Shown here: positions 1 through 64,000 of the stretch, piece after piece
How the letters are laid out: each line of letters begins with the position of its first letter
Position numbering within the stretch: the stretch's first letter is position 1
IMG/VR virus record: IMGVR_UViG_3300014613_000025
Location: 1 to 64,000 of that record
Direction: 5' to 3' (one strand)
Length of the DNA: 64,000 nt
Source of the DNA: a virus
Lineage: Duplodnaviria; Caudoviricetes
Translations under genes and position numbers: made by a program
The notes under the pieces: model-generated
What the model was told of the DNA's origin: nothing
Seen by the model: the letters and a program-made list of their open reading frames with translations, nothing else
The model's database searches: none

Positions 1-89
1 ATGTCGTCGATGCACAACATCTGGCACTCAAGGTCGAAGTTCTCCGACGCTAGTTCAATGCAGTGCCGTTTCCAGTCTCGCTTCTTCAT
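1..89 (-). CDS. hypothetical protein, 5' part (runs off the window)
   Basis: ATG at 89 preceded by GGAGGTGA; reads MKKRDWKRHCIELASENFDLECQMLCIDD with no stop before the edge. Confidence 0.65.
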   Translation of the reverse strand, partial: MKKRDWKRHCIELASENFDLECQMLCIDD

Positions 90-106
90 GTGCATCACCT
101 CCATAG

Positions 107-153
107 TGCCGCCCGGTGGAATCGAACCACCCTTGCACCGACTGCATGGCGGC
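107..153 (-). ncRNA. minimal tRNA-like element (acceptor stem + T-arm, no D arm)
   Basis: GCCGCC/GGCGGC 6-bp stem, T-arm GGTGG-TTCGATT-CCACC, one small hairpin TGCA-GTCGG-TGCA between them, no encoded CCA. Confidence 0.45.
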
Positions 154-472
154 TAACGGTCTGTGCATTCCGGGGTTGCAGAGGACAGCACAGACCCTGG
201 CATCAATGGCGCGTTCCTTCCTCGCGCGTTATATGTGCGCGGTGCTCGTGTCGGGTTGCCAACCCAATGCAGACTATGCGTTACGCGCTCCGTTGTGGGG
301 TTCTGTCCACCTCGTCTTGTCTGCTAGCAGCATCTCACGAGCCGTCTGACTATGTCGTTGTTCGTACCGCTACTTGGCGCCTTGTGTCCGTTCGCGGCAT
401 GGCATCCTCCTGGTTAGCGTTGGCCTCGTTGCCGACATCTACTAGTTAGCCATTGCCTCCTACGTGTCAAGG

Positions 473-895
473 TCAGAACGGAATTGATCCCACGTCGTCG
501 AACCCGTTGTTTGCGTCCGACGACAACCCATCATTGTCACGACTGCCGCGCGTGGCATCGTTGCGTTGTGGTTGCGCATCCCGCTTCCCGCCCAACAGAC
601 ACACGTCGCTAACGCGAATCTCCAACGACACCGCATCACCGCTACCGTCCCGCTTCGGGTACGTGCGCAGCGACACCTCGCCAGTCACGTCAATGGCATC
701 GCCCTTGCGGATGTACTCCGCGACCTTGACGGCCCTATCTCCCCACCACGAACAACTGAACCACTGCGTCTCGCCGTCCTTCTTGAACGCGCTGACTCCC
801 ACGCGCCAAGACACTACCGGCGTACCGCCAGCGTTGCGCGTCTCTGCGTCTGCGGCCACGTGGCCGATGATGTTGCAAACGTTCTTGCGTGCCAT
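473..895 (-). CDS. ssb: single-stranded DNA-binding protein
   Basis: N-terminal NIIGHVAADAETR, KGDAIDVTGEVSLRTY, acidic tail ending DDVGSIPF; GGAGG before ATG 895. Confidence 0.93.
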   Translation of the reverse strand: MARKNVCNIIGHVAADAETRNAGGTPVVSWRVGVSAFKKDGETQWFSCSWWGDRAVKVAEYIRKGDAIDVTGEVSLRTYPKRDGSGDAVSLEIRVSDVCLLGGKRDAQPQRNDATRGSRDNDGLSSDANNGFDDVGSIPF

Positions 896-906
896 TATCT
901 CGCCTC

Positions 907-2004
907 CTACTTGCATGCCTTGTATGATGTCGTATCAACCTCTCGCACCGCTTGCGCTTCCCACAACGCATCCCAGATGGCCTTGGGTTCCACCTCTGCC
1001 GACTTCGCTGCGGCGTTGATTGCCGCGACGCTAATGGTCTGCTTGACGTCTACCGCTAGGCACATCGTGTTTAGCACTGGTAGTGCCTTGGTGACGTCGA
1101 TGCTACGCCGAACAACGTTGATGGGCTTCAGTGTCTTGCCGTTTGGTAATGGCACAGCCCCATCCGTTTCGACTCTGAACTTCAACGCGCGCTCCAACGC
1201 TTCAACAAATAGTTTGGCGCGCTGCAACCGCTCCCACGCTTCGCCAACCTGAACCGGACCCATCGCCGTTACCGCTGCAAGCACCGCCTCGCCGTCCGAC
1301 AAAACGTGACGCGCAAGCGCTGTTGTTGACGGGCACGAACCCTTCGCCGCACAGTAGCGGCACTGCGGGCCAGTCCTCACGTCGGGAACGCCACCAGCCG
1401 CAACGATGGCGCGGTCTCTCTCTACGCGTCTAGCGATGTCGCTCACGCGCCTTGCGATGTCGGCCATATCGATTGAGTCATACGCCCTTGAATTGCGGTA
1501 CACGTCAGACCCGTCAAGGTGCACGATGTTGACCTCCACCTCGTCAACGTCATAGATGCGACTGACGCAATACGCGCCAAGCGCAAGCTGCAACGTTTCA
1601 ACGTCCGGGGCCTCGCGTCCAGTCTTGTAGTCATCAACCACGTAGACGCCATCGGCCTTGACCCATACACGGTCAAGTGTGATTGGTATCCAACCCTTCG
1701 GGCATGCGCTATAGTTGCGCCCAAGGCTTGACCCAAGGTGTCGGACCGCTCGCGTAGCCGGGTCGAATACATAGGTTGGTTCGCGCAGGTCAATGCCGTG
1801 GGACTTCGGGCGTGCCGCGTCAACGTCAACCTCGCCACAGTCTGCCTCGTAACCCGGTGTGACCGTCCCGTTTTCGAGGAAGAGGTGGATAGCGTGACCC
1901 CTGTCTGCTGGCTCGCCAGCGGGGTCTGTGATGCACGGCAACGCGTGTGAGGCTGGGCATGCATCCGCCTGGTCCAAGCGACTTCCTGATAGTGTCTGGC
2001 TCAC
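907..2004 (-). CDS. PD-(D/E)XK RecB/Cas4-like exonuclease
   Basis: DRVW...VVDDYKTG nuclease motif and C-terminal GPQCRYCAAKGSC cysteine cluster; adjacent to SSB and AAA ATPase. Confidence 0.8.
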   Translation of the reverse strand: MSQTLSGSRLDQADACPASHALPCITDPAGEPADRGHAIHLFLENGTVTPGYEADCGEVDVDAARPKSHGIDLREPTYVFDPATRAVRHLGSSLGRNYSACPKGWIPITLDRVWVKADGVYVVDDYKTGREAPDVETLQLALGAYCVSRIYDVDEVEVNIVHLDGSDVYRNSRAYDSIDMADIARRVSDIARRVERDRAIVAAGGVPDVRTGPQCRYCAAKGSCPSTTALARHVLSDGEAVLAAVTAMGPVQVGEAWERLQRAKLFVEALERALKFRVETDGAVPLPNGKTLKPINVVRRSIDVTKALPVLNTMCLAVDVKQTISVAAINAAAKSAEVEPKAIWDALWEAQAVREVDTTSYKACK

Positions 2005-2963
2005 GCGTTGCCCCCATCCTCGCCATCATCCGAACCGGGTTCGCGTTCCACCGGTTCGGCTACGCGGTTGCGCGCGACCTCGAATGCCTTGACCACGTCG
2101 GCGAACCCGCGCATCTTGTCGCGGTTGCGCTTGGCTTTCGCCAGGTCAGGCATGATGGCGTCGAGGTCAAGTTGGGTGACGCAAGCGTTGAGTCTTGCGA
2201 TGATGTCCGCGCTCCCATCGTCGTCGCGAATCTCAGCAAGCGGAGTGCGTGTCTTGGTGGGTTCGTCCACTGACGCAACGCCATCGGTCAACCACTCGCG
2301 CAACGTGGCCGCGACGTCAAGGCCAGCACGGCGCACAACCTGTCCAGTCATGGCAGGGCAACGCGACTTGCTGACGATAAGGTTGTTGTCTTGGTCGAGG
2401 TCTGCCACAAGGTCAAACTCATACTCCATGCCATCTCGTTGTACCGGTGCCATTCCCACCTTACGCACAACCGTCTTGCCGCTTCGCTCGTCTTTCTCTT
2501 GCACGTATTCGGTTTTGCTCCGCATGGTCGCAATCACGTGCAACTTCGCGCCGACGATGGCGTCAATGAGTGCGTTGTGTTGCGGCGTGACGTCGCGCCA
2601 TGCTCCGAACGAATTGCCACGCTGTCGCTTTGCCGCGTTGTCCACTTGCTCCAACGCGCCACCCTTGCCAACCCATGCGTGAGACAGTGAGTCAATGATG
2701 ACAACGTCAAAGCCCTCGTCTTCAGCGTCCGCGATTGCTCGCACGTAGTCAAGCGGCCCGTGCGTCTCCAACCCAAGTGCGTCGAATTCAAAGATGTCGG
2801 CGTACTTGCTGGCACTGCCACGCTCCGTGTCAATCAGCGCAACACGCTTGCCCAACCCTTCCGCGATTGATAGTGCAGTGTAGGTTTTCCCGCTTCCGCT
2901 CGGCCCGATAAGTGCGAGTCGCAGTCGCGCTGACTTCTTGGTTGCTTTCTGGAATCGTCCCAT
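2001..2963 (-). CDS. AAA ATPase, Sak4/AAA_24-like recombination protein
   Basis: Walker A GPSGSGKT, LIDTERGS, Walker B VIIDSLSHAW; typical phage recombination operon context. Confidence 0.85.
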   Translation of the reverse strand: MGRFQKATKKSARLRLALIGPSGSGKTYTALSIAEGLGKRVALIDTERGSASKYADIFEFDALGLETHGPLDYVRAIADAEDEGFDVVIIDSLSHAWVGKGGALEQVDNAAKRQRGNSFGAWRDVTPQHNALIDAIVGAKLHVIATMRSKTEYVQEKDERSGKTVVRKVGMAPVQRDGMEYEFDLVADLDQDNNLIVSKSRCPAMTGQVVRRAGLDVAATLREWLTDGVASVDEPTKTRTPLAEIRDDDGSADIIARLNACVTQLDLDAIMPDLAKAKRNRDKMRGFADVVKAFEVARNRVAEPVEREPGSDDGEDGGNA

Positions 2964-3011
2964 TGCCCTTAACCTCCCACCGTTGTCTCTTGCCATCAAT
3001 CCAACACCCGC

Positions 3012-3248
3012 TCATGGTGACTGCCACCGCGAGCATGACTCGTCTTCACTCCACTCCGTATTGGTGTGCACGCAAACCACCTTGTCCCCGTCGATGAATC
3101 TGGCGTGCTTGCACTCGCCACAATTCTCGTAAAGCTCCACCTGGTCGAGACTCGTATTGATGGCGTCGCGCAGTCTGCTACACTCCACGATTGCGCACTC
3201 CAGTGCTCTCAAGTCTTGCCGTGCAAAGCGGTAGTTGGGAGACGTCAT
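3012..3248 (-). CDS. hypothetical protein with CxxC
   Basis: ORF overlapping its upstream neighbour in the operon; CGECKH motif. Confidence 0.55.
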   Translation of the reverse strand: MTSPNYRFARQDLRALECAIVECSRLRDAINTSLDQVELYENCGECKHARFIDGDKVVCVHTNTEWSEDESCSRWQSP

Positions 3249-3514
3249 GCTTCGTATCCTTTCGGGTAGCGTTTGAACCCTGTTCCGCCGCACTTGTGGC
3301 ACGGGTCCAACTGACCGCCAGTGCCATCGCACCAAGTGCAAAGCGTCCGCGCATCGTCGGGTTGTGCGCAACCGTCCGCATACGGACCTTCGTCGTCAAC
3401 GTCGCAGTCGATTGCCGTCAGCGGTTCGCCGCTTGGCGCAAGGTCTGGTTGCCATGCAAGCCGTAACACAGGGAAGGTGTCGTCATCATCGATTGGCTTA
3501 GTCATCGTCGTCAC
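3245..3514 (-). CDS. small zinc-ribbon protein
   Basis: CTWCDGTG...CHKCGGTG repeats of DnaJ zinc-finger type. Confidence 0.6.
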   Translation of the reverse strand: MTTMTKPIDDDDTFPVLRLAWQPDLAPSGEPLTAIDCDVDDEGPYADGCAQPDDARTLCTWCDGTGGQLDPCHKCGGTGFKRYPKGYEA

Positions 3515-3752
3515 CCATTAGCGCGATGGCTTCGCGCAGGTCAGCGGCGGCTATGGCACACTTCCGAGACTCGTGCATTGCCGAAAAACTGTCGTTGTAG
3601 TTTCCGGTCAACTTGTGGCTTAGCGTCTCAAGACTCTCCGCATTCTCTGCGTCAGTGCCAGCATATCCGTATCTGCGAGCAACCAGTCTTCCGTGCCGCA
3701 ATCGCGTAGCAATCGTTGCCGCCTTGTCGTCTCCGTCATGGTCGCGCATCAT
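3498..3752 (-). CDS. hypothetical protein
   Basis: GGAGG RBS; tiles with neighbouring ORFs. Confidence 0.55.
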   Translation of the reverse strand: MMRDHDGDDKAATIATRLRHGRLVARRYGYAGTDAENAESLETLSHKLTGNYNDSFSAMHESRKCAIAAADLREAIALMGDDDD

Positions 3753-3790
3753 CGTCATCCTCCCGTGTCATTCACTAACTGACAGCCAAC

Positions 3791-3949
3791 CTAACCAGCC
3801 ATGTCGGCGCTGTCAAGGTCGCGCAGGTCTTGCTCTAGCCATGCGCCAATGTCTTCGCCGTTGCGTAGCGCGGCAAGCAAGTCCTCGCGACCTAGTTCCA
3901 CCAGCATCGCCTCGATGTCTGCCAGCCTGTCTAGCTCGATGTCGCTCAT
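3791..3949 (-). CDS. small acidic hypothetical protein (52 aa, not in ORF track)
   Basis: MSDIELDRLADIEAMLVELG...SADMAG*; start overlaps stop of upstream ORF. Confidence 0.55.
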   Translation of the reverse strand: MSDIELDRLADIEAMLVELGREDLLAALRNGEDIGAWLEQDLRDLDSADMAG

Positions 3950-4780
3950 GTTGTCCCCCTGTCATGCTTCGGAGTCTGCCAACGTACCGGGCGCGGGAGG
4001 ACACGCTGGCGGGCACGCTGGCAGGCTTCGATACACGACACATCGTCTCGCATTGTCTCGACTCTCTCCTGATACGCATGCAGCAATTGGGACGGGGTAG
4101 CACTGTAGGAGGCGTGCGCCATAACGCGAGCGCGCATCCACTCGATGTCGTTGACGTAGTGGGTCACAGCACACCCCGGCCATGCATGGCGGCAACCACC
4201 GCATCGCCATCGCGCGCGATGTCGGCGACGTCATGCGCTACGCAGTGTCCCTGTCGCACAGCATAGCAGCACGCGGCGTCCTGTAGCCACGAGGACGCGC
4301 CTTCGAGGTTGTCTAGGTGTTCGTCTACCTCCGCAGTCCTAACGGCCACAGCACGAGCCCTGGCGACGTAGGCGTCCAACACCTGCGCCACGTGACGCAG
4401 CGCTACCGGCGACTCCGCGTCAACGGTGAACGGACAGACACTGCGAGCAATCGCGAGACACCGCTCAACCTTGCGCTCGATGGGTTCCAATTCCTCGAAT
4501 GCGCGCGTTAGCGTTTCGGGTATCGGGTAGCGGCGCGTCCAGTGGTTGCCGTTTTTTGTCCACGCGTGGTTCACGACTCACCGCCTTCGCTGTCGCTGTC
4601 GGCGTACCGCGCAACGATGGCGGCGACGTCATCAAGCGTGGCGCACACGCGAGACGTGCCAGCGGTCGACACCTCCCAGCGGTTGCCGCGCAGGGCCGTG
4701 ACGCTTACCGCGCCAAGATCAACCGCGTGGAGTCCTACCGTCGCCTCGATAACCGCAAGTGCTTTGGCTAGTTCCTGCAT
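3946..4780 (-). CDS. three coupled hypothetical ORFs (4571-4780, 4164-4574, 3946-4167)
   Basis: 4-nt start/stop overlaps; first ORF has GGAGG RBS downstream of a sigma70 promoter. Confidence 0.6.
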
Positions 4781-4801
4781 GGTGTGTCCTCCTAGCGACC
4801 C

Positions 4802-4829
4802 ATAATAATCACAGCGGAACCCGTGTCAA
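4802..4829 (-). promoter_or_regulatory. sigma70-type promoter of the leftward recombination operon
   Basis: TTGACA-N16-TATTAT on minus strand, about 20 bp above ATG 4780. Confidence 0.75.
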
Positions 4830-5013
4830 GCATTTTCTTTCGTCCCACATTTGGCCACACGTTCGACGGCCAACGGTTGCGCAGTGTCGAGGCGTGGTTA
4901 GCATGGCACACCATGACGACCGTACTAATTTCGGCAGGCGTAGCGGTAGCAGTCATCGTGGCGGTTGGCGCGTTCCTGGCGTGGCTCGAACAAGACGACG
5001 AATAGGAGGTGAG

Positions 5014-5578
5014 ATGTCGACGTATCAGTGGACCGAAGACGAGCGCACCATCATCGCGCGAGTGTGCTCCGTGCTGTGCGACGCTGGCCTAGGTGCCATG
5101 CGGCACACCGTCGAGGAGCGTATGCACAATGGCAAAGACGATAGTCGCTACGGTGCCTGGACAATCAAGGGCGACCCGCGTGACTACATGGCAGAAGGAG
5201 ACGAAGAGATCATCGACGGGCTAGACTACTACGCTGCGCACATGTCGCGCGTCAAAAAACCGCACATCGTCAAGATGGGAATGCTGCTCATCGCGATGGG
5301 GTGCAAGCTAATCAAGGAGGCATGAGATGGGTACACAGATGAGGTTGTTTCGGTTGTCGCAGGACGAGGTGGAGATCAAGGCGAAGCACCTGGTGACGTG
5401 CAATGCTCAACTGCAAGACGCCAAGGACCGTCTGCTTGATGCGCAGAAGGCATTGCGCGAGTCTGCCGAGGCCGATGCTGTCAAGGAGGTCAAGGAAGAG
5501 ATCAAGTCAATCCGCGAGACGGCCAACGCGCTTATCGCTGACCTCGATAGCGAGTGCATCGTTGGAGTCGAGGCGTGA
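5014..5578 (+). CDS. two hypothetical proteins (5014-5325, 5327-5578)
   Basis: AGGAGG and GGAGG RBS; second is predicted coiled-coil. Confidence 0.6.
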
Positions 5579-5904
5579 ACCTTGACCAGTGGGCCGACAC
5601 CGTTTGGCATACCGCTGTTGAACACGGGTTCCACGATGACGGCATGAACGATGACATCCCGACGTTGTGTGCCAACCTTCACGGCGAAGTCAGCGAACTG
5701 TGGGAGGCATACCGCAACGGTGACATTGACGAACAATGCGACAAGCCAATCCCTCTCACGTGCGCAGAGGAGGAGCTTGCCGACATCATCATCCGTGCGC
5801 TGGACTGCGCCAAACAGAAGGGCATCAACATCGGTCGCGCCGTGCGTATCAAACACGAGTACAACGTTGGCAGACCGTTCCGGCACGGAGGCAAACTGGC
5901 ATGA
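5575..5904 (+). CDS. MazG-like NTP pyrophosphohydrolase
   Basis: LHGEVSELWEAYR and EEELADIIIRALD all-alpha NTP-PPase motifs. Confidence 0.8.
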   Translation: MNLDQWADTVWHTAVEHGFHDDGMNDDIPTLCANLHGEVSELWEAYRNGDIDEQCDKPIPLTCAEEELADIIIRALDCAKQKGINIGRAVRIKHEYNVGRPFRHGGKLA

Positions 5905-6278
5905 GCAATCTCATCTACCTAGCTAGCCCTTACAGCCACCCCGACATGCGCGTTGTGTTGGAGCGCTTCGATGCCGTGTGCCGCGTTGCCGCTATCATGA
6001 TGTCGCGTGGCGAATTCGTGTTCTCGCCCATCGCGCACACTCACCCTATCGCCGTGGTTGGAGACTTGCCAAAGGGCTTCGACTACTGGCAGACGTATGA
6101 CCACATGATGTTGGACATGTGCGGCGGAGTCGCTGTGTTGACCATCGACGGGTGGAAGCAAAGCGTTGGCGTTGCGGATGAGATACGATACGCCAACAGC
6201 ATTGGCCTACCCGTGCGACATATCGGCGAGGATGGCGTTTACCAGTGCTTGACACCTACCGCCCCGTGGTTACGTTGA
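5901..6278 (+). CDS. DUF1937 / nucleoside 2-deoxyribosyltransferase-like protein
   Basis: IYLASPYSHPD...VFSPIAHTH...GWKQSVGVADEI pattern. Confidence 0.75.
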   Translation: MSNLIYLASPYSHPDMRVVLERFDAVCRVAAIMMSRGEFVFSPIAHTHPIAVVGDLPKGFDYWQTYDHMMLDMCGGVAVLTIDGWKQSVGVADEIRYANSIGLPVRHIGEDGVYQCLTPTAPWLR

Positions 6279-6317
6279 GACTCGCAAACGCGTGATAGAC
6301 ATAGGGAGGAATGGCGA

Positions 6318-7679
6318 GTGAGCTATCAGGATTTTCTAGTCAACAAGACACAGATCGGAGCCGACCACGGGTTCGACTTGTTGGAAGTGCCAGACAAGTT
6401 GTTCCCGTTTCAGCGTTCGCTATTGGAGTGGTTGGTTCTCAAAGGCCGCTCCGCTTGCTATGCCAATTGTGGGCTTGGGAAGACCGCGCTCGAACTTGCG
6501 TGGGCGCGCAACGTGAACCTGCACACCGGCAAGCCAACACTGATACTTACTCCGTTGGCGGTGTCGTCACAGACAATCCGTGAGGGTGAGAAGTTCGGTA
6601 TTGAATGCCAACGGTCATCTGACGGGACAGTCTATCCTGTCACCATCACAAACTACGAGCGGCTACACTACTTCGACCCGTCCGCGTTCGCTGGCGTGGC
6701 GTGTGATGAGTCAAGCATTCTCAAGTCGTTTGACGGGGCGCGACGCAATGCCATCACCGACTTCATGCGCAAGGTGCCATACCGTCTACTCGCCACAGCG
6801 ACCGCCGCGCCCAACGACTACATCGAATTGGGAACGTCAAGCGAGGCCCTTGGTTACATGGGCCACATGGACATGTTGGGCAAGTTCTTCCGCAACGAGC
6901 GGGATAATTGCGCGACCAAACGCATGTACGGAGAGGCCCCCAAGTTCCGGTTGAAGGGCCACGCGGAGCTTGCATTCTGGCGTTGGGTGACGTCGTGGGC
7001 GCGTGCTGTGCGCTACCCGTCAGACCTGGGGTTCGAGGATGGTGACTTTCTGTTGCCGCCACTGATTGAAGTGGAGCACGTCATTGATACCGACAGCAAA
7101 CCGGAGGGAATGCTGTTCAACCTACCAGCAAACAATCTGTTTGAACAGCGTGACGAGCGGAGGCGCACCATTGTGGAACGCTGTGAGAAGGTTGCCTCGT
7201 TGGTTGTTGACACTGGTCAACCAGCCATGGTTTGGTGTCACCTAAACGACGAGGGGAATCTACTACAGAAACTGATACCAGGTTCGATTCAGATAGCCGG
7301 TAGCGACTCTGACGACGTCAAAGAGGAGCGGTTGTTGGCGTTTGCTTCTGGCAAGGCGAGAGTGCTAATCACCAAGCCAAAAATCGGCGCATGGGGATTG
7401 AACTTCCAACACTGCAACCACGTGGTATACTTCCCCTCGCACTCCTTCGAGGCTTACTTCCAAGCGGTCAGACGCTGTTGGCGGTTCGGGCAGACTCGAC
7501 CAGTTACGGTCGACATCGTGTTGACCGAGGGCGAGCGCAAGGTCATGGACAACCTGCGCCGGAAGGCAACGGCGGCAGACGTTATGTTTGCCACATTGGT
7601 CGCTGAGATGAACAACGCACTAGCGATTGCAAAGCCAGACGGATTCAACGTTAGAGAGGAAGTGCCATCATGGCTGTGA
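6318..7679 (+). CDS. SNF2-like DEAD/H helicase
   Basis: GLGKT, CDESSILK (DExx), LATATAAPND, C-terminal QAVRRCWRFGQ. Confidence 0.88.
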   Translation: MSYQDFLVNKTQIGADHGFDLLEVPDKLFPFQRSLLEWLVLKGRSACYANCGLGKTALELAWARNVNLHTGKPTLILTPLAVSSQTIREGEKFGIECQRSSDGTVYPVTITNYERLHYFDPSAFAGVACDESSILKSFDGARRNAITDFMRKVPYRLLATATAAPNDYIELGTSSEALGYMGHMDMLGKFFRNERDNCATKRMYGEAPKFRLKGHAELAFWRWVTSWARAVRYPSDLGFEDGDFLLPPLIEVEHVIDTDSKPEGMLFNLPANNLFEQRDERRRTIVERCEKVASLVVDTGQPAMVWCHLNDEGNLLQKLIPGSIQIAGSDSDDVKEERLLAFASGKARVLITKPKIGAWGLNFQHCNHVVYFPSHSFEAYFQAVRRCWRFGQTRPVTVDIVLTEGERKVMDNLRRKATAADVMFATLVAEMNNALAIAKPDGFNVREEVPSWL

Positions 7680-7858
7680 ACGACATCGGTTCTGAAGGCG
7701 CCATGCTTATCATGCAGAAGCGAGAAGAGCAATTGAGGGGAGACGTTGGCGTTGTGGTGGTGTCAAACACCAGACTTCAAAACCTAGTGCTAGCCGGTGC
7801 AGCCATAGCGGCAGAGATTGACATGTTGATTGAGGGAGACGACAATGCCAGTTCTTGA
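7670..7858 (+). CDS. hypothetical protein
   Basis: fills the gap between helicase and MTase with overlaps. Confidence 0.45.
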   Translation: MAVNDIGSEGAMLIMQKREEQLRGDVGVVVVSNTRLQNLVLAGAAIAAEIDMLIEGDDNASS

Positions 7859-8816
7859 CCAGACCATCACCGACACCTACGCGGCATACAACGGCGACTG
7901 TGTTGAAGTCATGCAAGGGTTGCCAAACAATAGCATTGACCTGTCGGTATACTCGCCTCCGTTCTGCGGGCTATACCAGTACAGCAGTCACGAACGTGAC
8001 CTGTCGAATTGCTCAAGCTACGACCAATTCTTTGAACACTACTCGTTCGTTGTTGGCGAACTTGCGCGCATCACCAAGCCAGGGCGCATCACTGCCGTGC
8101 ATTGCACCGACATCCCGTCAGGCAATTCCGGCAAGGACTACTTGATTGACTTCCCAGGCGACATCATTCGACTTCACGACAAGCACGGATTCCGGTTCGT
8201 GTCGCGCCATACGATTTGGAAGGAGCCGTTGTGGGTTCGCAACCGGACCATGACCAAGAACCTGGCGCACAAGACCATCGTCGATGACGCCGCGTACGCT
8301 GGTGTTGCCAGCGCTGACTACATGCTTATCTTTCGCAAGCATGGGGAGAACAAGGTTCCCATCTCGCACGAGCGAGGACTGCACTACTACGCTGGCGAGT
8401 GCCCCATGCCTGCCGACGTCCTACTCTTCCGCGACTGGAAAGGTAAGCAGACAGAGAACCGATTCTCGCACTGGATTTGGAGGCAGTACGCGTCAAGCAT
8501 CTGGGACGATATCCGCATGGGCCACGTGCTGCCGTACCTAGAAAGCCGCGAGAGTGAAGACGAGAAACATGTGCACGCATTACAGTTGGACGTCATTGAC
8601 CGAGTCGTGTGCTTGCGCTCCAATCCTGGCGAGGTTGTGTTCACGCCGTTTATGGGTGTAGGGTCGGAGGTGTACTCAGCGGTAGCGAACGGGCGCAAGG
8701 GTGTTGGCGTCGAACTGAAGGCGAGCTACTACCGGCAAGCAGTCAAAAACCTGGAGACCATTGAGGCCCCTGTTGAACGTGGACAGGTTGACCTGTTCTC
8801 AAGCGGGGCCTCATGA
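7845..8816 (+). CDS. DNA amino-methyltransferase (N4/N6 family)
   Basis: catalytic SVYSPPF motif first, SAM-binding VFTPFMGVGSE later, then GVELKASY. Confidence 0.88.
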   Translation: MPVLDQTITDTYAAYNGDCVEVMQGLPNNSIDLSVYSPPFCGLYQYSSHERDLSNCSSYDQFFEHYSFVVGELARITKPGRITAVHCTDIPSGNSGKDYLIDFPGDIIRLHDKHGFRFVSRHTIWKEPLWVRNRTMTKNLAHKTIVDDAAYAGVASADYMLIFRKHGENKVPISHERGLHYYAGECPMPADVLLFRDWKGKQTENRFSHWIWRQYASSIWDDIRMGHVLPYLESRESEDEKHVHALQLDVIDRVVCLRSNPGEVVFTPFMGVGSEVYSAVANGRKGVGVELKASYYRQAVKNLETIEAPVERGQVDLFSSGAS

Positions 8817-8876
8817 TCTCGCTGTTCTGGTTTTGCATTGCAGTCCTATTCGACGCGATGGGATGGGAGGTGGTAA

Positions 8877-9605
8877 ATGGTTGGCTTCAAAAACGTGGAT
8901 AACGATGCAGTTCTTTCCGACTACATAATGGTAGTGCGCGAACGCGACGCCGCTCACGCTGCCCTGCGACAGATTGCCGACTCGCTAGGCAATGGTGCAT
9001 TCGTTGGCGCAGAGTGCTCGCCCGAATTCCACTGCATGGTAGCGGACGAGGTTGCTGCGGTGGTTGCGAGATTGACGGGAGAACGGGACGCCGCCAACAC
9101 CATGAGGTCGGACATCGTTGAGACGGGTTTTCGCATTGCCGCCGAACGCGACGCCGCGCGGTACGAACTGGAAGCCGAACGCGAGGAATGCAATCAGATC
9201 GTTGCTGCTATGAACCAAGCGGAAGACGAACGCGACGCCGCGCGGGATGAACTGTCCGAGCAGATCGGCGTGACGTACGAATTGCGCGCAGAACTCACCA
9301 AGGCTGAGTCCGAACGCGGCGCAGCGCTCGATCTGGCGTACATCGGAGAACACCGTTTCCCCGATCTCACCTACAAGGCGAGGCTTGAAGAGTGTGTGAC
9401 AGACCTGCGCAAGGCTGAGTCCGAACGCGACGCCGCGCGGGCCGAATTGGTGCGGCTGCAGTGGTCTCACTATGGCCCGTGTGGGCTGAAACAGTGCCCC
9501 AGGTGCTTCGGGTACTCCACGGAATACTCGGCTGATAGCGGGCTAACGCGAGGGCATAAGGCGAACTGTCTGTTGGCCGAAGCATCCGCGCTGGGGAAGC
9601 GATGA
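8877..9605 (+). CDS. coiled-coil protein with repeated ERDAA(R) motifs
   Basis: six ER(D/G)AA units with matching near-identical DNA repeats. Confidence 0.65.
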   Translation: MVGFKNVDNDAVLSDYIMVVRERDAAHAALRQIADSLGNGAFVGAECSPEFHCMVADEVAAVVARLTGERDAANTMRSDIVETGFRIAAERDAARYELEAEREECNQIVAAMNQAEDERDAARDELSEQIGVTYELRAELTKAESERGAALDLAYIGEHRFPDLTYKARLEECVTDLRKAESERDAARAELVRLQWSHYGPCGLKQCPRCFGYSTEYSADSGLTRGHKANCLLAEASALGKR

Positions 9606-10535
9606 CCCGCGAACCATTCAAGCACGTAGGCCACCGCTTCAAGCCGGTCAAGGGCCTGCCGTGGCCCGTGTGTATCGGATGCGGTCTCGTGCGCTTGCGC
9701 AACCCTATCACGGAGTGGTGCGTGCGCCACGGATGCAACCATGAGGACCGCCCAGAATACAAGTCTGTGCTCAAACAGACCACATCGGAGAAGCGATGAC
9801 TGACACCCAAGACGACCGCCAGGTAGCTCGCCTACTGTGCGAGATAACGAAGATGTCGAAGACCATTGACGCGCTCACCAAGGCGCGGGACAATGCCGTA
9901 GAACAACTATATCAGACCAGTACCCAACTGCGTGGCACGGAACGCCAGTTGTCGGGGTGGCGCGTGGACGCATACAACGCCGAGGGCAAACTGGCAGACC
10001 TGCGCAACGCGGCGCAGTCGTTGTTTGATGCGTTGGACTATGTGCTAGGCCCGGAGTGGCGCTCTGACACGCTTGTCAATGGCGAGCAATCGGACGAAGT
10101 CAACGAGGCATGGTGTCGACTCGCTAAAGAACTTGGGAGGGACAAGGAATGACACGCAAAGCGGAAGAGTCAATACGTCGACTAGCATGCCTGCACAACC
10201 AAGCGGAGCACGGTCCGTGGTTGTGTGTGGCTGGTAGCGATGCCGCCAGCGAGAACTGGATACTAGCCAATACTGGCGCACATCCTGATACCGGCGAGGT
10301 TGTCTACATCACAACGGACCACCTACGCGTGAGCGAGTGTCGCGGCAATGGCGCGGAAGCGGACGGCCAATGGATCGCTGAGACGCGTACGCTTGCGCCG
10401 GAACTTGCGCGACACCTCGACACCGTTATGCACCTACTCATCGAGCACAAGGACGCGTTGCCCCACGAGGTTATCGATTGGCTTGATGCCAACACTGGGA
10501 CAGGCGACCAAGGCCAAGGCGAACTGCTGCCGTGA
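9602..10535 (+). CDS. three coupled hypothetical ORFs (9602-9799, 9796-10152, 10149-10535)
   Basis: 4-nt stop/start overlaps. Confidence 0.6.
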
Positions 10536-10579
10536 AGACCAACGGTTCCGGTTGGTTGTGTAATTGCTGACAGCGTCGG

Positions 10580-10608
10580 TTGACAGAACCGTAACATTGT
10601 GATAACAG
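10580..10608 (+). promoter_or_regulatory. sigma70-type promoter of the replication operon
   Basis: perfect TTGACA with a weak -10 (TAACAG at N17, or extended TG-N-GATAAC) immediately above ATG 10617. Confidence 0.55.
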
Positions 10609-10616
10609 GGTGCGCC

Positions 10617-10790
10617 ATGGCAAACAAGAACAGGACTGCAAAGGCCGTGCTTCTGCGAGTGAACGACAGAGAGCGCGCAATGATTGAGTGGATGTCGCAA
10701 CAGTCGGGGTTGAACCTGTCCGACACCGTTCGACAAGCGGTGCGAGAGGAGTACTCGCGTCGCTGCGGACGGGAGAAGGTGGCAGCGTGA
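10617..10790 (+). CDS. ribbon-helix-helix (Arc/CopG-like) regulator
   Basis: AVLLRVNDRERAMIEWMSQQSGLNLSDTVRQAV beta-alpha-alpha pattern. Confidence 0.75.
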   Translation: MANKNRTAKAVLLRVNDRERAMIEWMSQQSGLNLSDTVRQAVREEYSRRCGREKVAA

Positions 10791-11470
10791 AGAACCTAGA
10801 AGCGTTCAGATGGGGCTGCTATGCAGCGGGAGTGTGCACAGACGACGACGGCATCATGTTGTGCCCATTCTGTGGTGGTCACAACACGCACCATGCCGCA
10901 GTGACGGTGCACGACTCTGGCGGAGAGAACGACGACGGCAAAGAGACCTGCGTGATTGGCAGCAACGTAGTATCAAGACCGGCCACCCGCGAGGAATTCC
11001 TTGGCAGGCGTAACGATGTTGTGATATCGTTTTGGTGCGAGACGTGCCCAGCCGTTTGGGATCTTCAGATTGTCCAACACAAGGGGTCAACGTTGTTCCT
11101 TGTTGACCGCCAACGCACGTCGTTAGATGACATCGAATCCACCTGCGAGTCTCCAATCGAGGTAGCACTGTTGCGTGCCATTGTGGCCACCGGAGACATA
11201 CCGCTTGACGCAATACGCCCTCAACATGTTTTCGGTGGCTACCGGTTAGACTTTGCCATCCTACACAATGGCCGAAAGGTGTGCGTCGAAGCAGACGGCC
11301 ACGACTATCACGAGCGGACCAAAGAACAGGCGTCGCACGACCGCGCACGAGACAGGGCGTTGACGCTTGCGGGTTGGTCCGTATTGCGATTCACAGGGTC
11401 AGAGATATACAGAGACGCTGGCGCTTGCGCGTCGCAAGTTGTTCAAGCCGTTGTTGACGAGGTGGCGTGA
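10787..11470 (+). CDS. DUF559 / Vsr-like endonuclease with N-terminal Zn finger
   Basis: ESPIE...YRLDF...VEADGHDYH...DRARDRAL...GWSVLRFTGSEI. Confidence 0.85.
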   Translation: MKNLEAFRWGCYAAGVCTDDDGIMLCPFCGGHNTHHAAVTVHDSGGENDDGKETCVIGSNVVSRPATREEFLGRRNDVVISFWCETCPAVWDLQIVQHKGSTLFLVDRQRTSLDDIESTCESPIEVALLRAIVATGDIPLDAIRPQHVFGGYRLDFAILHNGRKVCVEADGHDYHERTKEQASHDRARDRALTLAGWSVLRFTGSEIYRDAGACASQVVQAVVDEVA

Positions 11471-12465
11471 TGCCAACCTTTGAAGTGGATGACAAGCTGC
11501 ACTCTCACCCCAAGACAGACTCGGCTGGTCTAGAAGCCATGGGGTTGTGGGTCGTTGCCGGGTCGTGGTCCGCTGACTACCTGACCGATGGATTTGTCCC
11601 CCAGGGACGCGCTCTCAAGTTCGGCGAAGTGTCCCTATGGGACAGGTTGGTGGACGCTGGTTTTGTTGAGCGCGTCGATGGCGGTTACCAGTTTCACGAC
11701 TGGGACCACTGGAACCGGACCGCTGTCACAATTCAAACCGGCAGAGCTAGAGCGGCCGAAAAGAAGGCGGATCAACGGGCAAGAAAGCGAGCATTGTCTA
11801 AGTGTCCCCAGGGGACACCTGCTAGGACATCCCCAGGGACATCCCAGGGGACTCCCCCAGGGAGTCTTATGGGGAGTCCCGACGTCCCACGCGCGCGCGT
11901 ATCCCAGGCCTCCTCCTCCTCCGTTTCTCTTCCTACGGAAGAGTCGACGCCCGCCGCGCCGCCAACCGACAAGCCAACCAAGTCAACACAGCAATCGTTG
12001 ACGTTGCCAAAGTTGGATCGAGGTTTTGGGTTCGGCCTATGGCAACCACGGTACAAGGCTAAGTATGGCGTGACGTATCGCTCGCCCAAGCAAAGCCCTG
12101 ACGGCAAGATAATGTCTTCTCTCGTTGATGAGGCAATGAGTGCCGCTCGCGAGCGAGCAGCAGAAACGCAAACGCTGTTCGACACAAGTACCGTTGCCGA
12201 TGTGTTGGCGCATTGGTTCGATTCGTACCTTGCGTCTGATAGTCAATTCTTGCAAACACAACGACACCCGCTCCGGTTCTTGCCGTCAGAGATAGGCAAG
12301 TACGGTTCTCCGTGGGAGACCGCAACCAGCATCGATGGCGATGACTTCGAGTGGACCGACGAGGGACCAACTACTCCACCGGAAGACCCTCCTGGAACAG
12401 AGTACGTCAAACCCGAAGAGATAAACGCTTTCGTTGAGCAACTTGCATTCGGTGAGCCAACATGA
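11467..12465 (+). CDS. putative replication initiator (replisome organiser)
   Basis: N-terminal VDDKLHSHPK...GLWVVAGSW...TDGFVP, low-complexity linker with internal repeats, located upstream of primase and DnaB. Confidence 0.65.
   Translation: MMPTFEVDDKLHSHPKTDSAGLEAMGLWVVAGSWSADYLTDGFVPQGRALKFGEVSLWDRLVDAGFVERVDGGYQFHDWDHWNRTAVTIQTGRARAAEKKADQRARKRALSKCPQGTPARTSPGTSQGTPPGSLMGSPDVPRARVSQASSSSVSLPTEESTPAAPPTDKPTKSTQQSLTLPKLDRGFGFGLWQPRYKAKYGVTYRSPKQSPDGKIMSSLVDEAMSAARERAAETQTLFDTSTVADVLAHWFDSYLASDSQFLQTQRHPLRFLPSEIGKYGSPWETATSIDGDDFEWTDEGPTTPPEDPPGTEYVKPEEINAFVEQLAFGEPT
11802..11861 (+). repeat. iteron-like repeats inside the initiator gene
   Basis: four CCCAGGG (11807, 11832, 11843, 11855) and inverted repeat GTGTCCCC-A-GGGGACAC (11802-11818). 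Confidence 0.55.
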
Positions 12466-13508
12466 GCGAGCACAGGGATACCGTTGCGCAAGCGTGGGCG
12501 TCGCGTGGGCCGTTTGGCGCGTGCGACTTGCTCAATGTGCGATACGAGCGCAACGGGCGCAACGCGGTAGTGTCGTGTCTGTGGCACGCTGACAAGTCGC
12601 CATCGTGCAACGTGGCAATCGGCCCAAACGGTACGCTACGCTTCCACTGCTTCGCATGCTCGCAGTCGTGGGACATCTTCTCAGCGGTGGCAGAACGCGA
12701 TGGCCTCGACGCGTCCACCGACTTCCCGAAGGTGTTGTGTCGTGCCGCTGAGCTTGTGGGTTGTTGGGATGTCGTTGATGACATCGAGGGTCGCGAGACT
12801 AAACGCGAGGCAAAGCCATTGCCGGTTCAATCTGTACCGGTTGAGGTTGAGCGCACCTATCCAGACCCGAAAGAGATTGCCAACCTTGTGGGTCAGTGCG
12901 TAACGTGTGACTCCGACCGTGGTGTGTGGGACTGGCTCAAGGGTCGCGGGTTGAACGCCTTTGCGGTTGCGGTTAGAGACCTGGCCTACGCGTTGCCTGA
13001 AGACGCCACCCTTCCGTTTTGGGCTAAGTATCGAGGCAAGACATGGGTTGAACTTGGACACCGACTGATTGTCCCGTTGTTCGACAGTGAAGCACAAGTG
13101 CGAAGCGTGCGCGCGGGTCGTATCGTTGATGGTGAGTCGCCTAAGCGCTTGCCGCCATCGGGCCACAAGGCAAGCGGATTGGTTATGCTTGACTCGATGG
13201 GCCGCGAGGCATTCCGCCTTGGCGCGTGGCCCTCGTGGGCGACTGGCGAATCAAGGTTCGTTGTGTGCGAGGGCGAGCCAGACTTCTTGTGTTGGGCCAC
13301 ACATAACAACAAGTTGAACGAGTGCCCCAAGCATGCAGTGATTGGCATCTACTCAGGTTCGTGGTGCGATGATATCGCGGCAAGGATTCCTGACGGGTCA
13401 AAGGTTGCCATCTGGACTGACGCCGACGACGCTGGGGACAAGTACGCCGCAATCATCCGCAAGTCATTGGAGCACCGTTGCTCCGTCATTAGAGGTAAGT
13501 ATCAATGA
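12462..13508 (+). CDS. DNA primase (CHC2 zinc finger + TOPRIM)
   Basis: CLWHADKSPSC...HCFAC; VVCEGEPD and IWTDADDAG. Confidence 0.85.
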   Translation: MSEHRDTVAQAWASRGPFGACDLLNVRYERNGRNAVVSCLWHADKSPSCNVAIGPNGTLRFHCFACSQSWDIFSAVAERDGLDASTDFPKVLCRAAELVGCWDVVDDIEGRETKREAKPLPVQSVPVEVERTYPDPKEIANLVGQCVTCDSDRGVWDWLKGRGLNAFAVAVRDLAYALPEDATLPFWAKYRGKTWVELGHRLIVPLFDSEAQVRSVRAGRIVDGESPKRLPPSGHKASGLVMLDSMGREAFRLGAWPSWATGESRFVVCEGEPDFLCWATHNNKLNECPKHAVIGIYSGSWCDDIAARIPDGSKVAIWTDADDAGDKYAAIIRKSLEHRCSVIRGKYQ

Positions 13509-14491
13509 CACGAGACGCAAACGATGTTCTGTTGTCGAAGGGTCGGTTGCCTGACCCATTCGAACCTGAGACGTCGGACGATATCGTTGACATGAAGACG
13601 TCGCTACGTGACGCGCTCACCGACGTGACACACAGAATGCAACGCAACGGAGAACTTGCTGGAGCGTGCACTGGATACACGAAGATCGACAACGCCATCG
13701 ATGGTTGGCAACGCGAGCAGGTCTACGTGGTCGGCGGGCGCAGCGGCATTGGCAAGTCAGTGTTCGGCCTCAACGTCGCAATGCGTTTTGCCGATCGAGG
13801 TCTTGGCGTCGACTTCATTACTCTTGAGATGCCAATCGGACAGCAGGCATTGCGTGCCATGTTCTGCAAGTCTGGGGTCGAGTCTCATCGGTTGAAGTTC
13901 GGGACTATGCGTCCCACCGACTTCGCCGACATGGTTCAAGCCAACCGCCACATGTGCGATTGGACGTGGGCCTGGAACCCAAAGTCAACGCTAAACATCG
14001 AAGGCATCCGCGAACACATCCAACGGGTCAAGGCGCACTTCGCATCGAAGGGGAAAGAACTTCACGCTGTGTTCATTGACCACGTCCTAAACATCAAGGG
14101 ATCGAACCTGCGGCAACCAAGGCGTGAACAACTGATACACATCACGCAGCAGTTGAAGTCTATTGCTAAAGATGAGCACGTTTGCATGGTGGCATTGACG
14201 CAACTAAACAGGTCATTGGAGCAACGCGGGGTGAAGGACAAGCGGCCTCGCATCTCTGACCTAAAAGAGTCCGGTTCGTTCGAGGAAGACTCCGACGTTG
14301 TCATGTTGCTGTATCGTGCGGACAGGTACGAAAAAAACCGCGAGCGATGGAACTACGAATTTGAGGTGTCGTTGCCGAAGATTCGCGGGGGCGAGGACGG
14401 GGTGTGTTCGATTCTGAAGTTTGACGGCCCACGCTACCGTATCGACAACAACGAGACGGATACGGGTAGCGACACGGACCCAAACCGTTAG
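13505..14491 (+). CDS. dnaB: DnaB-like replicative helicase
   Basis: GGRSGIGKS, FITLEM, VFIDH, LTQLNRSLE, SDLKESGSFEEDSD. Confidence 0.93.
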   Translation: MTRDANDVLLSKGRLPDPFEPETSDDIVDMKTSLRDALTDVTHRMQRNGELAGACTGYTKIDNAIDGWQREQVYVVGGRSGIGKSVFGLNVAMRFADRGLGVDFITLEMPIGQQALRAMFCKSGVESHRLKFGTMRPTDFADMVQANRHMCDWTWAWNPKSTLNIEGIREHIQRVKAHFASKGKELHAVFIDHVLNIKGSNLRQPRREQLIHITQQLKSIAKDEHVCMVALTQLNRSLEQRGVKDKRPRISDLKESGSFEEDSDVVMLLYRADRYEKNRERWNYEFEVSLPKIRGGEDGVCSILKFDGPRYRIDNNETDTGSDTDPNR

Positions 14492-14502
14492 GGGGTAGAT
14501 GT

Positions 14503-14988
14503 ATGCGAGTGCTAGGCATTGACCCAGGTGTTCACGTTGGTTGGTGCGTGGTTGACATGTTCGCCAAACCCGAATGGGTGGCGCATGGTGTTATCGAGTG
14601 TCAACCCGGCGACGAACTGGATACGGCTAACGAGCTTTGCGAGATAGTCGCGGAGCACAATACCGCCTTGGTAGCCATTGAGGACTACGCGCGCCGGTTC
14701 GTGTCGCCAAAGGCAGCACAGCAGATGATTCAGGCGGCGCAGTCGTGTGGTATGATTCGCGGGTTGCTGACAGCGTGGCTTGAGCCGTCGTCAGGCGTTG
14801 ACGTTGTGGCCTACCCGGCAAACGTCTGGCGCAAAGCTATAGTTGGGAACGGGTCGGCGAAGGATGCGAAGATCGAATGGGCCTTGCGTGAACTGCACCA
14901 CGTGACGGACATGCCAAGGCGCACTAACGCTCACGTGCGAGACGCTTGCGGGTTGGCAATCTATGCGGGTCGCGAGGTGGACCAATGA
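14503..14988 (+). CDS. RuvC-like Holliday junction resolvase
   Basis: VLGIDPG, VAIED, C-terminal HVRDACGLA. Confidence 0.85.
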   Translation: MRVLGIDPGVHVGWCVVDMFAKPEWVAHGVIECQPGDELDTANELCEIVAEHNTALVAIEDYARRFVSPKAAQQMIQAAQSCGMIRGLLTAWLEPSSGVDVVAYPANVWRKAIVGNGSAKDAKIEWALRELHHVTDMPRRTNAHVRDACGLAIYAGREVDQ

Positions 14989-17900
14989 TGCGCCTTGGTA
15001 AGTGGGGGCTGGATACCAAGTGGTATCGCATCCGCTCCGAGTCGTACGGCCTTGGCGTTGACGTCGACACGTGGAACCAATTGGTTGGGTTGGAGATAGC
15101 CAACGCGGAGGTGTGGGTGTGCGTGCCAGGTTGGGGTAGGCGTGTTGTTTTGCGAATTGGTCACGAGCACGGTTGACAATGCGACGGCAGTGGTTATCGT
15201 TGAGGTGGAGGCAACATGATTGACCCGAAGGCTATCGAGGATGCTAGGTACATATCGTCCATGGGTGCAGCCTGGTGCGGTTCGCCTCGCAGTGTTGTGG
15301 TTGCCCGTGCATTGCTCGCCGAGCACGACCGGCAGGAACGGCAGCGGTGCGGGACGTGCCGGTGGATGGACATGAGCGAGTGTCTCAGAATCCCTGGCGC
15401 GTGGATTTCTACATGCGAACACACATCGTGCTCGTGGTGGCAGGCAAAGGACGGTGCGGAATGACCGACGATGAACTGGCGCAGGTCAAGGCGATTGTTA
15501 GGGGGTTCGCGTGGCCGTGTGGAGCATCACTGCGGAGCATCCTAACGGACCTTGATGCGCTGCCTGTGCATGGCACGTGCGAGACTTGCGCAGAGTGGAT
15601 GACGTTTGAGGGCAGGCCATGCGGTTCCCTCGAACCTGGGCATGGTGAGTGCGGAGAGTGGGAACGCGCTAGCTACTACGCAATCACGCGCAAAGAGGAA
15701 TACTGTTCGTGTTGGATAGCGAGAGGTGGCAACGAATGACCGACGAAGAACTGCAGGCAATCTGGGAACGGGTCGAAGCTGTTGGCGACAACTGGAGGAC
15801 GTGGGACGAATTGCATGACAACGCTATCACCGACATCCAGGCCCTCCTCGCCGAAGTCGACCGGCTGCGCGCCTTGGCGATGCGGTGGGAAGCGGTAGCG
15901 AGCGAACTTGGTGTGTCCATCGCGTAAACAGGAGGCAACCAGCCCACCTAGCCAAACATGGCCAACGCTGGCGTGACGTTGGCTTAGGAGGGCCGTTTGG
16001 GTTGTCGCGCGTGGTAGGAGGCATGACGGAACGAAAGGCCGTCCTAGATACCGCTACGGCCCAGCAAACAGGTGTTACGTTTTGCAACAGGGAGGCATGG
16101 TAGAATGGCAACGATTCAATTGAACGAGGGTGCGCGGCTCGTGGGAACCACAGGGCCGACGCAGTGGACGCTAGAAACGCTGCGCATTGCGGGACCAAAC
16201 GCCAAGAACCCTGGCGAGGAACACTGGACGGGTGTCGGTTGGTGGCCAAAGTTGGGGATGGCGTTGACCCACGTGCTAGAGCACGACATCGCGGGGTCGC
16301 AAGCGGAAGGTATCGCCGAACTGAGGGCCGTTGTTCTCGCCGCTCGCGACGATATCGTTAGCGCGGTAGGTGGGTCGTGAGTGACGCGCTAACAACCAAG
16401 CAGTGCATGATTGAACTGATAGCCATGGCGCAACTGATGGGCAGACCCAACGAGCAAGCGCAAGTGCGAGACGCCATCGTGTGGGACGGACAGGTTAGCG
16501 GCTACTACAATCGCGACTTCGCCGAAGACGCGCGCGCTCACCTGTGCAACGCGCTAGTGTGCGTGGCTACGGCCATCGCCTACGGGGCAGAGACCGGCGA
16601 GAACTTCGACGCGCTGCACGACATCGCTGAGGTGTGGTTCGACCTGGAGGATAGCAGTGTCACCGGCTGAACGGGTTGAGGCAATCCTGAAGCGTTGTCG
16701 TGGTAGACAGGTATGGCGTGACAACATGGCAATCAATCAACAACGAAACACTGAACGCGTCATCAAGCGAAAGCAAAGGGTCAAACTGTCCAAGGCGTGG
16801 CTGCTAGAGCAGTATGTCATTCAGCGTCGCAGTACGGCATCGATAGGCAAAGAGCGGAGATGCTCGCCCTGTTCCGTGTCAACAGCACTGCGGCGTTGTG
16901 GCATAGCGATACGACCCGTGAATACGCCAGACATTGACGACCCCGAACGCATCGCTGAGATGCGCAAGCACGACAAGCCCGATTGTGTGTCATATCGCAC
17001 ATGCCTGACAACGGCGTTCAACCTTGACACTCCGTGCGTGTGCGAGCAAGGTTGTCGACGCTACCAGGCGGAACCCGCTGCGCTTCGCATCGAGCGAGTC
17101 TCACCACTGCGCAGTGCTATGGGCTGGTTCGTCGGCGAGGATTCCGACACGTGAGCGTGAAGTCGCGCAAGGCCATGGTTGACAGGGCCAAGTCGATGGT
17201 TACTGTTGACATCATGAACCCCGGCGAGCGCATCGACCCGCTACCCGAAGCCGTGGCGTGGTGTCTCGCGTCAAGGTGGTCGTTTACGTGTCGGGTGTGT
17301 GGTTCACGCGTAGCGGTATCGTCGAAGGCATTGCCGCACGACTGGATTGCAAAGCACCGCGAGTGCGAGGGAGGCGAGAGTGCCTAAGCTATACGAGATT
17401 CCCAACGGGTCAACCGTTGTGGCTGAATGCAGCGACGGTAGCACATGGCTAACGTTCCACCGCATCGATGGTATGTATTCGGTTTGCACGACAGAACGTG
17501 GTGCGCTGGCGCACTTGTATGCGTGCTCTGATATGCGGTTGCGGGATGACGGCAAGTACGAACTAGAGGGAGGCGAGAGTGAGTAACATCGAAGTCGGTA
17601 TGTGGGTCAAGGACACTTGGTATCCTGGTGCCGGTGTTGCTGTGGTAACAGCGGTAGACAAGGACGGCATTGTAGAATGTTTGCACAACAAAAAACTTGA
17701 CTCCAAGTCGTCGTGCCAAGCGGACAGGTTGGTTCCAGTCGACGACTCCGCGCGCGTCAAGGTTGGTGCTCGCGTGCGGTGGTTGCAGAACAACCACCAC
17801 GTGGAAGCCGGGGTTGTGGACCTCGTAGATGAGAGTGACAACATGGCACACGTTGAGTATTTCGGCATCAACAGGTGGGTGCGCCTGCACAAGTTGCACG

Positions 17901-18879
17901 TCATCGAGGACGCCCCGGTCAATGTGAAGGGTGTTGCTAGCGACGGCGCGGCGATTGTTGGCGTTGCCACGTCAAAGACAACGTTCACTAACACCAAGTA
18001 TGCAACGCAAGCCGAACTGTCGAACGCTGCATTTCTGCCAGTGGTCGCACACGCGGCATCGCAAGCCATCATCGCTGACAGGTACAAGCGCATTGAAGCG
18101 TTGTTCCGCGAGCATGATTGGTTGTCGCCATCGAAGCCGGTCTGGCACCCTACGCAACTGGACGGCTACATGGGTGCGAGACACCTTGACTTTGACGGCA
18201 ACATCACTGTCACCGAGGTCAAGACGCGTTCCACCGTTGATGCGAAGCCGTGCTTGCGCGAACGTCTAGCGCGAGCGTTTGGGTTGTCGCCAGACGCTAG
18301 TGACGACATCGTGGAGGCTACCGCGTGCAAGGCGTGGGATGGTGTCAGCGATAGGGCAACACGCCTTGATGTGGAATTGCGCGCACTGCGTGCAGACTAC
18401 GCGGTAGAACGTCAGCGCGCGTTGGGATTGGCCGACGTGTGCGGAGAACAGACCACCACTAACGGTTGGCTAGAGACGGAGAACCGTGACCTGCTAGCAG
18501 AGAACGCAAGACTACGTCGGAGACTGGACAAATGAGCTTCACCAGCGCTGAGATACTCGAAGAGTGCTTGTCGTCGGCATGCGTGCTAGACGCTACCCGA
18601 TACGATAGACTCTTCGCATGGTCGGACTACTGCGAGACGCGCGACAACGAGGCCGCTCAGGACCGACGCCAGCGCCTGCGATGCATTCGAGGGCGCACGC
18701 GCTCGCAATGCGGTTGGTGCGGCAGCGAGATTGTGCGCGGGTTCGACCCTGGCCGACCGCGTGGGTTCTGTTGCCATTCACACAAGACCCGCGAGATGCA
18801 CGAGCGATGCAAGCGGTTGAGGCGGGGGAGTGTTGCGGGTGGACAGGCGTTGTTGTTTGGGGAGGATGTGGGCCAATGA
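14985..18879 (+). CDS. run of small coupled hypothetical ORFs (14985-15176, 15216-15464, 15461-15739, 15736-15927, 16105-16380, 16377-16670, 16657-17154, 17151-17387, 17380-17586, 17579-18535, 18532-18879)
   Basis: mostly overlapping starts/stops and GGAGG RBSs; several Cys-rich; 16657-17154 has an HTH-like segment WLLEQY...SVSTALRRCGI. Confidence 0.6.
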
Positions 18880-19739
18880 CGTTGGAAGAGGAACAAGAAC
18901 AGCGCGCAGCGAAGTTCGTGGTGAGTGGGGCAATACCGCGCTCTGATTGGCCTCCCCTTCCTGGTGTATACTTCGCCCGTGTGGCAGAGATACCAGATCG
19001 AGTGAAGATTGGTCGGTCTGGTTGTATCCAAAAGCGGCTGGCTGACTTGGCTAGAATGAATTCTGGCACCTTGGAGGCGATGGCGTTCGCGCTTGGAGAA
19101 GAACCGTTAGAGTCGTCGTTGCATAATCGTTTCAGGGGCGCCAGGTTACATGGTGAGTGGTTCAGACTCACCGACGAAATCCAAGACGTGATTGTTAGTT
19201 ATGCCAACGAATGGCGAACCAAGATAACTGACGTGGTGCTCGCATTGCGTCAAATGGAATGGCAGAAACTTGTGGCTGAAGGGCGGACCTCCCCAGGTAA
19301 AGTGAAGGAACACATAACAGACAACATTGTGTCAGAATTGGTGTCAGGTGACATGTTTTGCGCAGAACTGTGTACGCCACACAATGGCGGAATGTGGCCC
19401 AAACCATGGCACCCTATTCTGTTAGCGGCGAGAGAGTGGTTTATCCGTAGCGTATTCGTCTTTCCAGACGCGGATAGTGGGATTGGTATAGAATACAGGG
19501 ATGAACTGCGGGAGATTGTCGATACCATTGGTCGCATTCACGCCGTATGTAACCCACGACTTGCCCAGGATTGGGCTCATTGGAGACGACCTAGGCCCTA
19601 TTGGGTCAGGCATTACATGAAAAATTCGTCTTTCTACCACGCGGCCCAACGCAACGGAATTGATGTTAACGAACTGGTCGAAGGTGTTGGTAGGTTGGAT
19701 AGTGAAAAAGAGATTGCGCTAGACTTCACTGGACACTAA
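18876..19739 (+). CDS. T5orf172/MUG113 (GIY-YIG-like) domain protein
   Basis: GVYFA...VKIGRS..IQKRLADL...LESSLHNRF...GEWF. Confidence 0.8.
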   Translation: MTLEEEQEQRAAKFVVSGAIPRSDWPPLPGVYFARVAEIPDRVKIGRSGCIQKRLADLARMNSGTLEAMAFALGEEPLESSLHNRFRGARLHGEWFRLTDEIQDVIVSYANEWRTKITDVVLALRQMEWQKLVAEGRTSPGKVKEHITDNIVSELVSGDMFCAELCTPHNGGMWPKPWHPILLAAREWFIRSVFVFPDADSGIGIEYRDELREIVDTIGRIHAVCNPRLAQDWAHWRRPRPYWVRHYMKNSSFYHAAQRNGIDVNELVEGVGRLDSEKEIALDFTGH

Positions 19740-19745
19740 CCCACG

Positions 19746-20243
19746 ATGACTCTCTCAACCTGGCTCGCCAACGACGAACTATTCCTCCGCGAACTACGCG
19801 AGGGCCACGCGTGGCAGATGCTGCCCGCCACGTTCTTCACGCTCGCAGGTCTCCGCGTCGAAGTGCCAGCACTGCGTGAGCGTGAGCGACAATCGCAGGC
19901 GCGGCAATGGTCGGACACCACCGACATCGTCCTAAACGGCTGGCCCATCGAAGTCAAGAGTAGGCGCGAGGCATTCACGAGCAACATTGACTACCCCTAC
20001 AAGACAGCGTTCGTCGACACCGTCTCAGGGTTCGAGGCGAAGACCACGAAGCCGCTCGCCTACGTGCTAGTGAGTCGACCCACCGGGGCCATGCTGTGCC
20101 TGTCCGTTGCCAAGACGCGAGCGGTGTGGAAGGTGGTCGAGAAACGCGACAGGGTCAGAGACATTGACGAGCGGTTCTACGTCGTTGGCTCGCGACACCT
20201 CCAACCGGTTGGCGTGTTGGTGGATGCGCTGAAGGCGACCTAA
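19746..20243 (+). CDS. possible PD-(D/E)XK-fold nuclease
   Basis: DTTDIVLNGWPIEVKSR motif. Confidence 0.5.
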   Translation: MTLSTWLANDELFLRELREGHAWQMLPATFFTLAGLRVEVPALRERERQSQARQWSDTTDIVLNGWPIEVKSRREAFTSNIDYPYKTAFVDTVSGFEAKTTKPLAYVLVSRPTGAMLCLSVAKTRAVWKVVEKRDRVRDIDERFYVVGSRHLQPVGVLVDALKAT

Positions 20244-20294
20244 ACGCGTGACGCCTATTGACGTGCGCTGAGATGTGGTTACCGTAGAAGATGA

Positions 20295-20371
20295 GCCGCT
20301 GTAGACTAATTGGCAGGTCGTCTCTCGTGGGCCCGTCGAGGGAGATGCGGGTTCGATTCCCGTCAGCGGTG
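20295..20371 (+). tRNA. atypical tRNA-like gene with enlarged anticodon arm (identity not assignable)
   Basis: acceptor GCCGCTG/CAGCGGT, D arm GACT-AATTGGCA-GGTC, T arm GCGGG-TTCGATT-CCCGT; anticodon arm 23 nt; upstream TTGACG-N16-TACCGT. Confidence 0.65.
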
Positions 20372-20389
20372 CTAAGTGGGAGGGAAGCG

Positions 20390-20755
20390 ATGCGAATACT
20401 ATTCGTTGACGATGACGATACCAGACACGACATCGCCGCCAAAGCGTTCAAGGCGCACGAGGTCTGGCACGCGCGAGACATTGACGTCGCCATCCACATG
20501 CTTGCAGCGCGCGAGTATGACCTGGTGTGTATCGACCACGACATGGCAGACGATGGCAGGACCGGGGTCGATGTCGCTACCGCACTGGTCGCCCAACCGT
20601 GGGAACCTCGCTTTGCGTGGGTCCACTCGTGGAACCCGGTTGGTCAGCAACGGATTGCGGACGTTCTAAGCGGCAAGGTAAGGCATGGCATCCGCGCGTT
20701 TTCTGGCGATGCGTGCGTGTCAGTGTCTCAGATAGTGAGAGGCATAGAGACATGA
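20390..20755 (+). CDS. cyclic-phosphate-processing receiver (cREC)-like domain protein
   Basis: ILFVDDD...YDLVCIDHDM...G.DVA...VHSWNPVG pattern. Confidence 0.75.
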   Translation: MRILFVDDDDTRHDIAAKAFKAHEVWHARDIDVAIHMLAAREYDLVCIDHDMADDGRTGVDVATALVAQPWEPRFAWVHSWNPVGQQRIADVLSGKVRHGIRAFSGDACVSVSQIVRGIET

Positions 20756-21130
20756 GAGCCATAGACGGTATCGCGGTAGCCATGCTCGGCGGTGCGATGG
20801 GTGCTATCGCATCAATGTCTGTCGAACGATGGGACGCACGTACCGTGTTGGCATCGGTAGCGTTAGCGGCCATGGCGGCATGGTGTGTGTCGCAGTGGAA
20901 AGGAGACGATGACGATGGCGAATAGCATGACCGTGATGGTGCCAAGGCGCATCGTGGTGCACAAGGACGGCGCGCATTGCGGGAGGTTGTGTTCTTGGTT
21001 GTGGGACGTATATGGCGCGTCAGAGTGCGATGTGTTCATTCTGCGCGGCGGCCCTTCGCGACCACTGGTTAGGGACAATGTCGGCCCGCTCCGATGCAAG
21101 CAATGCCTCGCCGCGACCAAGGCGAAGTGA
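20752..21130 (+). CDS. small membrane protein (20752-20925) and Cys-rich hypothetical (20909-21130)
   Basis: two hydrophobic helices in the first; coupled ORFs. Confidence 0.5.
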
Positions 21131-21840
21131 TGGCGCGTCACGACTCGCTAGGCGACCGAATGAAGCGCTACGAGTGCGCCACGCGCACAACGCTAACGCC
21201 TCGCACGCCGGTCATCGTCCGCGTTGACGGCAAGGCATTCCACGCTTACACGCGAGGGCTACCGGCATTCCACGAGCCGTTCGGTGATGCCATGGCTGTG
21301 GTCGCGTGGAAGCTATGCGAAGGCATCCAAGGCGCTGTGATGGCCTACGTGCAAAGTGACGAGGTCAGCGTTCTCGTGCACCCATACAAGCGCTATGCGA
21401 CAAGCGCATGGTTTGACGGGCAAGTCCAGAAGACCGTTAGCGTTGCGGCAAGCATTGCGTCGTCGACCATGACGGTGGAGTCCGCGCGTGTGTTCCAATA
21501 CATTAGACCCGCAGTCTTCGACGCGCGCGCGTTCGTATTGCCAGAGGGCGAGGTGGCTAACTACTTCGTCTGGCGACAGCAAGACGCTGTCCGCAACAGC
21601 GTTCAGATGCACGCGCGCTCGATGTTTTCTCACAAGCAATGCGACCACAAGAACTGCGACACGCTCAAGGCCATGTGTGCGGACGCGGGCAAGCCATGGG
21701 ATGACCTGTTGCCGCGCTGGCGCCAAGGTATCGTGTCGATGCGTGGCGGTGGCGACATCCCAGGGAGGTCAATGCCCGCCATGACGTTTGCCGACAACCG
21801 AGACGTCTTTGCGTTGTTGCTAGCGACGGAGGAGGAGTGA
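21130..21840 (+). CDS. tRNA(His) guanylyltransferase Thg1-like protein
   Basis: DSLGDRMKRYE, VIVRVDGKAFH, YVQSDEVSVL, FDARAF, YFVWRQQDAVRNS. Confidence 0.92.
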   Translation: MARHDSLGDRMKRYECATRTTLTPRTPVIVRVDGKAFHAYTRGLPAFHEPFGDAMAVVAWKLCEGIQGAVMAYVQSDEVSVLVHPYKRYATSAWFDGQVQKTVSVAASIASSTMTVESARVFQYIRPAVFDARAFVLPEGEVANYFVWRQQDAVRNSVQMHARSMFSHKQCDHKNCDTLKAMCADAGKPWDDLLPRWRQGIVSMRGGGDIPGRSMPAMTFADNRDVFALLLATEEE

Positions 21841-22163
21841 TGTCGGCAACGAGTGAGACAGTTATACCGTTCGACCGAACCGGCACCCTAATCGAAGTGG
21901 GAGACATTGTCCTGTATGCTCACAACCTGGATCGCAGTGCTGGTCTGCAATGGGGCAAGGTTGTTGCGCTTGACTATGGCGATGACCGATACAAGTTCCC
22001 GCGAGGTGTGCGCGTTCACGTGCGCGGTGTGTCAGAGTACTCCAGTAGGCCACCAACGTTACTGTTGCGCGTGGGTCGGTTGCAGTACCCCGACCGCGTG
22101 GTTGTCATACCGCTCCCCAGGGTACCGGTTGCAATTGGCGACTTGCTAAGAGGTGTGACGTGA
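21837..22163 (+). CDS. hypothetical protein (SH3/KOW-like start)
   Basis: FDRTGTLIEVGDIVLYA; coupled to Thg1. Confidence 0.55.
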   Translation: MMSATSETVIPFDRTGTLIEVGDIVLYAHNLDRSAGLQWGKVVALDYGDDRYKFPRGVRVHVRGVSEYSSRPPTLLLRVGRLQYPDRVVVIPLPRVPVAIGDLLRGVT

Positions 22164-22197
22164 CTCGCGACGGGCCTAAACGCGTGGGACTGTAGAC

Positions 22198-23535
22198 ATG
22201 GCTGACGTTCTCCTGGTCAATTATGACAATGGGTCGCACATCGCTCAACCGCCCCACGGGTTGGCGTATCTCGCGAGCGCGCTTGTCAACGCGGGCCACA
22301 ACGTTGACGTGTGGGACGCTGGCGTTACGCACGAGCCTGCCGACAAGTTGCGTGAACACATCAACGCAACCAAGCCGTCAGTCGTGGCAGCGTCCGTGAT
22401 CGGCGGATACTGGCAGCATGCCCAATTGCTAGCGCTCAGCAAGGCCGTGAATGCCTCGCAACATCGTGACCGCTTGTGGTATGTCATCGGAGGACATGGC
22501 CCTGCCAGTGCCCCGGAGTACTTCCGCAAGGTAACGGGTGCCGATACCGTCTTTAGCGGCGAGGGCGAGGTAACGTTCCCCGCGCTGTGCTCCGCTAAGG
22601 ACCGCCCGCAATTCGCGCACGGTGAGACTGTTGACGTTGACGCGGTAGCGTGGCCCGCGTGGGACTTGTTTGACATGTCCGTCTATAGGTTGCAACGGTA
22701 TCCCAAGACGTTGCCGACCGACTTCGCTATGCCGGTGTTGAGCGGACGAGGGTGCACGTATAAGTGCTCATTCTGTTTTCGCCACGTGCCGGGATTCCGC
22801 GCGCGTCAACCCGCTGCCGTTGCCGATGAGATTGCTTGGTTGCAAAGCGCACACAATATGACGTACGTCAATTTCGACGATGAACTGCTCATGAGTGGCC
22901 CCAAGCGCACGCGCGACTTGTGCGAGGCAATCGGACCACTAGGCATTCGGTGGATGTGCAATGGTCGCCTTGACGTTGCAGCGAAGCACCCTGATCTGTT
23001 GCCATTGATGCGAGACGCGGGAGCGACGTTCATCAACTACGGGGTTGAGTCTCTCTCGCAACCCGTGCTCGATGCCATGAACAAGCGCCTAACTGTGGAG
23101 CAGATTCACGCTGGCGTACGTGCTACGCTTGACGCTGGTTTAAGTCCGGGCCTCAACGTCATGTGGGGTTGCCCCAATGACACGGTTGAGTCGTTGCGCA
23201 TGTTGGTCGGCTTCCTACGTGAGTATGATGATGGCGCGCAGATTCGCTCGATCAGACCGGTAACGCCCTACCCCGGCAGTCCGCTGTTCGACCTGGCGGT
23301 GCGCGAAGGGCGTATCAAAGACGCCGAAGACTTCTATGTGCGACACGTCAACAGCGACCTTGCAAGCGTGCAGTGGACTGGCCTAGATGACGACGCGTTC
23401 CACTCCGCGCTATACGACGCTAACGCCGACCTTGTGGAGTACGGTTGCGAACGGATCGAGGCCGACCGCAAGCGTCAATTGTCCAAGTTATACCACGAGC
23501 GCGATGCCTCGTGGCGCGGGTTCAGACACACCTAG
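22198..23535 (+). CDS. cobalamin-binding radical SAM enzyme (class B methyltransferase-like)
   Basis: N-terminal PPHGLAYLAS...IGGHGPA B12-binding domain; GRGCTYKCSFC; YGVESLSQ; TPYPGSPLF. Confidence 0.88.
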   Translation: MADVLLVNYDNGSHIAQPPHGLAYLASALVNAGHNVDVWDAGVTHEPADKLREHINATKPSVVAASVIGGYWQHAQLLALSKAVNASQHRDRLWYVIGGHGPASAPEYFRKVTGADTVFSGEGEVTFPALCSAKDRPQFAHGETVDVDAVAWPAWDLFDMSVYRLQRYPKTLPTDFAMPVLSGRGCTYKCSFCFRHVPGFRARQPAAVADEIAWLQSAHNMTYVNFDDELLMSGPKRTRDLCEAIGPLGIRWMCNGRLDVAAKHPDLLPLMRDAGATFINYGVESLSQPVLDAMNKRLTVEQIHAGVRATLDAGLSPGLNVMWGCPNDTVESLRMLVGFLREYDDGAQIRSIRPVTPYPGSPLFDLAVREGRIKDAEDFYVRHVNSDLASVQWTGLDDDAFHSALYDANADLVEYGCERIEADRKRQLSKLYHERDASWRGFRHT

Positions 23536-23544
23536 GAGGGTAAC

Positions 23545-25392
23545 GTGATGCCGTGGCCGAATGATTACCGTCAACCCGCGACGCGGGCAATGCCGCAACC
23601 GTCAGACGTATTCGACATCAACGCAGAACTTGAAGCGTATGGGTGCGGTCATCTGGCGGTGAAGGAGGAGCCGGTGGGACTATTGCAAGAGTGGTTTGGT
23701 GGGCCATTCGTGTGCCTGTTGTGCGGGGAGAAAAGCGTGGATGTGGTGGAGTACCAAGAGAGGAACAACGACAGATGGTCACACAACATGTTCGGCAAAC
23801 TTGTAACTGTGGCCTATGCCCCAAGAAGCGTCCGCGCTAAGTATCAGTGCTACAGTTGCGGTGCTACCATCGTGGTGGACCGATGAACCACAACCCAAAC
23901 GGCGACCCTGGTAGTCACAACCCTCGCGGCAATCCTCAACGCGGGTTGCGACTGCCAACGATTACGATTGACCTGCCGCACATCTACTTGCCACAGTTTA
24001 CGGCCTGCACGTCATGTACGCATTGCCTTGACGCCGAAGCGTGTGACGTCGCCACGTGTGACCGGCCAGACGCTTGTGCGTGCGACAGTGCCAACGGTTG
24101 CGAGTCATGCGAAGCGGGCGGCATCTGTCGCCACTGCGGCGGCAAGGACGACTATGCGGAGCGTGGCAAAGACGGACTAGTGTGTTGCTGGCAATGCGTG
24201 GATAAGGAGACGGCGTGAGACCCGTTCGCCACACGTCAACCGATGCGCTCCTAGGCCATCGGGTCGCTTTCACCGGCAGTGCTGATGTGCTTAGGTTCGA
24301 GTCGCCACGTGGCCCGGTAGACACCATGGCGAAGCAAGCGACAGGAACACTACTCAAGACGGTCGCAACCAACGGGGTGCGGCCCGATAACCGCAACGAC
24401 GCATTGTGTGCGGACCCTATCCACGAATTGCGCGAAGTGATGGCGGAACACTCCGTCAACGGGTCGTGGATGATGTCGCGACTTGCCGCTGAGAGGCTGT
24501 GGTCTCGTGCTGTGGTTGATGCGTTGTGGCCCGACCATGACGCTGGCGTGGCAACGCTGGACATCAATGGTAAACGCATATCGGTTGACGTGGCCCGCAA
24601 CGATACGCCTAAGCGCATCGCGTCCAAACTTGTGGACGCCGTCAATTCGTCGAGCGTTGGGCTCGTGGCTAGCGTTAGGAAGGAACCAGGATGACAGACC
24701 CACACAGATACCTAGTCAAGGTTGGGGATATCGTCGAGACGTATCACGACGGGAGGGCAACGGTAACCAAGGCCAAACACGAGGGCCACGTGCAATACGA
24801 CTTCGACAGCGGCGAACTGTACTACACGCTACACACGTGGGAGTCGTGGGTCAAGGCCATCGACAGCGGCGAAGTCAAGGTGATACGCGCCCTAAACGCG
24901 TCGGGTTAGTGGTATGACGTCAACCAAGTGGCCGCCGCACCCATGCTCGCGTTGCCAGTGTGAGGACTGTTGCGAGACAGGAGCGTATCGAGACTTCTAC
25001 GTGCGCAGTGCGATTGACGGGTCGTGGTGGTGCGAGGTGTGTTGGTTGTATGACGTCGAGGGTTGCAATTCAGATTGCGAGCGCCCACCGTATATTGACA
25101 TTGTCTACAGGGAGGTGTGAGCATGGGCGTCACGTTGGAAGAGTACGATAGACTTGAACGCGAGGTAAAGACCGACTACGTTCGACACACACCAACGCAG
25201 CGGTTGGCTCTTGGCCTTGTGAGGTTATCAGAACTGACGGCAGAGCAAGACATAGCGTGCACTGATGATGTGCTATACGGCCCTGGTGGTGGCCCAGATT
25301 CACACTACTTTGAGAAAGCAGACATCTTGCTATTGTTGTCGCTTGGTTGGCGCTGGCATGCAACCGTCGAGTCGTGGGCGTTTGTGGTATGA
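23545..25392 (+). CDS. run of small hypothetical ORFs (23545-23886, 23883-24218, 24215-24694, 24691-24909, 24914-25120, 25117-25392)
   Basis: coupled starts/stops; two are very Cys-rich. Confidence 0.55.
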
Positions 25393-26153
25393 CACCCGCC
25401 GAAATCCTAACCTCGATAGGCCACGAACCGCGCAACCCGCGACCGTTCGGCCCAACGCGAGACGGCACCGCTACGGCCTGGACGTGCGACGGTGGAACCA
25501 TCTACCTCGACAGGTCACCAACTACGCCATACGTCGGGCGCGGGTCTGCCATGCTCGCCATCGACGACGCGAGACGTGCGCACCTAATCGAGCGCCAAGC
25601 GTGCGGTCGGCGAGTGCTTGACTTCGGGTCTGGCCTTGGTGGGTTCGTTGGCCGTGTGCGTGAGTGCGCAGCGTTTGCGATTGGCTACGAACCGTCCGCT
25701 CCCGATGCCATCACATGGTCATCGGTGGCCCACCAAGGCCCCTACGACATCGCAACAGCGTGGCATGTGGTAGAACACCTTGACGACCCTATTGAGGCCC
25801 TGACGCGCCTGTCAGGCATCATGGCTCCCGGTGCGCTACTGGTCGTCGAAGTGCCCCATGCGCGCGATTGGTTGCTCCACTCGTGCGGGGCGTTCCGTGC
25901 GTTCTCGCTGTGGTCGGAGCATCGTATTCTGCACACGCGAGAGACGTTGCGGTCGCTGCTACAATGTGGAGGCTTCGACGTCGAACGGATTGAGGCCGTG
26001 CAACGCTACCCGCTCGCCAATCACCTGCACTGGCTAACGCGTGGGATGCCAGGTGGGGTTGATGTCAACGAGAACCTTGACCGCGAGTATGCGGCAATGC
26101 TTGCGGCGCGAGATGAGACCGATACTCTGATCGCTTGGGCAAGGAAGGGGTGA
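25389..26153 (+). CDS. class I SAM-dependent methyltransferase
   Basis: VLDFGSGLG, WHVVEHLDDP, LVVEVP, QRYPLANHLHWL. Confidence 0.88.
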   Translation: MTPAEILTSIGHEPRNPRPFGPTRDGTATAWTCDGGTIYLDRSPTTPYVGRGSAMLAIDDARRAHLIERQACGRRVLDFGSGLGGFVGRVRECAAFAIGYEPSAPDAITWSSVAHQGPYDIATAWHVVEHLDDPIEALTRLSGIMAPGALLVVEVPHARDWLLHSCGAFRAFSLWSEHRILHTRETLRSLLQCGGFDVERIEAVQRYPLANHLHWLTRGMPGGVDVNENLDREYAAMLAARDETDTLIAWARKG

Positions 26154-26156
26154 CAA

Positions 26157-27200
26157 GTGGAACGTAAACTAGCAAGCATCCAACGCATCGAATCACTGAA
26201 GCCCATAGCCAAGGCCGACGCCATCGAGTGCGCTCGCGTACTTGGATGGGATGTCGTGGTCAAGAAGGGAGAATTCCAACCCGGAGACCTGTGCGTCTAC
26301 TTCGAGATTGACTCGATGATACCGCAGGACGTGCCAGAATTGGCATTCATGGCTAACGCTCGATGGCGAGTCAAGACCATCAAGTTGCGGGGCCAATTGT
26401 CGCAGGGCCTAGCGTTACCAGTGTCCACGTTCCCTTGGTTGCGGCTCACCGACAACCCTATCGACACCGACGTATCAAGCATGATTGGCAGCGGTGTCAC
26501 CAAGTGGGAACCGGACATTCACCCGTCGCTATCGGGAGAAGCGCGCGGGTCGTTCCCTGGGTTCCTTCGCAAGACCGACGAACCACGCATTCAGTCGTGC
26601 GCCGGATTGCTGCGCAGGCATGCGGACGCGTTGTGGTATGCGACCGAGAAACTGGACGGCACATCGTTTACGGCGTACTGGTATCGCGAAGACTTTGGCG
26701 TGTGCTCGCGCAACCTCAACCTGAAACCAGAGAGCGTCAATGGCAACGACACGCGCAATGTTCACTGGCGCGTTGCTAACCGGCTGGACCTGGCAGAGAC
26801 GTTGCCAAAGTTGTGTGTTGCATACGGACGCGACCTAGCTATCCAAGGCGAAGTCGTCGGCCCTCGCATCCAAGGAAACAAGTACGGGCTAGAGGAACCA
26901 ACGTTGTTCCTGTTTGGTGTGTATGACATCGAGCGCGCTGAATTCTTGGACTTGCCAGACCTTGTCAATATGTCTGCATCACTTGGTGTCAAGCATGTGC
27001 CAATGATTGCCAACCACATAGACTTGGGCGGCTCTACTGTTAATGACCTGGTTAGGAGTGCTGAGGGTAAGTCTAGGTTAGCCGACACACAGCGTGAGGG
27101 ACTGGTCTACCGGACCACGCAATACCGCGCAGACGACAGGGCGGGCCATGCGTCGTTCAAGGCCATCAACAACAAGTTCCTGCTAAAGCACGGCGAGTGA
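26157..27200 (+). CDS. RNA ligase, Rnl2/DRB0094 family
   Basis: RKLASIQRI N-domain, ATEKLDGTS (KxDG), IQGEV.G..IQGNKY, REGLVY, FKAINNKFL. Confidence 0.92.
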   Translation: MERKLASIQRIESLKPIAKADAIECARVLGWDVVVKKGEFQPGDLCVYFEIDSMIPQDVPELAFMANARWRVKTIKLRGQLSQGLALPVSTFPWLRLTDNPIDTDVSSMIGSGVTKWEPDIHPSLSGEARGSFPGFLRKTDEPRIQSCAGLLRRHADALWYATEKLDGTSFTAYWYREDFGVCSRNLNLKPESVNGNDTRNVHWRVANRLDLAETLPKLCVAYGRDLAIQGEVVGPRIQGNKYGLEEPTLFLFGVYDIERAEFLDLPDLVNMSASLGVKHVPMIANHIDLGGSTVNDLVRSAEGKSRLADTQREGLVYRTTQYRADDRAGHASFKAINNKFLLKHGE

Positions 27201-27239
27201 CCATGGCTGACCACGGCCTAAACGTGTAGGGCTATAGAC

Positions 27240-27461
27240 ATGAGCGACAACGTAACAACCGAAGCGGTAGCACTCGACCCCGAAGCGCTATGGGAGCACG
27301 TCGGGTTGCCAATCATCAAGCAGGTGTGCGCGCCAATCGTTGAGGGAATCGAGTCGCAAGCGCTTGCGCTAGAGTACGGCATCGAACCTGAGCGGGTGGC
27401 CGCGACGCTGCGCGTGTTGGCTAAGTCTATTCGCGAGGCGTACGGGTTGGAGTCTATGTAG
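27240..27461 (+). CDS. hypothetical protein
   Basis: starts 23 nt after a CCTAAAC motif. Confidence 0.55.
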   Translation: MSDNVTTEAVALDPEALWEHVGLPIIKQVCAPIVEGIESQALALEYGIEPERVAATLRVLAKSIREAYGLESM

Positions 27462-27462
27462 C

Positions 27463-28491
27463 ATGTTCGACACTCACGCATACGAGCGCATGCACGGCCT
27501 CACGCACGGTAGTCTGTTCGAGCGCTACCGCTCACGCAAGCCAACCGTGTGGAACATTGAGACTACCTCGCATTGCAACATGCGTTGCCGGATGTGTCCA
27601 CGAACCACGATGATGACGCGTAAGCCGTCGACGATGCCTCTTGGCACGTTCGCTAACGTGGTATCGCAACTGACGGCCCCAACGCGAGAGGCCGAGATGT
27701 CGTGGCGATGGTTCTGCGAAGACGTATTCGGCATAGCTCACGATGACGCGCCAAGCGAGAATCACTTTTACCTGCACACCATGCCATGGGTCGTGCAACT
27801 ACACGGCTACGGTGACCCGCTACTCGACCCGCACATTGCGGAGCGTATTGCGTTGCTTACCGAACGAGGGTTGCGCTCCTACTTCTCGTGTAACCCGGCC
27901 AACGTGGACCAAGCGCGTATCAACGATTGCCTGCGCGCTGGCCTTGGCGTGGTTAAGTTTAGCATCGAGTCAACCGATGACGAGCGGTTCAGGTCGATAC
28001 GTGGCAACAAGGCGACATTCACGCAAGCGTTTGACGCCGTCAGGAACGTGGTTGACGCGAGAGACCATGTCAATCCACATACCCAAGTTGTCGTGACCAT
28101 GCTTGACCTTGGCGCGAGCGACAGCGCTGCCGAATTCGCACGACTTCGCGAAGCGTTCGATGGGGTTGACGTGTATCTGTACCACAAGAGCGAGGATACC
28201 CAGTGGTTGAGACCAGACGGGACACACGGCACCAATTCAATCCACTGGTCAACGCCGTGTCTACACCCCTGGACGTCGATGACCGTGCTCGCCAACGGCG
28301 ATGTCGGGGCTTGTATGGAAACGTTTGACGAGGGAGAATTCGCACTCGGCAACGTCAACGATGCGTCGCTAGAGGACATCTGGAATGGCGAGGCGTATGC
28401 CGCGTTGCGACGCGCCCACCTGACCGGCAAGGGGTTGCCGCTCAAGTGCCAAGCGCGTTGCGATATGCCTGTGATTGGAGGGAGACAATGA
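27463..28491 (+). CDS. radical SAM enzyme with SPASM/Twitch domain
   Basis: CNMRCRMC; GYGDPLLD; C-terminal CLHPW...GDVGAC...GNVND.SLEDIWNG...CQARC. Confidence 0.88.
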   Translation: MFDTHAYERMHGLTHGSLFERYRSRKPTVWNIETTSHCNMRCRMCPRTTMMTRKPSTMPLGTFANVVSQLTAPTREAEMSWRWFCEDVFGIAHDDAPSENHFYLHTMPWVVQLHGYGDPLLDPHIAERIALLTERGLRSYFSCNPANVDQARINDCLRAGLGVVKFSIESTDDERFRSIRGNKATFTQAFDAVRNVVDARDHVNPHTQVVVTMLDLGASDSAAEFARLREAFDGVDVYLYHKSEDTQWLRPDGTHGTNSIHWSTPCLHPWTSMTVLANGDVGACMETFDEGEFALGNVNDASLEDIWNGEAYAALRRAHLTGKGLPLKCQARCDMPVIGGRQ

Positions 28492-29797
28492 ATATTGAAG
28501 ATGACACCCTGTGCGACGTGTGCTATCATTCTGGCGTTACCACTGTTGAGATGGTTGGCATTCAGGTGTGCGCCGATTGTTTATGGTCTGCTAGCCAAGC
28601 AATGGCTAGACACATGCAAAGCCATGGCCTAACGGACACTGACGAAAGCGCAAACGCCATAAGTGACGCGTGGCGATTGGCCGAAGCGGCAATGTTGGCG
28701 GCAACGGAGGGCGAATGAAGACGCTAGCGTTTGAGGGTTACAGTGATGATACGTTCGGTGAATACCGCACAACCATGGACGATGCCAGCAACAGTGCCAA
28801 CGGTAAGCCCATCGTGTTTTCGGTGCGCTCGCCATCGACAGGCGATGGCCTTTTCGTGTGGGGACTGTACGCCAACGATGACGCGCCAAGGTCAACGCCA
28901 GGTTGCTGGGTTATCGGTATCCAACAGTTAGACGAGGACGTCCTGTTGCCGTTGTGGCCCATGTACTGGCGCACAGCCAAGAGCGGGTATTCGCCTATCC
29001 TTGAGATTGACGCCCCTGACGATGTTGTTGTGAAGTACGAATCGCCAGGGAAGGAAGGGCGATGAGCAAGCAAGAGATTATCAGTTGCGACGTGTGCAAA
29101 ACTGCCGAAGAAGTAAACGACGCCACGCGTGACGGACGATGGTGTCACGTCTTCATAGAACTAACGCCCAAACTGTCGGGGCGCAAAGGCCGCTCTTACG
29201 ACCTATGCCCAGAGTGCGCGTCCCGCGTCAACGACGCGTTGACAGAGCGATGAGCATCGCGCGCAAAGTCTCGCCGCCTATCGCGCTAGCAATAGCGGTT
29301 GCCGTCGTGCTGTTCGCGTTCGCTGCGCCCACCGTGCAAGCGTTGCTGATTGTGTGGGCGTTCTGTGATTGGCGGGGCTAACGGCGTGCGTGCCGATATA
29401 CGCAACTGTGATTGTCGAGGTGGGCCTTGAGCCAACTTGTTTGCGCGCTCAAAGTGCCCAGTTTAGGCAAGGAAGGTGCGCGATGGTAATCAACGTAACA
29501 CTGGAACACTTCAACGGTCACGGGTTCGAGTGTTCATTCGACCCGCCCATGACCGAGTGGAAACTACACGGGGTGTCGTACAAGTGGACAGAGGCCAGAG
29601 TCGTCGAATGTCTGAATTCGTTTACGGGCAGACCTATGTTGATTGAGGAACCTGGGCCTAACGAACACGTACCGGCTAGCGTGCTAACCGTGGGCCGCGT
29701 CGCGCGTGAACTGGTGCGCGTTCTCAACAACCTAGTCGCGCGAGAATGTATCATCGCTGACGGGTTCAGGTCGGCACACGTTAGGGCGTGGCCGTGA
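28488..29797 (+). CDS. run of small hypothetical ORFs (28488-28718, 28715-29065, 29062-29253, 29250-29381, 29483-29797)
   Basis: coupled overlaps and RBSs. Confidence 0.55.
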
Positions 29798-30450
29798 TTC
29801 TCATCTTCGGAGGTGGGCCGATATCGGATGCGCTAACGCATGGCTTGCCGAACACGCAACGCTTGCATAGGTCAGAGGTTGACGTTACGGATCTTGACGA
29901 AGCCGCGTGGGCATTCAAAACATGGCACACCTCCACCTCCGTCATCGTGTGCGCGGCCCGCAACCCCAAACACGGCGATGCCTGGGCCTGGCGGCCTTTC
30001 CACGAGACCCACAACGACGGGGTTGACTCGTGGTCCGTCAACGTCGCCGGGTCCGCTAACGTGGCCCGTGCGGCCATTGCCGCGTGGTTGCCCAAGGGCG
30101 TGCGCGGTAGCATCGTCCTGATGGGCTCGATACACGGCGAAGTCTCGCCTGACCCGCGACTATACGACGGGGCGCACAAACCCTGGGAATACAGCGCCAC
30201 GAAAGCCGCGCTGCCTGCCCTGGCGCGATACGTCGCCGCTCACTACGGGCGAGACGGTATCAGGTGCAACGTGCTGGCCCCTGGCGGGGTCGACACGACG
30301 TCGATGCAGTCCTATGCGCATCGGTCGCCATCGGGTCGCATGGTGCCCCTACAAGGCGTCGTGAGCGCAGCAAAGTGGCTTTGCTCGCCAGACTCTGATG
30401 GCGTCAACGGGACCGTTGTTCGTGTGGATGATGGGTGGTGCGCGGTCTAA
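29794..30450 (+). CDS. short-chain dehydrogenase/reductase (PtmA-like)
   Basis: IFGGGPI, NVAG, MGSIHG, YSATK (YxxxK), IRCNVLAPGGV, NGTVVRVDDGW. Confidence 0.82.
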   Translation: MILIFGGGPISDALTHGLPNTQRLHRSEVDVTDLDEAAWAFKTWHTSTSVIVCAARNPKHGDAWAWRPFHETHNDGVDSWSVNVAGSANVARAAIAAWLPKGVRGSIVLMGSIHGEVSPDPRLYDGAHKPWEYSATKAALPALARYVAAHYGRDGIRCNVLAPGGVDTTSMQSYAHRSPSGRMVPLQGVVSAAKWLCSPDSDGVNGTVVRVDDGWCAV

Positions 30451-30791
30451 CCTTCAAGGATTGCCAACGCGGACGCGGGCCACTTGGTTTTAGCGTCCCA
30501 CCCTGGAGCGTCGTCGGCCATGCGGTAGCAAGGCACGGCCTCTCCGCCACCGTCGCCCAGTCGCAATTCAGGCACAGCCCACGTTGATGCTAGGTAGGTG
30601 TAGGATTCAACGTCTGGGATGCCATCCGCTAGGATGGTGCCTCCAGTGTAACCCCAGTCGCCACTCAACCCGGCCTGGGCATCGGTGGCCCCACGCTCTC
30701 GGATGATGCGGGCGGCCTTGTCCCAGTCGAAGACCATGCTTGGATTGCCAGCATTAGCCATGCCCATATCGAATGCTTGCCATGTGTTCAA
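30447..30791 (-). CDS. hypothetical protein
   Basis: GGAGG RBS; VFDWDKAARII...AGLSGDWGYTGG. Confidence 0.7.
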   Translation of the reverse strand: MNTWQAFDMGMANAGNPSMVFDWDKAARIIRERGATDAQAGLSGDWGYTGGTILADGIPDVESYTYLASTWAVPELRLGDGGGEAVPCYRMADDAPGWDAKTKWPASALAILEG

Positions 30792-30846
30792 TGTCTTTCC
30801 CTCCTAACCGTCGTATTCGCTAACCTTACCCTAACCACGTTTAGAC

Positions 30847-31638
30847 CTAGCGCAACCGCATGCCGCCAGCAATTTGGTTGAGGCGAGCGACAAGGTCTGG
30901 CCTACGGAATTCAACGTGAAGGTTGCCGTTCTTGAAGCAACGGAACGCGAAGTAGGCGGTCGCACCCTTGCCGGTGCCATCGAGCGGAGTCGACTCCACC
31001 GCGTTGTAGACGTCGGAGCGATAACCCTTGTGGGCAAAGCCCTTGCCGTCAAGCGCGGTAAAGACGTTTTCGAGTGCCGTTAGTTGCGCCGCACGGTAGT
31101 AGTTCACTCGGTAGTGTGTCGACCAGTCGCTGCTAACCATTCGCTCCAAGATGGCCTTGGGGCCAATCTCATATTCGCTGTTGGTCTTGTGCCGCGAGCG
31201 AACCGGGCGCAAAAAGTCGAACACCTCGCGCACGGCCTCACCGTGTATCTCGGTTAGGTTATCGGCGTACCCCCTGGCAAACGCGTAGACACTTGCCTCA
31301 GTGACGGGTGGCAATTCGCCCCGCTCCAACTGGTTATCAAGCTCCTTCGCACGCTTGACCGAGAGCATGCTACGAATCTCCAAGCGGTCGACAATCGAGG
31401 CCCAGACGTCTCGCTTCAATGCCTCGATGGTGCTTGACGGGTTGTCGAACGATACCCCACCATGCTGACGGTCACGGATGCGAATGGTGCGATGGTTGCC
31501 CAGCGAGAAGGCATCGTTGAGGCTAGTCTCAGCGGCGTGGATTGACGCGAACGCTGACTCGATGTCAGCGACAGCGCGGCGATACGTTGCCACGAGCCCT
31601 GCGATTGTCGCACGCTTAGCAAGCTCCGCTGTGTTCAT
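30847..31638 (-). CDS. DUF4942-domain protein
   Basis: C-terminal YFAFRCFKNGNLHVEFRRPDLVARLNQIA. Confidence 0.8.
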   Translation of the reverse strand: MNTAELAKRATIAGLVATYRRAVADIESAFASIHAAETSLNDAFSLGNHRTIRIRDRQHGGVSFDNPSSTIEALKRDVWASIVDRLEIRSMLSVKRAKELDNQLERGELPPVTEASVYAFARGYADNLTEIHGEAVREVFDFLRPVRSRHKTNSEYEIGPKAILERMVSSDWSTHYRVNYYRAAQLTALENVFTALDGKGFAHKGYRSDVYNAVESTPLDGTGKGATAYFAFRCFKNGNLHVEFRRPDLVARLNQIAGGMRLR

Positions 31639-31690
31639 TGGGTAGATTCTCCCCTATCGGTTGATGCGAAACGCCACGGTTACGGAAACA

Positions 31691-31710
31691 AGTGTAACAG
31701 GTGTTACACT
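31691..31710. promoter_or_regulatory. perfect 20-bp palindrome, candidate operator
   Basis: AGTGTAACA-GG-TGTTACACT in the intergenic gap above the DUF4942 gene. Confidence 0.55.
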
Positions 31711-31720
31711 TTGGAACGTG

Positions 31721-33748
31721 TCAGGCAACGATGCCACGCAACGAGGTGAACGCCTTGGCGAGCGAGACATCAACCGCTTGGCGTACCTCGTCCGGTTCGC
31801 GGTCTAGCGCATTCCAAACGGATTCGTTCGCACGGTTGAACCCTTCGAAGTCGCCGGTGCTAGCCAACGCGAGGTTGGCTGTTAGTCGCGCGATGTACCA
31901 CGCTACGGCATCGTTAGTACTGATAGGCATCGGTCAACCTGCTTTCTTTTCGGACTTCTCCGCTAGTTCCAAAGAGGCAAGCGCGAGGTATAGCAACTGT
32001 AACGCGTTGGACAGTTCAACCTTGCCGGTCTCAGTGATGGGCCGCATGCCCCGCAATGCCTCGATGGTGCGCACGGTGTTGTCGATTGCGTCGTCGATGT
32101 TCATTCGGCCCATCCTTTCACGGTCTCAAGCGCTTCATGGTGCCCTCAGCAGTTGCAATGCGTGTGCCAATCAGGCCGTGCTTCCCACCAGCCAAAGTTC
32201 AACCACGGTCTCAAGCGCTTCCGTCAATGCCTCGTGCCTCGTTGCCCCTGCGCCGATGATGTCGCCATCAAAGTCCAGTCCTGGGTCCACAACGAAGTAG
32301 CGCGGCAACCCTTCCTTGACGCCATCTGCATCCGTCTCTTGGACGTCGATGGCCGTAACGCCTAGCAGGTTGCAAAGCGCGCATCGGGTGTCGTCGATTG
32401 TGTGGGTGTTGTTCTTCATGGTGCTCTCAGTAGTTGCAAGTGCGATGCCACAGTTACCGGCCACGATAGGGCGAACTTGAGACGGTAGGCCGCTGCCCCC
32501 CGCCGTTGTCGTTGTCATGTGCGGCGGCATACCAGCCCTCGCGTTCGAGGTTCGACTTGGGGTTGTCCAAGTCTTGGATGGCTTCCCACATGACCCACAT
32601 GACCCAACCGTGGTGCCTGCGCTCGTTATCCTGATTCGTCATGGCGACTCCTGCCGGGGTCACCGCGACCCCGTTGTGCGGGTTGGGGTTATGCGTCGAG
32701 TGCGTACTCCGCTGCGCAAGCGCGGCACATGGTCTGGCCGTCGAGGTATCCGCCTTCGGCACGGACCGGCGACTGGCCCTCTTGCGGTTGCAGGATGCGA
32801 CCACAAGCGCAGCGGAACGCGCGGGCGGTTGCACCACGGTAGGCTGAGACCACCGCGTCAGCGTGGGCATCGGCATCGTAGCGGGCTTGGATTTCGGCGT
32901 GGGTCGCGTCTCGGTTGCTGTTGTTTTGGTTCTTCATGGTACTCTCAACCTTTGCAATGCGTGTGCCAGGTTCAGCCGCCCATCTGTTCCGCTGACTCGC
33001 GCGCTTCGTTCTCGGCAGCCGCAAAGCGGAGAGCTTCGGCGACACCCTTCAGCGCGCGCTTGCTGCCCCGGAGTGCTCGTCCACACATCCTGACCTGCGC
33101 GTCGTCGCCGAACCGGTTGGCCTCGTCGCGGAGTTTGCAGATTTGTTCGTAGGTGGGATTGCTGCTGTTGGTCTTGCTGGTCATGGTTCGTGTCCTCCTA
33201 CGGCCTCAGGCCGGGAACCGCGAAGGCTACCCGGCCGGGGTTGGGGTTGGAGAGAGCCTATACGGCTACCGTGTATCCGTTGCGCTTAGCGTGGCGGTTG
33301 ACGCCTTCGACCCATTCCTGAGCCGATTCTTCCGACACGAAGTCCATCGTGCTTTGGATGGTGATGCCTTCGAGGTTGCCAGAGATGAAGGTCTGGGAGA
33401 AGGTGAGGGTGTAGGGGTAGGGGTTGCTGCTGTTGTTTTGGTTTTTCATGGTACCAATTCCTAATGCAAACGCGGTGCCAATCAGGCCGGGGTGTGCGCG
33501 CGGACGAGAGCACGAACCGTGTTTTCGTAGGTTGCCGTGAAAACCCAGATGGCGGCATCGTAATCGCCAGCGAAGGTAGCCTTGGGGAATTCAACCTGAA
33601 ACGACTGCCAAAGGCCCATGCTCATATCGGTATCGGGTTCGTCTCCGCTAAAGACGCAGTAGTTTACGTGATCTTCCGCAGCGTCGACTGCGAACTTGAT
33701 GACGCGAGCGGTTGTCTTGCCGATGTCGTATTGGGTGATGTTCTTCAT
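31721..33748 (-). CDS. block 1 small ORFs (33482-33748, 33258-33449, 32972-33184, 32689-32937, 32454-32642, 32171-32419, 31934-32104, 31721-31930)
   Basis: starts fixed by a sigma54 motif 17 nt upstream or by an SD; no recognisable domains. Confidence 0.7.
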
Positions 33749-33779
33749 GGTGCCCCCAACCTATGCACTCCGCATGCCA
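32154..33779 (-). promoter_or_regulatory. block 1: five sigma54 (-24/-12) promoters
   Basis: 32154-32169 TGGCACACGCATTGCA; 32435-32450 TGGCATCGCACTTGCA; 32953-32968 TGGCACACGCATTGCA; 33465-33480 TGGCACCGCGTTTGCA; 33764-33779 TGGCATGCGGAGTGCA. Confidence 0.88.
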
Positions 33780-33846
33780 CGCGCAACCCGAAAGCGTAAA
33801 CGCCTAGAACGAGGCTGCGCCGCGCATATCATTGCGCCGCCAGACC

Positions 33847-34236
33847 ACGACTTTGAAGTCAGGGCCATGCAAACTTTGCCGATTCGTCCAAAAGTGTATG
33901 GTCACTATTTGGCCTTGTCCTTAGAAACAAGCGGTATTGCGTTTGGTTGCGCGGATAACAACCATGGCATCCATGTCATGGTGTGCGAAAACGTCGGGGT
34001 TTTGGGGGTAACTTCAGCAGTCCTAATGTTACCGCGAGACGCTACCGGGGCCAGCGCTGACCATGACATCCATGTCATAGCGGATGGCCCCCAAACGCGC
34101 GATGCTCGGTAAACGTAGGCTAACGTCCCCATGACATCCATGTCATAGCAAACCGGGTCGGCCTTGCCATGCTGCGCGAATACATGCGCAGCGATAGCGT
34201 TTTCGCGTTGCAGGGCGACTATGACATTGATGTCAT
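33847..34236. repeat. palindrome cluster A: 5 x A(T/C)G(A/G)C-N6-GTCA(T/G)
   Basis: copies start at 33847, 33964, 34063, 34131, 34221. Confidence 0.85.
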
Positions 34237-34481
34237 ACCCATGAACCATGCCTAGAAAACGTCTCTCCGGGTCAACCGCTGGCTTGGTGCTCCACCCTCG
34301 CCGCGCAGGGTGGCCATGATGGCGAGGACATGCGCTATCGTATCGCGAGCCGCTTGTGTCTCGCACACGTCGGGGTCGGACGCTATCGGGGTTATCGCGT
34401 TCGCAAGCTCAGCCGCTAGGTCCGCCGCGTTGAAGGGCCGCTCGCTAGCGATACGCCTAGCGGCGTGGATGCCAACCAGAC

Positions 34482-37400
34482 TCACGACGGCCCCGCAGTG
34501 CCGCGAGGTTGGCTGTAGCGGGATTCCGCTACCGCCCCGGCGCAAGCGTCGCGAGCGAACCGTTGGGCCACCTCTGACGGGTAGCTGCCCCCGTCATCGA
34601 GGTACACCCCCAACGCTATCTCGCATAGCTTCACCTGTTCAGTGTCGCCAGCCATGGCGGCTTCGTTGAGCAAGTCGCCAATCTGTCTGTCCGTCACGTA
34701 GTTTGATCCCATGTTATTCGTCCTTCTCGGTTGCTGAGATGGCCTTTGATAGCGCCAGCGCGGTGTGCAGGATGGCGACCTGGACAAGTTCTCTGCCTTC
34801 AGCGGTAGACGGTTCGACCTTGTGTAACGCGTCCAGTGCCTCGTCCAGCGCCGCTAGCGCGGTAGCGTGCGGGGTGTGGTCCGTGGTCATGACAGACGGT
34901 CCCATCCGCCGTTGCGCCGCTGGATTTCGACACGACCCCACGCGTCGTCAAAGTAGGGGCGCATGGCGCGAGCGAGCGCACGCTCCGCGCTTGTCACGGA
35001 CTTGGCGCGCGTCGCGATGACGTGGCCGACATCGTTACCAGTCTCGCCCACTACCAACCGGAAGGTTGAGCCGTAGGCTTCGTTGGGGTCGTTCTTGTTC
35101 GTGGTCATGTTCGTGGTCTCCTTGTCTCTCAGCGTTGCAAGCGTTACGCCAACTGCCAACCCTTGGGCAAGTCACACGGCAAGAATTCCGCGTTACCGGC
35201 AACGATAACCCCGACCGTTGGGCTCGCGACGCAACCGCACGCGCCGTCGCCAAAGGGCGACCCGTCCCACGGCACGACGCTAACGAGGTCAGCACTAGCG
35301 TTGTGCGCGCACACCTCCGCAACGTCTCGCGACTCGACCATCACACACCACTCGTTCGCGCTTGGTCCTTCCAGGTCGAACCAGATTGCATCATCGCAAG
35401 CGAGTCCGTTAGGGTCTCCGCCGCGAAGGGTGGCGATGTGGAGCGCGCTGGGCTTGGTTGTCGTTGTCATGTTCGTATCCTCCTACGCGCCTAAGCCTGC
35501 AAGGCGTGAGCCAAGCAGGCGAAGCGGTGTGGGTTGTGGTTAGAAATTGTAATCGTAGTACTTGTGCCTCGCTCCGATGGTAACGCGTTCCGTGCTGCGC
35601 GACACTCGCCAAGTGCCATCCTTGCGGAGCGTGGCCTTGGTGGTGGGGCCATCCAAGTCTCGTTCGTAGGAGTAGCGCTGGACGCCTTCAGTATGGCCGA
35701 AGAACCCACCAGGTGTGAACGTCAACGCGTCAGGTTCGCCGGAATTGAAGCCGTTGAGCAGGGTGGCCTTGTCGCGCTGCAACGTGATTGTCTTGCCGTT
35801 AGCCGACACGGCGATGACGGTTTGGGGAGTGGAGTCGCTGTAGTGGTGAATGGTGGCACCGTCACCAACCGCAGGCTTGTTCCGCGCCAACCGCATGGCC
35901 TTAGTGAACGAACCTCCGCAATCACAGACAATATTTCGGACGTCCAATACTGATGGGGTGCGCCCGTGGCGCTCCATGGTAGCGACGATGATTTCGCGCA
36001 GCGAAGCGGTAGCGATTGACGGGTATGTCCAGCGCAGTAGGTAGTCCTCGCACAGTTCGTCAACGCGCTCGTTCTGGGTGTCGGTCAAGGTTGTCGTTGT
36101 CATTGTCGTTGTCCTCCTACGCGTTACCTTTGCAATTCTAGTGCCACCGCTACGCCCTAGCCAAGAATCCTTTGCGGATTGCCAGGTACGCTTGCGACTG
36201 TTCGTTGCGGCCATGCTTCGCACACGTTGCAGCCATACGGCCAGCGGCATCGGCAGCCATCATGGCGGCATCAACCGAGCCGTTGTAGCGGGCGAGTGCA
36301 AAGACCTTGGCTGCGCGGGTTGGCGTCAAGGAGCCGCTCAGTATCTCTTTGATTTGGTCGATGTAGTTCATGACATCTTACCTTTGCAATCCTCGCGCCA
36401 ACTAGCGCCCGGTGTGCCTGAGATACCAGCGGACCGCGCCCGATTGAGTCTTGAACGTCTTGCTGACGGTAAACGTCATGGCGAGCCAAGTGCCGTCCGG
36501 TTGCGCGAAAACGCCGCTCGACAGGCTCTCGTTGTTGCCCATGTCAAGGGTCCGGTTCGTTACGGTCGGGGTTGTCGTTGTGGTCTTCATGATGCTTTCC
36601 TTCGGTGCAAACCTGATGCCAACCGCTACACTTCGACGATGACGCAATCGCCATTGTCGATGGCGCGCACGAAGCTGGCGGTAGCACTGTTGGCCCAATA
36701 CGAGCCGCAGTTTTCGAGGTAGCGCGAGAACACGCCAGCAAGTTGGGCAGACCTGAAAGTCTTGCGTGCGCGCTTGCCATTGATGGGGTCCGTGTAGCGG
36801 ACCGTGGTGCGTCCGGTACGGGTTGTCGTGGTCTCGATGTCGGCGTTGTATTGAGTCGTCATGATGCTTGTTCCTTATGCGAGCGGCGTGCCAATCACTC
36901 CCACGAACCGTTACGCGTTCGGGTCAAGCCAACGGAGCGGCGGATGCCGTTGCTCGCGCGAGCCCTGGCGTTACGTGCGTTCCGCGCCTTGTCCTGCGTT
37001 GCCGCTTCGGTGCGTGCGCAAGTGCGTCCAGACTCGGTCAACGAAAGGTAATCGGCGTCGAATACGTCGCCTTCTGCGAGGCCGTAGGCCACAAGTGCGC
37101 CGAGAGTCTCCCATCCGCATCGCGGGGTCTGGTTGAGGTAGAGGGCCAGGAGTGCATCGCGCTGGGTTCTGGTGAGCTTATTCATGGGAGATTCCTTATG
37201 CGATACTTGTGCCAAGTGGTCTAGCCGTTGTGGCGATGGCCGCTGCCGTTGCAACGGTAGCAGCAACCGCCGTTAATGTGGCGGTACTCAGGCAGCACAC
37301 CAGTCCCACCACAGCGCGGGCACTTGGCGGCTTCGCGCTCTGCGTTGGCGACTGCTGCCTGAACCTGGTAAAGCGCATCCAAGCGCGTTTCCGTGGCGGA

Positions 37401-37857
37401 ATCCATGGCCTTAGAGGTGGTCGCCATCAACAGGGCCAGCGGGTCGAAGGGTGCGGATGCATCGTAGGAGGCGTCAAGCGTCGGAGCGAAAGCAGCGCGA
37501 ATCTCGGCGATACGGTCGGCGATGGCATCGGAACCGGTTGCGATTGCCATTAGGTCAGCAACCACTTCGTCGTCGAGTGCGAGGAGGGCGGTGTTTTCGT
37601 TGGCGTTCATGATGATAATTCCTAATGCTAGATGCGTGCCAACTTGGCTAGCGAGCGCGGCGAGTCTTGCGAGTGGGCATCGTCAATTCGATATCGTCCA
37701 CCGTGAGGGTATTGACGGCCTTGGTGGTATTGAGCCAGCGGACGCAGCGGTCGCACATGCAACGCCCCGCATCTTCGGAATCCATAAAGCAGACGTTGGT
37801 TCCGTAGGTGGGGTGGTTGGTGTCGATGGTAACGTTGGCGTGTTCTGCGTTCGTCAT
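34482..37857 (-). CDS. block 2 small ORFs (37648-37857, 37221-37610, 36895-37185, 36626-36862, 36402-36590, 36150-36371, 35540-36103, 35144-35470, 34887-35108, 34714-34890, 34482-34712)
   Basis: nine have their own sigma54 motif; 37221-37610 ends in a CPRCGGTG...CYRCNGSG zinc ribbon. Confidence 0.7.
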
Positions 37858-37888
37858 GGTGCTTCGACACAATGCAACAGCGATGCCA
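35136..37888 (-). promoter_or_regulatory. block 2: nine sigma54 promoters
   Basis: 35136 TGGCGTAACGCTTGCA; 35498 TGGCTCACGCCTTGCA; 36131 TGGCACTAGAATTGCA; 36385 TGGCGCGAGGATTGCA; 36606 TGGCATCAGGTTTGCA; 36878 TGGCACGCCGCTCGCA; 37199 TGGCACAAGTATCGCA; 37626 TGGCACGCATCTAGCA; 37873 TGGCATCGCTGTTGCA (16-bp, lower coordinate given). Confidence 0.88.
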
Positions 37889-37978
37889 ACCAGACAACCT
37901 AGCCCAACCGCATATCATTACGCTGGCACTGCACGGAACCACCGATGTTCAGTGCTTTGGCGGGGCTGAAATGTATGG

Positions 37979-38443
37979 TGCCATACATGCAGGACTAAAC
38001 GTATGACTTCAATGTCATAGGGCCTTTAGCGCTTTGATTCTCGATGAAACGTGACGCCAAAGGGGAATGACCATACATGTAGGAGCAAACGTATGACTTG
38101 AAAGTCATAGGGCCAAACCGTCACGATGTGCCTAGAAAACAAGCGTGGCGCGCAAAGCGTGGCTGAATGACCATACACGTAGGAGCAAACGCATGGCGCC
38201 GTGGTCATACTGAACAAGGCCCAACCCCATCGAGCGGACCTTGGCGCCGTGGTCCGATGTCGAATGTTCGCGTTGGCCTTGTTCTGTAGCGTTTAGCGTT
38301 CGTTGGGCCACGAGTCCGCAACGTTTGCATACCACCACGACATCAAAGTCATAGGTGTTTCGGGTTCGCGGAATGCCTTGAATCGTAGCGGCAAGCGCGG
38401 CGTGACCATACATGCAGGAGCAAATGCATGACTTCAATGTCAT
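37979..38443. repeat. palindrome cluster B: 5 palindromes, four embedded in a ~45-bp direct repeat
   Basis: palindromes at 38003, 38093, 38193, 38337, 38428; unit GACCATACA(T/C)G(T/C)AGGAGCAAA(C/T)G(T/C)ATG(A/G)C-N6-GTCAT. Confidence 0.85.
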
Positions 38444-38617
38444 GGTGCTGTGTGGGATAGCGTGTGGGCTGGTGGCAACCTGTGGGAGCTATTCGTTGAC
38501 AGCGTGGAATAGTGCGGCGTTTTGGACGGTGGGCCATTGCTGGGCCAAGGATGGGCCTAGGACGCGTCGGGGTGGCGCCATGGCATCCAAGGCCAACCTG
38601 TGGCCGAAAGGGCCGTC

Positions 38618-41600
38618 CTAGGCCAACGTCGCGCGCCAATACCAGAGACCGCGCGCGCCGGTTGACTGGTAGAATACCTCGCCACGGTCCCCAACGTCTC
38701 CGTGGGTTGGAGCGCCGATACCGTGCAGGTAGTATCGTTCGCCATCATCCGCGCGGATTGTCCAGACGTAGGCGTTATAGTGGCAGGGTTTGCCTACGAT
38801 GGTAGCTGGTTTGCCTGTGGGCGAAATGTCAAGGTAAGCCTGGGCCAACCTAACCATGTTGGGCGCTCCGGGTATTGCGTGAGATACCAGATACTCTGCC
38901 AATTGCCTGGGTGACATGTCGTCGGGGTCGATTGGATTATTCTGTTCCACTATTCCTCCTTACAGGCTCAGATAAAGGCCGGTCTCATCGGTGAACAAGG
39001 TCTTCAACCCATCGGCGTAGATGTCGCTATGCGCGCTGCGCTTGGTTGCCTTGCCGCCACGGACCGTCCAGAATTCAACGGTGTAGGTGTCGCTAGGGTC
39101 CAAGCGAACCTTGACCATGTTTGACTTGTTACGGGCGCGCGCCTTGAACCGGAATGACGCGGTGTCCTCCGTCCCGAAGAACGATGACGCGCCAAGCATG
39201 GCGGAGAGTCGGCCCGTGCCGCCCATCTGGGCTAGGATTGTGTTTGCAACTTCGAGGTTGGTTTGCGTTGTCATGATGCTTTCCTGTCTTGCACGAGCCG
39301 TGCCATCACTTGCTGGCGAGGTAGGCAACCACTCGGCGCAGGTCGCGTGCGCCAAGGGATCCGAACCTGTCAGCGATCCATCCGCCGTCCGAGTCGCTAA
39401 CGCTAGCGCTCGTTCCTTTGCCGCAAGCGGAAGGGGTTACGGTAAGCACTGCGTCAGCCGGAACCTGGCGCACGCGAACCTTGGTCCCCTCGTAGCAACC
39501 CGCGTTGACGTAGGCGAGCGGTTGGCCCCAAAGGGCGGAGCAGAGGTCAGCGGCTGAGACGGTGATGGGGTTGGTGAAGTTCGTCATGGTGTTGGTTCTC
39601 TTTGCACGAGCCGTGCCACTAACGCAGCATGCCCCGCGTGGCATGCGCCAGCGGGGCGGTTGGCGTGGGTTCTGGCTACACGCTCTCGGCCACTTCCTGC
39701 AAACGCCGCATCCAATACGCCTTCTCTTCCCTGCCGCCAATCACCATCTCATTGGCTGCGCGGCAAGCCTCAACGTGCGAGTAAAACCCGCACTCGCCAG
39801 CGTTGGGCGCGTTGGCAACGAGGGAGGCGAATCGGGCCTTGCCAGCAAGGATGCAGCGTTCGGATTTGGCGATCTGGTTGGTGATGTAGGTTGCGGTATT
39901 CATGGTTCGTGTTCTCCTTGCCAGATAGCAATGCACTCCGCGTGCCAACCGCTACCAGTCCTCCAACCACTCGATGGTGGCCCCGTCTTCCAGCAAGGCC
40001 CACGGGCGGCCATCGTGGTAAACGAGCACGAACCAAAGATGCCACTCGCCGATTTTGTTACACACGTGAGGGCGGCCCATGATGTCGCTGGTTTTGATGT
40101 AGTCGGAGCAAGCGGCTTGGGTCGTGAAGGTCATGGTATTCATGGTGCTTGGTTCCTTTGCGAGACTCGTGCCAATGTCTACGCTATCCTGAGACCTGAC
40201 ACCAGCCTCTGGTTCGCTCGGCTGTAGGTGGCGGTGCTGACTCGGTCAAGCTCTGCCTTTGCCGCTGCATCGCCAGTCCACGCCTTCGTTGTCTTGTCGA
40301 ACGCGAATCCGCAGTCGCGGAGCAGTTTCGCTGCGGGGTAGGTGTTTCCGGTGATGGTGACTGTGTTCTCGTTGTTCATGATGACTCTTCCTTATGCACT
40401 CAGCGTGCCAATCATGCCCAGGTTTCGGTGCAGAGTACCTCGAACCCATTGACGCGACCCTTGCTGTCAAGCGATTCGCGCACCAGTCGGCGGACCTTGC
40501 GGCAAGTGTTGGTCTCCCAGAAGCAGCGGTATTCGACGGTCGGGGCCACGGTCGACTTGGTGTTGTTTTGGTTCTTCATGGTACAAGTTACCTTTGCACG
40601 CGTCGTGCCAGGTTCAACAAAACTAACCGTTCAGCATCCCCAGATCCAGATCTGGTAAGTGTTCAGATTGCCGTGTTCATGCAGATATTCGAGCGCATCG
40701 GCGAAGTCTTCGCGCGTCCAATCGAGCACGCGGATCGCTATCGATTCGTTCGAATAGCGCGGCTTGCGCGTTAGCATCTTTCCGTAGTCGTCGAGGTTCC
40801 ACTCACCTCCCCTGGCTCCTCGTTCCAACAACGCACGCAAGCCACGGGGGGTAAAAGCCCAGTAGTGATCGTACTGCTGAACGTATATTCTAGACATTGC
40901 AGCTATCTTCCTTGTCCAACCTAAGTTCCGTCGCTACGATCCTGCGAATGTAGGCTTCAATTTGGTCCCGCGATGCCATCCCAGGAATCCCTAGCCGCGT
41001 GGCTATCGTGCGGCGATCTTCGTCAGTTACCTCGACCAAAACTCGAATTTTCATGTCCCCCCCTACGCTCGGCAAAGGTGGACCCAGATCGACTTGATCG
41101 TCCACGTCCCATAGTCGGCATCGTCTACCATGTCCAAGTCGAACATGCGGTCGACCACGGCGTCCGAAACCCGGCGCTCCCACACGGGCCGAGCGGAGTC
41201 GAAGATCGACCACATTTTCTCGCCAAGGCCCGGCCTCATCAGAGTGACGGTCCCAGTACACTCCGCGAGGGCCTTTCGCAATCCGGCGGGTAGGCGAGCG
41301 GGGTTGTTGTCTGTGCCCGCGGTGCGCTTGCTCGTGCTCTTCATGGTTCGTGTCCTCCTGCTTGTTATCATTGCATTCAGCGTGCCAATCACTCCCCGCA
41401 GAATCCGTCGTCGCATAGACAAGCCGTTGCGTTGCCTTTCGCCCAATCCTTGGCCGCCGTCAAGGCTCGGAACCACTTGCTCTTACCATTGTCCAGGCAC
41501 ACTTCGTATTCGGTCCCATGGATTTGGCTTACAAGCACCGTGATTGTTCCCTCGCTATTCCCATCGATGGCGACGTCAATCCGTGCGCTTCCGTCCCAGT

Positions 41601-41897
41601 TGGTGACCTTGTCTCCGAACGTGACCTTGTTTGTTTGAGTCTTCATGGTACAAGTTACCTTTGCAGGACGTGTGCCAACCTGACGGCTCACTCGAATTCG
41701 GCGAACAGGTCAGGTTCGCCATCGGCGTCCACCGGGCGACCCTGGGCGACCCAATCGGCCTTGAATGCAGCGTGGCAAGCGGCAACGCGAGCGGATTCCG
41801 CTGCATCCGCGCGTCGCTCCTTAGCGGTGCGGTAGTAGTTCGCGGGGTTGCTGATGTAGGCGTGGACGTCTGCGAAGCTGGTTTGGTTGTTGTTCAT
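38618..41897 (-). CDS. block 3 small ORFs (41688-41897, 41389-41646, 41063-41344, 40890-41054, 40631-40897, 40412-40579, 40179-40379, 39952-40143, 39676-39903, 39306-39587, 38960-39274, 38618-38950)
   Basis: nine have their own sigma54 motif; 40412-40579 (55 aa) is not in the ORF track; 38960-39274 (ANTILAQMGG...VRLDPSDTYTVEF) resembles a widespread phage/ICE hypothetical. Confidence 0.7.
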
Positions 41898-41928
41898 GGT
41901 GCAATCCTACCTAGCACGCACTGTGCCA
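39290..41928 (-). promoter_or_regulatory. block 3: nine sigma54 promoters
   Basis: 39290 and 39603 TGGCACGGCTCGTGCA; 39932 TGGCACGCGGAGTGCA; 40159 TGGCACGAGTCTCGCA; 40395 TGGCACGCTGAGTGCA; 40595 TGGCACGACGCGTGCA; 41372 TGGCACGCTGAATGCA; 41662 TGGCACACGTCCTGCA; 41913 TGGCACAGTGCGTGCT. Confidence 0.88.
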
Positions 41929-41997
41929 ATACCCCAACGACACCGCGAAGCGCTACGTCTACCGACGAAAGCGCGTTCCACTGAGTGGATTCATACC

Positions 41998-42331
41998 ACG
42001 ACTTTCAAGTCGTGCCTGTGCAAAGTTTGCCGGTTTGGCCAAAAACGTATGGTCACTGTTCCGCGATACGCTATGAAACAAGGGTTAGCGTAACTTGCGC
42101 ACACCTGAACACCGCACGACTTTCAAGTCGTGGTGTTGCTGGCATGCCTTGTTTTGTGGCGTTTGGCAAAGGGTACAAGTAATGCTGGTACCCTTGGGGC
42201 CACGGCCCGCAACGGTGTGTGCGCTTGGTAGGACATGTGCGCTTGCCATGGCGTCAATGTCATACTGAACAAGCCAAACCGCACGACTTGCCGTAACCTG
42301 TAGGCTTTAGCCACCACGACTTCGATGTCAT
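41998..42331. repeat. palindrome cluster C: 4 copies
   Basis: 41998 and 42116 ACGAC-TTTCAA-GTCGT; 42248 ATGGC-GTCAAT-GTCAT; 42316 ACGAC-TTCGAT-GTCAT. Confidence 0.8.
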
Positions 42332-42441
42332 GCTGAACAAGCCCCAATGGTGCACGGTTGTTGTGTTTGGCTTTAGTTGTGCGGATATCGTGGTAGGCGG
42401 CGGGTATGGCGTGGATGTCGTGGTGGGTGTGCGTTCAGTGT

Positions 42442-43524
42442 CTAACCGACGATGCGCAACCCGGCATCGGCGACCATGGCCCGCACGATGTCAAGCGGAA
42501 GGTTGACCACCGCGACGCACCAGCCGTATCCGTAGCGCGTACGGCCCTCGTATTCATCGAAGCCAATCCGGCGCAGGGCGCGGATAGCAACGCCACGAGA
42601 CGTCGCCTCAACCTCATATTCCCCAGCGGTATCCTGGTGGCTCAACTTGGTCGCAAGCGCACGGACTGCCTTGCGTGTCGAGTCGTCTCCGGTCAAGGTC
42701 GCGAGGCAATCGCCACCCATGGGACCGTGCGAGGTCAGGAAGACGTTGCCAATCCTCGCGCCGCAGCACACGCATGAGATGTTGGCAAAGGTTCCGCCAA
42801 GCGCTTCCAGGGCCGCTGGCGAGCCAGCAACCGCGAATCCTTCGAGGGCCACGCCGTCAAACTTGTCGCGGATCTTCTGGGTAAGTCGCATCGTCGTCTC
42901 CCTCTTCTCGTTGTCCTTGGTCGCAACCGTTGGAGTCGAACCAACCTTATACCACAATCACCCTGGTGGGCGCTCGCCGGAGCCTTTTCGTTGTGGGCTG
43001 CGATGCTTGGTGAGTATGCGAACGGCGTGCCAAGCTATGCGGCACGCTGGCTTTCCAACAGCGCTAGCCGCCAATACGCGGCCTCAAGCCGCTCGCCCAC
43101 ACGGAGGCCGTGCCAGGTGTGGGTTACGCCAGCGAACCGCCTATTGTTTAGGTCGCGAATCTCGACCTTGAGGTCAAGGATGCGACGTTGGATAAGCTCA
43201 GGAGTCATGCGGGTTGTGTTCGTCATGGCTCTACTCCCATGCACTCAGCGTGCCAAGCGCTCAGCGCGTTACCCTGAACCCCTGCGAGGTTGCGTTCAGG
43301 TAGACGTTCTCGGCGGCGATGCGGCAGTTGTTGCGGTGCGTTTCGGCATCGAGCAGAGCTTGCGGCCACTGCTCAGGTACACCGGCGCAGATCGTAGCGT
43401 ACCGCAGCGCATTGTATGCGTGAATGGCCTTATCGTAGGCTTTCGTCGCCTTGTTCATGGCAACCTTGGCAGCGCGCGCGGTCGGGAAGGTCTTGGTCTC
43501 GGCGGGGTTGGCTTGGTTCGTCAT
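42442..43524 (-). CDS. block 4 small ORFs (43261-43524, 43035-43226, 42442-42891)
   Basis: two have own sigma54 motif; the third has a GGGAG SD downstream of the tRNA-like RNA and CVCC...GGDC cysteines. Confidence 0.7.
42918..43002 (-). ncRNA. CCA-ended tRNA-like RNA without D or anticodon arms
   Basis: acceptor CGCAGCC/GGTTGCG + A + CCA; T arm GTTGG-TTCGACT-CCAAC; 5' end 16 nt below the -12 element of promoter 43017. Confidence 0.75.
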
Positions 43525-43555
43525 GGTGCAAACCCACTATGCACGCACCATGCCA
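43017..43555 (-). promoter_or_regulatory. block 4: three sigma54 promoters
   Basis: 43017 TGGCACGCCGTTCGCA; 43240 TGGCACGCTGAGTGCA; 43540 TGGCATGGTGCGTGCA. Confidence 0.88.
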
Positions 43556-43623
43556 CGCAACACAAAAACGCGAAACGTCTACTCCCACAGGGACAACGTT
43601 GTTACACTAAGTAGATTCACACC

Positions 43624-44023
43624 ATGGCATTCAAGTCGTGCTATTGCAAAAGTTGCGTGATTGACCCAAAAGTGTATGGTCATTCCAAACGCGTCCTCAA
43701 CGTTTCCGACATGTTGCGCGCCTAGTGAGTCATTCTTGACCCATGGCAAAACGGTCCTGGTCTGCACGAAGTGTCTTGTTTTGTAGCGGTTTGCGAAACG
43801 TGGCGGGCTAGGTCTGCCAGGTGTCGGGTTGTCGCGGCGAGACGATAGCCAACGGCCTACCATGACAGCGGTGTCATAGCAAAACGTCACATTAGCGAAT
43901 CCTTCGAGGTTTACGCTATGACATTGAAGTCATAGCATCGAGGTCCAAGACGGCTACGATGTGCTGGCGTGGCTTGTTCTGTAGCGATTGAGGTACGCGT
44001 GGCGGGTATGACATTGATGTCAT
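43624..44023. repeat. palindrome cluster D: 4 copies
   Basis: 43624, 43862, 43918, 44008 (last is TATGACATTGATGTCATA). Confidence 0.85.
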
Positions 44024-45005
44024 AGGGTCTTGGCGGAGCGAAGGATTCGCGACGAAAGCGAGGTCAGCGCGTCACGGACCTTGCCGTCGCCATCGTCGTC
44101 CGCGCTATTGACGGCGTCAATTAGTCGCGACCATGCGGCTTCCTCTGCTCCCTCGTTGACGTGTAGCACGCCTGCGGCATGGTCGAACGTGCCAGGAAAC
44201 GGCTCGTAGTCGCCGTCAAAGGCCAGGCAATCGTCAAACGCGGGGTCGAATACATAGATGGTCAACCCGCACGCCTGAATCTCGCCTACGCGGAATGTCG
44301 CCATCAGATGCCGCGACGCGCGCGCTCCTTTTGGAACAAGGACAATTCGGTGAGGTATCTTTCGCCGCCCATGCGCTGAACCCAGCTATTCGTGGCGGTA
44401 ACGGTGAGCAGTCCTTCAAGAGCGAGGGAGCAGTCGCGATGCGACCACACCAGCTCGGAGTCACTCATCTTGCGGATGCGGTCGGCGATGCGCTTGGTTG
44501 CCTTGTCGGTGTTCTTCATGGTGCTTTCCGAGTATGCGAACGCTATGCCATCGTTGCCGTAGCCTCAAAACCGCCAGGCTCGACACCCAAGCCATGACAC
44601 GAATGTCATACCTAAACGCCGTTTCGCGATATTCGTGAGGTTTTCGCTATGACATTGGTGTCATGCTTAGGCGAGCGGTTGTCGGCTCGCTTCGCAATGT
44701 GCCTTTATTTGTAGCGATTATGCGCGGAGCGGGTGGTATGACATTGGTGTCATGGCAGGCTGTGGTCATGCGTACATGGCGGCGTTCAAGGCCAGCCACG
44801 CTGCATCCACATGCGCGTTCAAGGTCTTGGCGTAGAGCCAGCGCGCCATGTTCACAGCCTTGCGGCTAGGCTTGCGGCTGCTGCTAGTGACGCACTGGAT
44901 CCTGATCTCACCCAGGCAATCACAGGCGAACAAGTAGCCCCCGACTGTAACCGTCATGGGTGCGCCGCTGCCGTCCGAGTAGACTTCGATTGCTGTGGTT
45001 TTCAT
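44020..45005 (-). CDS. small ORFs 44766-45005, 44304-44519, 44020-44304
   Basis: first two start 14 and 17 nt below sigma54 motifs. Confidence 0.65.
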
Positions 45006-45122
45006 ACCATCCTGCCTAGCACGTCGCATGCCAACGGTCCCAAACCCGTCCGCTAGCGCTTGACCATATCTCGCCGTTCCCCTCCAGCGGGAGTGACCCA
45101 AACCTGTGCACGTCGCATGCCA
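44535..45122 (-). promoter_or_regulatory. three further sigma54 promoters
   Basis: 44535 TGGCATAGCGTTCGCA; 45018 TGGCATGCGACGTGCT; 45107 TGGCATGCGACGTGCA. Confidence 0.82.
44594..44753. repeat. palindrome cluster E: 3 copies
   Basis: 44594 ATGAC-ACGAAT-GTCAT; 44649 and 44738 ATGAC-ATTGGT-GTCAT. Confidence 0.85.
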
Positions 45123-45165
45123 AGGTTGGCGGCTGACCGGACCTAAACGCATTGGGCCTGGTGGT

Positions 45166-45767
45166 ATGAGTGAACCCAAACCAGGTGAACGGCCCGACGT
45201 TGAAGGCGTCTTTGAACGACTCCGCCAACGGTTGGATGACATTGTGCCGATGCCACGCAAGACAGTCGAGGTGCTTGCCACGCTGCTAGGTGGCCTTGAC
45301 GCTAGGCGAGAGGTCAGATGGCGCAAGCGTGAACATCGAGTCAAGAACCGCAACGAACGGCAACGGCGCGCACTGTCGCGCAGGAAGGCGAGACGATAGC
45401 AATGCAACAGAGACCAGCAAAGGAGCACGATACCATGGCATGCACGAAGCGTATCGCGAAGGCTGCGAAGCACTTGGACAAGGCCGCCGACCTGTTGGAC
45501 GATGCCATTGACGACTACTACAACGAGGAGGTTGGTCAACGTGTTCCCACGCGCGAGGACGTTATCGCGCATGCGGCAAAGGCCATCCTAGACAATGTGT
45601 CAGCGCGCGGTGCCGTGGTCCTGTTCGGCCAACGTGACAACTGTGTGGCATTGACTGACACTGGGCCACTTCGCGCATCGCCTGCGGCCCAGATAGCTTC
45701 GCTGCTAACACTGGCCGTGCGCGAGGCAATCACGCAAGCGTATCAGGAGGCCAACGGCGATGACTGA
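45166..45767 (+). CDS. two hypothetical proteins (45166-45399, 45435-45767)
   Basis: first starts 24 nt after CCTAAAC; second has AAGGAG RBS and overlaps the cytidylyltransferase start. Confidence 0.55.
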
Positions 45768-46881
45768 CAACGTCGTAGCCATCATCCCAGCGCGAGGCGG
45801 CAGTAAGGGACTGCCACGCAAGAACCTGGCAATGGTTGGCGGGTTGCCGTTGCTCGCGCGCGCTATCGAGACCTGCCGCGACGCGGGTATCGCTGACATC
45901 GTGGTCACGACAGACGATGACGAAATTGCAGCGGTCGCACAATGTCATGGCGCGCAGGTTGTTCGGCGACCGTTGGACTTGGCTAGCGACACCGCCACAA
46001 GCGAGGATGCCATCTGGCACGCGCTAGACGTGTGTGGCATCGATAGCGGGACGTGTGCGTTCGTGCAATGCACGACTCCGCTGTTGACGTCTGACGAGGT
46101 GGCGCACTGCGTGGCGTTGGCAGAACTAGGCCGCAGCGCGTTTACGGTCTATCCGCACCACAACGTTTTCTGGTACGATGATGAACCGCTTAGCACACTG
46201 CCACGCAAGCCAAGACAGCAATGCAAGCCGCTGTGGAAAGAGACTGGCGGATGCTATGCGTTCCCGGTCGAGGCATTCATGCGCAAGCGCTCGCGCTTCC
46301 CGACTGAGACCGTTATGGTCCGCTCAGAGTATGGCATTGACATCGATGATGAAAACGACCTGGCGGCGGCCAATGCGATTGTGCGTCGCGGTTTGACAAG
46401 CCCTGGCTTGCGTAGCCGATTGTCGCGCGTTCAGTTGCTCGTCCTAGACTTCGACGGTGTGCTAACAGACAACCGCGTGTTGACCGACAGCGATGGGCGC
46501 GAGGTGGTATCCTGTTCCAAGGCTGACAGTTCGGGCATCATACTGCTCCAACGCGCTGGCGTTCGGGTTGTGTGTTTGACTCACGAGCACGACAGGTCGG
46601 CACTGTTACGGTGTCGCAAGTTGGGCATCGAGTGTGTGCAAACGTCGGGGCTAAAACCGTTAGCCCTAGAGACAATGCTACAAGGCACACCGCTAGAGCA
46701 AGTCTGCTACGTTGGCAATGACGAACCCGACGTTGCGTGTATGGCAATGGTTGGCGTGAGCATGGCCCCGCATGATGCGGAACCGTGCGCGCTTGATGCC
46801 GCTCAGGTTGTGCTAAAGCGCAACGGTGGAGACGGCGCCGTACGCGAGGCGTGTGAGATGATTCTGGAGGCGCAATGCTAA
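45760..46881 (+). CDS. neuA: acylneuraminate cytidylyltransferase fused to KdsC-like HAD phosphatase
   Basis: AIIPARGGSKGLPRKNL, VQCTTPL, IDIDDENDL; then LVLDFDGVLTD and YVGNDEPD...GGDGAVRE. Confidence 0.92.
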   Translation: MTDNVVAIIPARGGSKGLPRKNLAMVGGLPLLARAIETCRDAGIADIVVTTDDDEIAAVAQCHGAQVVRRPLDLASDTATSEDAIWHALDVCGIDSGTCAFVQCTTPLLTSDEVAHCVALAELGRSAFTVYPHHNVFWYDDEPLSTLPRKPRQQCKPLWKETGGCYAFPVEAFMRKRSRFPTETVMVRSEYGIDIDDENDLAAANAIVRRGLTSPGLRSRLSRVQLLVLDFDGVLTDNRVLTDSDGREVVSCSKADSSGIILLQRAGVRVVCLTHEHDRSALLRCRKLGIECVQTSGLKPLALETMLQGTPLEQVCYVGNDEPDVACMAMVGVSMAPHDAEPCALDAAQVVLKRNGGDGAVREACEMILEAQC

Positions 46882-47252
46882 CCGTCTATGCAATCCAAAA
46901 CGCCGATGGGCAATGGCTTCGCAGCAAGGGATACGGCGGCTGCGGCCCGTCGTGGGTTGACGATATCAGCCTTGCGCGCCTATACCAGCGCATCGGAACG
47001 GCGCGCGGTCGCGTTGGCTACTACGTTGGAGCGTATCCAGACTTGCCGCCTCCCAAGTTGTTTGCGTTTACGTGCAACGAGGGTGTGGAACTTGACGAGT
47101 CCGCTCGCGTGGCAAAGGTAGCTAAGCACAAGTCGACACAGAAGAAACGAAAAGAATTGGCAGACGCTAAGCGGAAACTGAAGGACGCGAACGACAGGTT
47201 TGCTAAGGCCAAGAAAGACTTGGAGGCATTGAAGTGCACACCGTCAGAGTAG
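46875..47252 (+). CDS. hypothetical protein
   Basis: overlaps both neuA and neuB; YAIQNADGQWLRSKG start, basic helical tail. Confidence 0.6.
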   Translation: MLTVYAIQNADGQWLRSKGYGGCGPSWVDDISLARLYQRIGTARGRVGYYVGAYPDLPPPKLFAFTCNEGVELDESARVAKVAKHKSTQKKRKELADAKRKLKDANDRFAKAKKDLEALKCTPSE

Positions 47253-48103
47253 GCAATCGCGAGGTTGGTGAGGGCAAACCGTGCTTCATTATAGCGGAGA
47301 TCGGGATCAACCACGATGGCGATGTTGACGTTGCCAAGCGGCTGATTGATGTGGCGGTGTCGGCAGGGTGTGACGCTGTCAAGTTTCAGAAGCGCACACC
47401 TGACTTGCACGTTGCACCAGACAAGCGAGACGTCTTGCGTGATACCCCGTGGGGCGAGATGCGCACGATTGACTACCGCGAGCGCATCGAATTCGGCCAC
47501 GCCGAATACGACGACATCAACGAGTATTGCTTGCAGCGTGGTATCCTGTGGTTCGCGTCGCCGTGGGACGTGCCGAGTGTTGACTTCCTCGAACAGTACA
47601 ACCCGCCATGCTACAAGATTGCGAGCGCTGGCATGGTCAACAAGGCCCTACGCTGCGCCGTCTGGGCCGCAAGACGGCCCGTCATCATGTCGACGGGCAT
47701 GGCGACACTGGCAGACATTGACGAGGCGTACGATGACCTGGCAAGCGACAGGTTGACGCTATTGCATTGCACGAGCAACTACCCAACGACGGACGATGAG
47801 ATTGACCTACCTGTAATCGAGACACTGCGGCAGCGCTACCGCGTACCGGTTGGTTACAGCGGCCACGAGGTTGGACTGTTGCCGTCTGTATTGTCCGTTG
47901 CGGCCTGGCGGGCTTGCATCGTTGAAAGGCATGTGACATTAGATCGAGGCCGAAAAGGCAGCGACCACGGCGCAAGCATTGAGCCGCATGGGTTGCACTT
48001 GCTCGTGCGCGACATCAGGCGAGCGGAGCGGTTGCGCGAGGGTGGTTGGAACAAGCGGGTTCATGCGTCGGAGGCGGCGCAGATCAAGAGGTTGAGAGGA
48101 TGA
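47234..48103 (+). CDS. neuB: N-acetylneuraminate (nonulosonate) synthase family, short form lacking SAF domain
   Basis: FIIAEIGINHDGD, AVKFQKR, YKIASA, IMSTGM, LLHCTSNYP, GYSGHE, IVERHVTLDR..GSDH. Confidence 0.93.
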   Translation: MHTVRVGNREVGEGKPCFIIAEIGINHDGDVDVAKRLIDVAVSAGCDAVKFQKRTPDLHVAPDKRDVLRDTPWGEMRTIDYRERIEFGHAEYDDINEYCLQRGILWFASPWDVPSVDFLEQYNPPCYKIASAGMVNKALRCAVWAARRPVIMSTGMATLADIDEAYDDLASDRLTLLHCTSNYPTTDDEIDLPVIETLRQRYRVPVGYSGHEVGLLPSVLSVAAWRACIVERHVTLDRGRKGSDHGASIEPHGLHLLVRDIRRAERLREGGWNKRVHASEAAQIKRLRG

Positions 48104-48300
48104 CACCCAAGCAAGCAACAATGGTTCTGGACGTCATGCGGACGCATGAGTGGCATCGCGGGGAAGAGGGGACGTGGTGCCAATCGTGCAATGGCGGATA
48201 TTCGATCTATAGCCATAGTAAGCACCGCACTCCTAGTCACAAGCGTGGATGCAAGTGGGCGCGCGCTGTTAGGTTGTTGGAGGGATTGTTGGCGTCCTAA
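48100..48300 (+). CDS. small Cys/His hypothetical protein
   Basis: coupled to neuB. Confidence 0.5.
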   Translation: MTPKQATMVLDVMRTHEWHRGEEGTWCQSCNGGYSIYSHSKHRTPSHKRGCKWARAVRLLEGLLAS

Positions 48301-48350
48301 ACCCGTTTGACGTATTAGCATAGGACAACAGAACAACAGGACAGGAGAAC

Positions 48351-50234
48351 ATGCGACAAGTATCAGTGCTGGGTGGAGGTGAGATTGCACCGGAGATGAT
48401 TGCGGTATTGCAACCCGCGACGGTGTCAGTCATGGAAGCGGCAATGCCCGCTAACGTGGGGCCACGCTCGCGCGCTATCCTTGAGTCAGTGGAGCCCATT
48501 GGGCACTTTGGCATCACTGGCAATGGTGCGTTTACGCTGGTCCACAGCGGTCAAACGTGGGACTCGTTCGACGCTGGCAAGGAAGAGTCGCTACGCAAGG
48601 AGATTGAACTAGGCCACCCGCTAGTCATCTTCGGATGCGGCGCAGGCAACCTGCTATTTCGCGTTCGCACTATCTGTCAATCTGTGCGCGACGGGGTTCC
48701 GCCAATCATCATCTACGAGCCAAACGCTGGCGTGCTCAAGGCGTTCCTGTCCGTGCGCTTCCCGCTCCAAGGTGTGAGTGTCTGTTGCGATATCGACGAC
48801 TTCCGCCACATGCTGCAAACGCTGTTGCAGGGTCAGTCATCGTTGACCATCTTTCATACTGGCGACTACGTGATGCCCGCTGAGATTGCGGAGCAACGAG
48901 GGCCAATCGCCGTCGCTAACCAAGAGGCTTACGCGCTGTTCTCCGATGTCGTGCGGCGCATCGTTGACGCTGAGCAAGTGACCATGAACACCATCGCAGC
49001 GCGAATGGGCGAGTGGATTCGCAACGTGGCAGAGAACCTCGACGCATGCGCGGGACAAGTGCCAGCCATGTCGTTGGCGGGTGCGTTCGTTGGTGCGCCC
49101 GCGTTCATCGTCGGGGCAGGGCCATCGCTGGACCGTAACGGGCCTTTGCTGGCGTCGTGTTACGAGAAGGGGCTGGTCATCACCGTGGACGTTGCGGCGC
49201 GAGCGTTCGTCAAGCACAACGCGCAACCGCACCTATTCCTGGCGGTCGAAGGGCGCGACTTGTCAGAACACCTCGAAGGCGTCGAGTGGATTGACACTGT
49301 CCCGCGAGCGTTCTCGCTAGAGGCTAGTCCTGCGGTGTTGAAGATCGGCAATGGCCCACTGTTGCCTTGGGCGGATAGCAACTTTTCGTTCAACGCCGTC
49401 AACCACCAACTGCTAGGTTCCGAGGGATTGCCGATTGGTGGCAGTGTCACAACCGCTGCGTTCTTGTTTGCCGAAGCGTTCGGATGCAACCCCATTATCC
49501 TTGTGGGCCAAGACCTGGCAAACACTGGCGGCAAGCGTGCGGCGGATGGCGTGCTAGCTGACAAGTTGCATGCACTCGAAGAGCATGGCGAGGTTGCCGC
49601 ATGGGGCGACCCTGCAACGAAGATTCCCGATACGCCGCAGTGGTTGCACGCGCGTGTTTGGTTCGAGCAACGCGCTGCTAGGTTGGCAAAGGACAAGCCG
49701 CATATCAGGCTCATCAACTGCACCGAAGGTGGGTCACACGTTGACGGGTTCGAGGACTTGCCGCTTGCGGATGTCATCGAGGAAATGCAAAGCGTTAGCA
49801 TCGACATCAAGGGTGCGTTGAATGACGTTCAACCCGTGTGGAAAGACGGTATCGACTGGTTCCGCGATAAGCAAGTAGAGAAACTGCAACCCATTGCAGA
49901 CGCGGCATTCGCGACGGTTGCCGCCTGCGAGGCAGTAGCGTCAATGATTCGCACAGACAAGGATGCGGACGTGTCTGAACTGATGGCGACCCGGACCGAA
50001 AATGAGAACGCGTTTAGGGTGTTGGCCGCGCCCCACGAGATGTTCACCGGCTGGACCCAAGCACTCATCATCAACCTACAGGACATTCGCAAACAGTCGA
50101 CTAAGCACGAGATGGTTGGCGAGGATGCCGCCGCGTTCTTTGACACTGAGGCAGGCATCTTCCGCGCGATGGGTGATGCTGCGGTTGAACTTCGCAACGT
50201 GCTCACACGTCAAACGGAGAAGGCCAATGCGTGA
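48351..50234 (+). CDS. Maf/DUF115 (MptE-like) family putative nonulosonate glycosyltransferase
   Basis: AFIVGAGPSLDRN, ITVDVA, GGSVTTAA, IILVGQDLA, INCTEGG; C-terminal helical region. Confidence 0.82.
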   Translation: MRQVSVLGGGEIAPEMIAVLQPATVSVMEAAMPANVGPRSRAILESVEPIGHFGITGNGAFTLVHSGQTWDSFDAGKEESLRKEIELGHPLVIFGCGAGNLLFRVRTICQSVRDGVPPIIIYEPNAGVLKAFLSVRFPLQGVSVCCDIDDFRHMLQTLLQGQSSLTIFHTGDYVMPAEIAEQRGPIAVANQEAYALFSDVVRRIVDAEQVTMNTIAARMGEWIRNVAENLDACAGQVPAMSLAGAFVGAPAFIVGAGPSLDRNGPLLASCYEKGLVITVDVAARAFVKHNAQPHLFLAVEGRDLSEHLEGVEWIDTVPRAFSLEASPAVLKIGNGPLLPWADSNFSFNAVNHQLLGSEGLPIGGSVTTAAFLFAEAFGCNPIILVGQDLANTGGKRAADGVLADKLHALEEHGEVAAWGDPATKIPDTPQWLHARVWFEQRAARLAKDKPHIRLINCTEGGSHVDGFEDLPLADVIEEMQSVSIDIKGALNDVQPVWKDGIDWFRDKQVEKLQPIADAAFATVAACEAVASMIRTDKDADVSELMATRTENENAFRVLAAPHEMFTGWTQALIINLQDIRKQSTKHEMVGEDAAAFFDTEAGIFRAMGDAAVELRNVLTRQTEKANA

Positions 50235-52560
50235 CAAGACTCGCAATGCTGTGCTCGAACCTGACCGCATGCTAACCCCTGCGCTGTGGTGTGCCATTGC
50301 CGCGAGCGATGGCGTGAGCGATGAGGTTATCAGTCACTACGCGGCCATCATGATCGAGTCTTGGTTGGGCCGGTGGATGTGATGAGGGTGGATACCATGC
50401 AAGGGCCAACCGTTGGAATGCAAGAGGTCATCGACAACATGATAGCGCGCATGTTGTTGATGAATCACACTGACCCGCAGGTGAGGGTGTGGACAGACAA
50501 CGAGCGGCCTAACCCTTGGCGCGTAGCGATGGTTACTGGCCGGGACTTCATGCGAGGCGGGTCCGCTGGATTCGACGGCACAGCGCTTGACCTGGCACTA
50601 GCACTGGTGGTGTTGTTGGGGAGTCTGTCAGACGTCCCGCTTGACGGAGTCATCCAAGAAGTGCCGAGGCGCAATTGATAATCTTGCCCGACAATGGCAC
50701 TGCCACGCTGTGCGAACTATGCCACAAGCAAGAGGCGATGCAGTACGCGCATGACATGCCCCCGTGGATGCCTAACGCCACGGGTTGGATATGCTACGAG
50801 TGCTCGGAGATAGACTTTAGGCCAAACCCTCGATGCGAGTGTTGCGGCTGTGAGAACGAGGCCGACACGTTCGAGCCAGACCCGTACACAACCGAGGTGT
50901 ATGGGCCAAAACCTGGCGAGCAAGAGTGGCAGTGCAATGACTGTTGCGGCCACAGACTGGACGACATCTGAATGATCTCACCCGACAACGAGTCAGACTT
51001 GCGCTGGTACTTCAGCGAAGCGCGCGGGGCATGCGGCGTCAAGTCGCCACTCGGCGCGCAGTTGGACATCATGCGTACCGGTACGATGCGCGGCAAGCAC
51101 GAGCGCGTAGTGGTGGCCGACATCAACGAGCGCACCTTGATGGCCGCTGAGCGCGCTAACCGTATTGGCAAGCGCTTACGCAAACTAGCACCCAACCACG
51201 TTCCGATACTGCGTCTGCAATACGACGCAGACGAGGCCGCCAATGGGTGCCAGGTTGGCGCGTCAAGGTTGCTCGATGGCGTACGGGTAGCGCTTATCGT
51301 GTCAACGCCCATCGCGTTGCGGTTGCATAACGCCATAGCGCGGACGTCATCGCGCAAGCATCCTGAGCAGTCGCCACCCACGCGGGTCATGTGGCTTGCG
51401 TGGCTCTGTCGCCGCGCCAAGGACAAGAAAGCGGAGCGTGAGGCTGAGACGCTAAGCGTGCTGTTGACGTCAGCACAAGGGCTCCTGAACGCGGCACATG
51501 CCGCTTACGAGGCAACGTAATGTCGTACTTATACGCCGCCCCAGGGTTGGGCTTTGACCCGTTCCGGGTAGAACCGTTCGACCCAAACATTACAATCTAC
51601 ACAACCATGACACAACCAATCCCAGCGACAAGGTTGGCGGCCGAGGCAATGGCAATGGTGACGTGTGCGCAGGCGGTTGCCGCGCTGTCGCCAGAGTCAC
51701 GTAAGCGCGTCGCCGAATGGTTGCTACGCGAGTGCGAGCGAGAACAGGAAGAGGTAACGTGATGTCGTATACGAACAAGGAAGTAAAAGAGAACGAGCGG
51801 CTATTGGATAGCAAGTGCAAGGTTCCGTCGTTTTCACTACCGATGCCGCGTGACGCAGACATCCAAGCAATCCTAGACGCTATCGAACGGTTGCGCAAAG
51901 ACGTCGACACGCTTACGGTTCAGGTCAATGACGTAAACAGTAGATGCGCGAGCATAGCGCGCACATTGCGAAGTGTTGGCTGGAAGGCATAGGAAGGCGC
52001 AACGTGAGAGACGACACTGTCACGCCATCGCAACTGCTAAAGGCCGACTGGTCCGCGCTTGTGCGCCTTGCCAAGTCGCTAGGGCTACGCGTGCGCGCTG
52101 GCCCAGAAGGCCACGACGAACGCAAGCGTGAGGCGTTGGTTGCCAAGATGTTGGATAGGATGATTGAACTTGAGGATAGTGATGCGAGGGCGCGAGAAGG
52201 ACTGAAGCACAAATGACTACGATTGAAGCCAAACACGCTACGTGTGAGGATGACGATGGCCCGATGTCGATTGCCTCGTGCGCAGCGCTTGATGGCGTTA
52301 GCACTGGTGCCGTTCGGTCGATGCTCGATGTCGTCGATGCGTTCGTTGACGCCGCGTCAATGACGGATTCGTTCGTGTGGGAATTGGGCATGCACGCTGA
52401 GCAGCATGCGGTGCCAATCGGGTTCACTGCGATATGCCCTCAGTGTGATATGTTCTTTGAGGTCAAGTTGGGCAATGTCGGCAGACCTAGGCGGTTCTGT
52501 TCTGACGAGTGCTGTTTCTGCTATAACCACTGCATGCAATTGCCAAAGGTTTACGCGTGA
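50227..52560 (+). CDS. run of hypothetical ORFs (approx. 50227-50382, 50382-50678, 50675-50971, 50972-51520, 51520-51762, 51759-51992, 52005-52216, 52213-52560)
   Basis: coupled starts/stops; no confident domain; some starts uncertain. Confidence 0.5.
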
Positions 52561-53897
52561 GTGACAATAACGCAAGCGTGGCGTTCTTGCTGTTCGAGAA
52601 ACCAAGACACAAGCAATCAAGCGCAGCATTCGACGATGGCAACAATATGGGAGTACATGTTGTGCGGGACGTGCTAGAGCGCGCCGGTGTCCGCGTTGGC
52701 TATTGCACGCCAGAGACGGCCAAGCACTTCCGCGTTGTGTTGGTATCATTCACATCTAAGCACGATGTGATTGAATTATATAGGCGAGTATCCAAGCGCG
52801 CTGATTGGCAACGGCCTCGCTCTTTCGTGGCGATAGGTGGCGGGTCTGGTATGCAGAACCCCGTTGCCATCCGCAACCTTTTAGACATGGCTGTGTTTGG
52901 TAGGAGTGAGGCGTTTGTCGCCGAACTTGTAGTGTCAACCCTTGATGCTAAACCGTTCGAGCACCCAAGCGTGATGCACTTGCCAGACGTGTCAGACGTT
53001 GAGATTGCGCAGGCACCATGTCTATACCCCAACAGGATAATCGGACCTGATAAGCGCCACATCGGCGGATGGTCAGAGGCGTCGATAGGGTGCAAAAACA
53101 AGTGCATGTTTTGCCACTATGCGTTTACGCGGAAGACGCTTGCTGGCAATTCGTGGAACGACTCAGGCAACACTGAGTCCACGCTGTTAGACCTTGTCAA
53201 TGCGGGAGCAACGCGATTACGTAGTAGTATCAAGGGCCAACTGGTAACGGCTCTTGATGGCACGTCTGAGCGCCTGCGTTGTCTATTCGGTAAACCCATC
53301 AAGGCCCACCACGTGACAGCGCTGATCGAACTACTAGCCGACGCAGGCGTGGGGCACATTGTGAAGCTATTCAACATTGGCAACTTCCCAACAGAATCCA
53401 AGTCTGACTGGGATGAATTGCGTGACTGCTGCCTAGCGGCCAATCCGCGCGCCCACGTTCGTATTGCCGTACAGACAACACCGTTCCAACCTGAGCCGTT
53501 GACACCCATGCAGTGGGAAGCGGTGCGCCTATTTCCCAACCTAAAGCGCATGGAACAAAGCCCCATCGCGCGCACTGGCAATGTTGAGGTGTTCCACGGT
53601 CGTTATGTTCAGGGGCCTATGCCTCAATTGTCTTCAGCACTTGTGGCGCGAGCCACGCCGCAGACTGACGCGGCGTTTGCTGCACTGTGCATGTCCTCAA
53701 AGTTGCGCGCGATGGGTTCGGAACAAGGCGTGCGAGCACTGTTGAAGTCGTTTGATTTGTCACCGGTAACGCGCGAGTATGAGATAGGCGAGCAGTTGCC
53801 AACGTGGTTCCTGCGTTCGTACACACCAACACACAAGATCGAGCGCATGGCGCAACGAATGAGGGCGAGGCCAGAATATGCCAATTCCAAAGGGTGA
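52557..53897 (+). CDS. radical SAM protein with B12-binding-like N-terminus
   Basis: GGGSGMQNP, ASIGCKNKCMFC (CxxxCxxC), ALDGTSERLR, TPFQPEPLTP. Confidence 0.82.
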   Translation: MSDNNASVAFLLFEKPRHKQSSAAFDDGNNMGVHVVRDVLERAGVRVGYCTPETAKHFRVVLVSFTSKHDVIELYRRVSKRADWQRPRSFVAIGGGSGMQNPVAIRNLLDMAVFGRSEAFVAELVVSTLDAKPFEHPSVMHLPDVSDVEIAQAPCLYPNRIIGPDKRHIGGWSEASIGCKNKCMFCHYAFTRKTLAGNSWNDSGNTESTLLDLVNAGATRLRSSIKGQLVTALDGTSERLRCLFGKPIKAHHVTALIELLADAGVGHIVKLFNIGNFPTESKSDWDELRDCCLAANPRAHVRIAVQTTPFQPEPLTPMQWEAVRLFPNLKRMEQSPIARTGNVEVFHGRYVQGPMPQLSSALVARATPQTDAAFAALCMSSKLRAMGSEQGVRALLKSFDLSPVTREYEIGEQLPTWFLRSYTPTHKIERMAQRMRARPEYANSKG

Positions 53898-54411
53898 CAT
53901 CGGTAAGCAATCAGCGGAAGCCGCAGCGGTTTGGGTTGACACCAAGTCGCTCAAACCATGGGTAAAGAACCCACGCAAGAACGACGCGGCAGTATTGCGC
54001 GTGGCCGACAGTATCAAGCGCTTTGGCTTCGGGTCTCCTATCCTAGCTCGCCGCGCTGACGGTGAGATCATTGCTGGGCATACTCGGCTCAAGGCGGCAT
54101 TGTCTCTTGGCATTGACAAGGTGCCAGTCAGGTATCTTGACCTAGACCCGGCTGACGCGCACTTGCTAGCGCTTGCCGACAACAAGTTGGGCGAGATTGC
54201 AGAGTGGGACAACGAACTAGTCGCCGAGATTCTAGCAGACTACAACACAGACGACACCGGCCTAGCCGGTTGGACGGACCGCGAAGTCTCTGAACTAACA
54301 GGGCTTGACGACGACTGCGACCTTGGAGACATCCCTGAGACTGGTAGTGATAAGGGTGAGCGCGACAACCTAATCACTTGTCCAAAGTGTGGATTGCAAT
54401 GGGCGAAGTGA
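53878..54411 (+). CDS. ParB/Srx N-terminal domain protein
   Basis: LKPWVKNPRKND...SIKRFGF..PIL...IIAGHTRLKAA...ADNK; C-terminal CPKCG. Confidence 0.88.
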   Translation: MPIPKGDIGKQSAEAAAVWVDTKSLKPWVKNPRKNDAAVLRVADSIKRFGFGSPILARRADGEIIAGHTRLKAALSLGIDKVPVRYLDLDPADAHLLALADNKLGEIAEWDNELVAEILADYNTDDTGLAGWTDREVSELTGLDDDCDLGDIPETGSDKGERDNLITCPKCGLQWAK

Positions 54412-54614
54412 CACCACAATAAGAGACGGCGCGCAATGCCGCGCCGCGTTGTAGAAATCAATCCCAGTTATGAGGGACGTAGTGTAACCACACTGGGCGA
54501 GTGTGAGTGTCAATGGCGCATCGTGATCGGTTGTCGAGTCGTGCGCCCACACGCGCAGCCTCGCCCCTCCTGCCGTGCCTCCCTCCGGTTCGACAACCGT
54601 TCACGGTGTGTAAA

Positions 54615-54751
54615 ACGTTGTGCGGAACGATAACCGCAACACGGTGCACCCACGTTGTGCGGGACGATAACCGCAACACGGTGCACCCACGTTGTGCGGG
54701 ACGATAACCGCAACACGGTGCACCCACGTTGTGCGGGACGATAACCGCAAC
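54615..54751 (+). repeat. 37-bp tandem repeat, 3.7 copies
   Basis: ACGTTGTGCGG(G/A)ACGATAACCGCAACACGGTGCACCC at 54615, 54652, 54689, partial at 54726. Confidence 0.95.
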
Positions 54752-54857
54752 CGTCGATGCCAGGTCGCCCCAGATCGCGTCGATGCCAGGCCGACGCTTG
54801 ACCCACAAGGCCACTAATCCGGTGGGAGCCTGGCGCTACCTATCACGATGAGACAGC

Positions 54858-55283
54858 ATGCCACCGCGCACTAACAAGAATTCACCACGACGCCTAGACG
54901 CTGACGAGAAAGCACGTCACGCACTATCGCTTAGGCGCGCTGGTTTGGACTTCGACGCCATCGCGCAACAGGTTGGTTATGCCAACCGTTCCGGCGCGTG
55001 GAAGGCTGTTGTGCGATTGGTCGAGTCTCGTGCTGCGGAGTCTGTGAAGGACGCCGATGTCATCATTGCCATGGAGGTTGAGCGCTTGGACGCGATGCTC
55101 ATGGCGGTGTGGGCTAAGGCAAAGAAGGGCGACGTTGCCGCAGTCGACCGCGTATTGAAGATCCAAGAGCGCAGAGCTAAGTTGTTGGGCCTTGACGCTC
55201 CGACTAAGACCGCTAGTGAACTGAGCGGAAACGTTAGTGTGACCTCGCCTGTCATCATGATTCCGCCGGAATCGGATGAGTAG
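54858..55283 (+). CDS. terminase small subunit (HTH)
   Basis: ALSLRRAG.DF.AIA..VGY; ERLD...DRVLKIQERRAKLLGLDAP; directly before TerL. Confidence 0.85.
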   Translation: MPPRTNKNSPRRLDADEKARHALSLRRAGLDFDAIAQQVGYANRSGAWKAVVRLVESRAAESVKDADVIIAMEVERLDAMLMAVWAKAKKGDVAAVDRVLKIQERRAKLLGLDAPTKTASELSGNVSVTSPVIMIPPESDE

Positions 55284-55285
55284 GA

Positions 55286-56668
55286 GTGCCGCATCCTGAA
55301 GACTGGCGGCCTAACCCAGGGCCGCAAACACGCTTCCTCTCACTGACGTGTAGAGAAGCGCTATACGGCGGAAGCGCTGGTGGTGGCAAGTCGGCAGCGC
55401 TCTTGGTCGACGCCATCCGATACGTTGGCAAGGGATACGGCCCGGCCTACAAGGCACTGCTACTTAGGCGCACGTACCCTGAACTTGAGCGCTCGCTTAT
55501 TCAGGAGTCGCGGCTTCTGTACCCTCGCCTTGGTGGGCGGTACAATGGCACACTGCATGTCTGGACATTCCCGCAAGGCGAGACTGTGTGGATGTCGCAT
55601 CTCCAACAAGAGAGCGACGTTGCGGCGCATCAGTCTGCTGAGTATCAGTTCGTTGGATTCGATGAGGTTACGCACTTCACCGAAAAGCAGTATCTGTATC
55701 TAGGGTTCTCGCGCATGCGTTCGTCGCATGGCATACCGCTGCGGTTGCGAGCCGGGACGAACCCTGGCGGCGACGGTCATGATTGGGTGTTTCGCAGGTT
55801 CGGCGCATGGCTTGACCCAGAGTCGAAGACCACGGCGGAACCTGGTCAGGTCTTGTACGTTAGGAACGTAGAAGGCAAAGACGAATACGTGCCACGCGGG
55901 ACGCCTGAGTCGTTTGGTCGGTGCTTCGTACCTGCCAGGGTGACAGACAATCCGCGCATCAGTCCAGACTACGCCGCTGGGTTGAGCATGCTTGACCCCG
56001 TCACTCGCGCGCAATTGCGCGATGGCGACTGGCTCATAAGGCCAGGTCGTGGGCTGTTCTTCAAGCGCGACATGTTCGAGACTGTCGGCCATGCGCCAGA
56101 GAGTCAACAGCGCATACGATACTGGGACCGCGCAGGGACTGGTGAGACGGAAGCCTTCAAGCGCAAGTCTGACCCTGACTTCACAGCCGGGCTGTTGATG
56201 TGCAAGGTTGGTTCTATCTACTACGTTGAAGACGTGGACCACTTTCGCGGGTCGCCTGGCGAGGTCAAGGCGCGCATCGTTTCGGTTGCTCGCACCGATG
56301 GCAAGTCAGTACAGGTTGGGTTAGAGCAAGACCCTGGTTCTGCTGGCAAGTTCGAGATTGCTGAATACGTCACAGCACTAGACGGATTCAACGTTAGAGC
56401 GTACCCGGCACGACAAGACAAGGTCACACGCGCGAAGCCGGTTAGTGCGCAGTCTGACCAGCACAGAGTGAAGTTGGTGCGCGGTTCGTGGAACAACGAA
56501 TTCTTGCGCGAACTAGAAGCCTTCCCAGAGGGTGGGCACGATGACATGGTTGACGCCTTCAGTGGAGCGCACAACGCGCTTGCTGTGGAGGTATTGCCGT
56601 CGTCAGTGACGAGGTTGCGGGCGACACCGCAGCGCGACACAATCTTTGGCGACGCTGGCGGCTGGTAA
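55286..56668 (+). CDS. terminase large subunit
   Basis: YGGSAGGGKS, VGFDEVT, GTNPGG, YWDRA, EQDPGSAG, HDDMVDA. Confidence 0.95.
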   Translation: MPHPEDWRPNPGPQTRFLSLTCREALYGGSAGGGKSAALLVDAIRYVGKGYGPAYKALLLRRTYPELERSLIQESRLLYPRLGGRYNGTLHVWTFPQGETVWMSHLQQESDVAAHQSAEYQFVGFDEVTHFTEKQYLYLGFSRMRSSHGIPLRLRAGTNPGGDGHDWVFRRFGAWLDPESKTTAEPGQVLYVRNVEGKDEYVPRGTPESFGRCFVPARVTDNPRISPDYAAGLSMLDPVTRAQLRDGDWLIRPGRGLFFKRDMFETVGHAPESQQRIRYWDRAGTGETEAFKRKSDPDFTAGLLMCKVGSIYYVEDVDHFRGSPGEVKARIVSVARTDGKSVQVGLEQDPGSAGKFEIAEYVTALDGFNVRAYPARQDKVTRAKPVSAQSDQHRVKLVRGSWNNEFLRELEAFPEGGHDDMVDAFSGAHNALAVEVLPSSVTRLRATPQRDTIFGDAGGW

Positions 56669-56684
56669 CTACTAACACACAAGC

Positions 56685-58091
56685 ATGGCAAAACCACTCA
56701 CATCGACGCAGCCAATAGCGGACTGGACGCTATACGATAAGGCTGCTGCGCATTGGGGCGCCGCCATGACCATTGGCGTAGTCACCTCGATGATGCGCCA
56801 GTGTGAACTAGGTCAACGCGACCTGTGGTGTGACCTGCTTAGCGAATTGCTCGAAGGCGACCCGCACGCGCACAGCGTGTTGAAGAAGTGTTACTCGTCA
56901 ATCTCCAACCATCGATGGGAGCTAATCCCGCCACGGTTCGAGGACGAGGGCGAGCAATACAAGGCCGACATCGTAGCGCGCGAGACCACTGAGATTATCG
57001 CGAAGATTCCTAACTGGAAGTCTCGCATATACCAGTTGCTTTGGGGCCATTTCACTGGTGCTTCCGCGCATGAGGTCATGTGGCGGTTCAACGGCAAGTG
57101 GTCAATCCGCGAACTGCGCCACGTGCCGTCGCGCCGGTTGGGGTTCGACGACAGTTTTGAACTGTACTTGACGGATGGCAGTTACTCCACAACAGGCATT
57201 CCGTTAGGGTCTCTGCCTGGCAAGTTTCTGGCCTACGTCCCGTGTGTGACCGGAGAGGTTCCTACGCGTGAGGGACTTGGCAGAATCCTCGCTTACTGGC
57301 TTGGGTTTGGCCGTTGGGCGACTCGCGACTTTCTCACGTACGTTGAGCGCTTTGGCAAGCCGTTGCCGCTCGCTGTGATGAAGACAGGTCGAGTCACTTC
57401 CGATGAAACGGATAAGACCTTAGCCAATTCGTTGGTGCAGAATATCGGTCGCGGTACGCAGTTCGGTGCTGTTGTTCCTGACACGATTGACCTGCAATTC
57501 CCAAGCACTGGCGGGTCTGGTGGCAACGGTGGTGCCAAGGTCACAGTACACGGCGACTTCCTTGACCGCAAGAACGCAGAGGTCAGCAAGGCAGTACTTG
57601 GCGGCACGCTCACGACCGAGGTTGGTTCGAGCGGTGGCAACCGTGCGCTAGGCGAGCGGCAGGGCGTCGACCAGCAAGAGATTATCGAGACCATTGCGTC
57701 GCAGTTGGACGAGGCCATCACGGCGGCTATCGTGGTGTGGTTGGTGCGTTTGAACTTCGGCGAGGACGCCGAGAAGTACACGCCACAATACCACACCATG
57801 GTCGAGACCGACGATGACCAGTTGGCCGCCGCTGAGGTGTTGAAGATTCTTGTCGACAGCAAGGTCAGGTTGCCAGCTAACGACGTCCGCGAGCGGTTCG
57901 GTTGGCGTGAGCCATCCGATGACGAAGAGGTCGTTGGCGGCCCCATGGCGGCCCCGCAATCGGCAACGCCAGCGACTCCGCCAGACGATGGCGAGGACGA
58001 TGGCGAGGACGATACTGAAGACGAACCCGATGCCACGCCACCGCGTGACACTGCTACTGAGGACGATACCCCGGACGACGGGGAGGAGTAA
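56685..58091 (+). CDS. portal protein, DUF935 (Mu gp29-like)
   Basis: YVERFGKPL, EVSKAVLGGTLTT...GNRALGE; follows TerL; acidic tail. Confidence 0.88.
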   Translation: MAKPLTSTQPIADWTLYDKAAAHWGAAMTIGVVTSMMRQCELGQRDLWCDLLSELLEGDPHAHSVLKKCYSSISNHRWELIPPRFEDEGEQYKADIVARETTEIIAKIPNWKSRIYQLLWGHFTGASAHEVMWRFNGKWSIRELRHVPSRRLGFDDSFELYLTDGSYSTTGIPLGSLPGKFLAYVPCVTGEVPTREGLGRILAYWLGFGRWATRDFLTYVERFGKPLPLAVMKTGRVTSDETDKTLANSLVQNIGRGTQFGAVVPDTIDLQFPSTGGSGGNGGAKVTVHGDFLDRKNAEVSKAVLGGTLTTEVGSSGGNRALGERQGVDQQEIIETIASQLDEAITAAIVVWLVRLNFGEDAEKYTPQYHTMVETDDDQLAAAEVLKILVDSKVRLPANDVRERFGWREPSDDEEVVGGPMAAPQSATPATPPDDGEDDGEDDTEDEPDATPPRDTATEDDTPDDGEE

Positions 58092-58097
58092 AGACCA

Positions 58098-58995
58098 ATG
58101 ACATACGGTGCAGTCCCGTCGTTTGGCAATATGCCGCAAGACGGCTTTCACAAGACGAACAATATCGCCAGTTGCGTTGAAGACCTTGGGTCTTTGGTGG
58201 GCTATGTTCCGGCCTCTGGTTCCACGCGAATCCCGCCCGCTGGCGGCACTACCACGCTGGCACTTGCGGACGGTTGCCTGCGAACCATCTCGACGGTAGC
58301 GATTGCCACTGGCATGACGCTCGCCATTCAGACCACTGGCGCAGTGCAAGGACAGCGCTTCGTGATTGCGAAGATCTCCACTGCCGGGACGGGCGCCGTT
58401 ACTATCGACCTCAAGGCGTCGACTACGAAGAAGAAGTTCAACGCCGAGTTGATGTTTGTCAACGGCGCATGGCGGCTAATCAGCCATTACGAATACGCGT
58501 GATGGCTATGGCTGAGACGTTCTGGGAGATCGTTGATGGCGAGTGTCGCAACTGCGACTCCTGTGGAAAGTCTCAGCCGATTGGTGCGACTGTCAAGTAT
58601 GTGGCAAACGGGAATCTAATCGAGTCCCTGACGTGCGCCGCATGCGAAGGCAATACCCCGTCATGGTCAGAACGTTTGGTGCCATACAGTGGGCACAAGG
58701 CATACTACCTGCTTGGACTTCTCAGAGATCTGCGGCCAGTGCTTGAATGCCCAGGCAAGCAGAATATCATGCAGACGAAACACGGCAGGGTATTGGAACT
58801 GCGTAGTATGGCCGACGAAATCGAACAAGACCTAACTGCCAACGGGTACCACCTATGACTGACAGAGAGGCCGAATTGACTGCGGAGGTTGAGGCACTGC
58901 GTGAACGAGTGGCGGCCCTTGAGGCACAGTTGCGCAATGCCAAGAACGCAGCGGCGCAGGTTGGTGGTCAAGCGTCCTGGTATCAGACTCGCTAA
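58098..58995 (+). CDS. three hypothetical ORFs (58098-58502, 58502-58858, 58855-58995)
   Basis: coupled; first is beta-rich and possibly structural; second has CxxC pairs. Confidence 0.55.
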
Positions 58996-60950
58996 TGGCT
59001 AACCCGAACCCCTCACTGCTTGCCATGTCCAACGCGCAAGCGGAGGACGTTTCGGGCATAGTCGACCGTGGCGCACAGTCGCTTGTGGTGACGTATAGGC
59101 GTCTCGCCAAGGCACCACGTGGCGAGCGATACGCAAAGCTCAAGGCGGCCATCGTCGGGACAGTGGATGGCGGTCGTGCGGCGGCCAACGAACTGGCCGC
59201 GACTCACCTGCTAGACCAGTTGCGCAAGGTCATCGGGTCGAAGGTTGACAACGTCTCGCTTGGACTGAACGCTAGGCCCAAGCGCGCTGAGGTTGACCAG
59301 TACATTGACAACGCTGTTGATGCCGCTCGTGCTGCCGACGAAAACGACGCTGGCATCGAGTCGACCGAATGGCACGCACTTCGTGTGCTAGAGTCGGAAG
59401 TCTTCCGCGAGTATGACGAGGCCCGTCGTGTTGCGGAGTCTAGCCTTGCGGCGTTGTCCGACGATGCCGCTGCCAGGTTGGGCTTTCAGGTTGCTAGGAA
59501 GCAATCGCAACTACGAGACATTGGCAACATTGAAACACGCGGCGACGTCCCGCTTGTGCCGGTGTTCGGCAAGATGTGGAACGCCGTTGGAGACAAGCGG
59601 ACCTGCCAGGTTTGCTCTGCGCTCGATGGCAGTCTTGGGCTACTTGGCAGCGAGTATGACCCAAGCAATCCGCCAGCACATTCGCGCTGTCGTTGTGTCA
59701 CGACCCTGTGGGCCGTTGGCTGGATCGACACGGAGAAAGCAATGACAGACACGGTTGAACGTGACAGCCCGGCAGAGCCCATCGTTAGGGCCTATGCGGC
59801 AATCGATACGCGTGCCACCAACGAAGAGACGCGCACCATTCTAGGCGCCGTTGCCAGCACGGAAGCGATTGACTCGCATGGTTCTATCATCCGCGCCAAG
59901 GGTTGGAATCTCTCGCGCTACGAGAGCAACCCAATCCTAGTGTGGAATCACGCGCTGTCCAACATGTTCACCAAGGCGATGCCTGAGGACATCCTGGGCA
60001 CCGCGTCGATGCGCGTTGACAAGCGAGGCAAGCGACTGCTTGCCGACTTGCACTTTGCACCGGAGGGCGCCAACCCGCGCGCTGACATGGTGTGGGGGCA
60101 AGTCCAGCGCGGCGAAGTGCGTGGGTTGAGCGTTGGATTCCAACCTACGAAGTACCACTTCGAAGCCATCGATGGCGACACTGAAGACGAGCGCATGGTC
60201 ATTGACAATGCTGACCTCGTTGAATTGTCTGTGGTCGCATTGCCCAGCAATGCAGAGACACTAATTGCACAAGTGCGTAGTCTGTTCGGGCAACCGGATG
60301 ACAAGGCGTGTTGTGCTCATGAAGTGCGTAAGGCATCGGCCTCCGCCGATAACAAAAACAAGGAGCAAGCAACCATGACGACGGAAGTTGTTACTGCCCT
60401 CCCGGCTGAGATCGTTGCCATCTTGGGAACGTCCGACGCTGTGGAAGCGGTCAAGCAGATCACGCAAGACAAGTTGCGCGTGAGTCAGTTGGAAGACGCA
60501 TTGGCACGCAAGGATGAGGCTATTGCCACCGCCAACGCCGCGACCGAAGTGGTCAAGGCCGAATTGGTTGAGGCACGTAGCGCGCTCACTGCACAACACG
60601 ACAAGGCGTGTGACGCTGAGGTCGACTCCCTCGTTGCATTGGGTCTTGTGAAAGAGACTCAGCGCGATATGGCGTGCAAGTTTGCGCGCTCTGACCTCGA
60701 CGGGTTCAAGGCGTTTTACGCTGAGGAACGCGAAGAGATGGCTAAGCGCACGGCACCCATGGCCGCACTGCTTGACACGACCCCAGTGGTCAAGGTCAAG
60801 GCGAGTGATGGCAAGGTTGCCCCGACGCGACCCATTGCCGACCACGCCGCGATTCATCGCGCCAAGGCGATTGAGATTCAGAACCGAGACAAGTGCGATT
60901 GGAGCGAGGCATGTGCTCGCGCCTTCAACGAACTTCAGGCGAGTGCCTGA
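58995..60950 (+). CDS. MuF-like head morphogenesis domain + HK97-type prohead protease + scaffold fusion
   Basis: DKRTCQVC...PPAHSRCRC; ASTEAIDSHG...NPILVWNH...GLSVGF...ELSVVALPSN; coiled-coil C-terminus; no stop in 651 codons. Confidence 0.82.
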   Translation: MANPNPSLLAMSNAQAEDVSGIVDRGAQSLVVTYRRLAKAPRGERYAKLKAAIVGTVDGGRAAANELAATHLLDQLRKVIGSKVDNVSLGLNARPKRAEVDQYIDNAVDAARAADENDAGIESTEWHALRVLESEVFREYDEARRVAESSLAALSDDAAARLGFQVARKQSQLRDIGNIETRGDVPLVPVFGKMWNAVGDKRTCQVCSALDGSLGLLGSEYDPSNPPAHSRCRCVTTLWAVGWIDTEKAMTDTVERDSPAEPIVRAYAAIDTRATNEETRTILGAVASTEAIDSHGSIIRAKGWNLSRYESNPILVWNHALSNMFTKAMPEDILGTASMRVDKRGKRLLADLHFAPEGANPRADMVWGQVQRGEVRGLSVGFQPTKYHFEAIDGDTEDERMVIDNADLVELSVVALPSNAETLIAQVRSLFGQPDDKACCAHEVRKASASADNKNKEQATMTTEVVTALPAEIVAILGTSDAVEAVKQITQDKLRVSQLEDALARKDEAIATANAATEVVKAELVEARSALTAQHDKACDAEVDSLVALGLVKETQRDMACKFARSDLDGFKAFYAEEREEMAKRTAPMAALLDTTPVVKVKASDGKVAPTRPIADHAAIHRAKAIEIQNRDKCDWSEACARAFNELQASA

Positions 60951-60965
60951 AAGGAGCATTGAGAC

Positions 60966-61427
60966 ATGACCCTGCAAGTTAGCGTTCCCTGCAAAGAGCA
61001 GCGGATGATCGTGCCCGTCTACAACGCGAGCACCGCCGCTGTCATCAAGGCCAATACCGCTGTGCGACTCGTGACTAGCACGACTGTCAATCAGGTCTAT
61101 TCGGTGAGCAACGTCGGTGCTACCGCTGGCGGCGCAAACCTCACGTTCATCTTCGGTGTGTGTGAGAGTCAGATCGCAACCGGAGGCGTTGGCGAGTGCG
61201 TCATTCACGGACCGGCTGAGATTACCGCCGCGTCTGCAATCACCGTCAAGTCGCCAGTGTGCGCGAACCCTGGCACCGCCGCGATTCGTGGCCGCTCGAC
61301 TACCGCTACCATCGTGACCGCTGGTGGCGCGGTGTCCAGCAAGTATCTCGGTTGGGCCATGACCGTTGGCGCTACCGGTTCGACCCACGTCGTTTTCGTC
61401 AACACCCCGCACGCGCCGATTGCGTGA
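60966..61427 (+). CDS. head decoration / capsid cement-like protein
   Basis: small Ala/Thr/Gly-rich beta protein between protease and capsid genes. Confidence 0.65.
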   Translation: MTLQVSVPCKEQRMIVPVYNASTAAVIKANTAVRLVTSTTVNQVYSVSNVGATAGGANLTFIFGVCESQIATGGVGECVIHGPAEITAASAITVKSPVCANPGTAAIRGRSTTATIVTAGGAVSSKYLGWAMTVGATGSTHVVFVNTPHAPIA

Positions 61428-61441
61428 TAAGGAGCCCAACT

Positions 61442-62551
61442 ATGACTGAGCCGCGAATCACCCAGATCCGTGACCTCGATACCGGGCTCATGCTTCGGTT
61501 CGACGAGGCCAACCACACTGTCACGCTGCCCGATGGCCGAGTGCTTGACTTCGTCGAGCACGACCCGTCTGCCATGCTGCAACGCGACTTCTCGCTTAGC
61601 GACGTTCACGTTGCTGCGGCGTTGACGAACTTCGCCGTTGACTACGGTTCCCAGCAAGGCCAGGCGATTGCCGACTTGGTAGCGCCGCCCATCCTGGTCG
61701 ACAAGGCGTCTGACTACTACCACACGTTCGACAAAAACAACCGCTATCGTCGAGTCAACACCCTGTTGAGCACGAACGATGGGGCGATTCCTGAGATTGG
61801 CGCAGCCAAGTCCAGTTCGTCTTACACGGTTGATTCCTACGGTGCTTCGACGTTCGTTCCGCTCAAGATCGAAGCGGGCGCGGATGCCGTCGTTCAACCG
61901 CGTATGCGTGCCATGCGGCGTATCATGAACGCCATGGTCACTGACCGTGAGCACCGCGTTGCGGCTGCTGCACTGAACGCTACCACGTTCGCGTCCTACC
62001 TGACCACGTTGACGTCCTCGAACTTCTGGGATGACGGCGCGGACTCGGACCCTCGCAAGAACATCATCGACGCAACGGAAGCCATGCTCGCGCCTTGCAC
62101 GCATATGGCTCTCAGCGAGAAGTCGTGGAACCGACTCGTTCACAACGCCAAGTCGCAGCAATACGGCATTAGCGTTGGAATGGCTGTGAATGAAGCGCCC
62201 GCTGCGTTCATGGCTCGCCTTGGATTCCCGAACATTACGCCACTCATCGGTCGTATGCGCTCGGAGTCCACCACGACTGGTACTACCACGTTGTCCTTCG
62301 TGTGGGACGATGACGTGCTGTTCTTCCACAACCCGCAGGGGTCGACGGAAGACGAGCAGGAAGTGCCTACCATCCGCACGTTCCGCTGGGTTCTCCCCGG
62401 CATGTCTGCTGCCTCCGGTGGCTTCCGTATCCGCGAGTGGGACCAGCCCGACCGTGGCTCTGACGGTGGCCGCAAGATGGCAGTGCTGTGTGACGAGAAG
62501 GTGGTTGTGACTGGTGTGGATACCGGTTACATGATCCAGAACGTTTGGTGA
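61442..62551 (+). CDS. major capsid protein
   Basis: position and size (369 aa); SDVHV..ALTNFAVDY segment; AGGAG RBS. Confidence 0.8.
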   Translation: MTEPRITQIRDLDTGLMLRFDEANHTVTLPDGRVLDFVEHDPSAMLQRDFSLSDVHVAAALTNFAVDYGSQQGQAIADLVAPPILVDKASDYYHTFDKNNRYRRVNTLLSTNDGAIPEIGAAKSSSSYTVDSYGASTFVPLKIEAGADAVVQPRMRAMRRIMNAMVTDREHRVAAAALNATTFASYLTTLTSSNFWDDGADSDPRKNIIDATEAMLAPCTHMALSEKSWNRLVHNAKSQQYGISVGMAVNEAPAAFMARLGFPNITPLIGRMRSESTTTGTTTLSFVWDDDVLFFHNPQGSTEDEQEVPTIRTFRWVLPGMSAASGGFRIREWDQPDRGSDGGRKMAVLCDEKVVVTGVDTGYMIQNVW

Positions 62552-62937
62552 TGAGTATGAGTAAGCAAGGACGACCTGGGGGCGGCAGTTATGCGCTGTC
62601 GTCAATGCCGAAAACGGTTGTGCAAAAGTCGGTTGAGGTAGAGTCTGAGGCCGCGAAAGTGGCTGAGGATGTGGCGCCCATCGACGAAGTGAAGGAACCA
62701 ATGGAACAAGAAGTCAAGCAGATCTTTGCAGTGTCTCGCTGTTGCTATTCAAGCGCAGGCAAGATCGTTACCGCCGAGAAGTTCGACCGCATTGTGGATT
62801 GCAAACCACAAGACCTGAAGGAGCTGAAGGCGGAGGGTTGCGTGATTGAGATTACCGAATCAGAATTGGCTGCGGTTCGCGCTGTGTCCAAGTCTGACGG
62901 CCCCGACCGCGCCAAGTTGCTCGCCCTGCTGGCCTAA
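62551..62937 (+). CDS. hypothetical protein after capsid gene
   Basis: position in head module. Confidence 0.55.
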   Translation: MSMSKQGRPGGGSYALSSMPKTVVQKSVEVESEAAKVAEDVAPIDEVKEPMEQEVKQIFAVSRCCYSSAGKIVTAEKFDRIVDCKPQDLKELKAEGCVIEITESELAAVRAVSKSDGPDRAKLLALLA

Positions 62938-62940
62938 CGC

Positions 62941-63429
62941 ATGGGACGGTATCTGTCGCAAACCGGAGGCACGAGTGCCACTGGCGATCTGACCCAAGCG
63001 ATTGGCAATGACCGCTTGTCTATCTTGTGCCCCAACACCGACAATGGTACCGTCTCAACGTCTGCTGTCGCCACGGTTATCACCAAGGCAGAGGCGGAAG
63101 TCAACAGCCTTCTAGGGCCTAACTTTTCGGTGCCTGTTGCCACGTCAATCGTGGCCGACATTGTGAAGTTGTGCGCCTGCGATATCGCTGTCCACTTCTG
63201 CTATAAACGCACTACGGAATTCCGTGATGACCAGGGCAACACTCCTGTGCAACCAGACTTCGTCGAGGCCGTAAAGCGGTTGAAGGAATTGAAGTCAGGC
63301 GAGCGAGACATGGGAGATGAGGCAGCTACTAGCAAGTCATCCACGGTAGGCGGTGTTGTGTACTACAGCACCAACGCCTTTATCGTGGAGACTGCGGAGT
63401 CTACTGACGGGCCTAGCGGTGGGTTCTAG
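62941..63429 (+). CDS. head-tail connector, DUF1320 (Mu gp36-like)
   Basis: MGRYLSQ...ITKAEAEVNSLL...LCACDIA...AVKRLKELKSG. Confidence 0.8.
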   Translation: MGRYLSQTGGTSATGDLTQAIGNDRLSILCPNTDNGTVSTSAVATVITKAEAEVNSLLGPNFSVPVATSIVADIVKLCACDIAVHFCYKRTTEFRDDQGNTPVQPDFVEAVKRLKELKSGERDMGDEAATSKSSTVGGVVYYSTNAFIVETAESTDGPSGGF

Positions 63430-63882
63430 GTGGCTGTCACAATCAACGTTAGCGCGTTCCTGAAGTCGTGGGAAACCATGCAGAACCGCATGGATGCTAA
63501 CGGCCAAACCGCATGGCGCAATGCCGTGCGCGAGGCGTGGGACTCGCAGCGCGAGCATGGTTATCAGAACAAGACGGGACGCTTGACGGCGTCGATGTCT
63601 TGGAAGACCTCGCAGCGCGGCAAGTTCAATTGGGCTGGTAGGCTAAAGACGTCAGCCCCATACGCTGTATACGTGGACAGCGGGACTGGTATCTACGGGA
63701 GAGGTACTCCAATCGTGCCTATCCGCGCCAAGTTCCTGCGATTCTGGATTGGTCCTAGACTGGTGTTTGCTAAGTCAGTCAAAGGATTCAAGGGTGCCAA
63801 GTTCACGAACAATGCGCGTGGCATCTTTGAGAACAACGCACCATCATGGGTACAGAAGGCGCTTGATTCGGCGGTGAGATAA
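63430..63882 (+). CDS. HK97 gp10-like / neck or tail-completion protein
   Basis: YQNKTGRLTAS...APYAVYVDSGT...KGAKF. Confidence 0.7.
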   Translation: MAVTINVSAFLKSWETMQNRMDANGQTAWRNAVREAWDSQREHGYQNKTGRLTASMSWKTSQRGKFNWAGRLKTSAPYAVYVDSGTGIYGRGTPIVPIRAKFLRFWIGPRLVFAKSVKGFKGAKFTNNARGIFENNAPSWVQKALDSAVR

Positions 63883-64000
63883 TGACTGCGCGCATTGACC
63901 AAATGGGCGCGGTGGTTGTGCCGCTGTCAAGCGTCGCGACAGGCGGGTCTCTTGTCTCGCTTGCTGACCCGGTCATCACAGACCTGCTTAGCAAGTTCAA
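63882..64000 (+). CDS. next structural gene, partial
   Basis: TAATG coupling; open to the window edge. Confidence 0.55.
   Translation, partial: MTARIDQMGAVVVPLSSVATGGSLVSLADPVITDLLSKF

Follow-up and report, generated by a model that had tools for sequence, protein, structure and literature searches.

Nonulosonic acids and Maf transferases are tools with which bacteria decorate flagella and other surfaces, and the question raised by the present locus is what a phage does with them: which sugar is made, and to what is it attached? The genes lie in the genome of an uncultured groundwater phage, in a stretch of 64,000 nucleotides that was analyzed as a whole (henceforth termed the window); several checks covered 73 kb.

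The cassette and its enzymes

The initial annotation had placed a NeuB synthase, a NeuA-HAD fusion and a Maf/DUF115 protein at 45760-50234, interleaved with small phage ORFs that share their overlap style. The ORF list confirms these coordinates, but the synthase, which had been named first, is the second of the three: the order is NeuA-HAD, orf125, NeuB, orf66, Maf (Table 1). The interleaving and the common overlap style are likewise borne out, with 4-19 nt shared at each junction (end/start 45767/45760, 46881/46875, 47252/47234, 48103/48100 and 50234/50227). The 121-aa ORF ahead of NeuA-HAD has no Pfam, NCBIfam or PHROG match; orf125 has neither a family match nor a homologue in related loci, and orf66 has no homologue in relatives.

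Table 1. Features of the locus and its surroundings on the phage record.
Feature	Position	Strand	Remarks
N6_N4_Mtase (DNA methylase)	7830-8816		
B12-binding radical SAM enzyme (B12-rSAM)	22198..23535	+	PF02310 and PF04055
Class I methyltransferase (Methyltransf_23, MT23)	25347..26153	+	homologue adjoins NeuA in L002, L006 and L156
SPASM-domain radical SAM enzyme (SPASM-rSAM)	27463..28491	+	PF04055 and PF13186
Short-chain dehydrogenase/reductase (SDR)	29788..30450	+	adh_short_C2
Promoter-like motif CCTAAACGCAT	45142..45152	+	head of sugar operon; ATG ~14 nt downstream
121-aa ORF	45402..45767	+	8 nt overlap with NeuA-HAD start; coding-type codon-position GC
NeuA-type CMP-ulosonate synthetase fused to KdsC/Kdn-9-P-type HAD phosphatase	45760..46881	+	373 aa
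orf125 (125 aa)	46875..47252	+	coupled by overlaps between NeuA-HAD and NeuB
Short NeuB-family ulosonate(-phosphate) synthase without SAF/AFP domain	47234..48103	+	289 aa
orf66 (66 aa)	48100..48300	+	gene call on identical contig L004
Second CCTAAAC-type motif	48296..48306	+	55 nt ahead of Maf start codon
Putative Maf-type ulosonic-acid protein O-glycosyltransferase, full-length, three domains	48351..50234	+	627 aa
TerL	55286-56668		phage hallmark
Mu-like portal	56685-58091		phage hallmark

The terminase, portal and head genes lie some 5 kb downstream of the cassette, and roughly ten ORFs, a probable late regulator among them, separate Maf from the terminase. A MuF/protease fusion, major head protein, sheath, tape measure and baseplate hubs are further phage hallmarks on the record, which is 78% complete; tail fibres are absent because the record stops in the baseplate. 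The 73 kb that were checked revealed no integrase. The cassette sits between replication and packaging genes, and DUF4942 also occurs among the DNA methylase-type genes near it. GC content is flat along the whole window (0.55-0.61), and codon-position GC of the cassette genes is in line with that of terminase and other phage genes.

Profile and structure searches uphold the family assignments of all three proteins. In NeuA-HAD, CTP_transf_3 (PF02348) scores 70 bits against a cut-off of 22.6, with an N-terminal nucleotide-binding motif, PARGGSKG..KN, that is present and invariant among four homologues, while KdsC and KDN-9-P phosphatase models assign residues 219-372 to a HAD domain. The best PDB matches are 3mmz, 1eyr and KdsC. 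HAD motif I, DFDGVxTD, is invariant in phage and Amycolatopsis homologues (DFDGVLTD in this phage), and motif IV, GNDEPD, has the GND variant that also occurs in the best PDB match 3mmz; at the sequence level, the catalytic motifs of the phosphatase domain are intact. The PseF equivalog cut-off was missed (94.7 vs 205.7), as were the curated HAD cut-offs (82.6 vs 106.95 for TIGR01670, 88.8 vs 208 for KdsC and 70.8 vs 180 for KDN-9-PPhBT).

The NeuB domain (PF03102, residues 37-267) reaches 229.2 bits against a cut-off of 22.1. Its core motifs IIAEIGINHDGD, KFQK, YSGHE and ERHVTLD align with 6ncs and PseI 8h2c, and the predicted protein retains the TIM-barrel core and conserved motifs. The C-terminal SAF/antifreeze-like domain of canonical NeuB/PseI/LegI is absent, the TIGR03569 match being limited to positions 1-273 of 329; the best PDB match, 6ncs, is itself a short, 290-aa NeuB. 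Scores under the equivalog cut-offs (TIGR03569, 229.7 vs 399.65; TIGR03586, 195.4 vs 340.25) mean that the enzyme is typed neither as a Neu5Ac synthase nor as a Pse synthase. It is 50-51% identical to Polyangiaceae homologues and 55-58% identical to a very large 289-aa family. A HAD domain is fused or adjacent everywhere the short NeuB was checked, and an Amycolatopsis cell-wall locus holds the two-gene unit NeuA-HAD plus NeuB; the pair points to a very widespread two-gene ulosonic-acid route in Acidobacteriota, Actinomycetota and Myxococcota.

In the Maf-type protein, the MptE-like/DUF115 core (PF01973, residues 225-392) scores 91.7 bits against 34.6 and contains GAGPS and GQDL motifs. The AF2 model (pLDDT 86) finds its best PDB fold match by Foldseek in the Magnetospirillum magneticum Maf 5mu5 over the whole length (E 4.8e-16, 687 aligned columns, TM 0.50), and as modeled the protein folds like a Maf glycosyltransferase. 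Identity to flagellar Mafs is 13-18% in the C-terminal domain vs 40-44% in the catalytic core. Neither the N-terminal domain PF20157 nor a TPR domain was detected in the protein, no GlfM-like conserved adaptor adjoins it, and the FlagModPseD model gave 49 vs a cut-off of 670. The context is that of a phage: Flagellin_N was not found in 73 kb, nor was a flagellin-like stretch. A single-domain MptE (~220-240 aa, in pterin/folate context) does not fit this three-domain, 627-aa protein.

Proposed sugar route and probable tailoring genes

As a general rule, a phosphatase marks a sugar-6-P route (PMC6200933). NeuC, PseB, PseC and SIS isomerase were not found in 73 kb, and the phosphatase fusion combined with the lack of detectable NeuC, PseB and PseC thus suggests a route from sugar phosphate and PEP via a Kdn-like ulosonate-phosphate, which points to a phosphorylated, Kdn/animal-type pathway rather than a Pse/Leg one. 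The initial annotation had missed this implication of the fusion. Since all equivalog scores lie below their cut-offs, the exact identity of the sugar is only putative. Some putative host clusters contain HAD fused to a GmhA-like isomerase, a hint at a different substrate.

Also overlooked earlier was an extension of the pathway 15-23 kb upstream of the cassette. The B12-rSAM is probably a sugar-tailoring enzyme of C-methylase or dehydratase type, and with MT23, SPASM-rSAM and SDR it probably tailors the sugar, as judged from gene neighborhoods. In the related phage contig L002, B12-rSAM, MT23, NeuA, NeuB, Maf, SPASM-rSAM and SDR form one contiguous block, in which the SPASM-rSAM homologue (52% identity) lies directly 3' of Maf and is followed by the SDR; L006 and L156 carry the same gene set, with B12-rSAM nearby. 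An MT23 homologue is located directly upstream of NeuB in one Polyangiaceae genome (G002), and by tblastn the phage SDR is 31-38% identical to a Polyangiaceae SDR that adjoins, and is apparently fused to, the HAD phosphatase in NeuB clusters. The motif CCTAAACSYRT occurs 15 times vs 4 expected, and exact copies immediately precede the B12-rSAM gene, the MT23, SPASM and NeuA-HAD/NeuB operons, and Maf; it belongs to enzyme operons and was not found ahead of structural genes. Functional coupling is based on this common motif, the translational overlaps, the contiguous L002 block and a NeuB-Maf fusion.

In the mechanism that we propose, NeuB would condense a host sugar phosphate with PEP to an ulosonate phosphate (most simply mannose-6-P to Kdn-9-P), the HAD domain would remove the phosphate, and the NeuA domain would make the CMP-sugar. 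Decoration would probably be provided by the upstream SDR, methyltransferase and two radical SAM enzymes, which share the promoter-like motif, and Maf would move the sugar onto Ser/Thr hydroxyls of a protein.

Phage residence, origin and the acceptor of the sugar

The same genes, in the same order and 100% identical, are present in two further assemblies, an independent one from ENA and one from Logan; the module also occurs on five related phage contigs. In L001, L002 and L003 it keeps its synteny with the terminase, portal and head genes, and the phage-type contigs L006/L007 and L156, which bear a conserved orf182-family gene, contain it as well; in L003, NeuB and Maf are joined in one 941-aa fusion protein. 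The phage Mafs group in a single clade (support 100) on a long stem, at 36-52% identity among phages. The earlier view that the genes are integrated rather than freshly captured therefore holds, given matching codon usage, the deep phage Maf clade and the NeuB-Maf fusion in one relative. A more distant relative has the same head module without the cassette, which makes the cassette accessory.

The phage clade is sister to Polyangiaceae Mafs in the tree. When loci of at least 9 kb are counted, the cellular Maf relatives have flagellin or FlgL as a neighbor in 53 of 66 and 37 of 37 cases. Because these closest cellular relatives adjoin flagellin genes, the cassette is best read as transferring a CMP-nonulosonate-type sugar to a protein. 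The same Polyangiaceae genomes hold the short NeuB adjoining NeuA, HAD, SDR and MT23. That the locus is a phage-resident, long-kept copy of a myxobacterial-type flagellin O-glycosylation pathway, with a virion protein as its acceptor, has in our estimate slightly less than an even chance. The mirroring of Polyangiaceae flagellar glycosylation clusters by the whole phage set had escaped the initial annotation.

Several readings would deprive the cassette of such a role. An assembly chimera or a recent capture of host DNA without phage function could explain why the closest homologues are cellular, but their identity is merely 30-58%, composition and codon-position GC are uniform, and the conservation of gene order across independent assemblies, the synteny in L001-L003 and the recurrence in L006/L007 and L156 leave this idea a negligible chance. 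Scarcely more probable is an MptE-type pterin diphosphokinase activity, or some other function outside glycosylation, for the DUF115 protein, with the three genes as passengers that have nothing to do with one another. MptE gave the Pfam family its name, and weak sequence and fold similarity to the M. jannaschii HPPK core exists; that match (8sd5), however, spans only ~190 columns of the Rossmann core at E about 1e-3, while the match to 5mu5 extends from end to end. The protein also belongs to the sister clade of the flagellar Mafs, a relative has it fused to NeuB, and its neighbors are NeuB and NeuA rather than folate or pterin genes. Attachment of the sugar to phage DNA as a hypermodified base against restriction would suit a location between replication and packaging genes, with DNA methylases (N6_N4_Mtase, DUF4942) close by, and glycosylation of hydroxymethyl or hydroxy pyrimidines is established in phages (PMC13326640). 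However, no thymidylate-synthase-type hydroxymethylase was found in 73 kb, the Maf relatives are protein Ser/Thr transferases, PMC13326640 mentions no nonulosonic acid, and our literature search found no case of nonulosonate on DNA; we agree with the initial annotation in ranking this option lower and consider it very improbable.

Among proteins, a component of the phage particle is somewhat more likely as acceptor than host flagellin. In two more, unrelated phage lineages, Maf and a sugar pathway lie directly upstream of the terminase, with a NeuC-NeuB-NeuA route in L012 and a PseB/PseC-type route in L022, and the low C-terminal identity to flagellar Mafs also favors a virion acceptor. Against it stand the lack, on the 78% complete record without tail fibres, of any structural protein that is flagellin-like or clearly rich in Ser/Thr, the full three-domain Maf, unlike other phages' cassettes, the ORFs between Maf and terminase, the restriction of the promoter-type motif to enzyme operons, and the accessory nature of the cassette. 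The same pathway might instead rewrite or overload the glycan of host flagellin, which we regard as the principal alternative, although an unlikely one. Consistent with this are the retained flagellar three-domain architecture, the flagellin-adjacent cellular relatives, the location outside the virion operon with a shared enzyme-operon motif, and putative hosts that are flagellated and have the same type of NeuB/NeuA/HAD; Mafs are, moreover, specific for cognate flagellins (PMC11339370). Yet a host already equipped with the pathway has no obvious need for a phage-borne donor pathway, newly made flagellin would little alter an existing filament during a lytic cycle (no integrase being seen in 73 kb), the length of the stem branch and a C-terminal domain that is all but unrelated point to a change of acceptor, the position beside head genes recurs in other phage lineages, and no GlfM-like adaptor adjoins Maf. 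Conceivable purposes of flagellin modification include blocking superinfection by flagellum-binding phages, stalling motility and lysogenic conversion.

Returning to the virion acceptor, we tentatively suggest as one possibility that the phage makes a new sialic-acid-like sugar (radical SAM-tailored, i.e., C-methylated and/or deoxygenated, and O-methylated) from a host sugar phosphate and coats its own particle via a repurposed flagellin glycosyltransferase, a solution that would have arisen more than once among unrelated phages. That phages have long kept a full donor pathway with its transferase, in at least three lineages and by three routes, implies an undescribed phage use for acidic protein sugars; our literature search found no paper describing such a NulO-Maf pathway in phages, or reporting virion glycosylation with acidic ulosonic sugars for any phage. 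Were the virion the target, this would bear on phage stability, host recognition and evasion of immunity or predators, and would offer glyco-engineers compact, self-contained O-sialylation cassettes; were it the host flagellum, the outcome would be a novel way for phages to manipulate motility, or superinfection exclusion in a new form.

Comparison with known systems

The phage Maf resembles the flagellin NulO O-glycosyltransferases of M. magneticum (PDB 5MU5), Clostridium botulinum and Shewanella (Maf-1/Maf-2) in its PF01973 core, GAGPS and GQDL motifs, three-domain 5MU5 fold, NeuB/NeuA linkage and sister-clade position. It differs in being phage-encoded, with no flagellin gene on the record, no PF20157, no GlfM-like partner, no TPR and an essentially unrelated C-terminal domain. 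Flagellar glycosylation clusters in MAGs of Polyangiaceae (Myxococcota) share NeuA (46-55% identity), HAD (33-38%), Maf (28-36%), SDR (31-38%), short NeuB (50-51%) and an MT23-like gene. There, HAD is fused to or adjoins SDR or a GmhA-like isomerase, whereas in the phage it is fused to NeuA; Maf adjoins flagellin genes, and no radical SAM genes were detected in the clusters, compared with two in the phage.

The HAD domain of vertebrate CMAS is inactive; that of the phage retains the catalytic DxD motif. Otherwise, the NeuA-N plus HAD-C architecture is that of vertebrate CMAS (PDB 3ewi match). With a NeuB-family synthase, a KdsC-type C0 HAD phosphatase and a CMP-synthetase, the set parallels the phosphorylated Kdn/sialic pathways of Bacteroides thetaiotaomicron (Kdn-9-P synthase and BT1713 phosphatase), Prymnesium parvum and vertebrates (NANS-NANP-CMAS), whose route logic is given in PMC6200933, but the phage synthase lacks the SAF/AFP domain and is accompanied by extra radical SAM, SDR and methyltransferase genes.

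Other phage cassettes (L010-L014 and L022-type in IMG/VR) likewise combine a NulO sugar pathway with a PF01973 transferase just upstream of or inside the head-packaging module. Their routes are of the NeuC kind, with a Maf trimmed to 437 aa, or of PseB/PseC type, whereas the present clade follows the phosphatase route, with a full-length Maf of all three domains, added radical SAM tailoring and genes outside the virion operon. For phages that glycosylate their own capsid or tail proteins, mycobacteriophages provide a precedent: as reportedly described by Freeman et al. in 2023, their virions are glycosylated by phage glycosyltransferases. Those enzymes belong to GT-A/GT-B families and use neutral sugars rather than an ulosonic acid, unlike the Maf cassette.

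Genomic setting of the cassette

The cassette lies in a virus genome of 73,113 bp, a single linear contig with a CheckV completeness of 78%. The virus is a myovirus: downstream of the major head protein, genes for an adaptor, sheath, tape measure and baseplate hubs continue up to the contig end, and tail fibres are absent from the record, which ends among the baseplate genes. An ENA contig of 38 kb (ERZ27247121 k141_659873) may, judged by its length, extend beyond this point. ORF positions and family matches agree with the coordinates and enzyme families proposed for the three cassette genes in the initial annotation. Its gene order, with the synthase first, was incorrect, as NeuB is the second enzyme and follows the NeuA-HAD fusion of a CMP-sugar synthetase with a KdsC-type phosphatase. 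Neighbouring genes in the interval overlap by 4-19 nt, and the codon-position GC of the cassette genes is the same as that of the terminase and other phage genes.

Features of the cassette and its surroundings (window coordinates)
Feature	Position	Strand	Length	Remark
Thg1-like tRNA-His guanylyltransferase and RNA ligase	21094-21840, 26157-27200			among tailoring enzymes
Homologues of four extra L002 enzymes	22198-23535, 25347-26153, 27463-28491, 29788-30450
Palindrome clusters	34063-44753
NeuA-HAD	45760-46881		373 aa	first gene of interval
Small ORF			125 aa	between NeuA-HAD and NeuB
NeuB	47234-48103		289 aa
Small ORF			66 aa	between NeuB and Maf
Maf-type protein	48351-50234		627 aa	last gene of interval
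orf182 family protein	50972-51520	+
Zinc-ribbon protein	52213-52560	+
Radical-SAM-type protein	52557-53897	+	446 aa
TerL	55286-56668
Mu-type portal	56685-58091
MuF/S78-protease fusion	58995-60950
Major head protein	61259-62551

One ENA and one Logan assembly contain an identical gene string (100% identity), and the cassette recurs in five diverged phage contigs. In L001, L002 and L003 it is located upstream of the same terminase-portal-head module, while in L006/L007 and L156 the module has phage-type neighbours, with no head genes in the part read. L003 encodes NeuB and Maf as a single 941-aa protein, and L002 contains an uninterrupted block of a B12-radical SAM protein (B12-rSAM), a Methyltransf_23 protein (MT23), NeuA, NeuB, Maf, a SPASM-radical SAM protein and an SDR. 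With an identical string in two other assemblies and the module in five diverged contigs, the contig is not a chimera with host DNA, a concern raised in the initial annotation. The cassette is a long-established phage function, integrated rather than freshly captured, as had been proposed there. A frameshift suspected in the SDR gene was ruled out by the glycine-rich motif at the N-terminus of its 220-aa ORF. A portal search of IMG/VR for relatives recovered only L149, a contig without the cassette. Searches of deposited phage genomes in INPHARED matched neither the DNA nor, by tblastn, Maf, and found NeuB in only three records; at that sensitivity, cultured phages on record lack the cassette.

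A promoter-like motif, CCTAAACSYRT, is present in 15 copies versus 4 expected. Exact copies precede, by a short and constant spacing, the start codons heading the B12-rSAM, MT23, SPASM and NeuA-HAD operons, and one copy is found 55 nt before Maf. Because further enzyme operons are preceded by the motif as well, it is the mark of an expression class and not only of the sugar pathway; the Thg1-like and RNA ligase genes belong to the same motif class as the tailoring enzymes. Enhancer-like palindromes of the form ATGAC-N6-GTCAT occur in clusters (12 exact copies versus 0.04 expected) and are also found in the related groundwater phage L006/L007, grouped there in three sets of three (L006 13291-18522). 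A link of these palindromes to Polyangiaceae flagellar loci was rejected, as about 65 such loci contained no copies. Downstream of Maf, a conserved family of 180-190 aa with an LRWYFSEA motif is present in all five related loci and, from Atlas features, looks like a Q-antiterminator/sigma-like late regulator. It is followed by the zinc-ribbon protein, which is matched clearly in L002 but weakly in L003. A radical-SAM-type protein, the third of its kind, is encoded in the interval from Maf to the ParB-like and terminase genes. It carries a CxxxCxxC motif (GCKNKCMFC) at aa 178-186; its matches to known families are weak, and the related phage loci showed no homologue of it.

Predicted sugar pathway

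NeuB retains the catalytic-barrel motifs but has no SAF domain at its C-terminus; among solved structures, the best relative is 6ncs, a 290-aa short NeuB. It belongs to a very large and tightly conserved family of ~289 aa (55-58% identity across Acidobacteriota, Actinomycetota and others) that adjoins a HAD phosphatase or a NeuA-HAD fusion in the loci examined, among them an Amycolatopsis cell-wall glycopolymer locus with a bare NeuA-HAD and NeuB pair (L142 6811-8867) and a second locus in an Acidobacteriaceae MAG (L143 8001-9363). In loci for cell-envelope glycans, short NeuB is accompanied by NeuA-HAD or by a separately encoded HAD, a pairing that suggests a minimal, as yet uncharacterised route to ulosonates. 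In the phage protein, the DFDGVLTD motif of the HAD domain is intact and motif IV is a GND variant, as in the best PDB match 3mmz; NeuA and HAD domains are both conserved among phage and cellular homologues.

No NeuC, PseB-type dehydratase, PseC-type aminotransferase or SIS isomerase was found within the 73 kb. As a phosphatase is required only if the synthase takes a sugar phosphate (PMC6200933), a route from a host sugar-6-P and PEP is the most economical reading. NeuB would convert these substrates to ulosonate-9-P, the HAD domain would release ulosonate and the NeuA domain would activate it to CMP-ulosonate. The simplest case of this predicted route would be Kdn from mannose-6-P; all equivalog scores are below their cut-offs.

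The Maf transferase and its candidate acceptors

An AlphaFold model of Maf built on 19 homologues was confident (pLDDT 86, pTM 0.80), and over its full length it matches the M. magneticum Maf glycosyltransferase best among PDB entries (5mu5, E 4.8e-16). Archaeal HPPK (MptE) matches the Rossmann core only, whereas 5mu5 matches over the whole length, which argues against the MptE-type kinase that the initial annotation had considered for this DUF115 protein. The Maf-family N-terminal domain contains a conserved GxGxG ... EP(D/N) pattern (window 48351-48900, Maf residues 90-125; G95, G97, G99, E123 and P124) that resembles a Rossmann site for binding nucleotide or SAM.

An exhaustive HMMER search yielded 7,076 representative Maf relatives, only a handful of them in the phage clade. 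In a FastTree phylogeny of 36 rows, from which most near-duplicate cellular rows were left out, phage-context Mafs form one clade with full support and a long stem, with Polyangiaceae-type Mafs as sister group. Genes for the latter sit between flgL/csrA and flagellin genes, and flagellin or FlgL flanks cellular Maf in 53 of 66 genome loci and in all 37 metagenome loci of at least 9 kb. Identity between the phage Maf and flagellar Mafs is 40-44% in the catalytic core, 19-28% in the N-terminal domain and 13-18% in the C-terminal helical domain, the domain that also evolves fastest among the phage proteins of the clade.

Maf-like genes are present in 40 viral contigs of IMG/VR. Integrase-bearing phages of 40 kb encode NeuB, NeuC, NeuA and a trimmed 437-aa Maf-like protein directly before terminase (L012 7025-11140). 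In low-GC phages, the same position is occupied by oxidoreductase, DegT aminotransferase, NeuB-like and PseB-like genes, a PseB/PseC-type pathway, together with a full Maf carrying a Maf_flag10_N domain (L022 603-11209). Together with the present cassette, these architectures bring to three the biosynthetic routes that unrelated phages combine with one transferase family at one and the same genomic position.

The enzyme families are confirmed, and attachment of the sugar to a protein, as the initial annotation had proposed, is partly supported. We tentatively favour a virion protein, at somewhat less than an even chance, to which Maf would attach the ulosonic sugar, because the cassette adjoins head genes in several unrelated lineages and because, with a full donor pathway, the phage does not depend on the flagellar regulon of its host. 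A change of acceptor is likewise suggested by the length of the stem branch and the divergence of the C-terminal domain. Host flagellin is the main, though less probable, alternative. In its favour, Mafs of the present phage clade retain every part of the flagellar Maf architecture, the cassette stands outside the virion operon and upstream of the probable late regulator, and Mafs are known to be specific for their cognate flagellins (PMC11339370). Modifying flagellin would be of little benefit during a lytic cycle, which again favours the virion.

Transfer to phage DNA is very improbable, as no hydroxymethylase was found within the 73 kb, and other acceptors account for the remaining probability. 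Among the phage proteins on record, which do not include tail fibres, nothing convincing was found as a flagellin mimic or clear Ser/Thr-rich structural protein. A GlfM-type adaptor (10.1101/2023.12.03.569772) beside Maf was also rejected: the small ORFs next to Maf lack conservation across relatives, and the conserved downstream protein resembles a late regulator.

Relation to flagellar glycosylation in Polyangiaceae

About 60 of the best 80 cellular matches come from Polyangiaceae or other Myxococcota MAGs. Five such genomes each encode a short NeuB, a NeuA and a KdsC-like HAD, often no further than 10-30 kb from Maf. Relative to the phage proteins, full-length NeuB identity is 50-51% in four genomes and 37% in the fifth, with 44-55% for NeuA and 32-38% for the HAD. 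In two of the five, the HAD directly adjoins, and is apparently fused with, an SDR that is 31-38% identical to the phage SDR (tblastn), and one of these two has an MT23-like gene before NeuB. A third, Polyangiaceae MAG L144 (G005:C169), has a fusion gene (11678-12772) for a KdsC-like HAD and a GmhA-like SIS isomerase next to short NeuB, NeuA and MotAB; this fusion raises the possibility of a 10-carbon ulosonic acid made from a heptose-7-phosphate. The probable host of the phage is a Polyangiaceae-type bacterium; portal homologues in 301 genomes of this family are few and distant (only 10 matches, 26-38% identity).

We found no report in the literature of phage-encoded Maf or nonulosonate protein glycosylation. 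The cassette points to flagellin-type ulosonic-acid O-glycosylation carried by phages, made distinctive by a phosphatase-dependent route, by added radical SAM genes for tailoring and, in a relative, by the fusion of NeuB to Maf. Since related enzymes (short NeuB, NeuA, HAD, SDR, MT23-like and Maf) occur in Polyangiaceae-type genomes, the phage set mirrors a flagellar glycosylation system of that group, from which it differs by the radical SAM genes as a phage-side addition.
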